64,000 bases of DNA, from the NCBI GenBank assembly GCA_965197475.1, contig CBDANF010000002.1, positions 1,433,507 through 1,497,506 on the forward strand, in the 5' to 3' direction. Source of the stretch: Candidatus Poribacteria bacterium (GTDB lineage Bacteria > Poribacteria > WGA-4E > WGA-3G). The notes under the pieces are model-generated. The model was not told the DNA's origin, made no database searches, and was given only the letters and a program-made list of their open reading frames with translations. Within the stretch, counting starts at the first letter, position 1. Every line of letters starts with the position of its first letter. The position numbers and the translations under genes were made by a program. Below, one piece after another: positions 1-64,000 of this stretch.

Positions 1-701
1 CTCGCGAAACCATCAAAATCAGGGAATAAAATCCCTTCAGTAATACCTACTGATTTTTCCAAAGAATTGCGAATATCTTGCTTACTGTTTTTAAAGACTA
101 TACATTCTGCTCCTACTTGAATTTTTGCACCGCCAAATAGGAAAATAGATTGCTGCGCGAGCATTCGGTTATCCTGGTAATTGGGCTGCCACTGATACAG
201 TTGATACCCACTGTTTTCATCCGGTTTGAAAAAATAAGCAATCTTTTTCTCTTGTGACAATTCAGAGGTAACCGGTTGAAATGTGAGTTGAGAACTGATA
301 TCCACAGCATAGACTTTACCATGTGCGGCCCCACTGGAACCTTCTCGACAGGCCATCCAGAGCGCGACCAATGGGTTTTTTGTAAAGTCTATCAAACAGG
401 TAGCTGCTCCGCGGTGCTGAAGTTCTGCAAGTAAATCCAAATCCTTCCTGTCCCCACCGTGTCCTTGGCGCCGTGCATCTTCAAGCATCTCCTCATTGAT
501 TTTGAGAAGTTTTTCAGTGGTGCCATACTCTTACTTCCTGAAGTTACCATCTTTGTCCTTGAGACGACGGTAAGTGGACGCTTCTATTGGATATTTCACA
601 TTTGAAACACCCCGGAATACATATTCCCCATCATTGAATCGTTCTGCCCATTCTATAAAACTTTTCAACGTTCTAACACGTTTTGATTCTTTTTTCGCCA
701 T
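1..701 (-). pseudogene. FRG-domain protein interrupted by an in-frame TAA (531-533); runs off the window edge
   Basis: Manual translation from ATG 701 (GGAGG upstream): MAKKESKRVRTLKSFIEWAERFNDGEYVFRGVSN...NFRK*EYGTTE...LLAELQHRGAATCLIDFTKNPLVALWMAC. FRG and QHxGxxTxLxDF motifs lie in one frame across the stop. Confidence 0.8.
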
Positions 702-900
702 TCAATCTAAACCCTCCATAAAAAATTTTACGTTATGTTTACCATATAATGTATACCATATTTTAACGGAAAAATCAAATTTATTTTCTGTTTATCAGAC
801 AGTTAATGACACATCAATGCGATATTTCTCGTTATAAACCTTGAGTTCGCAACGAAATTTAGTCAGAAACGAAATTTCTGTTAAAATTCTCTTTTATTGA

Positions 901-1166
901 CTATAGTTTGGACAATTTACACGCTGTTCAAGTGGATTTGCTGAGAGACTGTTGGGTGTATAAAGTCAAAATGCTGGACACCTGTCGCCCCGCTGGGGCT
1001 TTGTCCGTGTGTATGTCGGCTGCTATACACATTTCGCCCCGCTAGGGCTGCCTTTGCTGAACCTATAATAGGTTTCTGTGAGTTACAACTTCGCACAAAA
1101 CTCGTAGAAAGATAGAAAACACTTGAGAACACAACATGAAACAGACAGAAATTGTCCAAACTTTAG
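901..1166. mobile_element. MITE-like element
   Basis: Terminal inverted repeats ctatagtttggacaattt / aaattgtccaaactttag, with internal cgccccgctggggct-type palindromes that recur near 61851. Confidence 0.6.
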
Positions 1167-1496
1167 TGTTTCTGTAGTAAAATGGCTAATATTATCCTCA
1201 ATTTGTGGTAGAAGGAGGAAACGTATTGACTACGTGATATTTCTCGTTATTAATCTTAAGTTAAGAATGAAATTATGTTAAAATGCTCTTTTATTGAAAA
1301 ATTAGGCAAAAAAGTTTTGCATTTAATTAAGTTTTATGTTAAACTATATTTCACGTTTTCATTGGATGGACGCGAACAGGACTTCCTCTTACACGAAAGA
1401 GACCTCGTTGAAGTGCCAAGTGAAAACGTCAAGTGAATTTTTGTATCAGATTTTCTAACTATGCTTTTTTAATTTTTATAATGAAAGGAATTACAC

Positions 1497-1865
1497 ATGA
1501 GTGAAGAAGTTATTTCACGGATAAAGAAGCGTCGCCGTGAACTTAAAATGACGCAAACCGAATTGGCAAAAGAAGCGAATTTGACACCTGCAGCTATTTC
1601 TCAATTTGAGTCGGGGACTCGAAAACCCTCATTTAATACGCTTTCCAGTTTGTCTGATGCCTTGAAGGTGACAACAGATTACCTGCTCGGCAAAAAGGAT
1701 CGAGGCTACGATGATCTATTAGCCGATCCAGCGGTTAATATAATGCTTAGGGGAATGATGGAACTTGCGGAGAAAGATAAAGAAACGCTCTATGAGTTCT
1801 ATAAATTTCTCAAGACACAATCGGAAACAGAAACATCAAGTGAAGGCTCTACTGATGCTGAGTGA
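1497..1865 (+). CDS. XRE-family HTH transcriptional regulator
   Basis: MTQTELAKEANLTPAAISQFESGTRKPS...L..ALKVTTDYLLG is a classic HTH_3 pattern. Confidence 0.9.
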   Translation: MSEEVISRIKKRRRELKMTQTELAKEANLTPAAISQFESGTRKPSFNTLSSLSDALKVTTDYLLGKKDRGYDDLLADPAVNIMLRGMMELAEKDKETLYEFYKFLKTQSETETSSEGSTDAE

Positions 1866-2724
1866 CCTTGTGCAATATGCGAAGGACAGTCCCGTAGCGA
1901 AAGCGTGGGGCATCCTTCGCGACCTCAAAATCCAAGATTTTCCGATAGACCCAAGACGTATCGCAACAGAACTCGGTATTGTGATCTGGGAACGTGATCT
2001 CCCCGTTACTTGTGACGGATGTCTGATGCGGGTTGGGGATGCGTGGGGTATTCTTATCAACGCGCGCATCCGATCGGAGACTCGGCGGAATTTTACCATT
2101 GCCCATGAAATTGGTCATTACTTGTTGGAGAGCGATGCCGCTGGTTCTTATTTGCTGAGTGAGCAGTTAAATACCGCAATTGCAGAGCAAAGTGAGAACA
2201 CTGAACAGGAGCGTCTGAAGAAACAGGCGTATCTCGTAAGTGAGCAACGGGCGAACCAATTTGCTGCGGAACTGCTAATGCCTACTCCCATCTTTTTGGC
2301 GGATTCATCCTCACATTCACAAGTAGGATTGCCAGCAATTTCCGAACTCGCTTTACAGTACGGCACATCTTTGACGAGCACAGCAATTCATTACACAAGG
2401 TTGTCCGAACTTGTTTGCGCGATTGTGTTTTCAGAGGAAGGTGTCATTCGGTACTTCGCGTATTCCGATGGGTTTCGCGAGAATAGGGACTGCTATCTGA
2501 TTAATGGGCAACCGCTGCATCCGGAGGCATTAGCATCTCGGTTCACTAATAAACCTCGTGTTGGTGAATTGGTGGATGAAGTGCCGCTAAATTACTGGTG
2601 CAGACCAAAAGAATACCGAATGAATGGGGGTAATTCGGCAGGTAAAAATTATAAGATTATTGAGCATTCAAGGCGAACTCCGCGCACAAAACAGGTGGTA
2701 ACTTTTCTCCGCCTTCCTTGCTGA
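1855..2724 (+). CDS. ImmA/IrrE-family metallopeptidase
   Basis: RRNFTIAHEIGH (HExxH) and EQRANQFAAELLMP; probable start is ATG 1855, overlapping the XRE stop. Confidence 0.88.
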   Translation: MLSDLVQYAKDSPVAKAWGILRDLKIQDFPIDPRRIATELGIVIWERDLPVTCDGCLMRVGDAWGILINARIRSETRRNFTIAHEIGHYLLESDAAGSYLLSEQLNTAIAEQSENTEQERLKKQAYLVSEQRANQFAAELLMPTPIFLADSSSHSQVGLPAISELALQYGTSLTSTAIHYTRLSELVCAIVFSEEGVIRYFAYSDGFRENRDCYLINGQPLHPEALASRFTNKPRVGELVDEVPLNYWCRPKEYRMNGGNSAGKNYKIIEHSRRTPRTKQVVTFLRLPC

Positions 2725-2747
2725 TTATCTGAAATTGTGTTATGGGC

Positions 2748-2846
2748 AGGACTTACGCAGATTGAGCAGAAAAAGTCGTTAATTCGGTATTTTAACCCCT
2801 AAATCTCCCTTATCAAGGGGACTTTTGAACCTATTGCGTAAGTCCT
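2748..2846. mobile_element. AGGACTTACGCA-type MITE, copy 1
   Basis: Inverted ends aggacttacgca / tgcgtaagtcct and an internal cccct..aagggg hairpin; near-identical copies at 20260-20377 and 21993-22110. Confidence 0.75.
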
Positions 2847-2890
2847 AATGGGTTAAGATATATCTTTTAGAATCAAAATTTAACTTTAAT

Positions 2891-3250
2891 TCAAGACTTA
2901 CCTGATACGGATTCATTGCGTACAATTTCCGCAATTTGCAAAGTTACATTAGGCAATTCTGTAATAACAATATTCCACACAATTTCAATATCTACGCCAA
3001 AATAATGATGAATAAGCCTGTCTCTGATGCCAGCTATACTTTTCCAAGGTACATTTGGATATCGGTCACGAAATTCCATAGCGAAATTTTTAACTGCTTC
3101 GCCAATAACTTCAAGATTACGGATTACAGCATCTTGGGTTTTCGTATCCGTCAGAAATATTTCATACGTCATCCCATCTGTATAGACTTTGATCCGTCGT
3201 GCGGCCTCTTGAATATCGCTCAGAAATTCTGTATTTGTTCTATTAGACAT
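2891..3250 (-). CDS. hepT: HEPN/DUF86 RNase toxin (HepT-like)
   Basis: RDRLIHHY (Rx4HxY) and RNLEVIGEA; start likely ATG 3250 (MSNRT), overlapping the MNT stop. Confidence 0.85.
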   Translation of the reverse strand: MSNRTNTEFLSDIQEAARRIKVYTDGMTYEIFLTDTKTQDAVIRNLEVIGEAVKNFAMEFRDRYPNVPWKSIAGIRDRLIHHYFGVDIEIVWNIVITELPNVTLQIAEIVRNESVSGKS

Positions 3251-3550
3251 AGATGATACTCTCTCTAATTGACTGAGCAATATGTGGGTGTCGAATACTT
3301 TGGAGCGCACTTTCAGTGAGAAGATCCACCGGTTTCCCAAGAATTTCTTCAAGATAGTCAGCAAGCTCCATGAACTTGAAACCTATAGGGCGGTCAAACT
3401 CAACGACGATATCAACGTCACTTGTTGGTTTGATAGATGTTCCTTTTGCATAAGACCCAAACAAACCTATCCTCTTAACACCGTATTCTGAGGCAAGATA
3501 TTCCGAATTTTCCAACAAGATATCGGTAATTTTTTCTTTTGTCAATACCA

Positions 3551-3551
<1 letters not shown>
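3243..3551 (-). CDS. mntA: Minimal nucleotidyltransferase antitoxin (MntA-like)
   Basis: GLFGSYAKG...SDVDIVV; directly upstream of the HEPN gene. Confidence 0.85.
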
Positions 3552-5623
<2,072 letters not shown>

Positions 5624-5872
5624 TTAGAGTTTAGACCTGCCAACAGGTACTAACTCTAATGCTTCAGTGAGAGTTATTTTGGACATTGGATTCCATCCTT
5701 TTCCATGCGGATAGGTTTATCCACAAAAACGTCTTTATGGATTCCTTGGTTACAGATATGGATAAAGTTTGGGAGGAGGGCATCACAACAAAAAGACTTT
5801 TGGAGAACATAAAAGAAAAAACGCCCCTTTAGTTAGCGTTGTTCTCTTATATGTATAAGAAAACATTACATA

Positions 5873-6781
5873 TTACAAAAGACTTAGCGTCCGTTGAATT
5901 TGCCCTTCAAGATAAAGATTTCCAGTTTCTTGTGCGAGATCTAACGCTTTTTGAATATCTACTTTTACCATCTTTAAATCATTACCTAACGATATATTTG
6001 TTAGTCCACGAGCATAGTAGGATTCAGTATATTTAGGATTTATGGTAATTGCTGTATTAAAATCATGGATGGCTTCTTGATGTTTTCCCATTTTACGCAT
6101 CAGGAGACCATGCTCGTAATGATACTTAGCGTTGTTTGGATCTAATTCTATTGCTTTGTCAATGTCAGAGATACACGCTTCTGGATGTCCTAAACTGTTC
6201 TTTGCGAGTCCTCTATCATAATATACATCAGCAAAATTAGGAAGCAAACTAATAACTTTGTCATAGTCGTAAATCGCTTCAAAATATTGTCCTAAATCCT
6301 TTTTCACATTACCTCTGTTATAATACGCCATGGCATATCTTCTTTCTAATGTAATGGCTGTGTCGAAATCTTTGATAGCTTCCTCATGTTGTCCTTTTTT
6401 CCGTTTGGCAATCCCTCGGTTGAAGTAAGCCGTTGCTCTATTTGGATCTAATTCTATTGATCGGTCAAAATCCAATATCGCTTCTTCAGGACGATCCAGT
6501 TGTCCTTTAGCCACTCCGCGATAATAGTAAGCTTCTGCGTTAGTATCATCTAAATCTAATGCATCGTTAAAATCCGTAATTGCATCAAAGTGTTGCTCAA
6601 GATTTCCTTTTGCCCTACCTCTTAATATGTAACCCTCGATTAAATTTGGGTCTATTTTGAGAACCTCATTGCAATCCGAAATAACTTCTTCAAATCTATT
6701 ATCAAGATACCTTGTCTGTGCCCTATGGAGCAAGGCATCTACAGATGCTGTTTCTTCAATTTCGTTTATTGTATTTTGCAT
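5873..6781 (-). CDS. Tetratricopeptide repeat protein
   Basis: About 8 tandem 34-aa AYYNRG...EAIxDFDxAIxLDP repeats. Confidence 0.92.
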   Translation of the reverse strand: MQNTINEIEETASVDALLHRAQTRYLDNRFEEVISDCNEVLKIDPNLIEGYILRGRAKGNLEQHFDAITDFNDALDLDDTNAEAYYYRGVAKGQLDRPEEAILDFDRSIELDPNRATAYFNRGIAKRKKGQHEEAIKDFDTAITLERRYAMAYYNRGNVKKDLGQYFEAIYDYDKVISLLPNFADVYYDRGLAKNSLGHPEACISDIDKAIELDPNNAKYHYEHGLLMRKMGKHQEAIHDFNTAITINPKYTESYYARGLTNISLGNDLKMVKVDIQKALDLAQETGNLYLEGQIQRTLSLL

Positions 6782-7236
6782 TAGGAGGTTACTCCTTCGG
6801 GTTTGTATTCGTCTTCGTATTTACTCTGCTCTTCTTGATCTTTTTGGTCTAATTCTTCAAGAGGTGGTGCAGATTGTGGAATATACTGACTCATTTGTTT
6901 CTTAACAGAACGATTTTGGAGGATTAGACCACCAACTATAGTCACGAAAAGCCCAATCATTCCTGCTAGAATGTTGCTTGTTCGTTCATCAATTCTTGCT
7001 ATTTGTACCTTTAGATCTCCTATATCTTTTATTAGAGGTTCTTGAGTCTTAGTTAGTGTGTCTATACTTCCGCTAAGCTTATCCACCGTTTTGACAAGTT
7101 CCGACAAGTTCACTGTTTCAGTATACTCTATAACTGCAGAACCTTGTTTAGGCTGTTGGCTGATCGCAGGTAGGGTCACGCAAAAGACAATTAGAACTAC
7201 GAAAAGTCCGTAGAGAGTTCTACACTCTTTACGCAT
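6781..7236 (-). CDS. Hypothetical protein with signal peptide, coiled coil and transmembrane helix
   Basis: Start likely ATG 7236 (GGAG RBS); two hydrophobic segments; translationally coupled to the TPR gene. Confidence 0.65.
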   Translation of the reverse strand: MRKECRTLYGLFVVLIVFCVTLPAISQQPKQGSAVIEYTETVNLSELVKTVDKLSGSIDTLTKTQEPLIKDIGDLKVQIARIDERTSNILAGMIGLFVTIVGGLILQNRSVKKQMSQYIPQSAPPLEELDQKDQEEQSKYEDEYKPEGVTS

Positions 7237-7515
7237 TATAATACTCCTAAATGTTATCTGATGAAAGAAAAACGATACCGGTTTTACGCTTCTTGCTAAA
7301 TTATTGTAGCACATTTACAAGATATAAAAAAATGATTTGCGAAAATATATTCTAATATTGATTGGGAAAAGGTGTCCAATTGATTAACTGAATGTTAACT
7401 CATATTATAGACATTTTATGACGCTTTGCACGAAGAATGTGAAATTGCTTAACGGTTAGTATGATTTTACAGTCCTTAAACGACACAAACTGGGTCGTAA
7501 ATCAACCTATTTCCC

Positions 7516-8940
7516 TCACAATGTGTGAACGGATAAGTCGTTTGCCAGCGTTAATCGTCTCTGGCGTGTAAATGTTCGGGGGCGGGTGAATCCTTCACCG
7601 GTGGGTCCGGCGATAGTCATTGCTAAAAAGCCTTCGCCTTCCAATCCACAACATGCATAAGAGGGGGCATTAACAACAACAACACTACAATTCATCGCCT
7701 TGTGATATTGTGTGATGCGCGCAGTGTTGTTAGTATGTATCATCGCTGTGTGTCCTCGTCCGCCATCTGCTGCGAGCGTACCTTTGAGTGCTTCGTCAAA
7801 ATCACGCACCCGGACAACAGGCAAAATCGGCATAAGGTATTCGTTGATAACAAACCCATGGTCAGCTGGAACTTCCACCACAATAGCGACTGTTTGAGCG
7901 GGTGCTGAAATACCTGCTGCTTCTAATATGGTCCTTGCGTCTTTACCGATATATTCCTTGTTTGATTCTCCGTTTTCCGTAACAACTGCCTCAAGTGCCT
8001 CGCGTTGACTCGCCCCGAGTAGGTGTCCGCCGTTCCGCGTTAATTCACGGATCGTTTCGTTAGCGACAGATTCAACAACAAAAAGTGCCTTTTCGCCAAT
8101 ACAAAGCAAGTTATTGTCAAAACTCGTTCCTGCAATAACATGTCTTGCTGCTTTTGGAATATCCGCTGTTTCATCAATAATTGCTGGAGGATTGCCTGGT
8201 CCTGCGGCAATTGCTTTTTTGCCACTTGTTAATGCTGCCCGGACAACACTCTTGCCGCCAGTCGCAACGACCATTGCAATGTCGGGATGGTCCATAATTT
8301 GTTTTGCTGTACGCAGTGTAGCGTTTGCAACGGAGGTGAGTAAATTAGCAGGTCCGCCCGCCTTAACAATTCCTTCATTGATGACATGCATTGTCTCTTC
8401 AGTGCATTCACTTGCGTTCGGATGCGGACTAAACACAACAGCGTTACCCGCGGCAATCATGATAATCGCATGGTTAATAACTGTCGAAGTCGGATTAGTG
8501 GTGGGAGTAATTGAATTAATAATACCAAATGGAACATACTCAATCAATAGGGTGCCATTATCTCCGGACATCGACTCCGACAAAAGGTCTTCCATACCGG
8601 GCGACAAGTTTACAGCACCTTCATTTTTCATCACTTTGTGTTCTACGGTGCCCATTTTTGTATCTTGAACAGCCAGTTCCGCGAGTCGTTTTGCGTTTTC
8701 AAGCGAGACCTGTTTTATAGCTTCAATAATTTCACGTCTTTTGGCAAACCCAAGCTTGACGAGTGCTTCTTGTGCTGTTTTTGCTGCACCGATAGCCTCC
8801 TCAACAGTTCCGAAAACGCCTGACCGAGAAGAGGTCGTCACAGGTGTCGTAGAAGGCACGGTGACTGTTCCGTCTCGTTGCAGTGTTGTTAGGACTTGTG
8901 AAACAATCTGTTCAATCTGTTTCTCATCAATCTGTGCCAT
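7516..8940 (-). CDS. CoA-acylating aldehyde dehydrogenase (EutE/PduP family) with N-terminal BMC encapsulation peptide
   Basis: ITPTTNPTST, AGPGNPP, SFDNNLLCIGEK and IAGPTGEG motifs; amphipathic N-terminus IDEKQIEQIVSQVLTTL followed by a T/S/P linker. Confidence 0.9.
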   Translation of the reverse strand: MAQIDEKQIEQIVSQVLTTLQRDGTVTVPSTTPVTTSSRSGVFGTVEEAIGAAKTAQEALVKLGFAKRREIIEAIKQVSLENAKRLAELAVQDTKMGTVEHKVMKNEGAVNLSPGMEDLLSESMSGDNGTLLIEYVPFGIINSITPTTNPTSTVINHAIIMIAAGNAVVFSPHPNASECTEETMHVINEGIVKAGGPANLLTSVANATLRTAKQIMDHPDIAMVVATGGKSVVRAALTSGKKAIAAGPGNPPAIIDETADIPKAARHVIAGTSFDNNLLCIGEKALFVVESVANETIRELTRNGGHLLGASQREALEAVVTENGESNKEYIGKDARTILEAAGISAPAQTVAIVVEVPADHGFVINEYLMPILPVVRVRDFDEALKGTLAADGGRGHTAMIHTNNTARITQYHKAMNCSVVVVNAPSYACCGLEGEGFLAMTIAGPTGEGFTRPRTFTRQRRLTLANDLSVHTL

Positions 8941-9140
8941 TCAACCCTCCAATACCTCAAGTAGGCACGCACTTAAACTAAAGTAAATCAGTAGGTGTAG
9001 CATAAACACCGATTCGCGCTCAGAAATCAGCGCATCGCCACGGATTGCATGTTGATTCGAGGATCGTAAATATACGTTGTTTCCACGTTCCCCGTAGGCG
9101 CGATCTTTATGTCGCGCCGTGTCCAACACAAACAATGGAT

Positions 9141-9437
9141 TTACGCATCTGAATCGGCAGCGGTTTTCCCTGCCAGAATCGTTTCAACATCCGAATGTGG
9201 ACGAGGAATGACGTGTACTGATACCAATTCACCAACCGCTTTGGCAGCTTCAGCACCAGCATCTGTGGCAGCTTGCACTGCACCAACATCCCCACGGACC
9301 ATGACGGTTACAAAGCCACCGCCTACCTGTTCTTTTCCAACCAATTTCACGTTTGCGGCTTTGACCATCGTGTCGGCAGCTTCAATAGCACCGATCAACC
9401 CACGTGTTTCAACCATTCCTAATGCTTCATTGCTCAT
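9141..9437 (-). CDS. Bacterial microcompartment hexamer shell protein (BMC-H, EutM/PduA-like)
   Basis: [23 protein letters not shown]...GDVGAVQAA...HVIPRPH. Confidence 0.95.
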
Positions 9438-9662
9438 ATTATTTGCTCCTTATCTGTCTGAAAAGTAGAATGCAAGGCACTGCTCAATATATTACTGATG
9501 TTTTGCCTAAAAGACAGATGCAGTACCTTTAATGATAAAATATTCACATTTATATGATACTATAAATGTGTATTTTCTGCAAATCAAATTTTATTTTGGG
9601 TGCGAATATTTGGGTATGGAATGAAAAGGAGTGTTTATTGTTAAATCGAAATTTGGATTTTT

Positions 9663-10160
9663 CTATAACATTTGGCGAGTGATCGGGTATTTTCTGAGAT
9701 CCACCCTTGCTGCGTCAAAGAAATCAAGCACCTCTTTGAGCATAGAGACAAAATAGGAGGATTTATCCGTATTGCCTCTGCCTTGTTTGCTGACAAGACG
9801 CATATTGAGCGGAATGATCACCTTGCGAATCTTGCCTAATATATTTTGTCCTTTCACCGGTTGGTTCGCTTTTGTGGACCACCAGTAGTAGCAATAGGAC
9901 ACTTTCTCCGTATCTCGCTCTATGTGTGTATCATCCACACTTAGCGTGATACACCTTCGGGATCGTGTTGAAGCACTTTTTGACTCGGCATCCCGGATTT
10001 CCTATAGCGCAACAGAACATCCGATACGTACAAATAAGTGCTGCCACTGATAAAGACGGACTTCATTCAGGTGCCGATATAGGCTCGCTTTCGATATAAA
10101 CAACGCATCCGACACTTGATTTGGGTTATAGAGACCAAAAATGACACAATGAAAGCAACA
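9663..10160 (-). pseudogene. Decayed DDE transposase fragment (IS4/IS701-like)
   Basis: Broken frames give FGLYNPNQVSDAL...TLSVDDTHIER...WWSTKANQPVKGQNILG with an internal stop; homologous DNA at about 62150-62210. Confidence 0.6.
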
Positions 10161-10270
10161 TTATGGTTTGACCACTCGTTCTTTCAAGATGCGAAAACGA
10201 GAAGAAAGAAGTTGTTGAAAAAAGACTGTTGATTTGATAAGCTGAGTTTGCATGAGATATTCTCCTAATA

Positions 10271-10479
10271 TAACCCAAGTTGCTACCTTTTGAAAATCAA
10301 TCAATTCTCTTATCGTTGGGGTGTTTAATCTTCCGCTCCAGCGGAGCGATATGTTTATAGAAAAAGTTAGTCCTTTCTTCCGCTCCAGCGGAGCGGTATG
10401 TCCAGTAACTGTGAGTAGCACTTATCTGAAAATTCTGTGTAGATGACGTTTTCATGTTAGTAGGTGGCAACTTGGGTTA
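10271..10479. mobile_element. MITE-like element
   Basis: 18-bp inverted ends taacccaagttgctacct / aggtggcaacttgggtta (1 mismatch) enclosing two cgctccagcggagcg palindromes. Confidence 0.7.
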
Positions 10480-10814
10480 ATATACTATAGTGTTTTGATA
10501 ATTAGGATGATATCTCATGCGATAAAACTCAAGTTAAATTTAAAAGTCAAAACGCATTTTCATATTGTAATATCCTGTTTGTAGTGATTATCATTAGGGG
10601 CCAAACAATTGTGAGAAATATCAAGTATATAATTTATTAGGTAAGGATACCATTTTTATAAATACTTCACAAGACCCCACTCAATTCATTTTTATGCCAA
10701 AAACTTTACACACCCGTTCGTGCAAAAACGCTTTGAATTCCTGCTGAATTTTGGTATAATGTAGGCATTAACTGGTATGGAAAATCCAATTTGGCGTGCT
10801 GAGAGAACACTATC

Positions 10815-12188
10815 ATGGATCCACTCAAAATTGACTTTGACAAAGGCACCCTCATCCTACAGAACGTCCCAGAAGCACTCCAAACACAATTACCGGACAT
10901 CCGTTGGGACGAACGTACCCTCACCTATCGCGCCCCTGCTTACCGTTATCGCCATATTGTCTCACAGCTGTGTGCACACGACATTTCATATCAAGATACA
11001 GCACGACAATTCACAGTCACACCCTTTACCAACCAAAAAACGGTATCACCCTACCCTTATCAGTCTGAAGCAATTGACGCATGGCATGCCAACGGCAAGC
11101 GCGGTGTTATCAGTCTCCCGACAGGTGCAGGTAAAACTTTCATCGCAATTCTGCTCATTGCAGAAACGCAACGTCCAACGCTTGTGCATGTGCCGACCAT
11201 TGATTTAATGCATCAATGGTACGAAGTGCTGAAAGAACATTTTGGACAAGAGGTAGGGCTTTATGGCGGCGGACAACACGAATTACAAGACCTCACCGTG
11301 ACAACCTATCAATCTGCTGTCATGCATGCCCCGCACTACGGGAATCGGTTTGGTTTCGCCATTTTCGATGAATGCCACCATCTACCGGGAGACCAATATC
11401 AATACGCAGCGATCAGTAGCATTGCGCCTTTCCGTTTGGGGTTGACGGCTACCCCCGAACGTGTTGATGGAAAAGAGAGCAGGCTTTATGCCCTTGTCGG
11501 TGAATGTTGTTATGAGGCGAAGGTGCAGGAACTCTCTGGGAAAACGCTTTCACCATATCGTGTCGTCACGATTGCGGTTGATATGAAAGATACGGAACGG
11601 GTTCAATATGAGGAAGCAAGACGCACCTACTTAAACTTTCTGAAGCAAGCGAAAATCAATATGGGAACATCACGCGGATGGCAAACATTTTTGTGGAAAT
11701 CCTCACAATCGGAAGTGGGACGCGCCGCTTTCAAAGCATATCTTACACAGAAGCAGCTCAGTTTCGCCTCCACCGCAAAACAGGAATGGGTGTGGAAACT
11801 AATTCAACGGCATCAAGGTGACCGAATCCTAATATTTACACAGGATAACGACACAGCGTATCAGCTCGGCACACGCTTTTTCCTGCCGGTCCTAACGCAT
11901 CAGACGAAACTGAAAGAACGAAACACTTTTTTGAACGGATTTCGCGATGGCACCTATTCTATCCTTGTCACCTCAAAAGTGCTGAATGAGGGGGTGGATG
12001 TGCCAGAAGCGAATGTCGCTATTATCGTTTCGGGAAGTGGCAGTGTCAGAGAGCATGTGCAACGGTTAGGGCGTATTCTCCGTAAGCAGGAAGGCAAACA
12101 GGCGGTACTTTACGAACTCATTTCCAAACAGACCAGCGAACACTTTGTCAACAAGCGGCGAAGACAACACCACGCATACCAAAAATAA
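10815..12188 (+). CDS. XPB/Rad25-like superfamily 2 helicase
   Basis: LPTGAGKT, DECHH, GLTATPER, LNEGVDVP and QRLGRILR motifs; short N-terminal WD.R...YRAPA domain. Confidence 0.88.
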   Translation: MDPLKIDFDKGTLILQNVPEALQTQLPDIRWDERTLTYRAPAYRYRHIVSQLCAHDISYQDTARQFTVTPFTNQKTVSPYPYQSEAIDAWHANGKRGVISLPTGAGKTFIAILLIAETQRPTLVHVPTIDLMHQWYEVLKEHFGQEVGLYGGGQHELQDLTVTTYQSAVMHAPHYGNRFGFAIFDECHHLPGDQYQYAAISSIAPFRLGLTATPERVDGKESRLYALVGECCYEAKVQELSGKTLSPYRVVTIAVDMKDTERVQYEEARRTYLNFLKQAKINMGTSRGWQTFLWKSSQSEVGRAAFKAYLTQKQLSFASTAKQEWVWKLIQRHQGDRILIFTQDNDTAYQLGTRFFLPVLTHQTKLKERNTFLNGFRDGTYSILVTSKVLNEGVDVPEANVAIIVSGSGSVREHVQRLGRILRKQEGKQAVLYELISKQTSEHFVNKRRRQHHAYQK

Positions 12189-12220
12189 AGTAGGCACACA
12201 CTTTGTGCTGTCAAACCATT

Positions 12221-13468
12221 ATGCTTACCAAAGACCTACTCATATACAAAATTCAGAACGGACAAATCTATCCAAAATTTGTAGACCCCACCGATAACGG
12301 ATTGCTGGCGATTGCTGCGCAATTAATCGCTATTTTTGAAAAATCATCCGACAAGACACGTTCAACGTTATTAGAGGCAAGTAAACATATTATTGACAGT
12401 ACACCGGGCATCCTTATAGTCAAGCGTGGATTTGAAAAACTGCTGTTGGATCGGACAGAATTTGATACCGCGCCTAACGAAGAACTCATTGCATTTCGAC
12501 AAAAACTTTTCATGGAAACGAGTCAATTACTTTCACAAGAGCAGTTTCAAGATTATGCGGACTACCAGCAGAAAGTTTCACAGATAGCAGGAATCGAATC
12601 GCAATTACAGGGGGCGGAGTTAGGCGACAGACTTTATGCTGATTTGCCGAATTGTCAACCAGTGTTGTCTTTCAAAACACTTTCTGCTGAACACCTACTT
12701 CACCGCTACAACACCGCGCAAGTGCAAGGGTTGCTCCTACATTGCAACACCCTCACATTAAACCTCACCGATTCCATGACCGCCGAATTGCGTCAGCTGT
12801 TTAAGTATATTAGATTTCATCAGCTTCTGTGCACTATTCGGAAAGGGAAATTCGAAAGCGAAGATTTATTTCAGATTACAGTGGACGGACCGCTCAACCT
12901 ATTTTACAAAACGAAGCGGTACGGTATGAATTTAGCGAACTTCTTTGTTGCTGTGCTGCATCAATCCAAGTGGGAACTCACGGCGGATATTCAGTTTCGG
13001 AATAAACGGAGTTCTCGGTTATGCCTCAATGAGTCATGTGGGATAAAACCGATTTCACAACAATTTCTTGCCTATATTCCTGAAGATATTCAACTTTTTC
13101 AGGCGATGCTCCGTAACAAAACGGATGACTGGCAGATCCGTCCTGGAAGTCAGTTTCTCCCTTTACCGGGAGATTTCTATTGTTTCCCAGATTATCAATT
13201 GATTCATACCAATGGTGTGGAAGTAGCGATTGAATTATTTCACCCGTGGCACCAAGGACATCTCCTCGCCCGTCTTAACACGCTCGCTGAACACACTGAT
13301 ACACCCCTAATCCTCGGTGTTTCAAAGGAATTAGAGAAAAAACCGATGATCGCTGAGGCATTAGAGGCATCGGCATATTTCTCACGATTTGGCTTCACGT
13401 TCCGAGATATTCCGACAATGAGTGCATTGCTACCGATTCTGAATTCACTTATTGACATTGACCGTTAA
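12221..13468 (+). CDS. DUF790 / Bax1-like nuclease
   Basis: MLTKDLL start, YADL, RYNTAQVQGLL, DGPLNLF..T.RYG and PDY...IELFH.W; follows the XPB-like helicase. Confidence 0.8.
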   Translation: MLTKDLLIYKIQNGQIYPKFVDPTDNGLLAIAAQLIAIFEKSSDKTRSTLLEASKHIIDSTPGILIVKRGFEKLLLDRTEFDTAPNEELIAFRQKLFMETSQLLSQEQFQDYADYQQKVSQIAGIESQLQGAELGDRLYADLPNCQPVLSFKTLSAEHLLHRYNTAQVQGLLLHCNTLTLNLTDSMTAELRQLFKYIRFHQLLCTIRKGKFESEDLFQITVDGPLNLFYKTKRYGMNLANFFVAVLHQSKWELTADIQFRNKRSSRLCLNESCGIKPISQQFLAYIPEDIQLFQAMLRNKTDDWQIRPGSQFLPLPGDFYCFPDYQLIHTNGVEVAIELFHPWHQGHLLARLNTLAEHTDTPLILGVSKELEKKPMIAEALEASAYFSRFGFTFRDIPTMSALLPILNSLIDIDR

Positions 13469-13603
13469 GAAAACTACGAATTCAAGTTGAAGTATCGCAA
13501 TGCCATATCACACAATTGCTTTCAATAACTTTGTGTGTTATACTCTAAACATCTGGAAATACAAAGCTGAAATATTGTCAGACATTCTGGTGAGGCAGAC
13601 ACA

Positions 13604-14506
13604 ATGGCGCGAAACAAATGGAAAGATAGCGTTGTATATCTGGCTGTTTTGGGCTTTAGTTGGGTCTGTCGCATTATCCCCAGAAATTGGGCAATGTATC
13701 TCGGTAGTGCTATTGGCGAACTTCTCTATCGGATTCTCAAAAAACGGAGACAGATTGCGCTCAATAACTTGCAAATAGCCTTTGGAGACGACATAAAAGA
13801 AACACGCCGACATGAAATATGTAAAGCGAGTTTCATCAATTTCAGTAAAACAATAATTGAATTCATGCGTTTCCCGAAATTGGACGCAGAGAATATCTGG
13901 CGTGAAGTTAAAGTGCATGGTAGAGAACATCTCAATTCCACTTTGGCAGAAGGAAAAGGTGCGATTGTTTTTTTACCGCATTTTGGAAATTGGGAACTTC
14001 TCTCACTCATTTATGGTGCGCTCATCCCGAATCGAGCGAAAGCAATCGCTTTTCCGCTGAAAAACACACGATTGAATGCATACATTTGGCGTAATCGTGA
14101 ACTACTGAGTTTAGAATTAATTCCGCGAAAAAACGCGATTCGTTCAACCTTGCGTGCCCTTAAAAACAACGATGCAGTCGGTTTCTTTTCGGATCAGAAC
14201 GCCGGGGATCAAGGGGTATTCATCGATTTTTTTGGCAAACCTGCTTCTACGGCGCGGGGACCAGTGACACTCGCGCTTAAGACCGACACACCGATCCTTT
14301 TTTCATTGGATATCCGACAACCAGATGACCGACACCACGTCCATATTTCCCCACCCATCCATTTAGAACCTTCTGATGATTTTGAGCGGGATGTTGAATT
14401 ATACACAACCCTTTTAATGAAACAATTAGAAGAATACATTAAGAGATATCCGGAGCAGTGGCTTTGGATACACAATCGATGGAAAACACAACCAAATCCG
14501 AATTGA
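13604..14506 (+). CDS. Lipid A lauroyl-type acyltransferase (LpxL/HtrB family)
   Basis: HFGNWE, DQ..G, FFG and PEQWLWIHNRWK motifs. Confidence 0.9.
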   Translation: MARNKWKDSVVYLAVLGFSWVCRIIPRNWAMYLGSAIGELLYRILKKRRQIALNNLQIAFGDDIKETRRHEICKASFINFSKTIIEFMRFPKLDAENIWREVKVHGREHLNSTLAEGKGAIVFLPHFGNWELLSLIYGALIPNRAKAIAFPLKNTRLNAYIWRNRELLSLELIPRKNAIRSTLRALKNNDAVGFFSDQNAGDQGVFIDFFGKPASTARGPVTLALKTDTPILFSLDIRQPDDRHHVHISPPIHLEPSDDFERDVELYTTLLMKQLEEYIKRYPEQWLWIHNRWKTQPNPN

Positions 14507-14652
14507 CAGGAAAAAGAAAAAGTCGCTATCAGGCGGCATAGGGCTTTTCGTAAATTTGCGTTGCACTAATGTAGGAATTGTGTTAAAATACACAGACGCA
14601 AAAATACAGTCTGTGAACATTGAACCGAATTTAACCGCAGTGGGGTACTCTC

Positions 14653-16197
14653 ATGAAAAGATTCACTTTGTCCTTCATCGTTTTAGTTATCGCTATCGGG
14701 CTCCCGTTGCTTATTATTCACTCCAGTGAAAAATATGCGACGAGTGATGATGAACAAATCACCCAGACGCTGAATAAAGCACTCACGAAAGCTATTGACA
14801 CCGCCGAAGAAAATTACTATAAACCGATAGATAGAAATGCAATGTATCAAGGGGCAATCAAAGGCGCACTCGCTGCAATTGGTGATCCATATACCTATCT
14901 TCTATCAGAGCGCGACCATCAACGTTCTGTCGAAAATCTATACAATGCTAATTTCGGTGGACTCGGAGTACAGATTTACCCCGATCATCGCGGTTTTATA
15001 AAAATATCTAAGCCAATACCGGGCACCCCCGCAGATTCGGCGCATCTACAAGCGGGCGATTACATCACTAAAGTTGATGGGAAGCAAATTTATTTGGGTG
15101 AAAGAACAGGTATGACTCTGGACGATGTGGTTGATTTACTTCGTGGGACTGTGGATTCTGATGTCACAATTACCGTGCAACGTAAGTTCCTTGAGCCGTT
15201 TGATGTGAAACTGACCCGAGCCAAAATTTCAGTACCGAGTGTTACAACTACAATGTTGGATGACGGAATCGGTTATATCCAAATCACCAAATTCATCGGA
15301 ACAGATCGGGTTGGCGGCACAGAGGAACAATTCAACAAAGCACTCGCAGCACATAAAGAAGCTGGAATGAAGGCACTAATTTTGGATTTACGAAGCAATC
15401 AGGGTGGGTTACTTGACGCTGCTTATCACATTGCCGATGCATTCATCAACCAAGGCGTTATCGTCTCAACAAAGGGTAGAAAAAACGAGTTTGATGAGGA
15501 ATATCCTGCTCACCCCGAAATTCTGTGTGATCCAAAGATTCCGCTTGTAGTCCTCGTTGATGAATACAGCGCAAGTGCTTCAGAAATTGTTGCTGGTGCA
15601 ATTAAGGATACCGGTCGTGGCATCCTGGTTGGCACCCAAACCTACGGAAAAGGTGTTGTCCAAAAAAGATATCCTTTGACAGGTATCGGAGCAATCTCAC
15701 TCACCATCTCATCTTATTATACACCTAACGGGACCTCAATAGACAAATCGGGAATCACGCCACACGTCCCTGTCACTGAACAGCAACCTGAAAGAATCGA
15801 ACAGATGATGCAGCGGCTTGTCGCAGAAAAAAATGCTGTTGAGAATTTTGTTACTAATTGGATTGAAACAGAGGTCAAACGTACTAGGGAAATCCCTAAG
15901 GATTTCGGAGGGCTTGAGGCAGAACTACCACAATTTAGGCAAAAACTTGCAGACGATGGATTCCGTGTTAGTTTACGATGGTTGACAATACGCGCTGAAC
16001 AACTGTTTAACATCCATGTTGGTATTGAGCGGATTGTGAATTTAAAACATGATACACAACTGCTGGAAGCAATTCGTATCATTAAGGCAGATGAGGTAGG
16101 AAAGACTATTCAGTTATACCGGACCATTGATCAGCTGTTGAAGTTTATGGGACAAGAATTGCAAGCCCTGGCACACGCTTCTGGACACAAAAATTGA
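14653..16197 (+). CDS. ctpA: C-terminal processing protease, S41 family with PDZ domain
   Basis: GDPYT, DLRSNQGG, SASASEIVAGA and TYGKGVVQ motifs. Confidence 0.9.
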   Translation: MKRFTLSFIVLVIAIGLPLLIIHSSEKYATSDDEQITQTLNKALTKAIDTAEENYYKPIDRNAMYQGAIKGALAAIGDPYTYLLSERDHQRSVENLYNANFGGLGVQIYPDHRGFIKISKPIPGTPADSAHLQAGDYITKVDGKQIYLGERTGMTLDDVVDLLRGTVDSDVTITVQRKFLEPFDVKLTRAKISVPSVTTTMLDDGIGYIQITKFIGTDRVGGTEEQFNKALAAHKEAGMKALILDLRSNQGGLLDAAYHIADAFINQGVIVSTKGRKNEFDEEYPAHPEILCDPKIPLVVLVDEYSASASEIVAGAIKDTGRGILVGTQTYGKGVVQKRYPLTGIGAISLTISSYYTPNGTSIDKSGITPHVPVTEQQPERIEQMMQRLVAEKNAVENFVTNWIETEVKRTREIPKDFGGLEAELPQFRQKLADDGFRVSLRWLTIRAEQLFNIHVGIERIVNLKHDTQLLEAIRIIKADEVGKTIQLYRTIDQLLKFMGQELQALAHASGHKN

Positions 16198-16199
16198 AA

Positions 16200-16293
16200 C
16201 TATAGTAGATCTGTAATTATTGGGACATCATTAACAGCGCGCTTGAAAAGCGTGCCTACCGAGAAAGATCCACATATTTCAAATTTGACTATA
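16200..16293. repeat. TATA-flanked short element containing a REP-like palindrome
   Basis: tatagtaga...ttgactata ends; gcgcgcttgaaaagcgtgc resembles 55709-55727. Confidence 0.45.
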
Positions 16294-16358
16294 TGCTAAT
16301 TACGGTAGTAACTTGAAACATGCATTTCCGCTGAATTTGATCCCCTTGCAAAAAATTA

Positions 16359-18290
16359 ATGAATCAGCAACCCTTGCATCCTACCGGGGTAATCACCAAA
16401 AAAGCGATAATTGTTGGCTTAATCCTCGTCATCGTTAATGCATACTGGGTCGGAATAGCCAGTGAACTCTGGTACGCAGTCTACACACTTGTTTCCCCTT
16501 TTTCTAATGCGGTTTTTACGCTGGTAGTGCTACTCGCGCTGAATGTTATCCTCCGTAAAATCTCATCACGTTTCGCTTTCACACCCGCCGAACTCTTACT
16601 AATCTATATTATGGTGACGATGGTCTCCACCATTTCTGGACATGCGATGATGGCAATCCTGATGGGGATTTTGGCACACCCTTTCTGGTTCGCGAGCACC
16701 GAAAATGAGTGGGCACAACTCTTTTTGCACCATATTCCTCAATGGCTTACGGTGCATGAACCCGAATGGTTAGCTGGTTATTATGAGGGTGAATCAAGCA
16801 TCTATTTATCGGAGCATCTCCGTGTATGGACAAAGCCAGTTCTTATCTGGTCAAGCTTTATCTTTCTTCTTTATGGATCGTTGCTCTGTTTGGGACTGCT
16901 GCTTCGGAAACAGTGGATGGAACGGGAAAAATTAAGTTTTCCATTAACACAGTTGCCATTACAAATGACAACGAACCGTAGTTTTTTCAGTTCGCGTGCG
17001 CTTTGGATAGGGTTCGGAATTGCTGCCCTGCTCCGCGTACTGGCAGGCTTGCATGACCTATTTCCTATAATACCAGCATTTCCATCAAGTTACCGACTTG
17101 ATAGACATCTTACAGACAAACCGTGGAATGCTGTCGGCTATGTCTCTATGTCCTTCAACCTCGCTATTGTTGGATTGACCTATTTTATGCCGCTTGACCT
17201 CGCATTCTCCACGTGGTTTTTCTTTTGGCTTACACGCGCAGAACGGGTGATTGCGAGTGCCGTAGGCTTATCGAATATCAGCAAACTTCACCTTAATGAC
17301 CGCGCATCGGGGGCTTGGATTGGTATTGCTGTGCTGACTTTATGGATGGGGCGCAGACATCTCATTAGGTTTTTCAAACATGTTGCGGGGATTGAACGAG
17401 GCGATGATGCAAGCGAACCTCTCTCCTATAGAACCACAGCAGTTCTTGCTATTCTCAGCGTAGGCGCAGTGTTTGCTTTCTGCTATATTGCCGGAATGTC
17501 GTTATGGGTTATTGGTATCTTTTACATGCTATTCGTAGCGTTCGCCTTAGCAATCGGACGCGTTCGTGCTGAATTGGGACCGCCTTATCATGAGGTGATT
17601 GGCATTAATCCGCGCCAAATGATGGTGAATACATTTGGTTCACGCAGCTTGGGCGCAGCAAACCTCACCGTGATGACATTCCTATACGCTTTCAACCGTT
17701 GCAACCGTTCACATCCGATGCCGAACCAGATTGAATCGCTCCGAATTGGGGATCAGGCAAAGATTCCCGGCAAAACTTTGCTTTTAAGCATGGCACTTGC
17801 TATCGGTGTTGGAGCACTTGCCACGTTTTGGACATATCTGCAGGTGGCTTATAACTACGGTGTGCTTGCACGGTGTCAAGGTCATGTTGGGCATTTTGGA
17901 TGGGAGAGTTTTAATCCGCTGCAAAGTTGGTTACAACATCCAAAGGAGGCGAATGTGAGTGCGATTGCATTTATGGGAGCAGGTTTCGGTTTTGTCTTCC
18001 TACTCAATTTTTTGCGCACCCGTCTCCTATGGTGGACACTGCACCCATCAGGGTACGTTCTTTCCGGTGCTTCGTGGGGCGGTCTCATCTACTTTTGGTT
18101 TCCTGTTATGGTCAGTTGGTTTATTAAGTTCATGATTTTGCGATTCTCAGGCTGGCAAACCTATCGCAAGGCAATACCATTTTTCCTCGGATTGGTTTTA
18201 GGCGATTTTGTGCCGCGAAGCGTCCTGAGTTTAATTAGTTTTGCGATGAATCTCTATATGCCCTCTTCTGGCGCAGGGCATTCCCTTTAG
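16359..18290 (+). CDS. Polytopic membrane protein, putative transporter (DUF6784/DUF6785-like)
   Basis: Many TM segments; LRKQW.E.E.L.FP..QLP, R.RAE.GPP and PFFLGL.LGD shared with the paralogue at 46814. Confidence 0.7.
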   Translation: MNQQPLHPTGVITKKAIIVGLILVIVNAYWVGIASELWYAVYTLVSPFSNAVFTLVVLLALNVILRKISSRFAFTPAELLLIYIMVTMVSTISGHAMMAILMGILAHPFWFASTENEWAQLFLHHIPQWLTVHEPEWLAGYYEGESSIYLSEHLRVWTKPVLIWSSFIFLLYGSLLCLGLLLRKQWMEREKLSFPLTQLPLQMTTNRSFFSSRALWIGFGIAALLRVLAGLHDLFPIIPAFPSSYRLDRHLTDKPWNAVGYVSMSFNLAIVGLTYFMPLDLAFSTWFFFWLTRAERVIASAVGLSNISKLHLNDRASGAWIGIAVLTLWMGRRHLIRFFKHVAGIERGDDASEPLSYRTTAVLAILSVGAVFAFCYIAGMSLWVIGIFYMLFVAFALAIGRVRAELGPPYHEVIGINPRQMMVNTFGSRSLGAANLTVMTFLYAFNRCNRSHPMPNQIESLRIGDQAKIPGKTLLLSMALAIGVGALATFWTYLQVAYNYGVLARCQGHVGHFGWESFNPLQSWLQHPKEANVSAIAFMGAGFGFVFLLNFLRTRLLWWTLHPSGYVLSGASWGGLIYFWFPVMVSWFIKFMILRFSGWQTYRKAIPFFLGLVLGDFVPRSVLSLISFAMNLYMPSSGAGHSL

Positions 18291-18316
18291 CCCTAAAAGT
18301 ACGCTATAATGGAAAT

Positions 18317-19360
18317 ATGATATCACTATTAACTGTCAAATCCATAACAAAACAGTTTGCAGCAACACCTATTGTGACGGATGTTAGTTTTGAGGTCTAT
18401 CCGGGGGAAATCTTTGCGCTTTTAGGTGCCAGCGGTTGTGGAAAGACAACCACTTTGCGCTTAATTGCAGGATTTGAAAAAGCGGATGCTGGCACAATTT
18501 CAATGGCAGATCGCGTTCTTGAAGACGAGGAGATACACATTCCGCCAGAATCACGTGAAATAGGGTTTGTCTTTCAAGATTATGCGCTTTTTCCTGACAA
18601 AAATGTTCTGGAAAATGCAGCCTTCGGACTTAGTCGGAAAATGCCGAAAAAAGAACGGCACAAGAGTGCTTTGGATACCCTTGAGCGAGTGGGCATCGCG
18701 CACCTACACGCACGGATGCCGCATCATCTCTCATGCGGTGAACAGCAACGGGTCGCTTTAGCGCGTTCACTTGCAACGCAACCGAAGCTGCTACTATTAG
18801 ACGAACCTTTTTCAAGTCTTGATGCTGGGCTACGTCAGGCAACGCGGGAAGAGGTGCGAGGTTTGTTAAAAGCCGCTGGGATTAGCGTAGTTTTGGTGAC
18901 CCACGATCAAGAAGAAGCGTTGAGTTTTGCCAAAAGGGTTGCCGTAATGAACAACGGCACGATTGAACAGATTGGCACTCCTGAAGATGTATACCGACAC
19001 CCAAAAACTGTATATGTCGCGAATTTTTTGGGAAAAACGAATATCATTGAAACAGACATCAGAAACGGTGTTGCTGAAACGCCCTTCGGATCGTTGGAGA
19101 TAGATTTTCCAGACACAACGCAGGCTCTTCTCTCAATCCGTCCGGAACATTTTACTATAGAGAAATATGTCTCCGATTCCAGCGATGGAAGCTCTGGACG
19201 TATCGTTGCCCGAGAATTCAAAGGACATGATTTTACCTACCGTGTTGAGGTAGAAGGTAAACCTTATTTCGTTCAAACTGACTATCAGCGGCACTTCCAA
19301 GTAGGCGATGCCGTTACATTAAAACCGATTGAAGCGGTTATTATTAAGGACAAAGACTGA
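18317..19360 (+). CDS. ABC transporter ATP-binding subunit (FbpC/PotA-like)
   Basis: GASGCGKTT, VFQDYALFP, LSCGEQQRVALAR, LLLDEP and a TOBE-like C-terminus. Confidence 0.92.
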   Translation: MISLLTVKSITKQFAATPIVTDVSFEVYPGEIFALLGASGCGKTTTLRLIAGFEKADAGTISMADRVLEDEEIHIPPESREIGFVFQDYALFPDKNVLENAAFGLSRKMPKKERHKSALDTLERVGIAHLHARMPHHLSCGEQQRVALARSLATQPKLLLLDEPFSSLDAGLRQATREEVRGLLKAAGISVVLVTHDQEEALSFAKRVAVMNNGTIEQIGTPEDVYRHPKTVYVANFLGKTNIIETDIRNGVAETPFGSLEIDFPDTTQALLSIRPEHFTIEKYVSDSSDGSSGRIVAREFKGHDFTYRVEVEGKPYFVQTDYQRHFQVGDAVTLKPIEAVIIKDKD

Positions 19361-19362
19361 TT

Positions 19363-19540
19363 TCGCTTTTTGTTAGCGGTTTTTGAGGGATTTTTATAAA
19401 AAATGAACTTTTAACTTGATTTTTTTTTTGCAATTTTGTATATTTTATGTTAATCGTATAAAAGCACCTATTTACAAAGGTGTCATGACAAAATGTGATG
19501 GGAATTTGATCTATTTTCTAATCAAATTTGGAGGTGTAAA
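19363..19540 (+). promoter_or_regulatory. Repeated array promoter, copy 1 (T10, 17-bp spacer)
   Basis: TTGATT 19416-19421, TATATT 19439-19444 and GGAGG RBS; the block recurs four more times in the array. Confidence 0.65.
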
Positions 19541-20281
19541 ATGATTCGGGATATTCTAATCAACAGATGGTTTCTCGGCGGATGCGGATTCCTGATCCTT
19601 CTCTCAATTGGCTGCTACTTCTGGTATCAGAACTATATAGAACCTTACCGCATAGATGCAGCAGCGTCTGCCGAGATGCTCCGTCAATGGGAACAATACA
19701 AAACTGTGAAGAAAAACTTCCGTAAGGAAAACGGCCAGACACCAAAAGAGGGTGAACCGGATGTTTCCGATGAAACTGCTAAAGAGAACAACATTATAGC
19801 GGAAACAGAGAATGTTCCTGAAGTAGAAAACATTGCGAAAGTTAGTGTATCCCCTCACGGATTTGGACCTTATCCTGAATTACCTGAAGAATGGAAAGCA
19901 GCAGTTGCAAGACGGGGCGAACCCTTTTTTTGGGACCCCAAAGACCCTAACGGGGAATTGATGCTACGCGTGCAGGCAAAACTTTTGCACCAAGGCATAC
20001 CCGCCGTAGGTTCAATGATGGATAACGATAACGGTTTAGTATACCCGATAATCAAAGGTATCCGATATGTTGAATTTGAGTGGTCCGGTTTTCGGAGATA
20101 TATCACAACCTCAATCGGCACACCTGAGGATGGTAACCGCCTACGCGCCATCAAAAAAGCGATAGGGCGGCCTCTAACTGCAGCAGACGTGCCACCAGAC
20201 ATCATACTGGTACCTTACGAAGAAGCAGGAATTGACCCGTATACATTTTTAGATTTACCAGGGCTTACGCAAATTGAGTAG
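19541..20281 (+). CDS. Array family A membrane-anchored protein, variant alpha
   Basis: MIRDILINRWFLGGCGFL TM anchor, VSPHGFGPYPELP and GIDPYTFLDLP; the last residues GLTQIE come from the inserted MITE. Confidence 0.85.
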   Translation: MIRDILINRWFLGGCGFLILLSIGCYFWYQNYIEPYRIDAAASAEMLRQWEQYKTVKKNFRKENGQTPKEGEPDVSDETAKENNIIAETENVPEVENIAKVSVSPHGFGPYPELPEEWKAAVARRGEPFFWDPKDPNGELMLRVQAKLLHQGIPAVGSMMDNDNGLVYPIIKGIRYVEFEWSGFRRYITTSIGTPEDGNRLRAIKKAIGRPLTAADVPPDIILVPYEEAGIDPYTFLDLPGLTQIE

Positions 20282-20377
20282 AAAAAGGACATATTGGACT
20301 TAAAAAGTCGTTATTTCGGTATTTTAACCCCTAAATCCCCCTCATCAAGGGGACTTTTGAATCTATTGCGTAATCCT
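20260..20377. mobile_element. AGGACTTACGCA-type MITE, copy 2
   Basis: Homologous to 2748-2846; replaces the family A stop codon. Confidence 0.75.
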
Positions 20378-20431
20378 AATTTACTATAAAGTGAATTCGA
20401 TCTATTCTCTAATCAAATTTGGAGGTATAAG

Positions 20432-21154
20432 ATGATTCGTGATACCTTAACCAACAGACGGTTCCTCGGCGGATGCGGATTCTTGATCCTTCTCTCAATT
20501 GGCTGCTACTTCTGGTATCAGAACTATATAGAACCTTACCGCATAGATGCAGCAGCATCCGAGGAGATGCTCCACCAATGGGAAACAACCCAAAAAGCAT
20601 CGGACGCATCAAACACCGATTCTATCAAAACCGAGACTACTAACAGGTCATCTAATTCTACCAACCCTGTGTCAGAAAACATAGACAACAGTCCGTCACA
20701 AAAGGCTGCGTCGGTGGCGAAAACGGGCACAGACGTTCCAGTTTCACCTTACGGATTTGGTCCCTATCCTGAAGTACCCTCAGATTTCCCGGGTATCATC
20801 AGTTGGAACGATCCCGAAGGTCAAGCAAACCTGCCTGATCATGCGAATAAAAACATTGAACTCATAGAAAGAGTTCTTATAAAGTTATGGAAACAAGGCG
20901 ATAAAAGTTTCCGCGGTGGAAGTACCTATAATGGCAAAGTTTATCCTCATTATAATAACACTGTTTATGTCCTTTACGACGAGTATGAATTACCGGATGG
21001 GACAATGCAACGGTATCCTGCGTACGCAAAATCAGGACCTCAGGTTATTTACAGCACGGCGGACCTTTTAAACCCACCAGCTCACCTTCGTATTTTAGAC
21101 TTAGATTCTTCTGGGATTGATCCATATCAATTCCTAAATCTACCTCAAGATTAG
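20432..21154 (+). CDS. Array family A protein, variant beta
   Basis: N-terminus nearly identical to alpha, stalk similar to the 28783 copy, distinct C-domain ending GIDPYQFLNLP. Confidence 0.85.
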   Translation: MIRDTLTNRRFLGGCGFLILLSIGCYFWYQNYIEPYRIDAAASEEMLHQWETTQKASDASNTDSIKTETTNRSSNSTNPVSENIDNSPSQKAASVAKTGTDVPVSPYGFGPYPEVPSDFPGIISWNDPEGQANLPDHANKNIELIERVLIKLWKQGDKSFRGGSTYNGKVYPHYNNTVYVLYDEYELPDGTMQRYPAYAKSGPQVIYSTADLLNPPAHLRILDLDSSGIDPYQFLNLPQD

Positions 21155-21163
21155 GAGAAAAAA

Positions 21164-21910
21164 ATGCATATATTCTATACTACAAGAAGTAACACCGTTA
21201 GACTTTGTTGTCTGACTCTTTTGGTAATATTTGTTGCCGTAGTTTTGTTTACGCTTCAAGGTGAAACAGAAGATTTTCCTTCAAACGATGAAATCCCAGC
21301 AAGTATATACGGGGATAGCCATGGAAATAAAGAACTGTTACCCATGCGTGTCGGAAAAGTTTTTTGGTCACGTACATACGTTCACTGCCATGCACTTGCT
21401 TATGCTCACTGGAGCCGCCGCGGTTTTCATGACGTTCAGGCATATACAGGCCGAGCTGATATGGGTCGGTTTCCTTTTATTAGAAAACATAGAGATAAGA
21501 AGACAGCTTATTTTAGGAATGGGTGTCGGGCAATCGCAGATCTTGACGTATCCTACCATCTAATAGGGCCCAATAAGGTGCAGTGGATTGCCTCGTATCG
21601 TATTTGGGATCAAACAGGCGCAAAAATTGGACAGGTAAACCGCCAAGGGTTAGGTTATCCCCTTGAAGACGATATGAATCTTCCTGAAGGGGACATGGGT
21701 GATGCAGGAGGTAGTGGCAACGTTAGATTAGCCACAACTACAGGATACGAAGTCACTGCAGGAACTGCACACGAAGCGAGTATTACCACAGATGCACCGT
21801 ATTATTCAATTATTTGGTCTATAACAAGTCCAGGTCAAACCGAACCAGATACGGTTGCAGAAACCGACCAGGGAGACGGAACTACAACAGAGGCGAAGAC
21901 GATGATTTAA
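21164..21910 (+). pseudogene. Array family B secreted protein, truncated by fusion to a family A tail
   Basis: Signal-like N-terminus; AGTAHEASITTDAPY...ETDQGDGTTTEA matches the repeat domain of 29523; from 21885 the DNA matches 29394 onward. Confidence 0.75.
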
Positions 21911-21992
21911 CTGAGGCAGATATACCACCGGATATCAAATTGGTCCCTTACGAAGAAGCTGGAATTGACCCATATACATTTTTAGATTTACC

Positions 21993-22110
21993 AGGACTTA
22001 CGCAAATTGAGTAGAAAGAAGGACATATTGGACTTAAAAAGTCGTTATTTCGGTATTTTAACCCCTAATCCCCCTCATCAAGGGGACTTTTGAATCTATT
22101 GCGTAATCCT
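21993..22110. mobile_element. AGGACTTACGCA-type MITE, copy 3
   Basis: Same position relative to the family A tail as copy 2, so duplicated with it. Confidence 0.75.
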
Positions 22111-22173
22111 AATTTATTATAAAGTGAATTCGATCTATTCCCCGATTCAAATTTAAAATGTGGAGGTTTTTAG

Positions 22174-22899
22174 ATGATTCGCGATATCTTAATCAACAAA
22201 TGGTTTCTCGGCGGATGCGGATTCCTGATCCTTCTCTCAATTGGCTGCTACTTCTGGTATCAGAACTATATAGAACCTTACCGCATAGATGCAGCAGCGT
22301 CTGCCGAGATGCTCCGTCAATGGGAACAATACAAAACTGTGAAGAAAAACTTCCGTAAGGAAAACGGCCAGACACCAAAAGAGGGTGAACCGGATGTTTC
22401 CGATGAAACTGCTAAAGAGAACAACATTATAGCGGAAACAGAGAATGTTCCTGAAGTAGAAAACATTGCGAAAGTTAGTGTATCCCCTCACGGATTTGGA
22501 CCTTATCCTGAATTACCTGAAGAATGGAAAGCAGCAGTTGCAAGACGGGGCGAACCCTTTTTTTGGGACCCCAAAGACCCTAACGGGGAATTGATGCTAC
22601 GCGTGCAGGCAAAACTTTTGCACCAAGGCATACCCGCCGTAGGTTCAATGATGGATAACGATAACGGTTTAGTATACCCGATAATCAAAGGTATCCGATA
22701 TGTTGAATTTGAGTGGTCCGGTTTTCGGAGATATATCACAACCTCAATCGGCACACCTGAGGATGGTAACCGCCTACGCGCCATCAAAAAAGCGATAGGG
22801 CGGCCTCTAACTGCAGCAGACGTGCCACCAGACATCATACTGGTACCTTACGAAGAAGCAGGAATTGACCCGTATACATTTTTAGATTTACCAAAATAG
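22174..22899 (+). CDS. Array family A protein, near-identical duplicate of alpha
   Basis: Protein identical to 19541 except R9K and the native LPK end. Confidence 0.88.
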   Translation: MIRDILINKWFLGGCGFLILLSIGCYFWYQNYIEPYRIDAAASAEMLRQWEQYKTVKKNFRKENGQTPKEGEPDVSDETAKENNIIAETENVPEVENIAKVSVSPHGFGPYPELPEEWKAAVARRGEPFFWDPKDPNGELMLRVQAKLLHQGIPAVGSMMDNDNGLVYPIIKGIRYVEFEWSGFRRYITTSIGTPEDGNRLRAIKKAIGRPLTAADVPPDIILVPYEEAGIDPYTFLDLPK

Positions 22900-23035
22900 G
22901 GAGGAAAAGCATGTTTTACCGTATATTTTGGCTATCACCAGTCAACTATCGGCTTTTTGTTAGCGGTTTTGAGGAATTTTTATAAAAATGAATTTTTAAC
23001 TTGATTTTTTTTGGGCATATTTTAGTATAATGTAT
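22900..23035 (+). promoter_or_regulatory. Family B stub plus array promoter, copy 2 (T8, divergent 3' half)
   Basis: RBS and ATGTTTTACCGTATATTTTGG stub at 22911, TTGATT 23001 and TATAAT 23026 (19-bp spacer). Confidence 0.55.
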
Positions 23036-23140
23036 GAAAATGGTAAGCAAACCTGCATTATAGAAGTTTATACCTGGAAACTCCCTTGTCCGCTGGACGC
23101 AGCGAAATATAAGTACCACCAAGGAATAAGGAGGATGCTC

Positions 23141-24217
23141 ATGAAAAAGCAACTGTATTGGGGATTCGGTATCCTCATTTTATTTTTTAGCGTTGTCGGT
23201 GTTTTCTTGTTGATACCCAAAGACACTGACACCGAACCGGAAAAGGTCTATAAGGCACCATCGGAAGAAGTCAGTGAAAAGGCACAAGAAGCAAACACCC
23301 CTTCAGATGATATCACACTGCCACCGCGGGCAGTACAACCCTCTGCTGACACCGGCGAACCGTCAGAACAAAAACTTGAAAAAAGGAAATATGCGACGGA
23401 ACCATTGGGGTACGAGAAGGAAGGGGTTGAGGGAATGTACATTACACACATCCCACGCGATCCTTCTCGTTTTGCGGACAAACCCCCGCCACCGTTGCCC
23501 CCCTCCTCAGTGCCGGACGACATCCCTGAACACCTCAAACTCCCACCCGAATGGATAGATGGTGTCTATCGCGATATAGAACCACCACCGCCAGATGATA
23601 CATTGACAGACGAAATAAGGAGAAGTATAGGAGAAATTATCCAAGAGGTTGTTCGCAACTACAACCCGAAACGTTCCTACGCTGATATATGGGATCAGTT
23701 TATTGAATATGAGAAGATGTATCGCGCTTATGCGGAGTACGAACTCGGCTATACACCGCAAAATGCATCAATGACTTGCAACCGAGTTGATTGGTTATAT
23801 GAACAGGTATGGGCTTTCCCTGAATTTATGGAATTGGGAAATACGGCAGACACACCACCCCCACCTGGTGAAGAAAGTCGTTTTCTAACAGCTTATGACA
23901 TTGCAATGGGTATAGATCATACGGGCTGGAACCACATCACCCTCAAAGATGGTCGTGATTTTTACATCAAAGGGGAGACACGTTATGAGTTTGTATATCA
24001 GGGTGTAACTGAAGCAGGGGATGAGTGGAAAAACGTCACAGGGTTTAGCCGAACCCGAGTCACAGAAAGCACACCAGTCATTACGATTGATGTTTATAAT
24101 ACTTCTGACGAAGAACTTAAAAGGCTCATGGGGTGGGATTACCGCGTCAACCCTATCACCATGAAACCGATGCAAGATAACCTTTACGACTATATACTTC
24201 ATAGGAGGATAGAATGA
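23141..24217 (+). CDS. Array family C membrane-anchored, Pro-rich protein
   Basis: AGGAGG RBS; MKKQLYWGFGILILFFSVVGVFLL anchor shared with 25970; poly-Pro stretches. Confidence 0.8.
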   Translation: MKKQLYWGFGILILFFSVVGVFLLIPKDTDTEPEKVYKAPSEEVSEKAQEANTPSDDITLPPRAVQPSADTGEPSEQKLEKRKYATEPLGYEKEGVEGMYITHIPRDPSRFADKPPPPLPPSSVPDDIPEHLKLPPEWIDGVYRDIEPPPPDDTLTDEIRRSIGEIIQEVVRNYNPKRSYADIWDQFIEYEKMYRAYAEYELGYTPQNASMTCNRVDWLYEQVWAFPEFMELGNTADTPPPPGEESRFLTAYDIAMGIDHTGWNHITLKDGRDFYIKGETRYEFVYQGVTEAGDEWKNVTGFSRTRVTESTPVITIDVYNTSDEELKRLMGWDYRVNPITMKPMQDNLYDYILHRRIE

Positions 24218-24981
24218 AAAAACTAACATTGTTTGTTTTTGTGTTTACAGTTTCTATCATATCAACAGTTTGTTATTCAGCGGATGCGGATTCCTGATTG
24301 TTTTCGCGTTTGGTTGTTATTTGTGGTATCAGCACGAGCTTGAACCCTACAAACAAGAAGCAGCAGAAGCACACCGGCAGTGGGAAGCATCCCAAAAAGC
24401 GGATGCTAACAGCGACGTGGAACAGGTGGTATCTGATGCACTTGTGGAACGCAGCATGCCAACTGTAGCGAAACCTATAACCGAAACGGTGGAGAAAAAC
24501 GTTGTCTTCAGCGATCTCCACGAAAACCTGACAGAACAAATGCAAGAAACGGTAACCACCGAAGATGTGCGGGTTTCTCCTCACGGTTTCGGACCGTATC
24601 CGAAAACACCAGAAGGTTGGTCCCCCATACCTTGGGAACTCTACAAAGACCCGGACCGTGAATTGATGACACGTGTCAGGATAAAAATCCTTGAACAAGG
24701 GAAACCCATCAAAGGTGTCACGATGGATAGAGGCAAAGTATATCCCATAATTAGTGGTATCCGCTATATCAAATGGGAAACGGAAATTACACAGGAAGGC
24801 GAAGTGAAGCAGAGAATAACTCGCTCACTTGGAACTATTGAGGATGGCAGACATCTTGCTGCTATCAGAGAAGCGAAAGGGGGGCATTTTGACTGTGTCT
24901 GACGTGCCACCAGACATCATACTGGTACCTTACGAAGAAGCAGGAATTGACCCGTATACATTTTTAGATTTACCAAAATAG
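24214..24981 (+). pseudogene. Chimera: partner-gene signal peptide fused out of frame to family A variant gamma, plus a G6 frameshift
   Basis: ATG 24214 gives MKKLTLFVFVFTVSIISTVCYSADADS*; joins family A DNA at gcggatgcggattc (24280); removing one G at 24879-24884 restores VSDVPPDIILVPYEEAGIDPYTFLDLPK. Confidence 0.75.
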
Positions 24982-25208
24982 GGAGGAAAAGCATGTTTTA
25001 CCGTATATTTTGGCTATCACTAGTCAACTATCGGCTTTTTGTTAGCGGTTGTTTGAGGAATTTTTATAAAAAATGAATTTTTAACTTGATTTTTTTTGCA
25101 ATTTTGTATAATTGTGTCAAAGTATAGAGAGACACCTATTTACAAAGGTGTCATGACAAAATGTAATGGGAATTTGATCTATTCTCTAATCAAATTTGGA
25201 GGTATAAG
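24982..25208 (+). promoter_or_regulatory. Family B stub plus array promoter, copy 3 (T8, 15-bp spacer)
   Basis: TTGATT 25086-25091 and TATAAT 25107-25112. Confidence 0.65.
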
Positions 25209-25958
25209 ATGTATCGCGATATCTTTACTAATAAATGGATAATCAGAGGTATTGCAACTCTGATAATAGTGGCCTGTGCGTGTTTTTTATGGTATAAATA
25301 CGATACGGCAGCAGACAGAAAAGCGGCAGCCGAAACCGCCGAACTGCTACGTCAATGGGCAGCTAAAAAGTCTACACCTGACGACAAGACAGAACAGCCA
25401 GCCGCTGCCCCTGTGGAAAACACGGAGAAACTAAGAACCGAAACAACCGGTGCCGTTGTAAAAATAGACACAAGCCTCAATGAAACAACTCAATACGTCC
25501 CAGGCGATGTCTTTATCGGCCCCGCACCGCCGACAGAACGGGGTTCTAAAGATGAACTCGTCTCTCCCTACGGTTTCGGACCCTATCCCGAATTACCAGA
25601 AGGGTTCGGACCCATCACCTGGCCCCGCAGGAGTGCTGAATCTGAATTGAGAACACGTGTTCGGATCAAACTTCTAAAAGAAGGTATCCCTGTCAAAGGG
25701 GCTGTTATGGAAAATGGCTTGGTATACCCCATCATCAAAGGTATCCGCTATGTAAAATGGGGTGAGAGAGCGGGAGGGAGCCGCTATCTCACGCGATCCC
25801 TTGGTCATCCCGATGATGGCGACCGCATGCAGGTGATTGAAGAAGAGAAATATAAACGGAGAGAAAGTTTTACCCAAGCAGACGTGCCAGACATCAAGCT
25901 GGTCCCTTTTGAAGAGGGAGGCATAGACCCTTATACCTTTCTTGATTTACCCAAATAA
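25209..25958 (+). CDS. Array family A protein, variant delta
   Basis: Divergent anchor MYRDIFTNKWII; VSPYGFGPYPELP, VYPIIKGIRYV and GIDPYTFLDLPK conserved. Confidence 0.85.
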   Translation: MYRDIFTNKWIIRGIATLIIVACACFLWYKYDTAADRKAAAETAELLRQWAAKKSTPDDKTEQPAAAPVENTEKLRTETTGAVVKIDTSLNETTQYVPGDVFIGPAPPTERGSKDELVSPYGFGPYPELPEGFGPITWPRRSAESELRTRVRIKLLKEGIPVKGAVMENGLVYPIIKGIRYVKWGERAGGSRYLTRSLGHPDDGDRMQVIEEEKYKRRESFTQADVPDIKLVPFEEGGIDPYTFLDLPK

Positions 25959-25969
25959 GGAGGAAAAGC

Positions 25970-26856
25970 ATGAAAAAGCATCTGTATTGGGGACTCGGTA
26001 TCCTCATTTTATTACTCGGCGTTGTCGGTGTTTTTTTGTTGATGCCGCAAAATACCGACAACGAGTCGAAACCTGTATTAGGGGAGGCAACCAAAAAACT
26101 GCTAAAAGAAGGCACTGAACAAACCGTGGTTAAACCTCTGCCTGGTGAAACCGAAGCAGGCTTAGAGAGCGTAGGGACACATCCCGTAAAATTAGAGGAC
26201 ATCTCTATAAACTGGCCAGAAGGGGCAGACTGGCCTGTCAATTGGAAAGTGTTGTACAATAATTTGTCCGAAGAAGAGTTTGCTAAACTTCCTCAGGCTA
26301 CAAAAGATGCAGTTAACCGGGCATTTTATGCTGAAATGGGATTAGAACCCCCCCACCCGGATACTATCACCATCGAAACAAAAAGACAGGTAAGTGGGAG
26401 CTCGCCCGAAACAATGTGCCTATCATTGAAGTACGTTGGGAAGAATCTACATACAATCAATTTCACCAACTCACTGACGCAGAATACGAACGGTATCACG
26501 CGCTTATGTGGATTGCCGATAATCAGGAAGCCGTAGCAAGCTCCGTTGCTTCTGGGCGGCATCCACATCGGATACTTGCTTACCCGCCAGAAGTCTATGA
26601 ATTGGCTCAGAAATGGTTAGATGAACTCCACGAAAAAACTTATGGTCCTACCCTTCAAGCCTATGCTAATGTCTATTATGACCGGCCAAAAACGGCTGCC
26701 GATCACGAAATGGTAGATAGGATGATGGACGAGGCAATGAAAACAGCATTGCCCCATCGTCAAAGGTCAACGAGGCCAACTGACGTTGTCGTTGACGAAA
26801 TTCTTAATGAAATCGAGGTTGAACTCGGTATCACAATAAAGCGAAAATCTGAGTGA
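25970..26856 (+). pseudogene. Array family C protein frameshifted in a C7 tract
   Basis: MKKHLYWGLGILILL anchor; one extra C at 26348-26354 gives GLEPPPPGYYHH..., continuous with ORF 26416-26856. Confidence 0.7.
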
Positions 26857-27076
26857 CAAGGATTTCCCGAGAATTAGAAGAGCAAATACGGTCGCGCGCT
26901 AAGCGTTACAATTTGTGTAGGATGATGCTTCCTCAGACGAAAGCATTCGGAAACTAGCATGAAATTCATAGGCATCTACATGAAAATTTATATGTATCCA
27001 TCTGAAAGGGAACAATCAGTAGAAATCCTTTTCTGTGGTAACCGGTGCTACTTGTGCCAAGAAAGGAGATATACAA

Positions 27077-27541
27077 ATGAGATTTAAGATATTAATGCGA
27101 ACCCTGTTAATCTTTGTAATAGGACTCCTGACTGTTGTTCATATACATGCTGATCCTCCGTCAGAGGCTGGCGAAAATCCGCCTCAATGGGAAAAGTGGG
27201 GACCTGTTCCCTGGGAATCTCTGAGCCGCAACAGGGAATTGATGACGCGCGTTCGTATCAAACTCTTGAACCAAGGTATACCCGTCGTAGGTTCAATGAT
27301 GGATAAAGATTTAGTATACCCGATAATCAAAGGTATCCGATATGTTGAATTTGAGTGGTCCGGTTTTCGGAGATATATCACAACCTCAATCGGCACACCT
27401 GAGGATGGTAACCGCCTACGCGCCATCAAAAAAGCGATAGGGCGGCCTCTAACTGCAGCAGACGTGCCACCAGACATCATACTGGTACCTTACGAAGAAG
27501 CAGGAATTGACCCGTATACATTTTTAGATTTACCAAAATAG
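27077..27541 (+). CDS. In-frame chimera: cleavable signal peptide plus family A C-terminal domain
   Basis: AGGAG RBS; MRFKILMRTLLIFVIGLLTVVHIHA-D; C-terminal ~73 aa identical to alpha. Confidence 0.75.
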   Translation: MRFKILMRTLLIFVIGLLTVVHIHADPPSEAGENPPQWEKWGPVPWESLSRNRELMTRVRIKLLNQGIPVVGSMMDKDLVYPIIKGIRYVEFEWSGFRRYITTSIGTPEDGNRLRAIKKAIGRPLTAADVPPDIILVPYEEAGIDPYTFLDLPK

Positions 27542-27768
27542 GGAGGAAAAGCATGTTTTACCGTATATTTTGGCTATCACCAGTCAACTATCGGCTTTTT
27601 GTTAGTGGTTGTTTGAGGAATTTTTATAAAAAATGAATTTTTAACTTGATTTTTTTTGCAATTTTGTATAATTGTGTCAAAGTATAGAGAGACACCTATT
27701 TACAAAGGTGTCATGACAAAATGTAACGGGAATTTGATCTATTCTCTAATCAAATTTGGAGGTATAAG
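27542..27768 (+). promoter_or_regulatory. Family B stub plus array promoter, copy 4 (T8, 15-bp spacer)
   Basis: TTGATT 27646-27651 and TATAAT 27667-27672. Confidence 0.65.
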
Positions 27769-28554
27769 ATGATTCGAGATATCCTAACCAACAGATGGTT
27801 TCTCGGCGGATGCGGATTCCTGATTGTTTTCGCGTTTGGTTGTTATTTGTGGTATCAGCACGAGCTTTCACCTTACAAACAACAAGCAACAGAAACACAT
27901 CAGCAATTGGAAGCATTTCGAAACGATGATAAAGACAGCAGGGTGGAAAAAACAGCTGATGCGGATTCTTCTGAGGAAAGCACATCAATAACAACAGAGA
28001 AAACTATAGGTGAAACAACCAATACAGTAGTAGATGAAAATGCTTCCTCCGGCAAGACCGATTCCAACTTAACGAGACAAACACAGGAGACCGAACCAGT
28101 TGATGAACTGCGCATTTCGCGTTTTGGATTCGGTCCGTATCCAGAGGTGCCTGAAGACTTCCCGTACCCCGCTGTTTGGGATGTTCCCTATACGGGTCCA
28201 TACGACGAGCGCGCGCAGATCCAGGACGAACTCCTCTGTCGTGTCGGAATCAAGTTGTGGACACAAGGTATCAAAAGTTTCGGTGGCGTTTTTGGTGATG
28301 ACGGTTTGGTTTATCCGAATCTCAAAAACACTGTCTATGTTGAATGGGCGTACCGAGGGGCATTCAATAACTTACGTTATCCCAAAAGAATTCGAGGCGA
28401 TCCGAGTGCTGGGAGGCGGATAAGAGACATCTCATTCGAAAAACGGGAAAGACGCGAGAGTTTCACCGATGCGGATATCCCTTCAGATATAATAGTCATC
28501 CCTTTTGAAGAAGGGGGTATTGACCCTTATACCTTTCTTGATTTACCAAAATAG
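27769..28554 (+). CDS. Array family A protein, variant epsilon
   Basis: Conserved anchor, ISRFGFGPYPEVP and GIDPYTFLDLPK. Confidence 0.85.
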   Translation: MIRDILTNRWFLGGCGFLIVFAFGCYLWYQHELSPYKQQATETHQQLEAFRNDDKDSRVEKTADADSSEESTSITTEKTIGETTNTVVDENASSGKTDSNLTRQTQETEPVDELRISRFGFGPYPEVPEDFPYPAVWDVPYTGPYDERAQIQDELLCRVGIKLWTQGIKSFGGVFGDDGLVYPNLKNTVYVEWAYRGAFNNLRYPKRIRGDPSAGRRIRDISFEKRERRESFTDADIPSDIIVIPFEEGGIDPYTFLDLPK

Positions 28555-28782
28555 GGAGGAAAAGCATGTTTTACCGTATATTTTGGCTATCACCAGTCAA
28601 CTATCGGCTTTTTGTTAGCGGTTGTTTGAGGAATTTATATAAAAAATGAATTTTTAACTTGATTTTTTTTTTGCAATTTTGTATAATTGTGTCAAAGTAT
28701 AGAGAGAACCTATTTACAAAGGTGTCATGACAAAATGTAACGGGAATTCGATCTATTCTCTAATCAAATTTGGAGGTGTAAA
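28555..28782 (+). promoter_or_regulatory. Family B stub plus array promoter, copy 5 (T10, 17-bp spacer)
   Basis: TTGATT 28659-28664 and TATAAT 28682-28687. Confidence 0.65.
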
Positions 28783-29511
28783 ATGATTCGGGATATTCTA
28801 ATCAACAGATGGTTTCTCGGCGGATGCGGATTCCTGATTGTTTTCGCGTTTGGTTGTTATTTGTGGTATCAGCACGAGCTTGAACCCTACAAACAAGAAG
28901 CAGCAGAAGCACACCAGCAATTGGAAACATCTCAAAAAGCAGCGGATGCACCACAAACCGATTTTATCAATACCGCGCCTACTAACGGAACGGCGAATAC
29001 TACCGACACTGTGTCAGAGAATATAGACAACAGTATGCCCCAAGAGACAGCATCAGTTGAGAAAACAGATAAAGACGTTCCTGTCTCACCTTACGGATTC
29101 GGACCCTATCCACCTTTACCGCCAGGGTGGAGAGGCACACCTGAGAGAACATGGAATAACCTATCTGCTAATCATGAACTGATAGCACGGGTCCAGATAA
29201 AACTACGCTGGGAAGGTGTAGACGTAAGAGGTGCTGTTACGAAATATGGCAAGGTATACCCAATTATCAAAGGTATTTGCTATGTTCGATGGGAAACAGA
29301 AAACACACCGATGGGTGAATACAGATATATCGCAGGAAGTACCGGCCATCCAGATGATGGTGGCCGCCTACGTGCTATTAAAAAGGCGAAATTCAACAGA
29401 GGCGAAGACGATGATTTAACTGAGGCAGATATACCACCGGATATCAAATTGGTCCCTTACGAAGAAGGGGGCGTTGATCCGTACGAGTTCTTAGGACTCA
29501 CACCACCATAA
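28783..29511 (+). CDS. Array family A protein, variant zeta
   Basis: Conserved anchor, VSPYGFGPYP and GVDPYEFLGL. Confidence 0.85.
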   Translation: MIRDILINRWFLGGCGFLIVFAFGCYLWYQHELEPYKQEAAEAHQQLETSQKAADAPQTDFINTAPTNGTANTTDTVSENIDNSMPQETASVEKTDKDVPVSPYGFGPYPPLPPGWRGTPERTWNNLSANHELIARVQIKLRWEGVDVRGAVTKYGKVYPIIKGICYVRWETENTPMGEYRYIAGSTGHPDDGGRLRAIKKAKFNRGEDDDLTEADIPPDIKLVPYEEGGVDPYEFLGLTPP

Positions 29512-29522
29512 GGAGGAAGCAA

Positions 29523-30656
29523 ATGTTTTATCGTATACTTTGGACTTCTATCGTAGGAATGCTAATGATCGCACCACTACATGCAGATTACAAAATTGCA
29601 AATCTACAAGAAAGTTTTGCCCGGAAGTTTGCAGGAGATAGTCAATCAGAACTATACGCCGAAGCCCATATTGACGTTGATCACGATAAATGGTCTGAAT
29701 TGCAAACCAGGGGAACTGCACAGATTACTGGCGGCGCGAACATGCACGATTACTATGGACAGGAACACAACTATGAAAACATTGCGCACGCTTATGCTTA
29801 TGATTTCTCACATGCGGATGCCGATATATGGAATTGCTACAACTGCACACCGAACGATGAATTAGACACACCTTGTTCTAAGTGTGGTGGTATTGATACA
29901 CAAGGTGGCATGCCTGTTGATCAACAATCTCCTCTTGAGACTCCTGAAACTCCTGAAACCCCTAACCCGGATGAAGGAGGCACTGAAGAAGGTGGCGGCA
30001 CTGGAAACCTTGATGGCGGTACTACCACCCCGACCACCTACCTGGCAGATTCATCTACCAGGACCTTAGCCCCTGCCAGTGGGTCAAATACTTACGCCAC
30101 GGCAGGGTCAACACACGAGGCGAGTCTAACAAGTAGCGTGGCTTATGACTCGGTTGTTTGGCAGGTTAGGACACCCAGCAATACCAGTCATCTTGTCCCA
30201 ACTGTTGAGACGGACACCGGCGATGGCACCGCAACCGATGCATCGATGAGTTATACTTTCTCGGCAGGTGTAACCGGTACCTACACGATTATGGCTTATG
30301 TATGGTATTCAGATTTGTCGGCGCGTGCAATGTCCTACGATGTCACAGTCACACTCAGTCCGGGTTTACGCCCGATCAATGGTTCAAGTTACTATGCGAA
30401 TAGTGGTGATACGTACGAGATGGGACTTGTGACGGACGCTCCCTATTCTCAGGTTCAATGGTATGTGAAACCCCCTGGGGATACGAGCACTGATGGCACA
30501 AATGTTGAAACTGACACAGTTACGGGCACAACGACTGAAGCGGAGCTTAGCTACACGCTTCCAACAGGGACCCCTGGAAACCGCCGGATTACGGCGCATA
30601 TTTTCAGGGCAGATGGAACTAATTATAAAGTCACCTACGATGTTTATGTTTATTGA
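29523..30656 (+). CDS. Array family B secreted protein, full length
   Basis: Signal peptide ...APLHA-D, CYNC...CSKC cysteine pairs, ETP/G-rich linker and two ~100-aa beta-rich repeats. Confidence 0.82.
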   Translation: MFYRILWTSIVGMLMIAPLHADYKIANLQESFARKFAGDSQSELYAEAHIDVDHDKWSELQTRGTAQITGGANMHDYYGQEHNYENIAHAYAYDFSHADADIWNCYNCTPNDELDTPCSKCGGIDTQGGMPVDQQSPLETPETPETPNPDEGGTEEGGGTGNLDGGTTTPTTYLADSSTRTLAPASGSNTYATAGSTHEASLTSSVAYDSVVWQVRTPSNTSHLVPTVETDTGDGTATDASMSYTFSAGVTGTYTIMAYVWYSDLSARAMSYDVTVTLSPGLRPINGSSYYANSGDTYEMGLVTDAPYSQVQWYVKPPGDTSTDGTNVETDTVTGTTTEAELSYTLPTGTPGNRRITAHIFRADGTNYKVTYDVYVY

Positions 30657-30673
30657 CATAATCACAATCTCAG

Positions 30674-30711
30674 AACAGGCAGGTAACCGCAGCGTTGCCT
30701 GCCTGTTTTTT
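30674..30711 (+). terminator. Intrinsic terminator closing the array
   Basis: aacaggcaggtaac / gttgcctgcctgtt hairpin followed by a T run. Confidence 0.8.
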
Positions 30712-30814
30712 ATTTTCACTACTTTTTTAATATTTAATGTGTTAAAATAGTAAAGAAAAGATACGTAACTTTACGATTTATTCTGAATTTAAATGCTAAC
30801 AGCAAGGAATTCTG

Positions 30815-31507
30815 ATGGAAGCAAAAATATTAATTGTAGAGGATGAACGTGATATTGTAGAGTTGCTGAGATATAATCTACGGCAGGAAAATTTTAAAGT
30901 TGATACTGTTCAGAATGGTGCTGACGCGTTACAACGCGCAGTAGATAATCCCCCCGACCTCATTTTGTTAGACCTCATGCTACCAGAGGTGGACGGCTTA
31001 ATTGTCTGTCGACTTTTAAAAAATGATCCACGTACAAAAAAAATCCCTATCGTGATGCTAACCGCAAAAACTGAAGAAAGCGACCGCGTGACTGGACTTG
31101 AGTTGGGAGCTGATGATTATATCACAAAACCTTTTAGTCCGCGCGAGGTTGTTTTACGCATCAATGCTGTCCTACGTAGACTCAATGCCAGTCATCAGGC
31201 TGAAGAGGAAAATCAAATCCAAACACACGGTGTGATAATTGATTTGGATCGACATCAAGTATTGACCGAAGATGGCGCAATTGATCTCACAGCGACTGAG
31301 TTTAAACTTATCACGTTATTTGCACGTTCACCCGGACGCGTCTTCTCTCGTGATATTCTGATGGATGTTATTTGGGGACAGGAATACTATGGGATTGATA
31401 GGACAGTTGATACACACGTTAGCCGTCTCAGACGCAAACTCGGAAATTTAGGGGCGCAGATTGAGACTGTGTATGGTGTTGGATATCGACTTAAGGAAAA
31501 GAAATAA
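30815..31507 (+). CDS. OmpR/PhoB-family response regulator
   Basis: ILIVEDE, LLDLMLP, GADDYITKPFS and RTVDTHVSRLRRKL; no adjacent kinase. Confidence 0.93.
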   Translation: MEAKILIVEDERDIVELLRYNLRQENFKVDTVQNGADALQRAVDNPPDLILLDLMLPEVDGLIVCRLLKNDPRTKKIPIVMLTAKTEESDRVTGLELGADDYITKPFSPREVVLRINAVLRRLNASHQAEEENQIQTHGVIIDLDRHQVLTEDGAIDLTATEFKLITLFARSPGRVFSRDILMDVIWGQEYYGIDRTVDTHVSRLRRKLGNLGAQIETVYGVGYRLKEKK

Positions 31508-31576
31508 CTTCCTTACTGTCGTAATACCACAGTTGATAAGCATAAAAAAACATTTCTGAAGAAACGGAGCCAATTA

Positions 31577-32347
31577 ATGAACTTACGATTAACAGACAAA
31601 GTCGTTGTTGTGACAGGGGCAAGTCGTGGAATAGGTAGAGCAATAGCAAACGGCTTTGCTGCAGAGGGCGCACGGCTCAGCATCTGTGGTAGAGACCCAG
31701 ATACCTTACAAACCGTAACCGAGGAACTCAGCGCACACGGTATAAAGGTGTTGTCAAAACCCACCGATGTAACTGATACTGCTCAAGTAGATGCGTTTAT
31801 GACAGAAACCTTGTATCGTTTCGGTAGAATTGATGTTGTTGTTAACAATGTTGACGGAAGTCGTTGGACACCTCTAAACGAGATTTCTGATGATGAATGG
31901 CATGAAATTCTGGATCTGAATCTTGTTTCGGCAACGCGTATCAACCGCCTTGCTATTCCTGCAATGCAGAAGCAGGGTGGTGGTGTGATTCTCATGATTA
32001 CGTCTATTTACGGTAGAGAAGGCGGCGGACATATTACCTACAACGCAGCGAAAGCCGCAGAAATCAGTATGGCAAAGTCGTTGGCAAAGGAACTTGCCGC
32101 TGACAATATCCGTGTCAATAGTATTGCACCTGGGTCTATCCTGTTTCCCGGTGGCGGTTGGGATCGTCGTATCAAAGCGGATCCAGAACGCATGAAAGCC
32201 TTTGTTGAAAACGAGATGCCGCTTGGTCGTTTTGGAGAACCTGAAGAGATCGCCAATGTTGCTGTCTTTCTCGCTTCCGAACGTGCCAGCCTTGTTACTG
32301 GAGCATGCATCAATGTTGACGGATGCCAGTCGCGATCCAATATATAA
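31577..32347 (+). CDS. SDR-family oxidoreductase
   Basis: TGASRGIG, YNAAK and RVNSIAPG motifs. Confidence 0.92.
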   Translation: MNLRLTDKVVVVTGASRGIGRAIANGFAAEGARLSICGRDPDTLQTVTEELSAHGIKVLSKPTDVTDTAQVDAFMTETLYRFGRIDVVVNNVDGSRWTPLNEISDDEWHEILDLNLVSATRINRLAIPAMQKQGGGVILMITSIYGREGGGHITYNAAKAAEISMAKSLAKELAADNIRVNSIAPGSILFPGGGWDRRIKADPERMKAFVENEMPLGRFGEPEEIANVAVFLASERASLVTGACINVDGCQSRSNI

Positions 32348-32399
32348 AGTTAGATTGCGTTAAACGCATGGGTTGGGTTGGACATAAGTTACAATTCAC

Positions 32400-33605
32400 T
32401 TAGGTACGATAGTCGGCATTAATTCGGATATAATCGTAGGAATAATCACAGGTCCACATGGTTATTTCAGCATCGCCAGCGCGCAGGTCAATGGTAATCC
32501 GAACGGGATCATTGCCAAACAATTGTGTTGCTTTTTTTTCGTCGTAGCCCGCATCCATACCGTTTTTGACAAGAAGATAATCTCCGAGCAGTACGTCCAC
32601 TTGATACGGGTCAAATTCTGCGCCGGATTTTCCAATCGCCATCATAATTCGTCCCCAGTTGGCATCATTTGCAAAAACAGCAGTTTTGACCAGTGGCGAT
32701 TCTGCAACTGCACGGGCGGCTTTTTCCGCATCAATTCTATTTTTCGCACGTTTGATGACAACTTCAACAAGTTTAGTTGCGCCTTCGCCATCGCGGGCTA
32801 ACATTTTTACCAATTCGGTGCAAACAAACTGCAGCCCTTCACAAAACATTTCGTAATTTCTGCCTTTAGCTTCGGCTATTTCCGCATTTTCTGCATTCCC
32901 TGTTGCCAAAATTATCACAGTGTCATTTGTGCTGCGATCAGTGTCAATGGTTAAGAGGTTATAGGTGTTATCCACAACACGGTTCAAGGCAGACTGTAGC
33001 GTTTCACTATTGATGTGTGCATCCGTTGTTAGGTAGGACAGCATTGTCGCCATATTAGGTGCTATCATCCCCGAACCTTTGGCTATTCCGCCGATTCTTA
33101 CAGATTTACCACCAATTTCTATTTCAACAGCGGTAGACTTCGGATGTGTATCGGTCGTCATAATGGCTTCTGCGGCATCGCTCCCACCATCAACATTGAG
33201 TGCATCAGCGGCAAGCTGAATCCCGTTCTCAATTTTATCCATCGGCAATTGCTGTCCGATAACACCGGTAGAAGATACGAGGACAAGATTTTCATCTATG
33301 CCGAGTTGGTCAGCTGTTGCTGTAGTCATACGTTGTGCGTTTGCCATGCCGAGGTCACCTGTGCATGCGTTGGCGTTCCCGCTATTGATTATAATTGCTT
33401 GTGCTGTTGGATCGCTAAGATTTCGGTGACAAACAAGGACAGGTGCGGCGGTAATGCTGTTTTTAGTGAAAACACCGGCAGCAGCCGCTGACGCATCAGT
33501 AGCGATGAGTGCTAAATCTTTTGATCCTGCCATTTTGATACCAGCGTGAACGCCCGCAGCTCGCACACCTGGAACAGCGGTAATTCCGCCATCTATCTGT
33601 TTCAT
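32400..33605 (-). CDS. argJ: Glutamate N-acetyltransferase / ornithine acetyltransferase
   Basis: NSGNANACTG, STGVIG, IMTTDT, KGSGMIAPNMATML and DGEGATK motifs. Confidence 0.97.
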   Translation of the reverse strand: MKQIDGGITAVPGVRAAGVHAGIKMAGSKDLALIATDASAAAAGVFTKNSITAAPVLVCHRNLSDPTAQAIIINSGNANACTGDLGMANAQRMTTATADQLGIDENLVLVSSTGVIGQQLPMDKIENGIQLAADALNVDGGSDAAEAIMTTDTHPKSTAVEIEIGGKSVRIGGIAKGSGMIAPNMATMLSYLTTDAHINSETLQSALNRVVDNTYNLLTIDTDRSTNDTVIILATGNAENAEIAEAKGRNYEMFCEGLQFVCTELVKMLARDGEGATKLVEVVIKRAKNRIDAEKAARAVAESPLVKTAVFANDANWGRIMMAIGKSGAEFDPYQVDVLLGDYLLVKNGMDAGYDEKKATQLFGNDPVRITIDLRAGDAEITMWTCDYSYDYIRINADYRT

Positions 33606-33751
33606 TAAACGCTCCTAAAAGACAGTGTGTGATGAATTCTAATATATCTTGATGCAATTGTCAAGATTTTTGCATCAAGTGAACAATACTTGACATTTGG
33701 ATAAAAATACGTAAAATAGACATAGCAATTTTGAATGGCGGAGGAGAAAAT

Positions 33752-34747
33752 ATGGCAAAGATACGGATGGCACAATATGGAACTAAGCACGGACATGCAC
33801 GCGGCAAACTGCAAGCGATGCTCGTGAACCCCGATGTAGAGGTTGCAGGCGTATTTGAACCTGATGAAGATCGGCGCGCAAAACTTCAAGCTAATGGCAG
33901 TTGGTCTAATGATGTCCACTGGTTTGCAGATGCAGTGGAGATGTTAGAAGATAAATCGATTGTAGCGATTGCTTCTGAGGGTAATAACGCTGAAAGTTTA
34001 GATCAGACAGAGGAGATTGTGAATGCGGGTAAACACGTTTGGTACGATAAGCCCGCAGGTGAAAACTGGGAGCAGTGGCAACGCGTTATTAGGACAGCAC
34101 AGGAAAAATCACTGTTGGTCCAGTTGGGATATATGCTGCGGTATCATTCCAGTTTTAAACAAGTGACCGAGTGGGCAAGATCGAGATTTTTGGGGAACGT
34201 GTTTTCAGTTCGGGCACACATGTCAACCAATGTATCCGAGGAAGCACGTACGCGGATTAGCCAACACATTGGCGGAATCTTTTTTGACTTAGGTGGACAT
34301 GTGCTTGATCAAATTGTGTGGATGCTGGGAAGGGCTGAGAAGGTCACTAGTTTTCTGCGCAACGATGGTGGATCAGTGGAACCTTTCAGAGATAATACGC
34401 TCACTGTGTATGAGTTTGAAAAAGGGATGGCGTTTATCTCGATTTCTGCGTTGGAACCGCGTCCGATGGCGCGGCGTTTTGAGGTGTATGGCACTGAGGG
34501 AAGTGCTATCATCGTTGAACCGTTTGAACCGGGACATACGATCCGACTCTGTTTACAAAATGCTAAGGAGGGATATTCACAAGGTGAACAGATTGTTAAG
34601 ATAGCAGGGGAGAGTCGTCAACGATTGTATGAGTTGGAACTGGATGCGTTTTTGGCGACTATCGCGGGAGAGCAACCCCCTGATCGACCAGTGTCACACG
34701 AATTATTGGTGCAGGAGACACTGTTGCGTGCAACGGGTGTTATTTGA
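33752..34747 (+). CDS. Gfo/Idh/MocA-family oxidoreductase
   Basis: AGKHVWYDKP and GGIFFDLGGH motifs; GGAGGAG RBS before ATG 33752. Confidence 0.88.
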   Translation: MAKIRMAQYGTKHGHARGKLQAMLVNPDVEVAGVFEPDEDRRAKLQANGSWSNDVHWFADAVEMLEDKSIVAIASEGNNAESLDQTEEIVNAGKHVWYDKPAGENWEQWQRVIRTAQEKSLLVQLGYMLRYHSSFKQVTEWARSRFLGNVFSVRAHMSTNVSEEARTRISQHIGGIFFDLGGHVLDQIVWMLGRAEKVTSFLRNDGGSVEPFRDNTLTVYEFEKGMAFISISALEPRPMARRFEVYGTEGSAIIVEPFEPGHTIRLCLQNAKEGYSQGEQIVKIAGESRQRLYELELDAFLATIAGEQPPDRPVSHELLVQETLLRATGVI

Positions 34748-34750
34748 AAT

Positions 34751-34935
34751 TATAGTAAATCTAAAATATGTGAACACCCTGGTAGGTGCGGTTTCCTAAC
34801 CGCACTATTTACCCACAGCGTATAGATAATTATGGTTTTACTATAAGATTCATATTACTGTAGTGTGAGGTCCCTGTGCCTCACAAGTCCAGTGGGCAGA
34901 AAATAGGGCAGGCACAAAGACCCACCCTACAATGG
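34751..34935. repeat. REP/MITE cluster
   Basis: tatagtaaatctaaaatatgtgaacacc...gtaggtgcggtttcctaaccgcac...tttactata, related to 57365-57440 and 59791-59820; followed by GTAG/CTAC-ended palindromes. Confidence 0.6.
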
Positions 34936-34956
34936 AGGATGGGAAATTGGTATCGA

Positions 34957-35622
34957 TTAATCTTCCAAGCCGCCTGTCCATTTGAGGCACCCTGCGATGT
35001 GTTCGTGGAACCAAGGTTGACTCCATAGTGCATCAGGATGACCAAATGCAGTATACATTACGCGTCCCTTGCCGTAGGTATGGCACCAACCGAGCGCGTA
35101 ATCGTTATCATCGCGGTTGCCGCGTGACACATCAATTGAATCGTTGTCTAAACGCATTAGGACATGCGTCTTTTCACGAGACCAACTTTTGAAAGTGTAG
35201 ATTTCATCAACAACCTTGAAACTGTCGCCAAGCATCCGAGTCGCAGGGTGGTCGGTATCTTCAACGATGACGTTGACCTCTTCGTGCCACGGATGTCCGT
35301 TGAAATAGCCACCGAGCATTTCTCCAAATTCTGGCCAATCGTAACAGGTATCGGTAGCATTGTGAATCCCGAAGAAGCCTTTTCCGTTTCGGACAAAGTT
35401 GAGTAACGCTTCTTTTTGGGAATCATCAAACGGTAAATTTCCGGTTGTTGCGAACGCAACGATATCCTGTTTTGCTAAATTATCTTCCGTGATTCTATCG
35501 CAGCGATGGGTTGTGGTAACCCTCCAACCGTTTGCTGTACCAATCTCTTTCAGCGTGACTTCTGCATTCGGTAAGTAACTATGCTCAAAGCCTGCAGAAT
35601 GACATAACATCAGAATGTTCAT
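34957..35622 (-). CDS. ThuA-like (class I glutamine amidotransferase-like) domain protein
   Basis: SAGFEHS, GKGFFGIHNATD, GGYFNGHPW and GKGRVMYTAFGH motifs. Confidence 0.88.
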   Translation of the reverse strand: MNILMLCHSAGFEHSYLPNAEVTLKEIGTANGWRVTTTHRCDRITEDNLAKQDIVAFATTGNLPFDDSQKEALLNFVRNGKGFFGIHNATDTCYDWPEFGEMLGGYFNGHPWHEEVNVIVEDTDHPATRMLGDSFKVVDEIYTFKSWSREKTHVLMRLDNDSIDVSRGNRDDNDYALGWCHTYGKGRVMYTAFGHPDALWSQPWFHEHIAGCLKWTGGLED

Positions 35623-35800
35623 TGTTTTTCCTTTCAGAACTTGCAATTTGTTGGATATTATACAGGATTTTTTGAAAAAATGGTAGTATTTTTGGTGTGC
35701 TATATATTCTGCTACAACAAACTTTCAGTAAAAAGATTGGCAATTCAGTGATTTTTATGGCATTATTATGTAAAGAGACTTTGGAGAAGGAGAAGAAACA

Positions 35801-36745
35801 TTGAAATTTTTTAAAAAAGGTGAAAAAGATATAGAAAAACCTAAATCTACAACACAATCACATCCTGAACTGCAAGTAATCAGTGGTTCTGAAATTTCTG
35901 GCACACGCGCGCAACAGCCGAATCCGCAGCAACAAGCACCGCAACAGAACATTACGTTGCCAAATATAAAGTATAAAATTGCAGTGGCGAGCGGAAAAGG
36001 AGGTGTCGGTAAGTCGACCGTTGCTACGAATTTGGCGATCTCTCTGGCGAAAGCAGGTGCCGCAGTCGGATTGATGGACGCTGATGCTTATGGACCCAGC
36101 ATACCTACAATGATGGGTGTTCAGGAGAACCCTCGCACAAGTCCAGAACGAAAACTGATTCCTCTTGTGCGACACGATATTAAACTCATGTCAATTGGGT
36201 TTATGGTGCCTGAAGAACAAGCGATGATCTGGCGTGGACCGATGCTGCACAGTGCTATCCGTCAATTTCTGAGCGATGTGGATTGGGGTGAACTGGATTA
36301 CCTCATCATTGATCTACCACCCGGCACTGGAGATGTGGCATTAACCTTAACGCAGGCGATTCCACTTACAGGTACGGTTATTGTAACGACACCACAAGAT
36401 GTCGCGTTGGCAGATGTGCGACGTGGGGTTGCTATGTTTGAACGTCTCGGCGTGCCGATTCTCGGCATTATTGAGAATATGAGCTACTTTCTCTGTCCAC
36501 ATTGTAATGAGAAAACAGAGATTTTCAGAGCGGATGGTGGTAAAAATACGAGCGAACGGTTCGGTGTTGCGTTTTTGGGAGAGATTCCGCTTGACGCTGA
36601 AGTTTGCACGGCAGGGGATATTGGCGTACCGATCGTCGCAGGACATCCGGAGTCACCACAATCTGCTGCGTTCGGGGCAGTTGCTATAGAATTAGATAAA
36701 GTGTTAGCGGAGAGTAGAGAAGAGGATGAATTGACTATTCTTTAG
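35801..36745 (+). CDS. apbC: Mrp/NBP35 Fe-S cluster carrier ATPase
   Basis: SGKGGVGKST, DADAYGPS, WRGPM, DLPPGTGD and ENMSYFLCPHC motifs. Confidence 0.93.
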   Translation: MKFFKKGEKDIEKPKSTTQSHPELQVISGSEISGTRAQQPNPQQQAPQQNITLPNIKYKIAVASGKGGVGKSTVATNLAISLAKAGAAVGLMDADAYGPSIPTMMGVQENPRTSPERKLIPLVRHDIKLMSIGFMVPEEQAMIWRGPMLHSAIRQFLSDVDWGELDYLIIDLPPGTGDVALTLTQAIPLTGTVIVTTPQDVALADVRRGVAMFERLGVPILGIIENMSYFLCPHCNEKTEIFRADGGKNTSERFGVAFLGEIPLDAEVCTAGDIGVPIVAGHPESPQSAAFGAVAIELDKVLAESREEDELTIL

Positions 36746-36770
36746 ATGGAACACATCTTTACAAACGTTT

Positions 36771-36797
36771 AAACCGTTGCTCTAATCAACGGTTTTT
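36771..36797. terminator. Terminator between convergent genes
   Basis: aaaccgttg / caacggttttt hairpin. Confidence 0.6.
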
Positions 36798-36837
36798 CTA
36801 TTTAAGGGTATTCAATTATGAAGAATATCTGTGAAAG

Positions 36838-37332
36838 TCAAATAGCATTTGAATCTTCGTCTATAAGTTGTATGTCCATCACATCAGCAATAAGGCGTAT
36901 TGCATGCTGGAGTAGGTCTCCTCCTTTGGTGAGGTCTTGGGTCGGTATTTTTCCAAGATTGTGATTTAAATCTTCAAGTGGCGTGAGTCCGAAATTCTCC
37001 ATACCTTCAAGCATCCCCTCAAGATATCCCAGCCCTGGCATTTCCAAGTCTCGTACATCATCAAGCATTCGGTAAAACATGATGTCCTCTGTGTAGTATT
37101 TTTCATATAAGGTCGGATACCCCTCATATCTGTCAAGGGATTTCTCATCTTTTTCAGAGATTTCCCAGAGACCGCCTTTCACGGATTTGCCTTGCACAGG
37201 AGTTATATCGGCGTAGAAGCGAAAGACAAGTTGATATCCTTGCAGTGTATACGCACCGAGAGGTTGTGCGGTGGGACATCGCCACTGCATGTGCTTGATA
37301 TTGAGATTTGATCCATAGGCGAAGTATTTCAT
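36838..37332 (-). CDS. Gamma-glutamylcyclotransferase-like (AIG2) protein
   Basis: YFAYGSNL..M..RCP and LDRYEGYP..Y motifs. Confidence 0.88.
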   Translation of the reverse strand: MKYFAYGSNLNIKHMQWRCPTAQPLGAYTLQGYQLVFRFYADITPVQGKSVKGGLWEISEKDEKSLDRYEGYPTLYEKYYTEDIMFYRMLDDVRDLEMPGLGYLEGMLEGMENFGLTPLEDLNHNLGKIPTQDLTKGGDLLQHAIRLIADVMDIQLIDEDSNAI

Positions 37333-37460
37333 GGTCAGGAATTAATTTCTGAACCAGAATTAAGGGTCAAAACGGAGCAATTCGTTTTCAAAATCAGTTA
37401 TCAGTTGAGAATATTTTACATGAGATAAAATCTTTCTAACTGATAACTGATTATATGTTT

Positions 37461-38129
37461 CTAAAATAACAGAGATAAAACAGAAGATTCTTGACGTGGA
37501 TCGTCATCGTTTTTTTCAGCAGTTTTATATCCGAAAATTTCAATTTCACCTATTTCGGCAGAGGCAATGCGTTTGGTGGGACCACCTGTCCCACTACCTG
37601 AGCCTCACGAGGAGCCGCTTGAAAGATTGCAGAGTTGTGCTGCGAGATCAACTTCGTTCCGTGTAAAAGAAGCATCGTCTGTCGTTCCTAAAACGACAAG
37701 ACGGATACGATCCGTAGGAAATGAGTATAAAATCGGAATGACAATCTTACCGGAATTGGCATTTTGTTCCTCTTTTATCAAATTCCAGTCCGTCCCTGAG
37801 ATTGGACTGCCTCCTTTATCTGCATAAAGTTTAAATTTCTTGATATTATCTGAGTGAATAACGATCTTTCGGATTATCTTTTTTTCTGGTAAGGTAATGA
37901 CAACTTCAGGTAGGGAATTTTTGCCTGAGAGACTATTAGCAGAATTCGTTGAACTTGTTTTACCTACGGTACTGATATCACCGTCAATCATTTGTGGGTT
38001 GGTTGCTTGAGTGCCATCAAGGAGCGTGTAGTTATCGCTCCATTCTTGTTGTGAAAGTAGGGCACTACAACCTGCCATAATTACAACAAAGCAGACGAGT
38101 GAAATGATAAGGGCGAATCTGTAAATCAT
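37461..38129 (-). CDS. Lipoprotein with a discoidin-like fold and an in-frame TGA (candidate selenoprotein, 222 aa)
   Basis: MAGC lipobox; TGA at 37605-37607 followed in frame by GSGSGTGGPTKRIASAEIGEIEIFGYK... to TAG 37461-37463; hairpin 10 nt after the TGA. Confidence 0.7.
37576..37594 (-). promoter_or_regulatory. Candidate bacterial SECIS element
   Basis: GTGGGAC-AGGTG-GTCCCAC, a perfect 7-bp stem with a GGU-containing loop, starting 10 nt after the UGA. Confidence 0.6.
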
Positions 38130-38204
38130 TTGTAACTCCTTATTGCGCGCGAATTTAGTATGAGTATTCTTCTTCTGTGAAGATATACAGTTTTACCTCT
38201 CCAT

Positions 38205-38351
38205 TTGTTATATACTATATATTAACAAATTTTAATATGTATGTCAAGAAAAATTGTTATATACTATATATTAACAAATTTTAATATGTATGTCAAGAAA
38301 AATTGTTATATACTATATATTAACAAATTTTAATATGTATGTCAAGAAAAA
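38205..38351 (-). repeat. Perfect 49-bp x3 tandem repeat, each unit a sigma70-like promoter
   Basis: Units start at 38205, 38254 and 38303; the minus strand reads TTGACA-17 bp-TAATAT with a TGn extension. Confidence 0.85.
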
Positions 38352-38630
38352 GATAAGGTTATTTAGTTTTAGGTTTTCAGAATGCAGCATTGGGACTTAG
38401 CGCGCTATATTTCGCGTAAATCTGGGTTACAAACCCCTCCCACAAGAGAGGTGATCCGTAGGTTGGGTAAGCACAAGGAACCCAACAAACCGACCGCCGA
38501 TAGCCGACCATCGACAGACACAGCTACTTATAGTTTGTATCAAATGACCCCATGAGTTATACTATTAGTATTCGTTAAACTAACGAGTAGATGTCCTCGG
38601 ATCCCCGATAATCTATTCATGGAGGTCGAT

Positions 38631-39488
38631 ATGAACCGCAAGAAGGATACCGCTTACGGTATCACTCGGCTCGAATCCAAGAATGCCAGAGCCGCGATTA
38701 TTCAGAAGATTTCAGCAGACTTTAATCTCATGCCTCTCGTTGCTGAAGCCTACTATAAACAGATTTCTACCTACTTTGAACAACACGCCGATGTGCAACT
38801 CACATCAGGGCAAATCTGCTACGAGGCAGTCGCCGCTGAGGAACCCGCAGGCAAACACATCGCTTTAGCGAAAAAAGTCTCCTGTCGACTCAAACTCAAC
38901 GATGTTGAAGCCGACCTTGAAGTTTTAGCGACTTATGGGCTCGCAGGTCTCAGACGGCATCGGATCCTCCGATTGACCCAAGAAGCTTATGACCAAGAAG
39001 CCTTGCTGAGTTATGAGGATTTGGCGGTGTTATTAACCACCAGTCCTGCCACCGTCAAACGCGACATCCGAGCGTTGAAGCAGTCCGGCTATTTCGTGAT
39101 GACGCGCGGGGCGAAACACGACATAGGCCCGGGACTGTCTCATAAGACGCAGATTCTTGAGTTGTCCTTCAAAGCATACACCTTCACCGAGATTGAGCAA
39201 AAGACGAACCACTCCGAACGGGCCGTCTACCGCTACTTGAGGGACTTCACACAAGTCGCCACGCTCCATTATCAAGGTTTTCCTAACGCACAGATACGCC
39301 TGATCACCCATCTCTCTGACCGGTTGATCCGCGAGTATCTCTCACTCTATGAGGAATACCAACACACCGATCGCATGACCCAACTCCTTCACCCAGAACC
39401 CGTGGAGAAAAAAAGGAGGAACTCTGATGAGCAAACCTTTGACGCGCACGCAAATCAACGAGAAGAAGTTCAGACGCATCAACGATAA
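38631..39488 (+). CDS. DUF1670-like HTH protein 1
   Basis: RLTQEAYDQEALLSYEDLAVLLTTSPATVKRDI...TRGAKHDIGPGLSHK...TNHSERAVYRYLRDF; GGAGG before ATG 38631. Confidence 0.8.
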   Translation: MNRKKDTAYGITRLESKNARAAIIQKISADFNLMPLVAEAYYKQISTYFEQHADVQLTSGQICYEAVAAEEPAGKHIALAKKVSCRLKLNDVEADLEVLATYGLAGLRRHRILRLTQEAYDQEALLSYEDLAVLLTTSPATVKRDIRALKQSGYFVMTRGAKHDIGPGLSHKTQILELSFKAYTFTEIEQKTNHSERAVYRYLRDFTQVATLHYQGFPNAQIRLITHLSDRLIREYLSLYEEYQHTDRMTQLLHPEPVEKKRRNSDEQTFDAHANQREEVQTHQR

Positions 39489-40311
39489 ATCGCTACGACA
39501 GTTGCTGATCCACCGCTTTCTCAATGACTATGGTTATGACAAAGGCGAAGTCACTGCCACCGCCATTGTTGATGATATTCTTAAGACCGTTGAAGACTAT
39601 TTCGTGATTACCCTTCCTTTGGAGAAACTCGCCACCGGCGATCAACTCCCGGATGAGCGTTTCTTGAGTTATGGACAACTCGTTTGGATGGCCGTCCCTA
39701 TTGAAGAGCATCCAGAAAGAGGAAAGTCCATCGTCAAAACCCGCATGAAACCCGTCATCCTGACTTACCTCGCCGCAGAGGATATTGAATCCTTTCGCAA
39801 CGGTTTCACCTCCCGGCAATTGCGGATCAATCGCTTGGTCCGCTGGTGTCATCAAGCTTATGACCAAGGGGCATTATTGACCCAACTCGACTTGGCAGTT
39901 TTGCTCAATGTCTGCGATGCCGTTGTCTGTGATTATGTTAATGAATGGCAAAAAACCACTGGAGAACTCTTGCCCACCCGTGGCAATATCCATGACTTAT
40001 CGGGGGCTATTACCCATAAGAAAGAGATCATAACCCTCTATCTTCAAGGACATCTCACCCCCAGGATTGCCGCAAAGACCAAACACTCTAAGGAGGCAGT
40101 TGATAGATACATTCGCGATTATGAGAGCGTCAAAGTCGTTCGGAAAGCAACCACAGATATTGATAAAATCTCACAGATTACACGACTTTCTAAACGCGTC
40201 ATCTCTCAATATCTCGACCTCATACCGCAGCACCAACTCCAAGCCATAGATGCAGACCTTGCCAATTCAGACTCAAACGATGAAGCCACTCACCAAGGAG
40301 AAGCCCAATGA
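39427..40311 (+). CDS. DUF1670-like HTH protein 2
   Basis: QAYDQGALLTQLDLAVLL...PTRGNIHDLSGAITHK...TKHSKEAVDRYIRDY; paralogous to protein 1; AGGAGG RBS. Confidence 0.8.
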   Translation: MSKPLTRTQINEKKFRRINDKSLRQLLIHRFLNDYGYDKGEVTATAIVDDILKTVEDYFVITLPLEKLATGDQLPDERFLSYGQLVWMAVPIEEHPERGKSIVKTRMKPVILTYLAAEDIESFRNGFTSRQLRINRLVRWCHQAYDQGALLTQLDLAVLLNVCDAVVCDYVNEWQKTTGELLPTRGNIHDLSGAITHKKEIITLYLQGHLTPRIAAKTKHSKEAVDRYIRDYESVKVVRKATTDIDKISQITRLSKRVISQYLDLIPQHQLQAIDADLANSDSNDEATHQGEAQ

Positions 40312-42315
40312 GACCCTAATCCTATGTTCCCGACGAACTTTACTTCGCAAAACCGGGGCAGGTGCCTTGAAAATATGGTTGACAACCGCTACTGGTTTTG
40401 CTATACTTTAGACACGTTTATCGCTAAACGCATCATTTCTCAAAGAGGATGCTCGCGATCCCAACGCAACCCACTCATTAATGATCGCTGGGAAGCCAAT
40501 AAACATCAACCTTCCAGATATCCTATGGTCATTTGATACTATTTTCTTATTAGCATTTTTCTGGTAGCAGTGAACTTGCCTGCGGTTAACGTATAGAAAT
40601 AGACACCACTCGCAACAGGTTCACTGAGCGCGTTCCTGCCATCCCAATGCGCCGCACGGCTACGCTGATGATAGATGCCAACAGGTTGATGTCCTAAATC
40701 TAACATCCGAACCAGCTTACCATCCGCAGTATAGATTGAGATACGCACATCAGCAGGCGTTGATAGTTGATAAGGTATCCACGTCTCAGGGTTGAAGGGA
40801 TTGGGATAGTTTGGCAAGAGTGCCGTTGTTTTCGGTGTCAACGCCTTCAAAAGATTTTCCAGAAAGAGGATACCGCGCTGAAAAGCAGAGTCAGCTAAGT
40901 TGAGCTGCCGCGCTTCTTTTAGCCATACGGCGACCGTTGCCCGTGTTGGCATATCATTCGATTGATGCTCCATAAGGCAGGCGCAGCAGCATCCGCATTC
41001 CCGATAGCAGCTGCTATCAGTGCCAAATCAACGATATTGACAAAACCGTCTCCGTTGACATTCGCAGCATCCCCACCAGCTTTGCCGAAGTTAGACGCAA
41101 CAAGGGTCAGGTCGGTTATATCAACAACGCCATCATCGTTCACATCTTCGGGGATGTCTGGCGGTTCGGAAATCTCTGCGAAGGCAATTTGTGGCACCTC
41201 ACGCACGCCGCTCCTATCGGTAAGCAACACGTTAGATAGGCGCACGGTGGAGTCTTTCACAGCAACAACTTCAAAGGTAATAGTCGCAAGCGTGCCATCC
41301 TCGTCTATTTCTTGTGCGTAAGCCACTGCCCCAATCTCCACAGTATTGCCATCAATGATCGGCGGCACAGTGAACGAAGTGGCAGGCAGAAAATCGCCAT
41401 TTGCACTGCCAACATAACGGAGCGCGGTGGTATCGTAATGCACAGTTGCTTGATACCCAGCAACATTCTGACCGCCAACGATACTCAGAGATAACGTGAA
41501 CTGTTCACCAACATCAGCCACCTCCACATTGGCAGGTGTAAGGCTAACTATGGTGTTTGATAGCATCGTAAGTGCGATGTCCCACAAGAGGATAGTGCCA
41601 TCAGAACTGCTACTCGCGAGTGTGCTTCCATCCGCACTGAACGCAACGTCGTTGACCCAACTCTTATGTCCAGTGAGTGTGCGCCGAACCGTCCCGCTGA
41701 AAACATCCCACAAGAGGATAGTGCCGTCCTCGCTGCTACTCGCCAACGTATCACCATTCGGATTGAACGCAACGCCTCTCACCGTATCCGTATGTGCTGT
41801 AAGCACTTTCAACACCGTCCCACTTTCCACATCCCATATACGGATGCTTTCGTCCGCGTTGGCACTGGCGATTCGCTTGCCATCCGGACTGAACACGACG
41901 CTATAGACACCATCAGTACCCTCTGTAAACACCTTAAGATGTTCTCCGTTTTCCACATCCCAAAAACGGATAGTGCCGTCAGTGCTGGTGGTAGCGATTG
42001 TTTTGCTATCCGGACTGAATATCATATTGTCGGGCGAACGCGTATGCTCTGTCGGCAGGAACGAGGGCCATTGCCTTCCGAGGGGTGGAAGTTCAAACAC
42101 TTTGATATCCTGCACCCTCAAACCGGTTTTCAGATCAAATACAACGATGTATGAGTTTATAAAGTCCCTTATCGCCGCGATCTTTGTGCCATCCGGACTG
42201 AACACGACGCTATTGACACTCCCTATGTAGCCCGTTATGAGGGTATGCACCTCCATGCCTGTGTTTGCATCCCATAGACGCAAAGTACCGTCAAGGCTAC
42301 CACTTGCGACTAATA

Positions 42316-43354
42316 GACATTATAATGATTTAAATAACAGGAGTTTCATAACGCCAGGGTCTAAAGTTTAGTCGGAAGTTGTGTAAACCACAACAAGTTT
42401 CCATAACTAAATCACAAAACCCTTTCTTCCAATTCCTGAGTTTATCTTTGACAATGCGGCATCTTTTGACACCACTAATCGCATGTTCAACGCGTATGCG
42501 TATAGACGCTATCTTTCTATTGTTTTCTTTTTCTTCATTCGTCCGTTCTCTACCTCTCGGTTTTTTCTTCGGTTGAATGATGTTTATATCCGGGAGAACG
42601 AAACCCTGAAAACCGGTATCTTGGGACAATGTGCTACCCTGTGGCACACAATAGCCCACCATATCGGCTATGTGTTTGTCAGGGTGTCTTCCTTCAAAAG
42701 AAGGTGTCAATAGGACGACTTTGCAGGCCTCATTGATAATCAGATTATTTTTCACTGTATGGCATTTCTTTTTACCACTATAATACGCCTTTTGAGTTGA
42801 TGGGTCTTTTGGGCGTCGTATAGGGCGTTCGGTGCTACCATGAAAAAAATGTTCTCCTTCTTGATTTTGAGTTGATACTTTTGATGGAGCACATATAGGT
42901 GCGGGGTCTGTTTCCCGAGATGGCAACTCTCCAAGTTCTGCTAATGCTTTGTTCAATATCGATAAAAGCAAGTGAATCCATCTATTAGCAAGAGGTTGAG
43001 ACATGCCAAAGAGCGCACCGAATAGCACTTGTTTCGGTGCTTCACGAAGGTAAATCAGTATAAATAGCAACATATCTTCAGGTGTATCAAAACGACTATT
43101 TTTATACGGTTTATATCTCCGTTTTTTGCGCGGTTTTCCTGCAAGGGTATGTGTTTGAACATACTCTAAAAAACATTTAGTAAAATAAGGTGATAGTTCA
43201 GTCCAATCTTCTAAGGTATATCCGGTGAGGGACAGGAGCGTATCAGGTTTGTCCTTTAGTTCTTGAAAACTTATCATGAGTTAGCCTCCTATTGTCCGAT
43301 TGTAATAAGTATAATAGAGACTAACCAAACGGACAACTAATTAGTTATAATGTC
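42316..43354 (-). mobile_element. IS5-family (ISL2/DDE_Tnp_4-like) insertion sequence
   Basis: Inverted repeats GACATTATAA / TTATAATGTC flanked by TA on both sides. Confidence 0.85.
42330..43277 (-). CDS. Transposase (HTH_Tnp_4 plus DDE_Tnp_4-like)
   Basis: TERPIRRP, YYSGKKKCHTVK, QDTGFQG and RIRVEHAISGVKR motifs. Confidence 0.88.
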   Translation of the reverse strand: MISFQELKDKPDTLLSLTGYTLEDWTELSPYFTKCFLEYVQTHTLAGKPRKKRRYKPYKNSRFDTPEDMLLFILIYLREAPKQVLFGALFGMSQPLANRWIHLLLSILNKALAELGELPSRETDPAPICAPSKVSTQNQEGEHFFHGSTERPIRRPKDPSTQKAYYSGKKKCHTVKNNLIINEACKVVLLTPSFEGRHPDKHIADMVGYCVPQGSTLSQDTGFQGFVLPDINIIQPKKKPRGRERTNEEKENNRKIASIRIRVEHAISGVKRCRIVKDKLRNWKKGFCDLVMETCCGLHNFRLNFRPWRYETPVI

Positions 43355-44514
43355 TAATTTACCATCCGGACTGAACGCCGCGCCTAACACCCTTTGCGTA
43401 TGCCCGGAAAACGTGCATTGCGCCGAACCGGTGTCCGTGTTCCACAAACAGATAGTGTTGTCCCAGCCGCGGCTGGCGATCATTTTTCCATCGTTGCTGA
43501 ATGCAAAGATACTGCTCAGTTCCGGATGCCATGTAAGCAAGCGCATCTGCGCCGCGGGACTTGGTACTATTTGCCCTGTACTGATCGTGCCCCACACACG
43601 GATCGTGCCGTCCGTACTCGCACTTGCGATTGTGCCGTCTGCCTTGATAGCAACACTCTTGACATCAGCCGTATGTGATGTTAGGGTGCGGAGCTCCTTA
43701 CCAGTGCTTGAACTCCACACGCGGACGGTGTCGTCCTGACTACCGCTGACGATACTTTTGCCATCCGCACTGAACGCAACACTCCCGACATGATGCGTGT
43801 GTCCTGTGAGGGTGTGTAGTTCGTTGGCAAATGCTACATCCCAGAGTCGAACGCTTTTGTCCCAACCACCACTCGCAAGCATTGTGCCATCAGAGCTGAA
43901 TGCGATGCTATAGACCCCATTCTCATGTCCTATATACGAGCGGAGTTCAGTCCCTGTTTTTGCTCCCCACAGACGGATACTTCCGGATGTATCCGCACTT
44001 GCGATTTTTGTGCCGTCGTTATTAAACGCAATGCTGGAGATGGAACGTTCATGTCCCGTGAGGGTGCGTATCTCGGTGCCGTCAGATACATTCCACAGAC
44101 GGACGCTTTTGTCCCAACTCCCGCTCGCAATCGTTGTGCTGTCGTGATTGAACGCAACACTGGTGACCGTCTTTGTATGCCCTGTAAGCTGGTGTAACTC
44201 CATGCCTGTGGTGACATCCCATAGACGGATAGTGGTGTCATAACTGCCACTTGCCAGCACATCACCGTATAGGTTGAACGCTACGCTGGAGACGCTCTTT
44301 GTGTGTCCTGAAAGTAGGTTGAGTTCTTCGCCTGTCTGTGCATCGTATAACCAAATACCGATGCCAGTGGCTACTGCCAATGTGTTGCCATCGGGTGAAT
44401 ACTTTATCTCATTGATTCTGCCTTTGCCGAAACGGGCTTTGGCACCGTCGGGGAGATGCCATTGCGGTGAGTCTTGTGCCAGGCTGAGGGTTGTAAAGGT
44501 TGGTATAATGAACA

Positions 44515-45547
44515 GTGTTATCAAGATTGTGTTCAATTTTAACAGCACTATTGATAGTATTCATATTGACACCCACCCTCCTTGCCCAAGATTCATTGCG
44601 AGGGGATACACTTGATGGCGCGAAGGGGGGCATCAAGAAATATAGGATCAATGATATAGCGTATTCACCGGACGGCGCACAACTTGCGGTGGCAAGTCGC
44701 GACGGTATTTGGCTATATGATGCACAGACGGGTCATGAACTTGATATTTTCACAGGGCATACGGGTAGTATCTGGAATGTATCGTTTAGTCCGGACGGTC
44801 GAACGATCACAAGTGCCGGGCAGGATCGGACCATTCGTATATGGGATGTGAACACGGGACAAAACCTCCAAACATACAGGCATCAGGTCTGGGACGTAGC
44901 GTATAGTCCTGATGGCAAGACAATCATAAGTGGAAGTTGGGACAAAAATCTCTATCTGTTGGATGCGGACACAGGCAAACTCCTACGCACATTCTCTGGG
45001 CATACGCAGAAGGTTTGGCGTGTGGCATTTAGTCCGGACGGTCGAATGATCGCAAGTGCCAGTCATGATAGAACCGTACGTCTGTGGGATGTAAACACGG
45101 GACAACTCCTCCGAATACTCACTGAGCATACGGATCAGGTTTGGAGCGTGGCATTTAGTCCGGATGGAAAAACGATTATGAGTGGGAGTTCTGACGGAAC
45201 CTGCTGTCTGTGGAATACGAACACGGGACGACCCATTCGATCATTCATGAGTTCTCTCTCCTATGTATAAGATAGCGTTTAGTCCAGATAGCAGTATGAT
45301 CGCAAGGGTGGGTGGGAACAATATCGACTTGTGGGATGTGAGCACGGGACAACTCCTCCGAAATCTCACAGGGTATCGGGAGAAAAACCCAATGCGTCAG
45401 GTCGGAAATCGTCTTTTAGGAAAGCCTGGAGTCCATATAGTGGTGTTCAGCCCAGATGGTAAGACAATCGCAGGTGCAAGTAATCGTGACATCCATCTAT
45501 GGGATATAGATACGGGATATCTCCGAAAACTCGTTGACGGTTTTTGA
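44515..45547 (+). pseudogene. WD40-repeat protein, frameshifted and truncated
   Basis: ORFs 44515-45270 and 45263-45547 join across a (TC)n run near 45253-45261; no RBS at the 5' end. Confidence 0.75.
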
Positions 45548-45572
45548 TGTAGGAGTATCCATCAGCGAATAC

Positions 45573-45955
45573 ATTTCTTGTTGGAGGGCTTTCTAAGCCC
45601 GATATATCGGGGTTGAAAACCGCTCCAACAAGAGCGTCCGTTCCTTTTTACACGATACGGATCGGTGAATCAACGCCAAATGCGCGTGGCGGAATATGCT
45701 TATGGTATTCCGCATGATTTGTCGGGAACGATATGTTTATAGAAAAAATGGTGACCGCCTTCTTTAGTTCAGTAGGAACGATATGTTTATAGAAACACTA
45801 TTGGCGGACACATTCCGCTCCTACGGAGCTCAAGAAGGGTTGACGGCGTTTGCTATAAGCATACCGCCTCTACGAGGCTATACACCGTCATAAACGGATT
45901 CAATTCCTTAAGTTGACAGGTATGGGTTTCGCTACCGCTCTACCGACCTACAATA
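45573..45955. repeat. Cluster of several REP-like palindrome families
   Basis: ttcttgttggag...ctccaacaag (similar at 55751, ~38420, ~48740), two ggaacgatatgtttataga units, cgctcctacggagc, and CTAC-ended hairpins. Confidence 0.65.
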
Positions 45956-46083
45956 TAAACAATCAGTAACACTCATTAACTGATAATTCTTAAAACTAAA
46001 TAACCCTACTAAGTCTAAATGGCTCTTGAAAACATATCCAAGACACTGTATAATAGACGCAAACTGTGCAGAGGTGTTACTAA

Positions 46084-46821
46084 ATGAGCGATGTGCCAAA
46101 ATCACATCCGCGTTATCACTCGCTGATATTACGAGATAGAATAGTGAACGGTGTGGAGCAAGGGATTACCTCTATCCACGGTCTCATTGCGCATGGACGG
46201 GGAGAAGCTTTCGACTATCTCATTGAGGAGAAAACACAACCGTTCGCGAAAAAAGCTATTCGTGCTGCGGCATTGATGCTGTGTTTGGCAGACCACCCCG
46301 TTATCTCGGTAAATGGAAACGCTGCAGCGTTAGTGCCAGATAATCTCGTTGAATTAGGACAAGTGCTGAAGGCACCCTTAGAGGTGAATATCTTCCACAC
46401 GGAAGCGGGACGAGAGCAGAAAATCCGACAGCATCTGCTAAAACACGGTGCATGTAACGTGCTAATGCCTACAACCGATGCACAACTCTCCTATATTGAC
46501 TCCAATCGAAAATATGTGCACCCAGAGGGAATTTTCAAAGCGGATGTTGTCTTCGTTCCACTTGAGGATGGAGATCGGTGCGAAGCACTACGGAAAATGG
46601 GAAAAGAGGTCGTGACCGTCGATTTGAATCCGATGTCAAGAACAGCAAAACAGGCAAGTGTTACAATCGTTGATAACGTTGTGCGGGCATTGCCGTTGTT
46701 ATGTGAAGAGATTAAGGCATTATCCGTAGACACCGTAGCGCAAGACATCTTGGCTCAATATTGCAACGAAATAATTCTGCAGGAGGTCCAAAAACATATC
46801 AGCAGAGGTACCAATGGCTAA
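46084..46821 (+). CDS. Archaeal-type 4-phosphopantoate-beta-alanine ligase (PPS, COG1701/DUF137)
   Basis: SHPRY.SL, GLIAHGRGEAFDYLI.EKT, PVISVNGN, VPLEDGDR.EAL and DLNPMSRT motifs. Confidence 0.9.
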   Translation: MSDVPKSHPRYHSLILRDRIVNGVEQGITSIHGLIAHGRGEAFDYLIEEKTQPFAKKAIRAAALMLCLADHPVISVNGNAAALVPDNLVELGQVLKAPLEVNIFHTEAGREQKIRQHLLKHGACNVLMPTTDAQLSYIDSNRKYVHPEGIFKADVVFVPLEDGDRCEALRKMGKEVVTVDLNPMSRTAKQASVTIVDNVVRALPLLCEEIKALSVDTVAQDILAQYCNEIILQEVQKHISRGTNG

Positions 46822-48733
46822 CGGAAAACGGAACCGTGTAAAGCCACACATTCTGCTGATCGGTTTAGTACTCGTAGCCTTTAATAGCTACTGGTGCCTG
46901 ATGGGAACAGAGGTGTGGCACTCCACACAATTGACTATCGCCTCGCTGTTTTTCAATGCAGTTTTCACGCTCCTGGTTTTCGTACTTCTCAATCTAATAC
47001 TCCAACGATTTTTTCCGCGTTTGGCAATGTCCCAAGCCGATTTACAAACCATCTATGTGATGGTTGTTATGGTGACAACTATTAGCGGACATACGATGAT
47101 GGGGTATCTGATCCCTGTCCTCGCGCATACTTTTCAGTTCGCAACCCCGGAAAATGAATGGATTTCGCTCTTTGGAAATAACATCCCAAATTGGATTGCT
47201 GTCAAAAACCCACGTATTCTGGATGGATTTTATAACGGAGATTCTACACTCTATAATCCATCTACTTTAAACGCGTGGATCCCGCCGGTACTTGCTTGGT
47301 CGTGTTTTGTTATCGCACTATGGCTGACGTTGTTAGCGGTAACGGTATTTCTCCGTAAGCAGTGGACAGAAAATGAACGTCTGAACTATCCGATCGTCCA
47401 ACTTCCTTTGGCACTAACCAGCAACCCGAAACGTTTCTTTAGCTCGCCGTGGATGTGGGTTGGATTCGCTATTGCCGGTAGTGTTGAACTGCTAAACGGC
47501 TTGAGTTTCCTGTTTCCAGAGATACCTTCTCTACCTATTAGAAACAAAAGGCTTGGGCAATTCACTTCAAAACCGTGGAGCGCGATAGGACCTATTGATA
47601 TATCGTTCTACCCGTTTAGCATCGGTCTGATGTTCTTTACACCACTGGATCTCTCGTTTTCTTGCTGGTTCTTCTGGATACTCACCCGTGTTCAATTGAT
47701 CGTAACAGATATGTTCGGAGCACGCAATATTTATAATCTTGAACAGCAAACAGGCGCGTGGATTGCGTTTGGGTGCATTCCGTTATGGATGGGGCGTAGA
47801 CATTATGGGCGTATTATTCGGAAGGTATTTGGTATAGCACAACGCCGTGGTGAATCTGCGCCTGACGATTCGGGTGAACCGATGCGTTACCGCACTGCAG
47901 CAGTGTTGTTTACCGTTGGACTGCTGTTCCTTTTCTTCTTCTGTTTTCAGATGGGAATGGCATTATGGGCAATTGGTCTATTTTTCCTGCTATACTTCCC
48001 GATGATTCTTGGCATCACACGGATACGTGCCGAAATTGGTCCACCGCTGCATCAACTTATCCTTGTGGATCCGGGGCGGACAATGGTCTTGGGATTAGGT
48101 ACACGTCGGCTCGGCGTAGGTAATCTAACAGGGTTAACGTTTCTGTATCCGTTTGTGAGATGTTTCCGCGCGCACCCTACACCGAGCGAATTGGAAGCGT
48201 TTCGGTTGGCAGAACGGAGTCGAATTGGGTATCGGCAGCTGCTTATCGGGATGATCTTGGCAATAGTGTTCGGCATCGTAATAACGTTTTGGGCATATCT
48301 GCACGTCCTCTACGATATGGGCGCGGGAAGCAAGGCACGGGGTTGGATCGTCTATATGGGATGGGAGACGTTCAACCGCTTGCAGACGTGGCTTGTCAGT
48401 CCACGGGAGACAAGTGTGCCGGAACTCGGTGTTATTGGTAGCAGTTTCCTATTTACTATCTTCCTGATGATAATGAAGACTCGGTTTTTGTGGTGGCCCC
48501 TACATCCAGGTGGTTATGTCTTGGTGAGTGGCACAGGTATGGGACGGTTGTGGTTTCCGATCTTCCTGAGTTGGTTAGCAAAAGCAACTGTGTTAAAGAT
48601 TGGTGGTGTGAAACAGTATCGGCAAGCTGTACCGTTCTTTTTGGGTCTGATCTTGGGTGATTATACGCTTGGGTGCGTGTGGAGTTTAATTGGGTTCGTA
48701 ATGAAGATGCCGACTTATATTGTATGGCATTGA
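46814..48733 (+). CDS. Polytopic membrane protein, paralogue of 16359
   Basis: Same motif series (TISGH.MM, LRKQW, RAEIGPP, WWPLHP.GY, PFFLGLILGD). Confidence 0.7.
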   Translation: MANGKRNRVKPHILLIGLVLVAFNSYWCLMGTEVWHSTQLTIASLFFNAVFTLLVFVLLNLILQRFFPRLAMSQADLQTIYVMVVMVTTISGHTMMGYLIPVLAHTFQFATPENEWISLFGNNIPNWIAVKNPRILDGFYNGDSTLYNPSTLNAWIPPVLAWSCFVIALWLTLLAVTVFLRKQWTENERLNYPIVQLPLALTSNPKRFFSSPWMWVGFAIAGSVELLNGLSFLFPEIPSLPIRNKRLGQFTSKPWSAIGPIDISFYPFSIGLMFFTPLDLSFSCWFFWILTRVQLIVTDMFGARNIYNLEQQTGAWIAFGCIPLWMGRRHYGRIIRKVFGIAQRRGESAPDDSGEPMRYRTAAVLFTVGLLFLFFFCFQMGMALWAIGLFFLLYFPMILGITRIRAEIGPPLHQLILVDPGRTMVLGLGTRRLGVGNLTGLTFLYPFVRCFRAHPTPSELEAFRLAERSRIGYRQLLIGMILAIVFGIVITFWAYLHVLYDMGAGSKARGWIVYMGWETFNRLQTWLVSPRETSVPELGVIGSSFLFTIFLMIMKTRFLWWPLHPGGYVLVSGTGMGRLWFPIFLSWLAKATVLKIGGVKQYRQAVPFFLGLILGDYTLGCVWSLIGFVMKMPTYIVWH

Positions 48734-48905
48734 TGTGATAATCGGGCTTACAAAGTCCTCCGACAAGAGAACTTCGCGACAATTGAATGGTTATGGTATC
48801 CACAATTTTATTGAAGGTTTCTGTCAAATATGTTATTATTTGGACAAACCTCTCTGAAATATCAGTAGGATGTTACCGTATACTATTATTTAGGCGATAC
48901 CCTTT

Positions 48906-50048
48906 ATGAAAACTATCCATAAGATCCTTTTTCAAGACGCGCGTGATTTGAAAGAAATTCCATCAGAAAGCGTTGATCTGATAGTCACCTCGCCACCTTA
49001 TCCCATGATTGGAATGTGGGATGATATATTTGGTAATCAGCACCCAGAGATTCAGGATGCGTTAGCGTGCGGTGATGGAAAACAGGCTTATACGTTGATG
49101 CATGAGATTCTCGATTCTGTATGGGATGAAGTGTTTAGGGTTCTAAAGAACGGTAGATTTGCATGCATCAATATCGGTGATGCGACAAGGACGGTAAAAA
49201 ACGATTTCTGTTTGTATCCAAACCATGCCAGAATCCTGAATTACCTCTTAAAGATCGGGTTTTCAGCACTACCCGATATCCTCTGGCGGAAACAGGCCAA
49301 TACCCCCAATAAATTTATGGGATCGGGAATGCTACCTGCGGGGGCTTACGTGACCCTGGAACACGAGTACATTCTGATACTGAGAAAAGGTAGTAAAAGA
49401 GAATTTAATACAGAGGCAGATAAAGAAAATAGACGCGAAAGTGCTTTGTTTTGGGAAGAACGGAATACCTGGTATTCAGATATTTGGACGGATATTAAGG
49501 GAACAGAGCAGAAACTTTCCAATGAAATGTCGCGATTGAGAAGTGCCGCATTTCCTTATGAGTTGGCTTATCGACTGATCAATATGTATTCGGTAAAAGG
49601 GGATGTGATACTTGATCCGTTTTTAGGTACGGGAACCACGATTGCAGCTGCGATGACGTCGGGACGTAGTAGTATCGGTGTTGAAATTGATAAGAATTTT
49701 GAACAAGCGATTGCTCCAACTGCATGCAATATTGTTAATTTTTCAAACGAATATTTGCACGATAGGCTACTAAGACATTTTGTGTTTGTCAAAAATCGGA
49801 TGGAAAACTCGGGGCCACTGAAATATACAAACAAGCATTATGAATGTCCGGTGGTGGCGAGTCAGGAGCAGTTTATTTTGCTAAACGGTTTAAAAGAGGT
49901 GCAAGCACTCAAAGACAACATCTTTGAAGTCAGCTATTCAGAGAAACCTCAAACTTTGAATTTTGAGCAAACCCCAGAATCTCTGCTCGGAAAGAAAACG
50001 AAATCTTACCATAAACATTCTCAACTTAATATATTCAACGCACAGTGA
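48906..50048 (+). CDS. DNA methyltransferase, beta class (N4-cytosine/N6-adenine)
   Basis: DLIVTSPPY precedes ILDPFLGTGTT. Confidence 0.9.
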   Translation: MKTIHKILFQDARDLKEIPSESVDLIVTSPPYPMIGMWDDIFGNQHPEIQDALACGDGKQAYTLMHEILDSVWDEVFRVLKNGRFACINIGDATRTVKNDFCLYPNHARILNYLLKIGFSALPDILWRKQANTPNKFMGSGMLPAGAYVTLEHEYILILRKGSKREFNTEADKENRRESALFWEERNTWYSDIWTDIKGTEQKLSNEMSRLRSAAFPYELAYRLINMYSVKGDVILDPFLGTGTTIAAAMTSGRSSIGVEIDKNFEQAIAPTACNIVNFSNEYLHDRLLRHFVFVKNRMENSGPLKYTNKHYECPVVASQEQFILLNGLKEVQALKDNIFEVSYSEKPQTLNFEQTPESLLGKKTKSYHKHSQLNIFNAQ

Positions 50049-50072
50049 CTTCATATCGGACAAAGAGTTATT

Positions 50073-50669
50073 ATGAAAATAAAACTAAAAAATGCTGAGA
50101 TTCAGGAATATGTAGCGAAGACTTCTACTTACGAATTTCCTAAGTACACGACTCAATTAATAAATCTCGCAAATCAAAATTCGCAAGCAACGCGTCCAAA
50201 ATTCGTTGGACAAATGACAGATCTGATACAAGAATTTCCAGGACAAACTTTTGACGAATGGGTTACGTGGTATCAAGAAAGATATCCCGATGCCATTGAT
50301 GATGCAACAGAAAAAATAATTACAATGATAGAAAAACTCAACGAGGCATTTATCAAAATTGATCGGGCTATGGTTAAAGCGTGGGTAGAGGATCTGGTTC
50401 TTGTCAAGACATACACGGGACTTAAATTTCAGGAGGCAATTCTGAGAAAATTGTCGGAAATAAAAGGTTGCGACTACCGTTTGGCAGAACCCTCTGAAGA
50501 ATCCCAAGGTATAGATGGATTCGTAGGTGAAGATGCGTATTCTATTAAGCCCAGTACCTATGATGCAATGCCCAGATTATCTGAATCGATAGAAGTAAAA
50601 ATGATTTTTTATGAGAAAAAGAAGGATGGTGTAGTGTTTGAAATGCCAGAGGATATTGAAGTCTTTTAA
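50073..50669 (+). CDS. Type II restriction endonuclease, MjaI-like
   Basis: FPKYTTQLINLANQNSQATRP..VGQM and ESQGIDG.....YSIKP (PD-(D/E)xK-like); follows the methyltransferase. Confidence 0.75.
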   Translation: MKIKLKNAEIQEYVAKTSTYEFPKYTTQLINLANQNSQATRPKFVGQMTDLIQEFPGQTFDEWVTWYQERYPDAIDDATEKIITMIEKLNEAFIKIDRAMVKAWVEDLVLVKTYTGLKFQEAILRKLSEIKGCDYRLAEPSEESQGIDGFVGEDAYSIKPSTYDAMPRLSESIEVKMIFYEKKKDGVVFEMPEDIEVF

Positions 50670-50846
50670 GGACAATAGAGGGTGATGAAGTATATTTGTC
50701 TATAAGTTGTATAAATAGAAGAGGCTATAGATTGCGTTGAACGCTATGAATACAACAAAATCGTATTTTGAAATTCACTGTAGGAAGGTTTCAATATGTT
50801 ACCAGATCAAAGTTAACTGAAAAACAACATCAACGGGGATAATTGA

Positions 50847-50965
50847 ATGCGTATATCAGCAGTCTATCAAGAAATAGTTGATTTTATCGCAGCAGGGACG
50901 ACCCTCAAAATTTAGTAAATTTCTGTCCATCTGAAGAAGCTAAGGAACGCATTCGTAAAATTTAT
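50847..50965 (+). pseudogene. Frameshifted remnant of a small conserved protein
   Basis: MRISAVYQEIVDFIAAGTT-(shift)-QNLVNFCPSEEAKERI. Confidence 0.4.
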
Positions 50966-51094
50966 AGGCGAATTAGTCAAACTTGAAAGTGTTTGACTCT
51001 GTTTGATCAATATGATATTATAAAACCTATAAATGATGCTCTATTTATGATGTGAAAGTCAAGTGAAATAAATATCTCTAAAGGAGATGCAAGA

Positions 51095-51994
51095 ATGACT
51101 CACATTTGGAGAAAAAAATATAAAAACCGCAGTAGAATCCTTGATAAATTCTACACGAAACAGGAAGTAGTCAAAAGGTGTTTAGATGAAGTAAATAAAT
51201 TACCTTACATATATGATTGCGTAATAGAACCGTCTGCGGGGGATGGTGCTTTCTATAAAAATATCGAACATGACACCAAAATAGGAATTGATATTGATCC
51301 GCAACATGATGAGATTATCAAAGGTGACTGGTTCAATTACAAAATTAGTGAAGTGTATGAGCGCGTATTAGTTATAGGGAATCCGCCGTTTGGTCAATAT
51401 CAGAAACTATCATCACAATTTATATCCTATGCCGTCTCATTTAGTAATGTCCAAACAATTGCTTTTGTTTTACCAAATGTTTATAGAAAACATACACGGC
51501 AAAAAATATTGCCAAATAATTGGAGAATAGTCTCCATCACTGAATTAGGAAGGAATTGTTTTACATTAGAAGGGAAGGAATATCATATGCCTGTCAGTTT
51601 CTTCATTTTTGATAAATCAGAAGGAAAAGATTTAAGAGTTAATCCTAATGCCTACAAAGAAACTAATGATTTTAAATTCTCTAATAAAGATGATTTTGAC
51701 ATATTTGTATTTGGTGCTTCTCCAAGAAGAATTACAAAAACTCCGACATCAAATAATCGAGGATACTTCCTTAAGTCAAAAATTCCAGTAGAAGATTTAA
51801 TATTTAGAATCAAAGCAGTTGATTGGAATGGAAATTCTTGTGCAAACGGTGGTGTATATTGGCTAACAAAATATGAATTTTTGGAACAATATATAAAATT
51901 CCATGAACCAAATAGAACTAAAGAAAGCCAGGGGAGTTTGTTTGATTCCTTTAGCTCAAATGTGCAAGAAAAACTACCTACACCTTCACCATAA
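51095..51994 (+). CDS. DNA methyltransferase, gamma class (N6-adenine)
   Basis: DKFYT, IEPSAGDG, then IGNPPFG. Confidence 0.82.
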   Translation: MTHIWRKKYKNRSRILDKFYTKQEVVKRCLDEVNKLPYIYDCVIEPSAGDGAFYKNIEHDTKIGIDIDPQHDEIIKGDWFNYKISEVYERVLVIGNPPFGQYQKLSSQFISYAVSFSNVQTIAFVLPNVYRKHTRQKILPNNWRIVSITELGRNCFTLEGKEYHMPVSFFIFDKSEGKDLRVNPNAYKETNDFKFSNKDDFDIFVFGASPRRITKTPTSNNRGYFLKSKIPVEDLIFRIKAVDWNGNSCANGGVYWLTKYEFLEQYIKFHEPNRTKESQGSLFDSFSSNVQEKLPTPSP

Positions 51995-52000
51995 AATGCT

Positions 52001-52579
52001 ATGAACCAGATAGAACTAAATAAAACGATACGTTACATATTAGACAACATAGATGACAGTAGAAGAGTACTGAATAGCGTAGTAAGTATTAGGAAGAAAT
52101 TGATTGATTTAACCATTAGACGAGTAATTTCTGAACAAGACTTTTACAAAATCAGTAGTGTTCTGTCCTCACAATCAAGAAGTCCTATGTGGGAAAACTA
52201 TTTCATCAAAAAGCATGATTGTGAAAAAGTCAAAATAAGTGAAAATAGAGGGGATTTTAAAAAGAACGGCAGATACTATGAGTTTAAATGCTCTGGTTAC
52301 AATCAGGATAATGCTGTTCATATTGTTCAAATTAGACCGTGGCATAATTGCGATTACATTATTCAGTCAATCTCCGATGATGGGGCAACCACATTTGTTT
52401 TAACGCACGCAGAAATGATGTTAGAAATGGAAAAGCTTAAAGCCTCTCGCGCACATGGAACTCAAGCTTTAGTGAATAATGAAAATATAGAATACAGAAT
52501 GACTCTACATAAAGATTCTGCGGATTGGGATAGATGGATTAAGAACTACCACAAAGAGGGCGATATTTTTCAACCGTGA
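52001..52579 (+). CDS. Putative restriction endonuclease
   Basis: RGDF...YYEFKCS...VQIRPWH (D...ExK); 6 bp after the methyltransferase; AT-rich. Confidence 0.6.
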   Translation: MNQIELNKTIRYILDNIDDSRRVLNSVVSIRKKLIDLTIRRVISEQDFYKISSVLSSQSRSPMWENYFIKKHDCEKVKISENRGDFKKNGRYYEFKCSGYNQDNAVHIVQIRPWHNCDYIIQSISDDGATTFVLTHAEMMLEMEKLKASRAHGTQALVNNENIEYRMTLHKDSADWDRWIKNYHKEGDIFQP

Positions 52580-52687
52580 AATTGAATAAACACAAAGATT
52601 AAAAAATTTTGGTTGTATAAGTTCTGGCTAAAAGGCTCTTTCCTATTTTCTTTTAAAACAATCAAAGAATTCTCAAGTCCAAAACTA

Positions 52688-52911
52688 CTAATTGCGTTTC
52701 TTCTTTCCTTCCTGCCCTTTGTATTGCAACTGATACAACCGATAATAGATACCTTCTTTCTGTAACAACTCATTGTGCGTGCCTGTTTCTCGGATTTCAC
52801 CGCGATGCATCACGATAATCTTGTCCGCATTTTGGATCGTAGACAGGCGGTGCGCGATAACAACAGATGTCCGATTTTCCATCAAACGACTGAGCGCATC
52901 TTCTATCAAAA
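52688..52911 (-). pseudogene. C-terminal fragment of an MsbA-like ABC exporter
   Basis: [43 protein letters not shown]; cut at the IS3 end. Confidence 0.85.
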
Positions 52912-52950
52912 TGAAGTGCTCCCGTTTATTCAGACCAAAATTTAGCAAAG

Positions 52951-53781
52951 TTAAGACAAGTTTTTTTGCTCAAATTCCACAGGTGTCAAATACCCTAACG
53001 CAGAGTGAGGGCGTTTGTGATTATATACTTGTGTAATAAAATGCCCAATGCGGGCTCTCGCTTCGTGGATGTCCTCATAGTCGTTGAGATGAACTTCTTC
53101 TTCCTTGAGCGTGCGGATAAGTCTTTCAGCATATCCGTTCTCCCAAGGACACCCTCTCCGGGCGACTGAAATCTCAATCCCATGATGCCTAAGCAGTGAG
53201 ATGGACGCATTTGAAAGATATTGAACGCCTTGATCAGAATGATGGATCTCTGGGACATTTTGACATAATGCTGTCTCCAAAGGTTTCAACGTTAGAGATT
53301 GCGTCAAGTGTTGACTGATATACCACCCTCTGATCATGCGAGTGAAGACATCCATGAGCAGACAAACATAGATAAAGTGTCCTTTGAGGCGGACGTAGGT
53401 GATATCGCCCACCCAGACCTGATTACATCGGGAGACATCAAGGTTTTCAAGGCGATTGCTCCAGGGACGCACACCCGCAACGGATGTCGTGGTTTGACAG
53501 ACACGCTTGACAGAAACCGAGAGGTTGGCGGACTTCATCAATCGGGCAACACGTTTATACCCGATGGTGTATCCGTTACGCACCAACAACTGTGTGGGAC
53601 GCCTATATCCGTATGTTGGATATAGCAAAGATAACGTCTCTATTTCATCCTGGAGGCCCGCTTCACACGGGGCCTGCTTGGAGTGATAATAGAGGTTGCT
53701 TCGGTTGAAACCGAGTGTCTCACATATCTGCCGAACCGAAAAGTCTGTCCGTAATGCCGTAACCATTTCTCGCTGCTCCAT
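52951..53781 (-). CDS. IS3 transposase OrfB (rve DDE domain)
   Basis: [28 protein letters not shown] and [12 protein letters not shown] motifs. Confidence 0.93.
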
Positions 53782-53786
53782 CGAGG

Positions 53787-54077
53787 CTAACTCAAGTAAG
53801 TTGAGGCTTTTTTTTGGATGTCAAGTGCCAAGGTCAACCGCCCAACGAGTTGCCCAAGTTGGGCGATCCGCTCCGCAGAGGCATCAGACTGTTTATCAGC
53901 GGGTTCAAAGAGGGTCGCCGCTTTTTCAAGAAGCTGTCGCTTCCACTTTGAAAGTTGTTCATCGATGAGGTTATGTCGCCGACACACTTCTGCTTGGGAA
54001 CTTTCAACGCTGAGAGCCTCAAGAACAACTTCGGCTTTAAACTCGGAGGTGAAGTTTCTTCGTTTTCGTTTCGCCAT
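53787..54077 (-). CDS. IS3 transposase OrfA (HTH_Tnp_1)
   Basis: RRNFTSEFKAEVVLE...KWKRQ...L...VGRLT...DIQKKA. Confidence 0.9.
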   Translation of the reverse strand: MAKRKRRNFTSEFKAEVVLEALSVESSQAEVCRRHNLIDEQLSKWKRQLLEKAATLFEPADKQSDASAERIAQLGQLVGRLTLALDIQKKASTYLS

Positions 54078-54156
54078 CGGATACTCCTTTCAAGTAGATG
54101 GATATTATACCATAATCTTGTCTTAGAGAGTGGCCCGAATTTCCGATGGCAGTACA

Positions 54157-54363
54157 ATTAGTTGGATATAAATAACCTGTTTCATCTTGAAACTTGATAT
54201 AATCACCTATTGTTACCTCTGTTTTATCTAACCAAAATTCGTTTTCTATCAGAATCATATTGTCTATGATTATAGGATCTATCAATATATTATTAGGGAT
54301 ACACCCCTGGCTAAATACAAATATTGATATTACTAATATAAACCATCTTTTCCATTTCAACAT
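54157..54363 (-). pseudogene. N-terminal fragment of a lipoprotein with an FGE/SUMF1-like domain
   Basis: SQGC lipobox-like signal, then FWLDKTEVTIGDY.KF..ETGY; cut by IS3. Confidence 0.65.
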
Positions 54364-54432
54364 TTCGATATACTCCTTATATTTTTGGTGTGTTACTAAC
54401 TATGAGTGCGGTTTTCCGGAATGAGTCTTGAA

Positions 54433-55044
54433 CTAAGATCCGTACAGCGGGAACTTTTCAGTTATCAGCATAAGCGGGTTTCCATTCGCGACGATTCTAT
54501 AGGTTCGACTGAGAAAAGGTTCCCCTTCAAAATGCGCGATGCTACTTGGCATACCAGTTACCTGTTCAATACCCCACCAAAGTAAGTCACGGCGGGTTTC
54601 CAATTGACTGTGTTGCAAAAGGACACCCAACCCATTTATTCCCGCATCTAATCCGTCAACAACCGTTTGCGGCAAACGTTCATGGACGATTTGAGATACC
54701 GCGTAGACATGGGTCTTCGGAGTCTGATTTTCTGTGGAGGGTGTCTGTAAAACAACTTCTCGTGCAATAATATTACCTCCTGTTGGAAGTTCAAGCCAGA
54801 TATGTTCGTTGTGTAGTGTACGCCTTGCTTGGTACAGAAGTACAACCTGCACAGGTAAAAGTTTATACGCCTCAATGAAACGCGTGACGGTTCCGTCTGC
54901 AACCAATAAGGCACGTTGGAAAGGCGTTAATCGGGTAAGGTTGATATCCTTCAAACCTGCAGGTCTTTCGGATTGAGCGACAAAAAGTTCTTTTACACGT
55001 TTATTGACAAAAGTATCAAGGTTGGTAAGGGAGTTTATATTCAT
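54433..55044 (-). CDS. Chorismate pyruvate-lyase family protein (UbiC/DUF98)
   Basis: RALLVADGTVTRFIEA, REVVL, YAVS and SRTYRI...PLMLITEKF motifs. Confidence 0.82.
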   Translation of the reverse strand: MNINSLTNLDTFVNKRVKELFVAQSERPAGLKDINLTRLTPFQRALLVADGTVTRFIEAYKLLPVQVVLLYQARRTLHNEHIWLELPTGGNIIAREVVLQTPSTENQTPKTHVYAVSQIVHERLPQTVVDGLDAGINGLGVLLQHSQLETRRDLLWWGIEQVTGMPSSIAHFEGEPFLSRTYRIVANGNPLMLITEKFPLYGS

Positions 55045-55604
55045 TATTTATTTTGCGAAAATTGCCCACAATACCCAAAATCCAAATGTGCCAAATTTCC
55101 TATATGTGCGCTTTGGATATACTTGGTAGCTTTAGGAATCAAACGATTTTCAATTTTTCTATCAAATATTGTGGCTGTTGTAATTTGGTGTGGCGATTTC
55201 TGGTTTCTGTTGTTCTTCATCGGAAATACTTGCTAAAGAAACAATAGGATATATGTATATAGGATACCTTAAACTAAGTGCGTCATGCAACTAGAAAGTG
55301 CGCTCTGTCAAAACCATGCTGCTCTTGTAGATTGTAACATTAAATTATACTGTTTGCACTTGTTTTTCTTTAGTTCAATGTCTATCAAAAATTAGACATG
55401 TTGAAGCCAAAAAGGTTCGTGATTGAGTTCACTCTCATTAGGATTCAGAAATATCTGGTATCTTCTATTTATTCTAATTTCACACGCAAAGGCGATATAT
55501 ATGTTTAATTTTCCATGTCCTGTAAATGTGCTTGTCAAAATTATAAGAGTATGTTAATATCTCTACATAGTTGATTGACCTTCATACATTAACATGAGTT
55601 TGAT

Positions 55605-55870
55605 AATAGGGTGCGGTTAGAAAACCGCACATAAGCGTCAATTTAGCGGGCTCCGCCTCTGTAGCACAAACTAAAAGTTTGTGCTACAACACGCCAGCGA
55701 TTCAGACAAGCGCGCTTGCAAAGCGCACCGACATTGTGGGAGGGTGCCCATTCTTGTGGGAGGAAACCTTCTAATCCGATTTGTTATCGGCGTTGAAAAC
55801 GCCTCCCACAAGAATATCTGGCACTAAATTGACATCTATAGTGCGGTTAGGAAAACCGCACCTACCAGTG
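55605..55870. repeat. Composite REP cluster
   Basis: gtgcggttag(g)aaaaccgcac twice, gtagcacaaact..agtttgtgctac, gcgcgcttgcaaagcgc, and gtgggagg...cctcccac. Confidence 0.7.
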
Positions 55871-55969
55871 TGTAGGTTTTTGTGGGTAAAGTTCGCTGAA
55901 ATGGTGAATTATGTTCAACATTTACAATAAATCGAATTCACGTTATATTACGAAAATAAGGAGACGGAC

Positions 55970-56392
55970 ATGGCGGTATTTTTACATACACGGGTTCGCG
56001 TCAGCGATCTTGATAATTCCATTCAATGGTATTGTGACCATTTGGGGTTCAAAGTTCTGAGTCGGAGCGATAAATCCCCCGCAGGCAACCAAATCGTGCA
56101 TCTGGAGCTTCCGGGTAACGTGCACACTTTGGAATTAACTTATTCCCCTGATTTTGATCTTCAGGTGCAGGAAGACCTGATGCATTTTGCTATTGGTGTC
56201 CCAGATATTGTCGAATTTTGCGACAGTTTGGAGAAAGCAGGATTGGAAATTTGGCCGGATGAATGGCGTAAGCAGTTTACTTCGGGTGGAATGAAGATGG
56301 CATTCATCACGGACCCAGATGGCTATGAAGTTGAACTGCTGGAACGTAAAGATGCTTCAGGGGATCCGCTTGATGTCCTTGATAAATCTTAG
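55970..56392 (+). CDS. VOC/glyoxalase family protein (lactoylglutathione lyase-like)
   Basis: FLHTRVRVSDL, LELTY, HFAIGV and FITDPDGYEVELL motifs. Confidence 0.88.
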   Translation: MAVFLHTRVRVSDLDNSIQWYCDHLGFKVLSRSDKSPAGNQIVHLELPGNVHTLELTYSPDFDLQVQEDLMHFAIGVPDIVEFCDSLEKAGLEIWPDEWRKQFTSGGMKMAFITDPDGYEVELLERKDASGDPLDVLDKS

Positions 56393-56513
56393 TACATATC
56401 GGGAACCTATTAAAAGTTCTTTGACAGAACGGGTAGAGCAGAGGTGTAGACAACATTGGATTGCTATTGAGTTGCACCTTGCCCTACCAATTTGGTTTAA
56501 AAGGCAAACGGTT

Positions 56514-57329
56514 TTAGACAAAAGGCCAGAACTGATTCCAAGCTGACATCCAATCTTCTGCGCGGCTTTCAACGGTGACAGGTCCTGTTATTTCAATGCC
56601 TGGTCGTCCTTTGAAATCTGCAAGTTTATCCACACTTGAGAGTTCAATTCTGATTGTTGTTGGCTGGGCAGGTATGTATGGACGAACCTTCGTTAAATCC
56701 GAGAGTGCGTCTTTGGCTGCTTGTTCTATCATCTCGCGAGCGCGTACGGGTGGGAGTTGTCTTGCACTAAATCGGCTGAGTCCTTTTTTAACCGCAACCG
56801 TTGGTAGTTCATCACCGAGCAGCTCTTTTGCTTCTCTACACACTGCCGTATCACCGGTGACAAGTGCAATGGGAACACCGTAATGTCCGTTGAGTGCAGC
56901 GTTTACGCCGGTTTCTCCAACAAGTTCATCGTTGAACCAAAGGTTTCGATATTGGACAGTAGAAATAGTATGGCACAATACACCGTCGGGGGTGCCGTTT
57001 CGAGCATGCATCCCGATAAGCAAGCACGCGTCGCATCCATCTTTCCACATATCATCAAACCGTCCCCATCCGTGGTGTGCCACCCATTCACAATCGGGAT
57101 GGATTTTATCTGGGATAAGCGAATTAAATGTCCAACCTTTTCCTGCCCCGTGGCAATCGACAACGACGATCTCTGTAGCACCAGCGGCTTTGGCACCACG
57201 CACAGCGGCGTTAATCTCTTCTGTGTAGAGGTGTCTGCCCTCTTCAAACATCGCAGCCCCGCCATCAACCTGATCCCACACGACAATGCCGCTTACACCC
57301 TCCATATCAGACATGATCAATACTTGCAC
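56514..57329 (-). CDS. dppA: M55-family D-aminopeptidase (DppA-like)
   Basis: SDMEGVSG, VVDCHG, IGMHA, L.HT, GE..VNA and VTGD motifs. Confidence 0.88.
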   Translation of the reverse strand: MQVLIMSDMEGVSGIVVWDQVDGGAAMFEEGRHLYTEEINAAVRGAKAAGATEIVVVDCHGAGKGWTFNSLIPDKIHPDCEWVAHHGWGRFDDMWKDGCDACLLIGMHARNGTPDGVLCHTISTVQYRNLWFNDELVGETGVNAALNGHYGVPIALVTGDTAVCREAKELLGDELPTVAVKKGLSRFSARQLPPVRAREMIEQAAKDALSDLTKVRPYIPAQPTTIRIELSSVDKLADFKGRPGIEITGPVTVESRAEDWMSAWNQFWPFV

Positions 57330-57560
57330 AATACGATTCCTTTCTTTTCAAAGCTATGCTTTTTAGAAAAATCCGAAAATACGTGAACACCCTTTGTAGG
57401 TGCGGTTTCAAACCGCACCTACTGAACGTAGAAAATTATGAGTATTATTTGAGTATAAATCAGTGGCTATAAATTTGCAAGCGTAAAATGGGATTGGTAA
57501 AATTAGGATACAGTCCAAGCGGTAAGCGACTTGTCTGTCCTACTGGCAGTAAGGATATAA

Positions 57561-58949
57561 ATGAGTACAACACGAGGTGATTTGACACAAGGCAGCCTTC
57601 TCCGCCATCTGTTACAGCTTGCAGTACCAATAACGCTTGGCTACATCCTCCAAGATGCATTCAACGTTGTTGATATGATTTTCGTTGGAAGATTAGGACC
57701 TGCCTCAATAGCAGCTGTTGGTGTAAGTGGCAATTTGCTAAGGTTAATTGGCGTTTTCTCACTCGGCATCTCGACTGGTGCAGGGATTATGGTTGCACAG
57801 TACCTCGGCGCGAGAAATCTCGCGCAAGCCGGACACGTAGCAATGCAAGCGATCCTACTCGCTTTTTTCTTTGCTATCGGCATCGGTATTGTTGGTTACC
57901 CGTTGGCTGAATTCGGTTTGCGTGCTGTTAGAATAAAAGACCCGGAGGTGCTCAGACTCGGTACAACTTACATCCATATTATTCTTGTCGGCATCAGCAC
58001 ACTGTTTTTGTCAATGACGCTTGGGTCTATCTTCCGTGCTAGTGGTGATGCTGTCACTCCCATGATTGTTCTGATTTTTTCAACGTTGATTAACATTACC
58101 CTCGATCCGTTACTGATTTTTGGACTTTGGAAATTCCCAAAATTAGGAGTCGCAGGGTCAGCGTATGCAACACTCATCGGTAGGGGCGTAGGTGTGATTG
58201 TGCTCCTTTTTCTCTGTTTTAGTGGACACGCCCCAATATCGTTACGAAACGTACAATTCCGTGCTGACCTCGTCGAAATGCTTGACATTTTAAGGTTAGG
58301 GATTTATAGTTCTATGCAAGGATTCTGGCGACATTTATCTCGCCTCGGTTTTCTTTGGGTAATAGGTCCTTACGGCAAATATGCAGTTGCTGCCTATACG
58401 ATTTGCATGCGGTTACGAATTCTGGTAATGAACCCTGGTTTTGGAATAGCCAACGCTGTTGCGCCTGTCGTGGGACAGAATTTAGGTGCGAACCAGATAG
58501 AGCGCGCTGAAAAATCGACGCGGATGGGAAATATATTAGGCACAACGGTTATGGCGGGTATCGGCGCGCTTTTCCTCATTTTTCCGCAGATGTTTATTCA
58601 AATTTTTACCAATGATTCAGAAGTAATCAAAATTGGGTCCGTTTATCTTCAGTTTCTATCTCTCACATTTGGATTTATCGCTTTTTCTCTGGTGTTAGGG
58701 AAAGCACTTAACGGTGCAGGCGACACATTTTCACCGATGATTATTACCCTTGCTGCACAGATGGGAGTCGGTTTGGGGCTTGTTATTCTGTTGTCACATT
58801 TTATCGGACTGGAAGGCGTTTGGATCGGTATTGCACTTTCAAATGTGGTGCAAGGTGCTGCCATGTGGCTTTGGTATCGTACCGGAAGATGGAAAACAAT
58901 AATGCTTATTAAAAATGGTAGTGAAAATTCTACCAGAAAGGTGGTTTGA
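57561..58949 (+). CDS. MATE-family efflux transporter
   Basis: VDMIFVGRLG, RASGDAVTP, NITLDPLLIFG..P.LGVAGSA and GQNLGA motifs. Confidence 0.93.
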   Translation: MSTTRGDLTQGSLLRHLLQLAVPITLGYILQDAFNVVDMIFVGRLGPASIAAVGVSGNLLRLIGVFSLGISTGAGIMVAQYLGARNLAQAGHVAMQAILLAFFFAIGIGIVGYPLAEFGLRAVRIKDPEVLRLGTTYIHIILVGISTLFLSMTLGSIFRASGDAVTPMIVLIFSTLINITLDPLLIFGLWKFPKLGVAGSAYATLIGRGVGVIVLLFLCFSGHAPISLRNVQFRADLVEMLDILRLGIYSSMQGFWRHLSRLGFLWVIGPYGKYAVAAYTICMRLRILVMNPGFGIANAVAPVVGQNLGANQIERAEKSTRMGNILGTTVMAGIGALFLIFPQMFIQIFTNDSEVIKIGSVYLQFLSLTFGFIAFSLVLGKALNGAGDTFSPMIITLAAQMGVGLGLVILLSHFIGLEGVWIGIALSNVVQGAAMWLWYRTGRWKTIMLIKNGSENSTRKVV

Positions 58950-58951
58950 AA

Positions 58952-59785
58952 ATGGCGTACAAAGGTTATGAGAATCCGCAACTGGTAATTTCAGTTGAGG
59001 AATTGAAAAACAGCCTTGACGATGAAACGTTTTGCATCGTTGATACACGTCCGACACATGAATATATCCGCGGACATATTCCAGGAGCACTTCATCTGGA
59101 TCTGTTTGGGTTGAGTCTCATCAACACGCGCAAAGAGACTTTTGATACTTTTATGTGGATGATCGCTTACCTGTTCCAACAACGAGGTCTTCATCCAGCT
59201 AAAACAATTATTTGGTATGAGGACATTTCAGGAACACACGCCTCTCGAGGATTGTGGTTTTGCGAGTATTTAGGTCATTCTAATACAAAATTGCTGGATG
59301 GAGGTTTCAAAGCATGGTTAGCAGCAGACGGACCAGTCAGTACAGATGGTGTTGAACCTCCTGAAGTACCACAATTCCCAGTTGAAGCAGCACACGATAC
59401 GCACATGGATGCTGACGTGATTCATGCCCTACTAAACCGAGACGATTTCGTCCCCCTGGACACGCGTACGGATGATGAACATTACGGTAGAGTCGCTCGC
59501 GCAGAACGCGCAGGTGCAATTCCCGGTTCTATCCACATTGAGTGGCTCAATAATCTCGATGAAACTGGTGCGTTCAAACCAGCTGCTGAACTTAGAGAAA
59601 TGTATGAAGCAGTTGGAATCACACCGGAAAAACAGGTAATGTGCTACTGACAGGGCGGATACCGCTCTTCCCAAACCTATTTGGCACTGCGGCTTATCGG
59701 TTATCCGAAAGTAAGCAACTACATTGGGTCATGGAAAGAGTGGGGAGACCGGCTGGATTTGCCGGTTGAAATTCCTGAGGAATAG
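58952..59785 (+). CDS. Two-domain rhodanese/sulfurtransferase with TGA at the catalytic position (candidate selenoprotein)
   Basis: GHIPGA and LLDGG..W motifs; VMCY*QGGYRSS...NYIGSWKEW continues in frame to TAG 59783-59785. Confidence 0.85.
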
Positions 59786-59841
59786 CGATTTATAGTAATA
59801 TCTAAAATATGTAAACACACCGACATGGATAAATGGCGCGG

Positions 59842-60579
59842 TTAGTAAAATGTCTCTACGAAATTGATACAAATTTCAGCCACTTCTGCAGGACATTCGT
59901 GGGGCAAATAATGTCCTGCAGAAGGCACCCATATTAACTGAATATTGGGATTGGGCGGGATGCACAACTTCTGTTCAGTCAATTCATTCCTGCCTTTTCC
60001 ACCAAAAACCTCATAAATAGGAATATGTGCTTGTTCAAGGTAGTCGTAAGCGTCAAAATTTTGGACAGATGTCCAAAAACTTTCCCAGACACTGGGTTTA
60101 AACCCGCCCCTCATCTTTCCAGCCTTCCGCTGAATCTGATTTATCGCTGTTCCGTCCAATGAACCGTAAAATCGTCTTGCGTCAAACGCACTGCCTGCTG
60201 ATGAAAGACTCGTCCACCCCTCAAGCAAAATAAGCCCAACAATATCCGATGAACGTTTAGCGACATCCATTGCAACCATACCGCCAAGGCTATGTCCAAC
60301 GAGTATTATCTCTTGAATCCCTATAGTATCTATAAAGTACAGAATATCATCACCAAGACTATCTAATGTAAACGGTTCCACAGGTACATTACTCTGTCCA
60401 TGCCCACGAAAATCAAGCGCGATATTGCGCTGACTACTCGGTAATCTTTCAATTACCGGTTCCCAATCTGTTGAATCACATCCTGTCCCATGCAAGAAAA
60501 GTAGAGGCAGACCTGGTGCACCAGAATCCAAGAAAGCCATCCTACCCCAAAATCTGGTAATTGCTTTAACTTTAGCCAT
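59842..60579 (-). CDS. Alpha/beta hydrolase
   Basis: FLHG, DFRGHGQS, GHSLGG and AGHY motifs. Confidence 0.9.
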   Translation of the reverse strand: MAKVKAITRFWGRMAFLDSGAPGLPLLFLHGTGCDSTDWEPVIERLPSSQRNIALDFRGHGQSNVPVEPFTLDSLGDDILYFIDTIGIQEIILVGHSLGGMVAMDVAKRSSDIVGLILLEGWTSLSSAGSAFDARRFYGSLDGTAINQIQRKAGKMRGGFKPSVWESFWTSVQNFDAYDYLEQAHIPIYEVFGGKGRNELTEQKLCIPPNPNIQLIWVPSAGHYLPHECPAEVAEICINFVETFY

Positions 60580-60590
60580 AGCAGTATTTT

Positions 60591-61793
60591 TTAGAGCAAA
60601 AATTGGGCATCCACTGTCGCGCCAGCGTGTAAGGTTACACCTGCGGGAATGGTTATCAATCCATTCGACAATACAAGGGAATGAAGAATGCCGGAACCTT
60701 GCGGTCCAGTTGTTTTGGCAATGTATTGTCCATCCTGCTCCGTGAGGATAGCACGCATATAATTAACCCTGCCATCTTTGTTCGTAACATCTGCTGCTAA
60801 GATAGCTTTGAAGGTTGGACGTAATAGATCGGTGTGACCTGCCATTTTCAGGAGCGCAGGACGAACAAATAGCTCAAACACAACAAGTGAAGACACAGGA
60901 TTACCCGGCAATCCAAAAATCGGTTTTCCATCAATAATGCCGTAAGCCTGTGGTTTTCCTGGCTTCATCGCGACACGCCAGAAGTTCATCTTTCCTAATT
61001 TCGTCAAGACGTTTTTCACCACATCATGTTCACCGACTGAAACGCCGCCACTTGTAACCAGAGCATCTGCTTTAGCAAGGGATTCACGGAAGATTCGCTC
61101 AGTTTCCGTTTCATCGTCAGGCGCAATACCCATATCAATTGGAGTGCCGCCAGCATTCTGAACTTGCACATAGATGCCGTAACGATTGCTATCCCGAATT
61201 TTGCCCGGCATTAACGGTTCACCAAGCGGTGTGAGCTCATCGCCTGTCGAGACAATGGCAACTGTCGGCTTTTGATGTACCATCACTTCTGCACAATTAA
61301 GTGAAGCCAGCATTGATATTTCTGGGGGACGTAGCAGTTTTCCTGGTGACATTACACAATCACCTTGCTTAACACTCTCACCGGTAAAGCGAACATTCTC
61401 TGTTTCCTCAACACCTTCAAAGATTTTAACCTTATCTCCAACATGCTCAGTTACTTCCTGCATGACGACAGCATCTGGCCCGTCAGGCATCATCGCACCT
61501 GTCATAATTCGCGATGCTTGTCCACTTGAGACATGTTTTTTAGGTGCATATCCTGCAGCGATAGTCTCAACGACTGAAAGTACCGCAGGATTCTCTTTGG
61601 ATGCATCCTTCACATCTGCCGAACGAACCGCGTATCCATCCATCGCAGAATTGTTAAACGGTGGTATGTTTTCTGTGGCATGTAATGTCTCTGCCAGAAC
61701 ATAACCTGCACATTGAAGCATCTTTCGCTTTTCTGTCGGTAAAACAGGAATACTCTCTACCATCTGTTGACGTGCTTCTTGAACACTTAGCAT
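60591..61793 (-). CDS. moeA: Molybdopterin molybdenumtransferase
   Basis: PPFNNSAMDGYA, RIMTGA, STGDEL, TSGGVSVG, MKPGKP and GLPGNP motifs. Confidence 0.96.
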   Translation of the reverse strand: MLSVQEARQQMVESIPVLPTEKRKMLQCAGYVLAETLHATENIPPFNNSAMDGYAVRSADVKDASKENPAVLSVVETIAAGYAPKKHVSSGQASRIMTGAMMPDGPDAVVMQEVTEHVGDKVKIFEGVEETENVRFTGESVKQGDCVMSPGKLLRPPEISMLASLNCAEVMVHQKPTVAIVSTGDELTPLGEPLMPGKIRDSNRYGIYVQVQNAGGTPIDMGIAPDDETETERIFRESLAKADALVTSGGVSVGEHDVVKNVLTKLGKMNFWRVAMKPGKPQAYGIIDGKPIFGLPGNPVSSLVVFELFVRPALLKMAGHTDLLRPTFKAILAADVTNKDGRVNYMRAILTEQDGQYIAKTTGPQGSGILHSLVLSNGLITIPAGVTLHAGATVDAQFLL

Positions 61794-62029
61794 TTATTTC
61801 GCTCCAGTCGGTGGATGTGTAAAATATTTTATTAAAGGGCTATAAACATTTCGCCCCGCTGGGGCTGCCAATTATAGTAAAACTGATATTTCTTACAAAA
61901 GTGTAGAACCTAATAACAATCAACACAAAGCAGGCATATCGTCATGAAAATGCGATCTGTTTTGTAGATTTTGCTTGACTTTTTGCGTATGGGATATCAT
62001 CCTAATTAACAAAACTTACCTCTTAATTG

Positions 62030-62330
62030 AGAATTAGGAGGATATCTCATGCAACATCAGATTATCAAATCCACTATGTTTTTTCAAGTACTTCTTTATT
62101 CTTGTTTTTGCACATTGACATCACAACTCGTTGAAACCTTATTTTGCTGTCAACCGGTCATCTGTTTGGTCTCTATAACCCGGATCAAGTGGCAGATGCG
62201 TTGTCAATAAGGTGCGTATGCGAACTTAGGCATGAAAGTGTTGAGCTACCTGCTAATGCAGCGTGTGAGTCGTTCTATGCGGCGCACATTTCATCAAATT
62301 CAACTTGAACTTTCAGGGCAAAGACAGATG
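62030..62330 (+). pseudogene. Transposase/IS remnant related to 9663-10160
   Basis: LLSTGHLFGLYNPDQVADAL matches FGLYNPNQVSDAL; preceded by aattagga(g/t)gatatctcatgc, also at ~10500 and inverted at ~61990. Confidence 0.5.
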
Positions 62331-62353
62331 TTGTGTGAAATAAGCGCGCATTT

Positions 62354-63772
62354 TCATGAACACGATACAGGATAACGCTGATAGCTATTGAAATCAGAAG
62401 GATTTTGAGATATATCAGTTCCAATTAAATACCCTTTGGTCTCTTGGTAGCAAGAGGTGACGGCAAGTATAACCACAAGCAAGATTTGAGCGAAATCGGG
62501 TAATCTCTCAATTGTGATAAGGTCCGTGGCTCCGTAAACTACTACAAAACCGAAAAGCCAACAGATTAAATGAAATAATAGTTTGTACGGTTTTTGTAGT
62601 ATGAATAACAGTGTCTTTTTGGCAATCATGAAATAGAAATCGAAGTCCGTATTTTCTGAAAAAGGTGGTCCTTCAATAACACCTTCCTGCTGTTTTGTTT
62701 GCTGCGTATACCACTTATCCCGTACCTGCTGTTTCGAAGCAATACCTTTTAAGTAACCTCTCGCCTCTCGGTAACTGATGATAACTGCGAAAATTGCTGC
62801 AGGTATAGTAAATTGAAGGAGAAGTCTCACAACTTCCTGTACTGAGGGAAATGCCCAGTGACCTGCCATGATGCCAACTGATATAATGAGGAACATAGTT
62901 ATCCCAAGTAGCCAGGATATAAAATGAATCAAAATTGACTTAGGGTTACGAAGCATGAATATCACTGTCTCTGTTGCTGTCTTGAAATAGGATTCAACCC
63001 TCACTTGTTCCGACGAAGGTGGTCCCTCAAAATTGTTACCACTTGTTATTGCAGCATGTTGCCGATTATACCACTCCATCCACACGTTTCTTTCAGCAAC
63101 AACTCCTTTTTGGTATCCTTTCGTCTCTCCATAGCATGAGATGAGAGCAAGTATAGCAGATGGAATCAGAAATCCCGGAAGAGCCCCTATGGAATGATGT
63201 ATGGCTGCAACTATCCCACTGTTGAGTTTAAAGATAATGGTTAGGAACGCAAAAGCAGTGATCCAGTATACAAAATGAACGATAAGTTGCATTGGAAAAC
63301 GAAGCATGAGTTGAGCTGTTTCTCTAATGCTCTTAGGGTAGGATGCAACCTGCAGGTTTTTCGATGAAAACGGTCTTTCATAAGAACCACTTCGTTCCTT
63401 CATCTCGTGCTGTCTGCCATACCAGTCCATCCATTCTCTTTTTTCGCCATCAATACCTTTTATGCTTCCTTTCGCTTCAAGGTAACCTATAAGAAAAGCA
63501 GGACCGATTACAAACCAAAATCCAACGTATGACAAATCATGTGCGATTTCCTCAATCATAAGCGATAAGGCTGTACACAGTTTCCAAATTGACCAAGGCA
63601 ATCCATTAGCAGAATCTCTTACCTCATCAGCTGCATCTGGTAAGGTGCCATATATGAAAGGGTCGTCTGCTATGGTGCCTAACGCTGAAAACAGAATCCA
63701 GCAAATAAGAAAATATAGGAACATAGGTGTCGGATTGTGAACCATGAATTTCAATGTTTTTCGGATTTTCAT
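62354..63772 (-). CDS. Membrane protein made of four ~110-aa internal repeats
   Basis: Repeated two-TM unit followed by YxE(A/T)(K/R)G..KG...W..WY.RQ....EGPP.S. Confidence 0.75.
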   Translation of the reverse strand: MKIRKTLKFMVHNPTPMFLYFLICWILFSALGTIADDPFIYGTLPDAADEVRDSANGLPWSIWKLCTALSLMIEEIAHDLSYVGFWFVIGPAFLIGYLEAKGSIKGIDGEKREWMDWYGRQHEMKERSGSYERPFSSKNLQVASYPKSIRETAQLMLRFPMQLIVHFVYWITAFAFLTIIFKLNSGIVAAIHHSIGALPGFLIPSAILALISCYGETKGYQKGVVAERNVWMEWYNRQHAAITSGNNFEGPPSSEQVRVESYFKTATETVIFMLRNPKSILIHFISWLLGITMFLIISVGIMAGHWAFPSVQEVVRLLLQFTIPAAIFAVIISYREARGYLKGIASKQQVRDKWYTQQTKQQEGVIEGPPFSENTDFDFYFMIAKKTLLFILQKPYKLLFHLICWLFGFVVVYGATDLITIERLPDFAQILLVVILAVTSCYQETKGYLIGTDISQNPSDFNSYQRYPVSCS

Positions 63773-64000
63773 GTCATTTCCTCCTGATGTAAAAGTTATT
63801 TATCACTTTATTCATAGAAGCCGTGAAGGTGGAGTTTCTGCAATGGAAGCTTCATTGGTTTATACTTGTTGGTGGGATACCTCTTAATCTATGTGTATCG
63901 TTCTATAGAATTCATTTTAGTTTCCTCAACCTCAATTTAGTGGATGAGAAATACAAGTACAGCAATCCAAGGTAGGAACAGAACTCCGTCCCAAGTTGTA

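Follow-up and report, generated by a model that had tools for sequence, protein, structure and literature searches.

The tandem gene array at positions 19363-30711 of the window (the whole stretch of 64,000 nucleotides that was analysed), ~11 kb in the genome of a sponge symbiont of the Poribacteria, is probably a birth-and-death array of paralogues that arose by ordinary duplication and recombination, not a programmed device. Its genes are mosaics of one another, its junctions carry gene remnants, its copy number differs between species, and family A genes are paired with a C gene that follows them. There are also hints of on/off switching of array members.

Results

Anatomy of the array

The ORF list, the ORF alignment, the direct-repeat families and a blastn self-map agree on the coordinates given in the first-pass annotation, and the self-map, a comparison which that annotation had proposed, shows mosaic copies and repeats within them. 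Eight family A genes or chimeras and one orphan A tail are present, matching the earlier count, together with two C genes and two "B" genes. Every gene lies on the + strand, as do the promoters, remnants and terminal hairpin described below; the dispersed repeat is given no strand. A promoter/5'UTR block (direct-repeat family D9) occurs five times, and the longest repeats in the self-map reach 768 nt at 97% identity. About five A genes are apparently intact (A2, A3, A5, A7 and A8) and four array genes are broken (A4, B2, C1 and the orphan tail).

The array opens with the promoter and conserved 5'UTR of unit 1 (19363..19540; repeat families D1 and D9, promoter scan), followed by A1 (alpha, 246 aa, 19541..20281; ORF list, alignment, module identities). 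The normal end of the A1 protein (...DLPK, stop) is replaced by ...DLPGLTQIE and a stop, read from an inserted MITE-like dispersed repeat of ~120 bp (copy one, 20259..20377; genome blastn, repeat families D14 and D15). This element has inverted ends (GGCTTACGCAA ... TTGCGTAATCC), 90 genomic blastn matches (26 of 90 nt or more) and a word depth in the thousands in four of four runs. A2 follows (beta, 240 aa, 20432..21154; ORF list, module identities, trees), and then C1 (248 aa, 21164..21910; ORF list, self-map), a truncated signal-peptide protein that is cut within its C-terminal repeat domain and whose frame ends in A8-like orphan-tail DNA, out of frame. The orphan A tail itself (21879..22014; ORF list, alignment, self-map) has no gene body, and a second copy of the dispersed repeat lies at about 21992-22110. 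Next come A3 (the second alpha, 241 aa, 22174..22899; alignment, self-map, module identities) and a remnant of a C-gene start leading into promoter copy 2 (22911..23031; repeat families D2 and D9, run list).

Promoter copy 2 precedes B1 (358 aa, 23141..24217; ORF list, 100% match to the 358-aa P0258), which carries a conserved leader (MKKQLYWG...) on an ectodomain of no recognised type. The ATG of a signal-peptide-like ORF of 27 codons (24214..24297) overlaps the B1 stop codon and the frame runs into A4 out of frame; this ORF is probably all that is left of a gene for the secreted partner of B1, and pairs of B-leader and partner genes for comparison are found in the same genome at C3:1754732-1768203. 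A4 (gamma, about 24261..24981; self-map, run list, module identities) is broken: its 5' end is lost, with homology starting at codon 7, it is without its own promoter, ribosome-binding site and ATG, and a frameshift falls at a G6 run (24879-24884). A5 (delta, 249 aa, 25209..25958; ORF list, trees) has promoter copy 3 and is followed by the frameshifted B2 (25970..26856; run list), which is broken at a C7 run (26348-26354) where one extra C would give a single open frame of about 295 codons. The array then continues with A6 (154 aa, 27077..27541; ORF list, alignment, module identities, trees), A7 with promoter copy 4 (epsilon, 261 aa, 27769..28554; ORF list, module identities, trees), A8 with promoter copy 5 (zeta, 242 aa, 28783..29511; promoter scan, synteny, trees) and C2 (377 aa, 29523..30656; ORF list, orthologue comparison), and is closed by a terminator-like hairpin of 16 base pairs (30672..30709).

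Two B genes and two C genes are interleaved with the A genes, as in the first-pass annotation, but B1 and B2 have in common only a leader of 50 residues (50% identity), with no similarity beyond it (E 0.15 to 0.98). The C2 protein has, besides its signal peptide, an N-domain that bears a CxxC...CxxC motif, plus an acidic linker and a pair of ~95-residue repeats. C2 is orthologous to the ancestral partner gene described below, and is without about 75 residues found in orthologues. Neither C1 nor C2 has a Por_Secre_tail/TIGR04183 match at E up to 0.1 in Pfam or NCBIfam, nor do five C-like relatives, and we rejected type IX secretion cargo for the C proteins as the C-terminal sorting domain was not found.

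Assembly support

Could the array be false, that is, scattered paralogues or strain variants collapsed together by the assembler? The assembly is a metagenome bin with 6.97% estimated contamination, the repeats are long and closely similar, and none of the public contigs spans the long repeats, the unit order being taken only from the assembly. An artefact of this kind is nevertheless very improbable, as the array lies in a contig of 1.5 Mb in an assembly of three contigs, and contigs of runs X1 and X3, from two samples, agree with it to within 0-2 mismatches across the unique junctions A2-C1, promoter-B1-A4 and A5-B2-A6. Further, a separate genome (G043) carries a four-copy array at the same syntenic site, and A copies elsewhere in this genome differ in sequence and occupy separate loci.

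Copies are mosaics edged by two conserved blocks

Module-by-module DNA identities and a comparison of anchor and head trees were used to judge module swaps. The anchor of A2 is 91-92% identical to those of A1 and A3, its stalk is 72% identical to that of A8, and its divergent C-domain (head) is no more than 61% identical to that of another copy. Among A4, A7 and A8 anchor identity is 84-97%; A7 joins an A8-type anchor (97%) to a divergent head. The A4 tail is 97% identical to the A1 tail and the DNA 3' of it is of the A1/A3/A6 type, with a C-domain only 66% identical. The C-domain of A6 is 92% identical and its tail 100% identical to those of A1, and A6 has this head and tail joined directly to a different signal peptide, with no stalk and no SPxGFGPYP hinge; that peptide looks cleavable, making A6 a candidate stalk-less secreted form. 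A1 and A3 are 100% identical from stalk through tail, which accounts for the alpha gene reported as present twice, and the orphan tail is 92% identical to the tail of A8 (29388-29483).

The trees conflict with good support on both sides: anchors group A1, A2 and A3 (98/96) and A4 with A8 (98/93), and heads place six array copies in one clade (97/97) with A2 and A7 outside. Identities and conflicting trees together confirm the swaps between copies, including each of those listed in the first-pass annotation. The mosaics are edged by two conserved blocks, one of promoter, 5'UTR and anchor (about 270-300 nt, 87-99% identical) and one of tail and downstream DNA (about 300-450 nt, 92-98% identical). 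With a copy number that differs among species, this bears out the earlier proposal that recombination through conserved blocks has enlarged the locus.

The ancestral unit is a pair of A and C genes

At the syntenic site one A and one C gene are found in two congeners, four A genes in a third, none in a fourth and eight in the present genome, a difference in copy number among species of the genus. The gene order is membrane protein, ABC, A, C, response regulator, SDR in G001; ABC, A, C in G005; and ABC, A, C-start stump, A, A, C, A, response regulator in G043. G017 has the ABC gene and no A gene within 17 kb. A8 groups with the syntenic orthologues in the head-domain tree (97/96) and is orthologous to the lone A gene that other species have at this locus.

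A stump of 21 nt (ATGTTTTACCGTATATTTTGG) follows A3, A4, A6 and A7 and is the same in all four. The C2 gene starts with ATGTTTTATCGTATACTTTGG, and the stump corresponds to the first 7 codons of a C2-type gene; after A3 it comprises the ATG and 6 codons (22911-22931), and stump plus promoter block recurs at 24993-25115, 27553-27675 and 28566-28688. Among 29 loci, namely the surroundings of the best C2 match in other genomes, in 19 the gene immediately upstream of C is a co-directional A gene no more than 130 nt away, and the own genome holds three more such pairs (C3:2516662/2517458, C3:3180691/3181697 and C3:3691617/3692347). The first-pass annotation had taken promoter, A and B as the ancestral unit; the orthologous loci carry A and C and the C-start stump follows four A genes, and on these sequence comparisons we read the ancestral unit as A and C, not A and B.

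Family A proteins

As the first-pass annotation had it, no family is recognised here: the array proteins match no curated family, and family A has no match in Pfam, NCBIfam or PADLOC. It comprises 663 clusters at 50% identity and was seen only in three families of one Poribacteria order; the closest paralogues of A5 are in its own genome (C3:3690399 and C3:3691617, 64-66% identity). In an alignment of 77 family A sequences (A5 numbering), S119, G122, G124, P127, P130 and L245 are invariant and G238, P241 and Y242 are kept in at least 90%. The hinge and tail blocks that had been noted as shared among the A genes of the array are therefore family-wide and not array-specific.

The product of an A gene is predicted to be membrane-anchored: a short N-terminus leads into a conserved transmembrane helix, after which come a disordered acidic stalk and a head of ~130 residues. 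The full-length AF2 model of A5 shows a helix at 9-55, pLDDT below 50 over 63-95 and a compact domain at 143-249, and the head modelled by itself reaches pLDDT 94.8 and pTM 0.86, with no PDB match. This head is one conserved fold across the 663 clusters and not a variable tip; variation among A proteins lies mostly in the stalk and in which head subfamily is present, and no tandem repeats were found in the A genes. The head is also C-terminal in other proteins, one with Lectin_C and one with Redoxin, the N-termini of which are predicted to be signal-like.

TonB/TolA-type proteins span the periplasm, and A proteins resemble them in architecture: ~240 residues, a very short cytoplasmic N-terminus, one conserved membrane helix, a long flexible linker and a small C-terminal alpha/beta domain. 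Unlike them, A has no TonB_C or TolA match in Pfam. Foldseek and VIA-align gave no TonB/TolA chain among the matches listed (best Z 2.9), and no ExbB/ExbD or TolQ/TolR gene is near the array within the window; A and TonB may still be distantly related in fold.

A and B-leader proteins might also be anti-sigma-like membrane sensors that signal from the cell surface with an ECF sigma factor. One A-C pair (C3:2515871) has an ECF-sigma-like gene immediately upstream, and another such gene is found upstream of a six-pair B-leader array (C3:1768556). We hold this to be most unlikely: only about 8-10 residues are predicted, from sequence and model, to precede the membrane helix of A, which would leave no space for a sigma-binding domain, no sigma gene lies in or beside the array, and such a neighbourhood occurs at only one of the six other A loci of this genome with ORFs listed.

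Comparison with programmed diversification and toxin systems

No reverse transcriptase, invertase or integrase is found among the 13 array proteins, and the only mobile-element genes among the 45 flanking ORFs are two transposases (42330-43277 and 52951-53781), 11 kb and 22 kb away, in agreement with the earlier remark that the array holds no recombinase. A diversity-generating retroelement was rejected, with no reverse transcriptase in either set and repeats that are whole gene blocks, not a TR/VR pair. A shufflon or other site-specific inversion system was rejected as well: all genes point the same way, there is no recombinase in the array, and there are no real inverted repeats, the only inverted pairs being two weak ones of 28 nt at 79% complementarity.

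Neisseria pilE/pilS and Borrelia vlsE have one expression site and promoter-less donor cassettes. The array resembles them in conserved blocks that flank variable segments, in promoter-less partial copies (A4 and the orphan tail) and in mosaic expressed genes. Unlike them, it has no single expression site, all its copies are on one strand, and apart from A4 and the orphan tail they code for complete proteins. Seven of the eight A genes (all but the truncated A4) have their own ribosome-binding site and start codon, start signals being missing only from A4 and the orphan tail. Because most A genes have start signals and five units have their own full promoter, gene conversion from silent cassettes was rejected, and the antigenic-variation analogy of the first-pass annotation breaks down at a defining feature.

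The same annotation had drawn a parallel with toxin/immunity loci. On such a reading a toxin with exchangeable parts, either A or its partner, would be delivered, the gene beside it would confer immunity, and the orphan tail and truncated copies would be modules that had been displaced. CDI and Rhs polymorphic toxin systems have orphan-module arrays, which the gene pairs, the orphan 3' fragment downstream of full genes and the truncated copies resemble, and the array proteins are unannotated. We give this reading very little credence, and found nothing positive for it. Unlike in CDI and Rhs systems, the 13 array proteins (compared with Pfam, NCBIfam and PADLOC) and the 45 flanking ORFs gave no match to a toxin, immunity, Rhs, CdiA, WXG or secretion-system family, and the C-terminal domain is conserved. 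The N-terminus of A is a membrane anchor, not a delivery domain, and the partner has a predicted signal peptide, where an immunity protein would be expected to remain intracellular.

Homopolymer runs and possible switching

The promoters of A1 (TTGATT, 17-nt spacer, TATATT) and A8 (copy 5; TTGATT, 17-nt spacer, TATAAT) contain T10 runs at 19420-19429 and 28663, and T8 runs are found in promoter copies 2 (B1, 23005), 3 (A5, 25090) and 4 (A7, 27650). The T10 spacers, of 17 nt, are called by the promoter scan and the T8 spacers, of 15 nt, are not. The run sits between conserved AACTTGA and GCA and is T6, T8 or T10 in 10 copies from four genomes, copies which share descent and are therefore not independent. 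Two of the 10 A/T runs of at least 10 in the genome are in the array, and one of the 32 G/C runs of at least 7 is the B2 frameshift site. Simple repeats of the hypermutable kind that marks a contingency locus are present, as T8 or T10 in five spacers, G6 at A4 and C7 at B2.

Two of the four broken genes, A4 and B2, break exactly at these G6/C7 runs, with one base different in the contigs of a second sample. The X1 contigs (sample S1) match the window at both coding tracts; the X3 contigs (sample S2) have one more C at 26347 and one G less at 24879, the latter in the sole X3 contig covering that site, and each change restores the frame. These are one-base differences between contigs, which mask within-sample mixtures. 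Contigs of a sponge RNA library match A5, A7, A8 and C2 at 100%, with none on 18000-19867 or 31076-32000.

The homopolymer features fit reversible switching better than plain decay, and the breaks that differ between samples, with the T8/T10 spacer run, make phase variation at the array possible. The array might then be a contingency locus of surface-protein genes switched individually by slippage in the poly-T spacer and in coding G/C runs, with recombination in the conserved blocks supplying new chimeras. We regard this as a minor, though real, possibility. Plain decay also yields homopolymer indels, minor variants are masked in the contigs, paralogous promoters can cross-map at the 90% threshold, and A4 is also 5'-truncated, so that the gene would still be incomplete once back in frame. 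The poly-T promoter is absent from four other A arrays in other species, and is therefore not a family-wide design.

The Mycoplasma hyorhinis vlp cluster, like the vsp and vsa families, consists of tandem paralogous surface-protein genes with a near-identical promoter, leader and 5' coding region and a divergent external part; vlp has a homopolymer run in the promoter spacer and forms chimeras by recombination between copies. The array is likewise tandem, with a near-identical promoter, leader and 5' coding region for each gene, a divergent external part, a homopolymer in the promoter spacer and chimeras between copies. It differs from vlp in that a membrane helix that looks uncleaved takes the place of the lipoprotein signal as anchor, a stalked, folded domain takes that of tandem repeats as external part, and most of its members are paired with a secreted partner gene; its switching is only a candidate, and its poly-T promoter is confined to one family A sub-lineage.

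Discussion

We favour a history of ordinary duplication and recombination. The ancestral locus would have held one two-gene module, A and C, flanked by genes for an ABC ATPase and an OmpR-type response regulator, with C closely coupled 3' of A and encoding a secreted product ending in repeats of ~95 residues. In this lineage C would have been deleted from one unit, leaving its first 7 codons, and the resulting unit of promoter, 5'UTR, A and C stump would have been multiplied by unequal homologous recombination, the two long conserved blocks serving as crossover sites. The units would then have been remixed into the present patchwork as divergent A paralogues, B-type genes and the 120-bp dispersed repeat took part in gene conversion and crossovers. 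X3 and X4 contigs hint at other unit orders in close relatives, suggesting that turnover may be faster than 'ordinary' birth and death.

Architecture and gene neighbourhood suggest a place for the array proteins in the envelope or at the cell surface. The flexible stalk of A probably lets the head domain project from the inner membrane, and A probably works jointly with the co-encoded secreted partner. If the array were a contingency locus, clonal symbionts would show many surface types to phages or to the sponge. Its rapid turnover suggests pressure from phages or from the sponge host.

Organization of the array

The array (window 19363-30711) is flanked by an ABC ATPase gene on its left (18317-19360) and an OmpR-type response-regulator gene on its right (30815-31507), and all of its genes are on the + strand. 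The first-pass annotation had listed eight family A ORFs or remnants, an orphan tail, two B and two C genes, and this inventory was correct. Family A genes, which code for a membrane anchor, a stalk, a hinge (SPxGFGPYP), a head domain and a tail, are A1 (19541-20281), A2 (20432-21154), A3 (22174-22899), the remnant A4 (about 24261-24981), A5 (25209-25958), A6 (27077-27541), A7 (27769-28554) and A8 (28783-29511); the isolated A tail is at 21879-22014. Interleaved with them are genes C1 (21164-21910) and C2 (29523-30656, at the right end), which code for secreted partners with C-terminal repeats, and B1 (23141-24217) and B2 (25970-26856), which carry a B-type leader. There are five copies of a promoter-like block of about 64 nt (19382, 22967, 25052, 27612 and 28625) and seven of the tail block, and self-comparison of the array with blastn gave 44 repeat pairs, the longest of 768 nt at 97% identity. 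B1 and B2 have a leader in common and do not form a protein family: the shared part is 50 residues long (50% identity), and the remainder of the two proteins is unrelated (E 0.15 to 0.98).

Several genes are broken or altered. Homology of A4 to the family starts at codon 7, its own ATG and ribosome-binding site are absent, and it is preceded by a 27-codon signal-like ORF whose ATG overlaps the stop of B1. Its frame is lost at a G6 run (24879-24884), where one base fewer gives a single frame, and that of B2 at a C7 run (26348-26354), where one base more does the same. C1 ends within its repeat domain, entering A8-like tail DNA in another frame, and C2 lacks about 75 residues present in its orthologues. 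The C-terminus of A1 reads ...GLTQIE in place of ...K, at a dispersed repeat of about 120 bp with inverted ends (20259-20377), a second copy of which is found upstream of A3 (about 21992-22110). The source genome holds 90 blastn matches to this repeat, 26 of them of at least 90 nt. The repeat is MITE-like, with the internal hairpin CCCCTCATCAAGGGG, and four public runs, a sponge RNA library among them, show word depths in the thousands for it; further copies adjoin a paralogue of gene C2 (C2:1214855; the prefixes C2: and C3: denote contigs of the source genome) and an array of B-leader genes (C3:1769491).

Modules have been exchanged between copies of A

We split the A genes at shared landmarks and computed DNA identity module by module. 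The upstream 180 nt are 90-99% identical among A1, A5, A7 and A8, and 91% identical between A2 and A3, because both of these sit behind a dispersed repeat. Anchors are 91-96% identical among A1, A2 and A3 and 97% between A7 and A8, to which A4 shows 84-87%, and the anchor of A5 reaches 61-67% with every other copy. The stalks of A1 and A3 are the same, and that of A2 is nearest to A8 (72%). Heads are identical in A1 and A3, with A6 at 92% to both and the remaining pairs at 50-66%, while the tails of A1, A3 and A6 are identical and that of A4 is 97% identical to them. Finally, the downstream 120 nt are 97-98% identical among A3, A4, A6 and A7.

Two trees were then built, one from the first 50 residues (anchor) and one from hinge to end (head). 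The sequence set comprised the eight array copies, six further copies from the source genome and eight from five other genomes, with an X placed at the break of A4 so that it could be read through. The trees conflict, with good support. The anchor tree has a clade of A1, A2 and A3 (98/96) and one of A4 and A8 (98/93) adjoined by A7 (90/94), while the head tree places A4 with A1, A3 and A6 (92/90), A8 with genes of other species (97/96), and A2 and A7 outside a clade (97/97) of the other six array copies. Together, the identities per module and the conflict between trees show that the swaps between copies, previously noticed by eye, are real.

The ancestral unit is a pair of A and C

The syntenic locus in congeners was located via the flanking 643-residue DUF6785 membrane protein. 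In genome G001 the order is membrane protein, ABC, A, C, response regulator and SDR; in G005 it is ABC, A and C. G043 has ABC, A, a 43-residue stump of a C start, A, A, C, A and response regulator. In G017 the ABC gene is present with no A within 17 kb, and for G003 and G007 the 20 kb examined yielded the membrane protein only. Two paralogous DUF6785/DUF6784 membrane proteins are encoded in the window (16359-18290 and 46814-48733), and each relative has 11-16 copies, which makes this a further membrane family expanded in the genus.

In the array, an identical 21 nt (ATGTTTTACCGTATATTTTGG) directly follows A3, A4, A6 and A7, and represents codons 1-7 of a C2-type gene (compare the start of C2, ATGTTTTATCGTATACTTTGG). 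Each of these stumps is followed by a junction and then by the next promoter; therefore the multiplied unit was promoter, 5'UTR, A and C stump. The first-pass annotation had taken B as the ancestral partner, which does not hold, given the A plus C content of congener loci and the C stumps; its model of expansion through recombination between conserved blocks stands. A8 and C2, at the right end, are the surviving ancestral pair.

A search with C2 gave a match in 33 of 40 genomes of the genus, including the source genome. Of the 29 loci retrieved from other genomes, 19 have an A gene immediately upstream in the same orientation and no more than 130 nt away, and one more has it at a gap of 420 nt; the remaining loci encode mostly long proteins (441-828 residues) that merely bear the C repeat. 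The source genome has four more loci in which A is followed by a signal-peptide protein (C3:2516662/2517458, C3:3180691/3181697, C3:3691617/3692347 and C2:59554/58728). A and C are thus a recurrent gene pair.

Other copies of A were observed in different settings. Three nearly identical copies with identical upstream regions are in a segmental duplication of the source genome (C2:56686-59554 and C3:837171-839080), which also holds fragments of a sigma-54-type regulator and adjoins IS-type transposase genes (C2:55620-56566; C3:839470-840300). In another species, five A copies are arrayed at another locus (G033:C1:203500-217500, L059) and interspersed with B1-like genes (about 29% identity), so the A/B1 neighbourhood is not unique to the window. 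Outside the window, the source genome has a second, very regular array (C3:1754732-1769203) of six genes with a B-type leader (MKKQMIWGLAILMLLIGIAGVFLL...) that code for 255-310 aa. A gene of 416-526 aa comes after five of the six; at least four of these downstream genes start like signal peptides and four of the downstream proteins end in ...QNLLMQRGICSGERLTTLRDYHSDLYR. The theme of a tandem anchored protein and secreted partner recurs there with another leader type. This second array sits downstream of an ECF-sigma-like gene; for the array in the window, a role in sigma-linked sensing is very improbable.

Family A is large and was found in one order only

As the first-pass annotation, which recognised no family, had suggested, the array proteins reach no curated threshold in Pfam, NCBIfam or PADLOC. 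A single-sequence search with family A retrieved 252 proteins at E <= 0.001, and a profile search of a 50%-identity library retrieved 663 representatives (203 with E <= 1e-30); the few source names on these matches read "hypothetical protein, Candidatus Poribacteria bacterium". Among relatives sampled first, each of the 18 further genomes of the genus had the family (3-25 matches each), and in an even phylum sample it was present in 119 of 151 genomes, counting the source genome. Without the source genome, three families of one order have it in 88/99, 9/10 and 21/26 genomes, and six other families in 0/15; outside those three families it was not found in the genomes searched.

In the AlphaFold2 model of A5 (77-sequence alignment), residues 9-55 form a helix, residues 63-95 have pLDDT <50, and residues 143-249 make up a compact domain. 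Modelled alone, the head reached pLDDT 94.8 and pTM 0.86, with the order helix, four strands, helix, strand and two short helices, and in the model the invariant SPxGFGPYP segment packs onto the head core. The full-length model gave long-helix matches only (best Foldseek E 0.38). For the head, neither Foldseek against the PDB (best E 0.61) nor a search of BFVD gave any match at E <= 0.001, and VIA-align over 48,161 chains gave none at Z >= 5 (best 2.9). Searching PDB sequences with a profile returned membrane-helix noise only. Two other proteins also end in an A-type head: one of 616 residues carries CarboxypepD_reg and C-type lectin domains, the other, of 417 residues, TPR and Redoxin domains. 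Given the short N-terminus and acidic stalk of A, we infer an inner-membrane anchor and a head outside the cytoplasm. Prediction of a complex between the A8 head (95-242) and mature C2 (22-377) from separate alignments, run without controls, scored 0.00 in both runs and weighs neither for nor against binding. That the array is a toxin/immunity locus, with which it had been compared, seems to us most unlikely.

Assembly and mechanism of expansion

The window is on a 1.5-Mb contig of a three-contig genome. Contigs from two public runs of one study, X1 and X3 (two samples), match parts of the array. The source sample is possibly among these runs, and their agreement is thus no independent check of the assembly. 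With 0-2 mismatches, both cover 20527-21914 (A2, C1 and the start of the orphan tail), 22939-24309 (promoter, B1 and the start of A4) and the A5, B2 and A6 segment (25277-27339 in X1, 25318-27202 in X3), and X1 also covers 24346-24930; both match 27838-28545 with 0-8 mismatches. None of the public-run contigs bridges the long repeats of the array, so for the order of the units the assembly is the sole source. Several X3 contigs contain other joints (19876>27173, 24938>29829, 25333>30041 and 25404>25543; single contigs, some short-sided or of low depth), and in a single X4 contig (record 17) an alpha-like gene (the A1/A3 type) is joined straight to promoter, A5 and B2. These are hints of other unit arrangements. 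The last X3 joint shortens the A5 stalk in frame by 138 nt, or 46 codons (25404-25543), perhaps because stalk length varies, perhaps because a paralogue maps there. That the array itself is a misassembly we hold to be scarcely probable.

No reverse transcriptase, invertase or integrase is encoded among the 13 array proteins, in line with the earlier remark that the array has no recombinase gene. Mobile-element genes in the flanks, surveyed over 45 ORFs, are limited to a DDE transposase (42330-43277) and an IS3-type integrase (52951-53781). The array has no meaningful inverted repeats and a single tandem repeat (9-nt unit x3.6, in C2), and Rfam gave no match at E <= 1 on 19000-31000, conserved 5'UTR hairpins included. 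Since no dedicated machinery was found, homologous recombination by the general machinery of the cell, through the long repeats, would be the simplest mechanism. We consider it probable that a single A-C envelope gene pair gave rise, through unequal crossing-over and gene conversion, to this rapidly evolving tandem array, several members of which are now broken.

Elsewhere in the flanks, the DDE transposase interrupts three WD40 beta-propeller genes (40919-45270), beside a small ORF on the - strand (40539-40973) with FlgD_ig and a match near threshold (26.2 bits, cut-off 27) to Por_Secre_tail, the sorting domain of type IX secretion. An adjacent DNA methylase (N6_N4_Mtase) and MjaI-type restriction endonuclease (48906-50669), in a region of low GC (0.34 at 50001-52000), look like an acquired restriction-modification pair.

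Phase variation as the main alternative

The main rival, which we judge possible though unlikely, is a true contingency locus whose promoter-A(-partner) units switch independently, so that a clonal population shows a shifting envelope to phages or sponge phagocytes. Switching would go unit by unit through the poly-T run of the promoter spacer and the coding G/C runs, and recombination between conserved 5' and 3' blocks would keep making new anchor-stalk-head combinations of a previously unseen fold. The promoter consists of AACTTGA, a T run and GCAATTTTGTATAAT. In those with ten Ts (T10; A1 and A8) a promoter scan calls TTGATT, a 17-nt spacer and TATAAT (TATATT in A1); those with eight (T8; A5, A7 and B1) have a 15-nt spacer and none is called. 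Related promoters have T8 at C3:3690205 and C3:3691421, T10 in G033, T8 in G036 and T6 in G043. The source genome has only 10 A/T runs of at least 10, two of which are the A1 and A8 promoters, and 32 G/C runs of at least 7, one of which is the B2 break site. Further, the only X3 contigs over the two coding runs have one C more behind 26347 and one G fewer at 24879, each restoring the frame; the X1 contigs agree with the window. Contigs of the sponge RNA library X9, used for presence only since RNA-run depth cannot rank genes, match parts of A5, A7, A8 and C2 at 100%, with none on 18000-19867 or 31076-32000, a weak hint of transcription.

Against switching, the differences in tract length are known between contigs and not as mixtures in one sample, genes also usually decay through homopolymer indels, the promoter copies share descent, and A4 lacks its 5' end as well. 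This poly-T promoter is absent from four other A arrays, in G033, G005, G046 and G041, which rules it out as a family-wide feature. In X3, a two-base omission at 19420 (depth 39.7 of 167.1) and a T inserted behind 19433 carry no weight either way as to poly-T heterogeneity, because contigs of paralogous T8 promoters can map there at the 90% threshold.

Very long G/C homopolymers of the source genome are found at C2:777897 (G31), C2:1312654 (C16), C3:579484 (C14), C3:1159547 and C3:1663561 (both C13) and C3:2367702 (C11), with 10-mers at C2:1191101, C2:1194716 and C3:2830733, the last two each about 680 nt upstream of a gene with a B-type leader (C2:1194041 and C3:2831417). These may be further slippage sites.

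Discussion

Poribacteria are abundant, uncultivated sponge symbionts, and how they escape host feeding or phage killing is an open question. Family A is large, unnamed, usually encoded with a secreted partner and subject to rapid turnover at one syntenic site, and for these reasons A and C are good candidates for a place in an envelope exposed to diversifying pressure. Loci of this kind are already known; in the part of the literature open to searching we found no description of the protein families, the A-C pairing or the head fold, and the papers reached by full-text search included none on family A or on phase variation in Poribacteria. If switching is not real, the array still illustrates clearly the building of a mosaic gene family by unequal crossing-over. 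If it is, this would be, as far as the searchable literature shows, the first phase-variable surface system described in the phylum.

Follow-up and report, generated by a model that had tools for sequence, protein, structure and literature searches.

The gene and its surroundings

The window studied here, a stretch of 64,000 nucleotides from a contig of Candidatus Poribacteria bacterium, carries on its minus strand a gene which is called as an open reading frame of 174 amino acids (38129..37605), beginning with an ATG at 38129..38127 and ending at a TGA at 37607..37605. As had originally been predicted, the frame stays open behind this TGA, and translation with TGA read as selenocysteine (Sec, U) gives 47 further in-frame sense codons up to a TAG at 37463..37461. 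The resulting coding sequence of 222 amino acids (38129..37464) ends just ahead of this TAG, and full-length homologues align with it through the TGA. In our interpretation the gene would give one exported lipoprotein of 222 residues, not one of 174 residues. The TGA is codon 175, and its surroundings read LC(167)NLSSGSS-U(175)-GSGSG, which is the C-x7-U arrangement in a Gly/Ser loop that the original prediction had described; the partner, Cys167, is encoded by a TGC at 37629..37631. In the part behind the TGA, residues 192-200 (IGEIEIFGY, 37530..37556) correspond to the last core beta-strand by both the structure model and the alignment.

As read from the sequence, the hydrophobic N-terminus has the features of a signal peptide with a lipobox, ..VIMAG-C21 (38067..38129, minus strand), where G20 and C21 are invariant among 40 aligned family members, and the structure model places a helix at residues 2-26. 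Cys21 is thus the predicted first residue of the mature protein and the putative site of its lipid anchor. A Shine-Dalgarno-like AAGGAG lies 6 nt upstream of the ATG (38136..38141). Farther upstream, three identical tandem units of 49 bp (38205..38351, minus strand) each bear a promoter-like TTGACA-17-TAATAT site pointing at the gene; the number of three copies is unconfirmed, as the short-read DNA contigs end within the repeat. Downstream on the same strand, the neighbour is a gene for a GGACT/AIG2-like gamma-glutamyl cyclotransferase (36838..37332; PF06094, E 1.4e-12).

Conservation of the TGA and of the frame behind it

The TGA is not peculiar to this genome. In fact, exactly one TGA together with an alignment over the whole query is seen in 35 gene copies among the 150 matches listed, and these come from 30 of the 40 genomes of genus g1, a set composed of 39 searched genomes and the window's own. 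For the 29 read-through genes compared in detail (loci L021-L049), the TGA is present in every one, and U falls in a single alignment column in 28 of them, being offset by one residue in the remaining gene. Gly, Ser or Arg, which had been named beforehand as signs of a nonsense mutation or a read error, occur at the site in none of these read-through genes. Moreover, the TGA is unchanged in the contigs over the gene from three sponge metatranscriptome libraries and from one further DNA-type run, where it should be kept in mind that such contigs prove neither transcription nor read-through and show no transcript ends or expression level. A nonsense mutation, a pseudogene or a sequencing error in this genome, in favour of which nothing speaks except the single TGA itself, is refuted by this conservation, and we regard its probability as negligible. 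In one of the RNA libraries the contig depth over the gene is greater than that over its neighbour, a kind of figure that cannot rank genes.

The same picture emerges from the protein database, where 70 of the 120 clusters listed (256 matches in total) have an identity of 56% or more to the query, extend over no more than 81% of its length and are 154-205 amino acids long. The 71 retrieved proteins that end early mostly carry G[GS][ST] directly before the TGA, for example TGST in 26, SGST in 15 and SGSS in 14 of them. It should be mentioned that every database entry seen ends at the TGA by gene calling, and this, with the unremarkable folding z-score of the region discussed below, is in agreement with the TGA being a true stop, in which case the product would be a lipoprotein of 174 residues and the 47 codons would be untranslated remnants or be conserved as RNA only. 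The conservation beyond the UGA, however, is of the protein-level kind. There is no in-frame stop behind the UGA in the 29 genes, whereas the other two frames contain 54 and 213 stops, and the substitutions gather at third codon positions: the pairwise differences at first, second and third positions amount to 0.22/0.15/0.48 within the conserved C-terminal core and to 0.34/0.26/0.52 for the entire post-UGA part. Furthermore, this part encodes the E-I-E..G of the last strand, whose residues E195, I196, E197 and G200 do not vary among 40 sequences and which the full-length paralogues share, and a product cut at residue 174 would, according to the structure model, be without one core strand of its sandwich. 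A true stop is therefore a very improbable reading. With read-through instead, 70 protein clusters and at least 30 genomes would be mis-annotated, since the cut at the TGA removes a core strand together with the probable active residue.

The SECIS-like hairpin and the decoding machinery

A perfect stem-loop had been predicted 10 nt behind the UGA, and it is indeed found there on the minus strand at 37576..37594, with a 7-bp stem made of GUGGGAC (37594..37588) and GUCCCAC (37582..37576) and an apical loop AGGUG (37587..37583), the distance from the UGA to the loop being 17 nt. The bSECIS rules, as given in a 2026 review (PMC13188914), ask for an apical loop of 3-9 nt, a stem of 4-16 bp, a G as first or second nucleotide of the loop, a distance of 16-37 nt from the UGA and a minimum free energy of at most -7.5 kcal/mol. 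We applied these rules by a strict, perfect-stem script of our own rather than by bSECISearch itself, and the hairpin of the window agrees with all four (7 bp, AGGUG, 17 nt, and -11.2 kcal/mol for the isolated hairpin). The same strict script also passes 35 of the 2465 TGA trinucleotides in the window (1.4%), and among the 29 homologous genes just 13 pass the strict perfect-stem test at -7.5 kcal/mol; two genes, L041 and L042, have a mismatch in their stems. When the test is relaxed to a perfect stem of 5 bp or more, a dG of at most -3, a G at the first or second place of the loop and a spacing of 16-37 nt, it is passed by 27 of the 29 genes versus 10.4% of all TGAs in the window.

A joint alignment of the 28 distinct hairpin regions put two groups out of register, and they were analysed apart as class I and class II. 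In class I (18 sequences), 91.5% of the cells are paired versus at most 56.3% in slid registers, and three pairs are changed on both sides, which alters the protein in a coupled fashion (GTGGP, ETGGL, GPGGP). In class II (10 sequences), a different hairpin with the loop AGUUC lies a few nucleotides downstream, where 90% of the cells are paired versus at most 65% in slid registers and one pair is changed on both sides. The stem, whose conservation and covariation had been proposed as a check, is thus kept with compensatory changes. As these sequences are closely related, the changes go back to a small number of independent events, some two or three for class I and a single one for class II. Compared with the bacterial selenoprotein genes that carry an intragenic SECIS, with E. 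coli fdhF as the prototype, the present family is different in having two non-homologous hairpins in two subclades, both with short isolated stems.

The folding energies by themselves say less. For the 76-nt hairpin region of the window, z is -1.72 and as good a fold is reached by 10 of 200 shuffles, and the mean z of this region is -0.41 in the 29 Sec genes versus +0.26 in 9 paralogues; the z-scores against shuffles are non-significant for the window and for the family alike. The stronger mean fold of the Sec genes (-21.2 versus -11.0 kcal/mol in the paralogues) was set aside as support for a SECIS, since in this region the Sec genes simply have the higher G+C content (0.44-0.65 versus 0.30-0.52). 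Taken alone, then, the hairpin of the window is weakly unusual, and it is the conservation that lifts hairpin and TGA together above chance. To our knowledge, Rfam has no general family for bacterial SECIS elements, and the lack of any Rfam match in the window at gathering thresholds therefore says little.

As to the decoding machinery, a search of the genome for selA, selB, selC and selD had been suggested, and all four are found above their cut-offs. The selB gene scores 349.8 bits and selA 610.8 bits, both over the curated cut-offs, and a tRNA-Sec with anticodon tca (by ARAGORN) adjoins selB at 75.1 bits, being the single tRNA in the genome over the tRNA-Sec cut-off. The selD gene, likewise over its curated cut-off, carries one in-frame TGA itself, and 11 nt after that UGA a hairpin can be read by eye that resembles the hairpin of the present gene. 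Moreover, the second Sec-like gene that had been pointed out in the window is real and encodes a two-domain rhodanese with a TGA (59648-59650) at the position of the catalytic Cys.

With these elements at hand, we propose that the SelB/tRNA-Sec system decodes the UGA at codon 175 as selenocysteine, and that the hairpin inside the coding sequence, presenting its apical loop AGGUG 17 nt past the UGA, would direct this decoding. It is conceivable that the UGA is recoded to another residue, either by a SECIS-dependent Cys-inserting tRNA of the tRNA-ReC type or by near-cognate read-through with Trp or Cys, since the present data do not tell the inserted residue apart and since tRNAs of the tRNA-ReC type, which with a SECIS read UGA as Cys, are reported in some phyla that use Sec (PMC13582414). 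Such recoding is improbable in our case. The single tRNA over the tRNA-Sec cut-off sits beside selB and has the tca anticodon, the presence of selA and selD means that Sec-tRNA can be made, and a Cys product would predict that relatives with TGC or TGT are common, of which none is seen among those examined. Insertion of Sec is what we infer from the conserved TGA, the coding conservation and the conserved hairpin, together with the Sec machinery and with the fold and the shifting partner Cys that are described below, and we conclude that the gene very probably encodes a genuine selenocysteine-containing lipoprotein.

The fold, the partner cysteine and possible functions

The resemblance of IGEIEIFGY to the closing strand of discoidin/F5-8 domains, noticed in the original prediction, is supported by the fold search. 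The AlphaFold2 (AF2) model has a mean pLDDT of 73.9, in which the residues 173-182 including Sec are below 50 and the ten residues of block 191-200 average 89, with a strand at E192-200; inserted ahead of this last strand are a helix predicted at 152-169 and a loop that is long and flexible. By Foldseek against PDB, 155 matches are obtained at E <= 0.001, led by CBM32, APC10/Doc1 and IFT25 folds, and a search of the Atlas likewise leads to F5/8 type C clusters. The CBM32 and discoidin-type modules (PDB 4a42, 4zxe, 2v72) share the same beta-sandwich with E values of 2.7e-7 to 1e-5 and TM scores of 0.64-0.78, the best match having a target TM of 0.77 and the highest target TM overall being 0.78. 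Moreover, the window protein has a DG..T.G-type motif at its N-terminus and a closing ..EIE.YG strand, both of which we take to be typical of the F5/8 type C domain. It differs from these modules in being a single-domain lipoprotein with no attached carbohydrate-active enzyme and no Pfam hit at threshold. In fact, neither Pfam nor NCBIfam assigns a family to the window protein or its paralogues, three of which were compared with Pfam, and the gathering score of PF00754 is reached by no member tested, the best being 18.8 bits against a cut-off of 28.2 in the distant relative P0141.

According to the model, the protein is a discoidin/CBM32-like beta-sandwich whose last core strand is supplied by the post-UGA part, and Sec lies in a flexible Gly/Ser loop just ahead of this strand. 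The mature protein would then be a single discoidin/F5-8-type-C/CBM32-like sandwich tethered to the membrane through its lipid-modified N-terminal Cys, and, as the last core strand comes from residues behind Sec, it could fold only with read-through of the UGA.

Another feature of the loop is a cysteine near Sec. In 27 of the 29 genes, just one Cys lies no more than 8 residues away from Sec, at -8 (5 genes), -6 (6), +1 (5), +5 (10) or +6 (1), and L023 and L049 have none; also in 27 of the 29, the mature protein is without any further Cys. The C-x7-U of the original prediction thus holds for the window gene, but the upstream Cys is no fixed motif of the family, as the partner shifts between subclades. 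Sec and its nearby Cys would be the sole thiol/selenol pair of the mature protein and presumably its functional centre.

What this pair does can be approached from two sides. We tentatively favour, over a site for soft metals, that it forms a reversible selenylsulfide, making the loop a redox-active element of an extracytoplasmic thiol-redox network. A domain fusion is weakly suggestive of this redox role: among 12 longer relatives scanned, only two have a C-terminal Redoxin/AhpC-TSA (TlpA-like) domain, one with WCGPC and one without CxxC, where a cluster mate of the second bears the name 'TlpA family protein disulfide reductase [Candidatus Poribacteria bacterium]'. It is possible, though rather less likely, that in a selenoprotein just as genuine the Sec-Cys pair binds a soft metal or metalloid (Hg, Cu, Cd, As, Zn), and that the protein captures or senses metals outside the cytoplasm. 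A selenol and a thiol on a flexible Gly/Ser loop with such free spacing (-8, -6, +1, +5/+6) would suit bidentate chelation equally. A preprint (10.1101/2022.07.06.499078) predicts that exported lipoprotein and substrate-binding selenoproteins with CU/CC motifs bind organometallic ligands, and according to the review mentioned above (PMC13188914) metals take part in about 70% of the predicted Sec-ligand contacts. On the other hand, no metal-binding fold or motif was found in our protein, and the sole domain fusion seen in the family is that with a thiol-disulfide reductase domain.

The neighbouring genes bear on the same question. Close to the family member, 5 of 30 loci have a Fur-like ORF, named by eye, and 20 of 30 have an Mrp/NUBPL Fe-S P-loop ATPase, which would be agreeable to a metal site; the GGACT-like gene adjoins the family member in 21 of 30. 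These neighbours are cytoplasmic housekeeping genes, however, and a non-Sec paralogue occupies the same slot with the same neighbours in 10 genomes of the genus that have no Sec form, so that the GGACT-like and Mrp/NUBPL genes are uninformative on Sec.

The setting of Sec is also unusual with respect to the selenoproteins described so far. The original prediction had recognised no selenoprotein family in this context, and likewise no paper on the family was found, with the reservation that Table S2 of PMC12013277 and the family tables of PMC13188914, PMC2398784 and PMC1088965 may list it under another name; the window protein falls in none of the selenoprotein families listed in the available part of PMC13188914, and no F5/8 type C/CBM32 member with Sec was met in the literature searched. 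It is almost certainly a selenoprotein family of sponge-associated bacteria which is not catalogued in the libraries and papers checked. A close parallel is given by SaoB, SaoX and SaoC, which Haft proposed as exported or lipoprotein selenoproteins with Cys-Sec motifs (bioRxiv 10.1101/2022.07.06.499078); they also pair Sec with a nearby Cys in a fold other than thioredoxin, and the marks used there for discovery (at least 10 examples, 100% TGA and similarity running through U) are all found in the present family. The differences are that the fold there is of the ABC substrate-binding type and here discoidin-like, that Cys-form members are described there and none is found here, and that no conserved transporter operon is found here. 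With its Sec placed in a disordered loop, on a binding fold not of the redox kind, and with a Cys that moves, the family offers an unusual setting for the question of why Sec is used.

More specifically, no Cys occurs at the Sec position among the full-length relatives examined (from the 120 listed of 256 matches), and the 38 residues that precede the last strand are free of Cys in 107 of 108 full-length relatives, the one exception being a distant protein; the closest non-Sec relative has Ser or Asp at the Sec position. Since no Cys form is seen, the usual argument from Sec/Cys pairs cannot be used here. The authors of deep-Sep state that a family lacking Cys homologues could escape their tool, and that none of this kind is known at present (PMC12013277). 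Present selenoprotein finders filter on Sec/Cys pairs, and a well-supported family without a Cys form would be a test case for them as well as a warning. We give an even chance to the scenario that the family never had a Cys form, in which both the Sec-plus-Cys loop and its SECIS would have originated inside one genus of Poribacteria, in a variable loop of a lipoprotein module of the carbohydrate-binding type; after that, the partner Cys would have changed place three times or more, and the SECIS hairpin would have been exchanged once. If true, this would break the working rule by which all selenoproteins have homologues with Cys, and would mark a class of selenoproteins invisible to searches based on Cys/Sec pairs. 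As a separate matter of origin, the Sec gene was also considered as a duplicate of a tandem 'GCH'-type neighbour; the tree lends this no support, for the Sec clade groups with another branch.

The TGA-containing gene and its family

The minus-strand gene at 38129..37464 of the window is a real feature and almost certainly a selenoprotein gene, as originally proposed, and it stands for a new family within a known kind, namely the bacterial selenoproteins with an intragenic SECIS. An ORF of 174 residues (38129..37605) stops at the TGA 37607..37605; with this TGA translated as selenocysteine (Sec, U), the frame continues for 47 further codons to the TAG 37463..37461 and yields a protein of 222 residues, in which the Sec lies in ..AAQLC(167)NLSSGSS-U(175)-GSGSGTGGPTKRIASAEIGEIEIFGYK.., while ten nucleotides after the UGA a perfect hairpin is found at 37594..37576, with the stem halves GUGGGAC (37594..37588) and GUCCCAC (37582..37576) around the loop AGGUG. 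The ORF, the TGA, the extension and the hairpin had all been described from the sequence alone, and on re-reading every one of these statements was correct.

A protein-database search with the read-through protein gave 256 matches, two of them with the source name Candidatus Poribacteria, and the 120 listed matches split cleanly by identity and query coverage: 70 clusters have 56-99% identity, a length of 154-205 aa and a coverage of at most 81%, and 50 clusters have 46-54% identity and a coverage of 91-100%. The 71 truncated proteins that were fetched mostly end in G[GS][ST], for example TGST (26), SGST (15) and SGSS (14). The family is small: at E <= 0.001 it comprises 177 of 1.84 billion representative clusters. 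In genomes, searched first in 101 of the taxonomic family and then in 176 of the phylum, it is present in 101/101 and 175/176 respectively. Among the best 150 matches listed, 35 have exactly one TGA and align over nearly the whole query; these are spread over 30 of the 40 genomes that represent the window's genus. No TGA form among these best 150 matches comes from another genus, though some may occur among about 300 weaker matches beyond. In some genomes there are between two and four copies with TGA, partly in tandem (G026, locus L027 in G022, and G018, which has four among the listed matches).

For the part behind the UGA, 29 read-through genes (loci L021-L049; Sec genes below) were used. 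In the alignment of these homologues the TGA is kept, with U in one column in 28 of them and shifted by one residue in the remaining one. Summed over the 29 genes, the frame behind the UGA contains no stop, whereas the two alternative frames have 54 and 213. Moreover, the pairwise differences at codon positions 1/2/3 are 0.34/0.26/0.52 behind the UGA, 0.22/0.15/0.48 in the conserved core of this part and 0.26/0.18/0.52 before the UGA, and E195, I196, E197 and G200, all behind the UGA, are invariant in 40 aligned family members with and without Sec. The Haft criteria for a new selenoprotein family (10.1101/2022.07.06.499078) are at least 10 examples, 100% TGA and similarity through the U, and all three are found in the present family.

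No description of the family was found in the article texts on Poribacteria selenocysteine, discoidin selenoproteins and sponge-symbiont selenoproteomes, though supplementary tables could list it by another name. In the main text of the 2026 review of prokaryotic selenoproteomes (PMC13188914) the terms lipoprotein, discoidin, Poribacteria, periplasmic and secreted do not occur, nor are Poribacteria mentioned in the deep-Sep paper (PMC12013277). Likewise, no Pfam or NCBIfam model reaches its threshold with the window protein.

The hairpin behind the UGA

Taken alone, the window's hairpin is not strong evidence. Its 76-nt region has a folding z of -1.72, a stability reached by 10 of 200 shuffles, and folding-energy z-scores do not separate the Sec genes from the full-length paralogues without TGA (non-Sec paralogues). 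The rules for bacterial SECIS elements, as set out in PMC13188914, are a loop of 3-9 nt, a stem of 4-16 bp, a G in the first two loop positions, a spacing of 16-37 nt and an MFE <= -7.5 kcal/mol; the window hairpin, with 7 bp, AGGUG, 17 nt and -11.2 kcal/mol, lies within all of them. A strict script of these rules, which takes perfect stems only and the energy of the isolated hairpin, passes 13/29 Sec genes vs 35/2465 TGA trinucleotides of the window; in a relaxed form (stem >= 5 bp, dG <= -3 kcal/mol) it passes 27/29 vs 10.4%, and with dG <= -6 kcal/mol 23/29 vs 3.4%. In the two genes that fail the relaxed form, L041 and L042, the stem is interrupted by one A.C mismatch.

A hairpin is present in 28/28 distinct downstream regions of Sec genes, and two classes can be told apart. 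Class I (18 sequences, the window's among them) has the stem [UC]G[GA]G[AC]C / G[UG]C[CU]C[AG] and the loop NGGNG; 91.5% of its alignment cells are paired, against 32.5-56.3% with the partner slid by 1-3 columns. The covariation proposed as a check is indeed seen at 3 of its 7 pairs, where both partners have changed: one pair from GC to AU (5 sequences), one from AU to CG (1 sequence) and one from UA to CG (2 sequences). These double changes vary the encoded peptide in step (GTGGP, ETGGL, GPGGP), so that pairing of the RNA is a better explanation than constraint on the protein. Class II, whose genes group in the tree as a well-supported clade of 11 (10 sequences in the alignment, one duplicate being left out), has another hairpin a few nucleotides downstream, GGCGGC/GGGGC - AGUUC - GCCGUC/GCCUC, with 90% of cells paired and one pair switched on both sides from CG to GU. 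The independent compensatory events are few.

Selenocysteine machinery and genomic surroundings

The window's genome (5.7 Mb, 3 contigs) was scanned for the Sec machinery, and all four components are there: selA (610.8 bits), selB (349.8 bits vs a cut-off of 242), selD (370.4 bits, with one in-frame TGA of its own) and, immediately adjoining selB, a tRNA-Sec (75.1 bits vs a cut-off of 47), to which ARAGORN assigns tRNA-SeC with anticodon tca. The selD gene (locus L011, G000:C3:3099237-3100163 in our genome numbering) is itself a selenoprotein gene, ..KCAG-U-ASKL.., and 11 nt after its UGA a small hairpin AGCUC-CGGGU-GAGCU, comparable to that of the window gene, can be seen by eye, although the RNAfold MFE structure of selD does not include it.

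A second Sec-like gene suspected in the window proved to be a two-domain rhodanese on the plus strand (58952-59785, TGA 59648-59650; PF00581, E 1.4e-35), similar to 3-mercaptopyruvate sulfurtransferase. Its TGA lies within CY-U-QGGYRS, which we take to be the position of the catalytic Cys by the usual C-x-x-G-x-R loop, and its hairpin begins about 2-5 nt after the UGA, nearer than is usual for a bSECIS. Selenoproteins related to rhodanese are already known, and NCBIfam includes 'rhodanese-related (seleno)protein' models.

Downstream of the selenoprotein gene, and in its orientation, lies a GGACT/AIG2-like gene (PF06094), and beyond it, on the opposite strand, a Mrp/NUBPL P-loop ATPase gene; these neighbours recur at 21/30 and 20/30 loci respectively. 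In the ten genomes of the genus without a listed TGA form, a non-Sec paralogue occupies the slot upstream of the GGACT gene, and in several genomes a non-Sec paralogue and a Sec gene stand in tandem. Directly upstream of the window gene lie three 49-bp tandem units, 100% identical (38205-38351; short-read contigs break inside the array, so that the copy number is provisional), each with a promoter-like TTGACA-17-TAATAT site with extended TG on the gene's strand. Further upstream, two adjacent overlapping plus-strand DUF1670 (PF07900) genes with HTH motifs (38619-39488 and 39427-40311) may be an insertion, since a non-Sec paralogue takes their place in other genomes. A Fur-like ORF, recognised by eye, adjoins the selenoprotein gene at 5/30 loci (L030, L036, L038, L039, L043). 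Four sponge metatranscriptome runs contain 74-81% of the stretch's sampled words, and contigs from the three that were aligned cover the gene (37441-38263, 37029-38278 and 37035-38234) with no difference at the TGA; they attest the TGA-bearing sequence in these RNA libraries but do not demonstrate its translation.

Fold, Sec-Cys loop and possible function

The protein is a predicted lipoprotein, with an N-terminal lipobox whose G20-C21 is invariant in the 40-member alignment. An AlphaFold2 model from the 40-sequence alignment (mean pLDDT 73.9) shows the signal peptide as an N-terminal helix, then a beta-sandwich, a helix 152-169, a low-confidence loop 173-182 that holds the Sec, and a confident last strand 192-200. 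As modelled, the fold is the galactose-binding/discoidin fold: at E <= 0.001 Foldseek has 155 PDB matches, with CBM32 modules, chitosan-binding modules, APC10/Doc1 and IFT25 at the top, in agreement with the discoidin-like resemblance noticed beforehand, and the ESM Atlas, taken as a lead only, goes in the same direction. This body probably supplies binding to some ligand or partner.

In 27/29 Sec genes a single Cys is found no more than 8 residues from the Sec, at a place that varies by subclade: -8 (5 genes, the window's group), -6 (6), +1 (5), +5 (10) and +6 (1); in the other 2 it is absent. In 27/29 it is also the mature protein's only Cys apart from that of the lipid anchor. In the non-Sec paralogues the loop is similarly long and free of Cys. 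In fact, no Cys form of the selenoprotein was found, because 107 of the 108 fetched relatives having the last strand lack Cys in the 38 residues before it and the sole exception is a distant protein. According to the deep-Sep paper (PMC12013277), Cys homologues now seem to exist for all known selenoproteins, and families without them may be missed by that tool. The 29 Sec genes fall together with a small non-Sec lineage, L050/P0053, in a single well-supported clade (99/98) whose inner order is not resolved, a tree that would be compatible with a single gain of Sec; in L050 a Ser or an Asp aligns with the Sec, depending on a one-residue gap. Four traits are unusual: the binding-type fold, the Sec in a disordered loop, the moving partner Cys and the lack of a Cys form among the relatives found.

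A Sec on a disordered loop, paired with one Cys of shifting position and with no other thiol, points to the pair as the functional centre of the protein. The free spacing fits a selenylsulfide and bidentate metal binding equally, and so would suit a soft-metal site, which we nevertheless consider less likely than a redox role, for the only domain fusion seen in the family, in 2 of 12 longer relatives scanned, is to a TlpA-like Redoxin/AhpC-TSA domain. With this fusion and the pair as the presumed centre, we tentatively favour, at somewhat less than even chance, a redox-active Sec-Cys loop that would act with the extracytoplasmic thiol-disulfide system. Three other distant members (P0137, P0140 and P0141, 426-439 aa) are longer at the C-terminus by about 220 residues, a stretch that no Pfam family matches. 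The two fused proteins, P0170 (370 aa) and P0200 (388 aa), are distant members with the Redoxin domain at the C-terminus; WCGPC is kept in P0170 and replaced by SPST in P0200, whose domain is probably redox-inactive, and a cluster mate of P0200 carries the name TlpA family protein disulfide reductase, from Candidatus Poribacteria.
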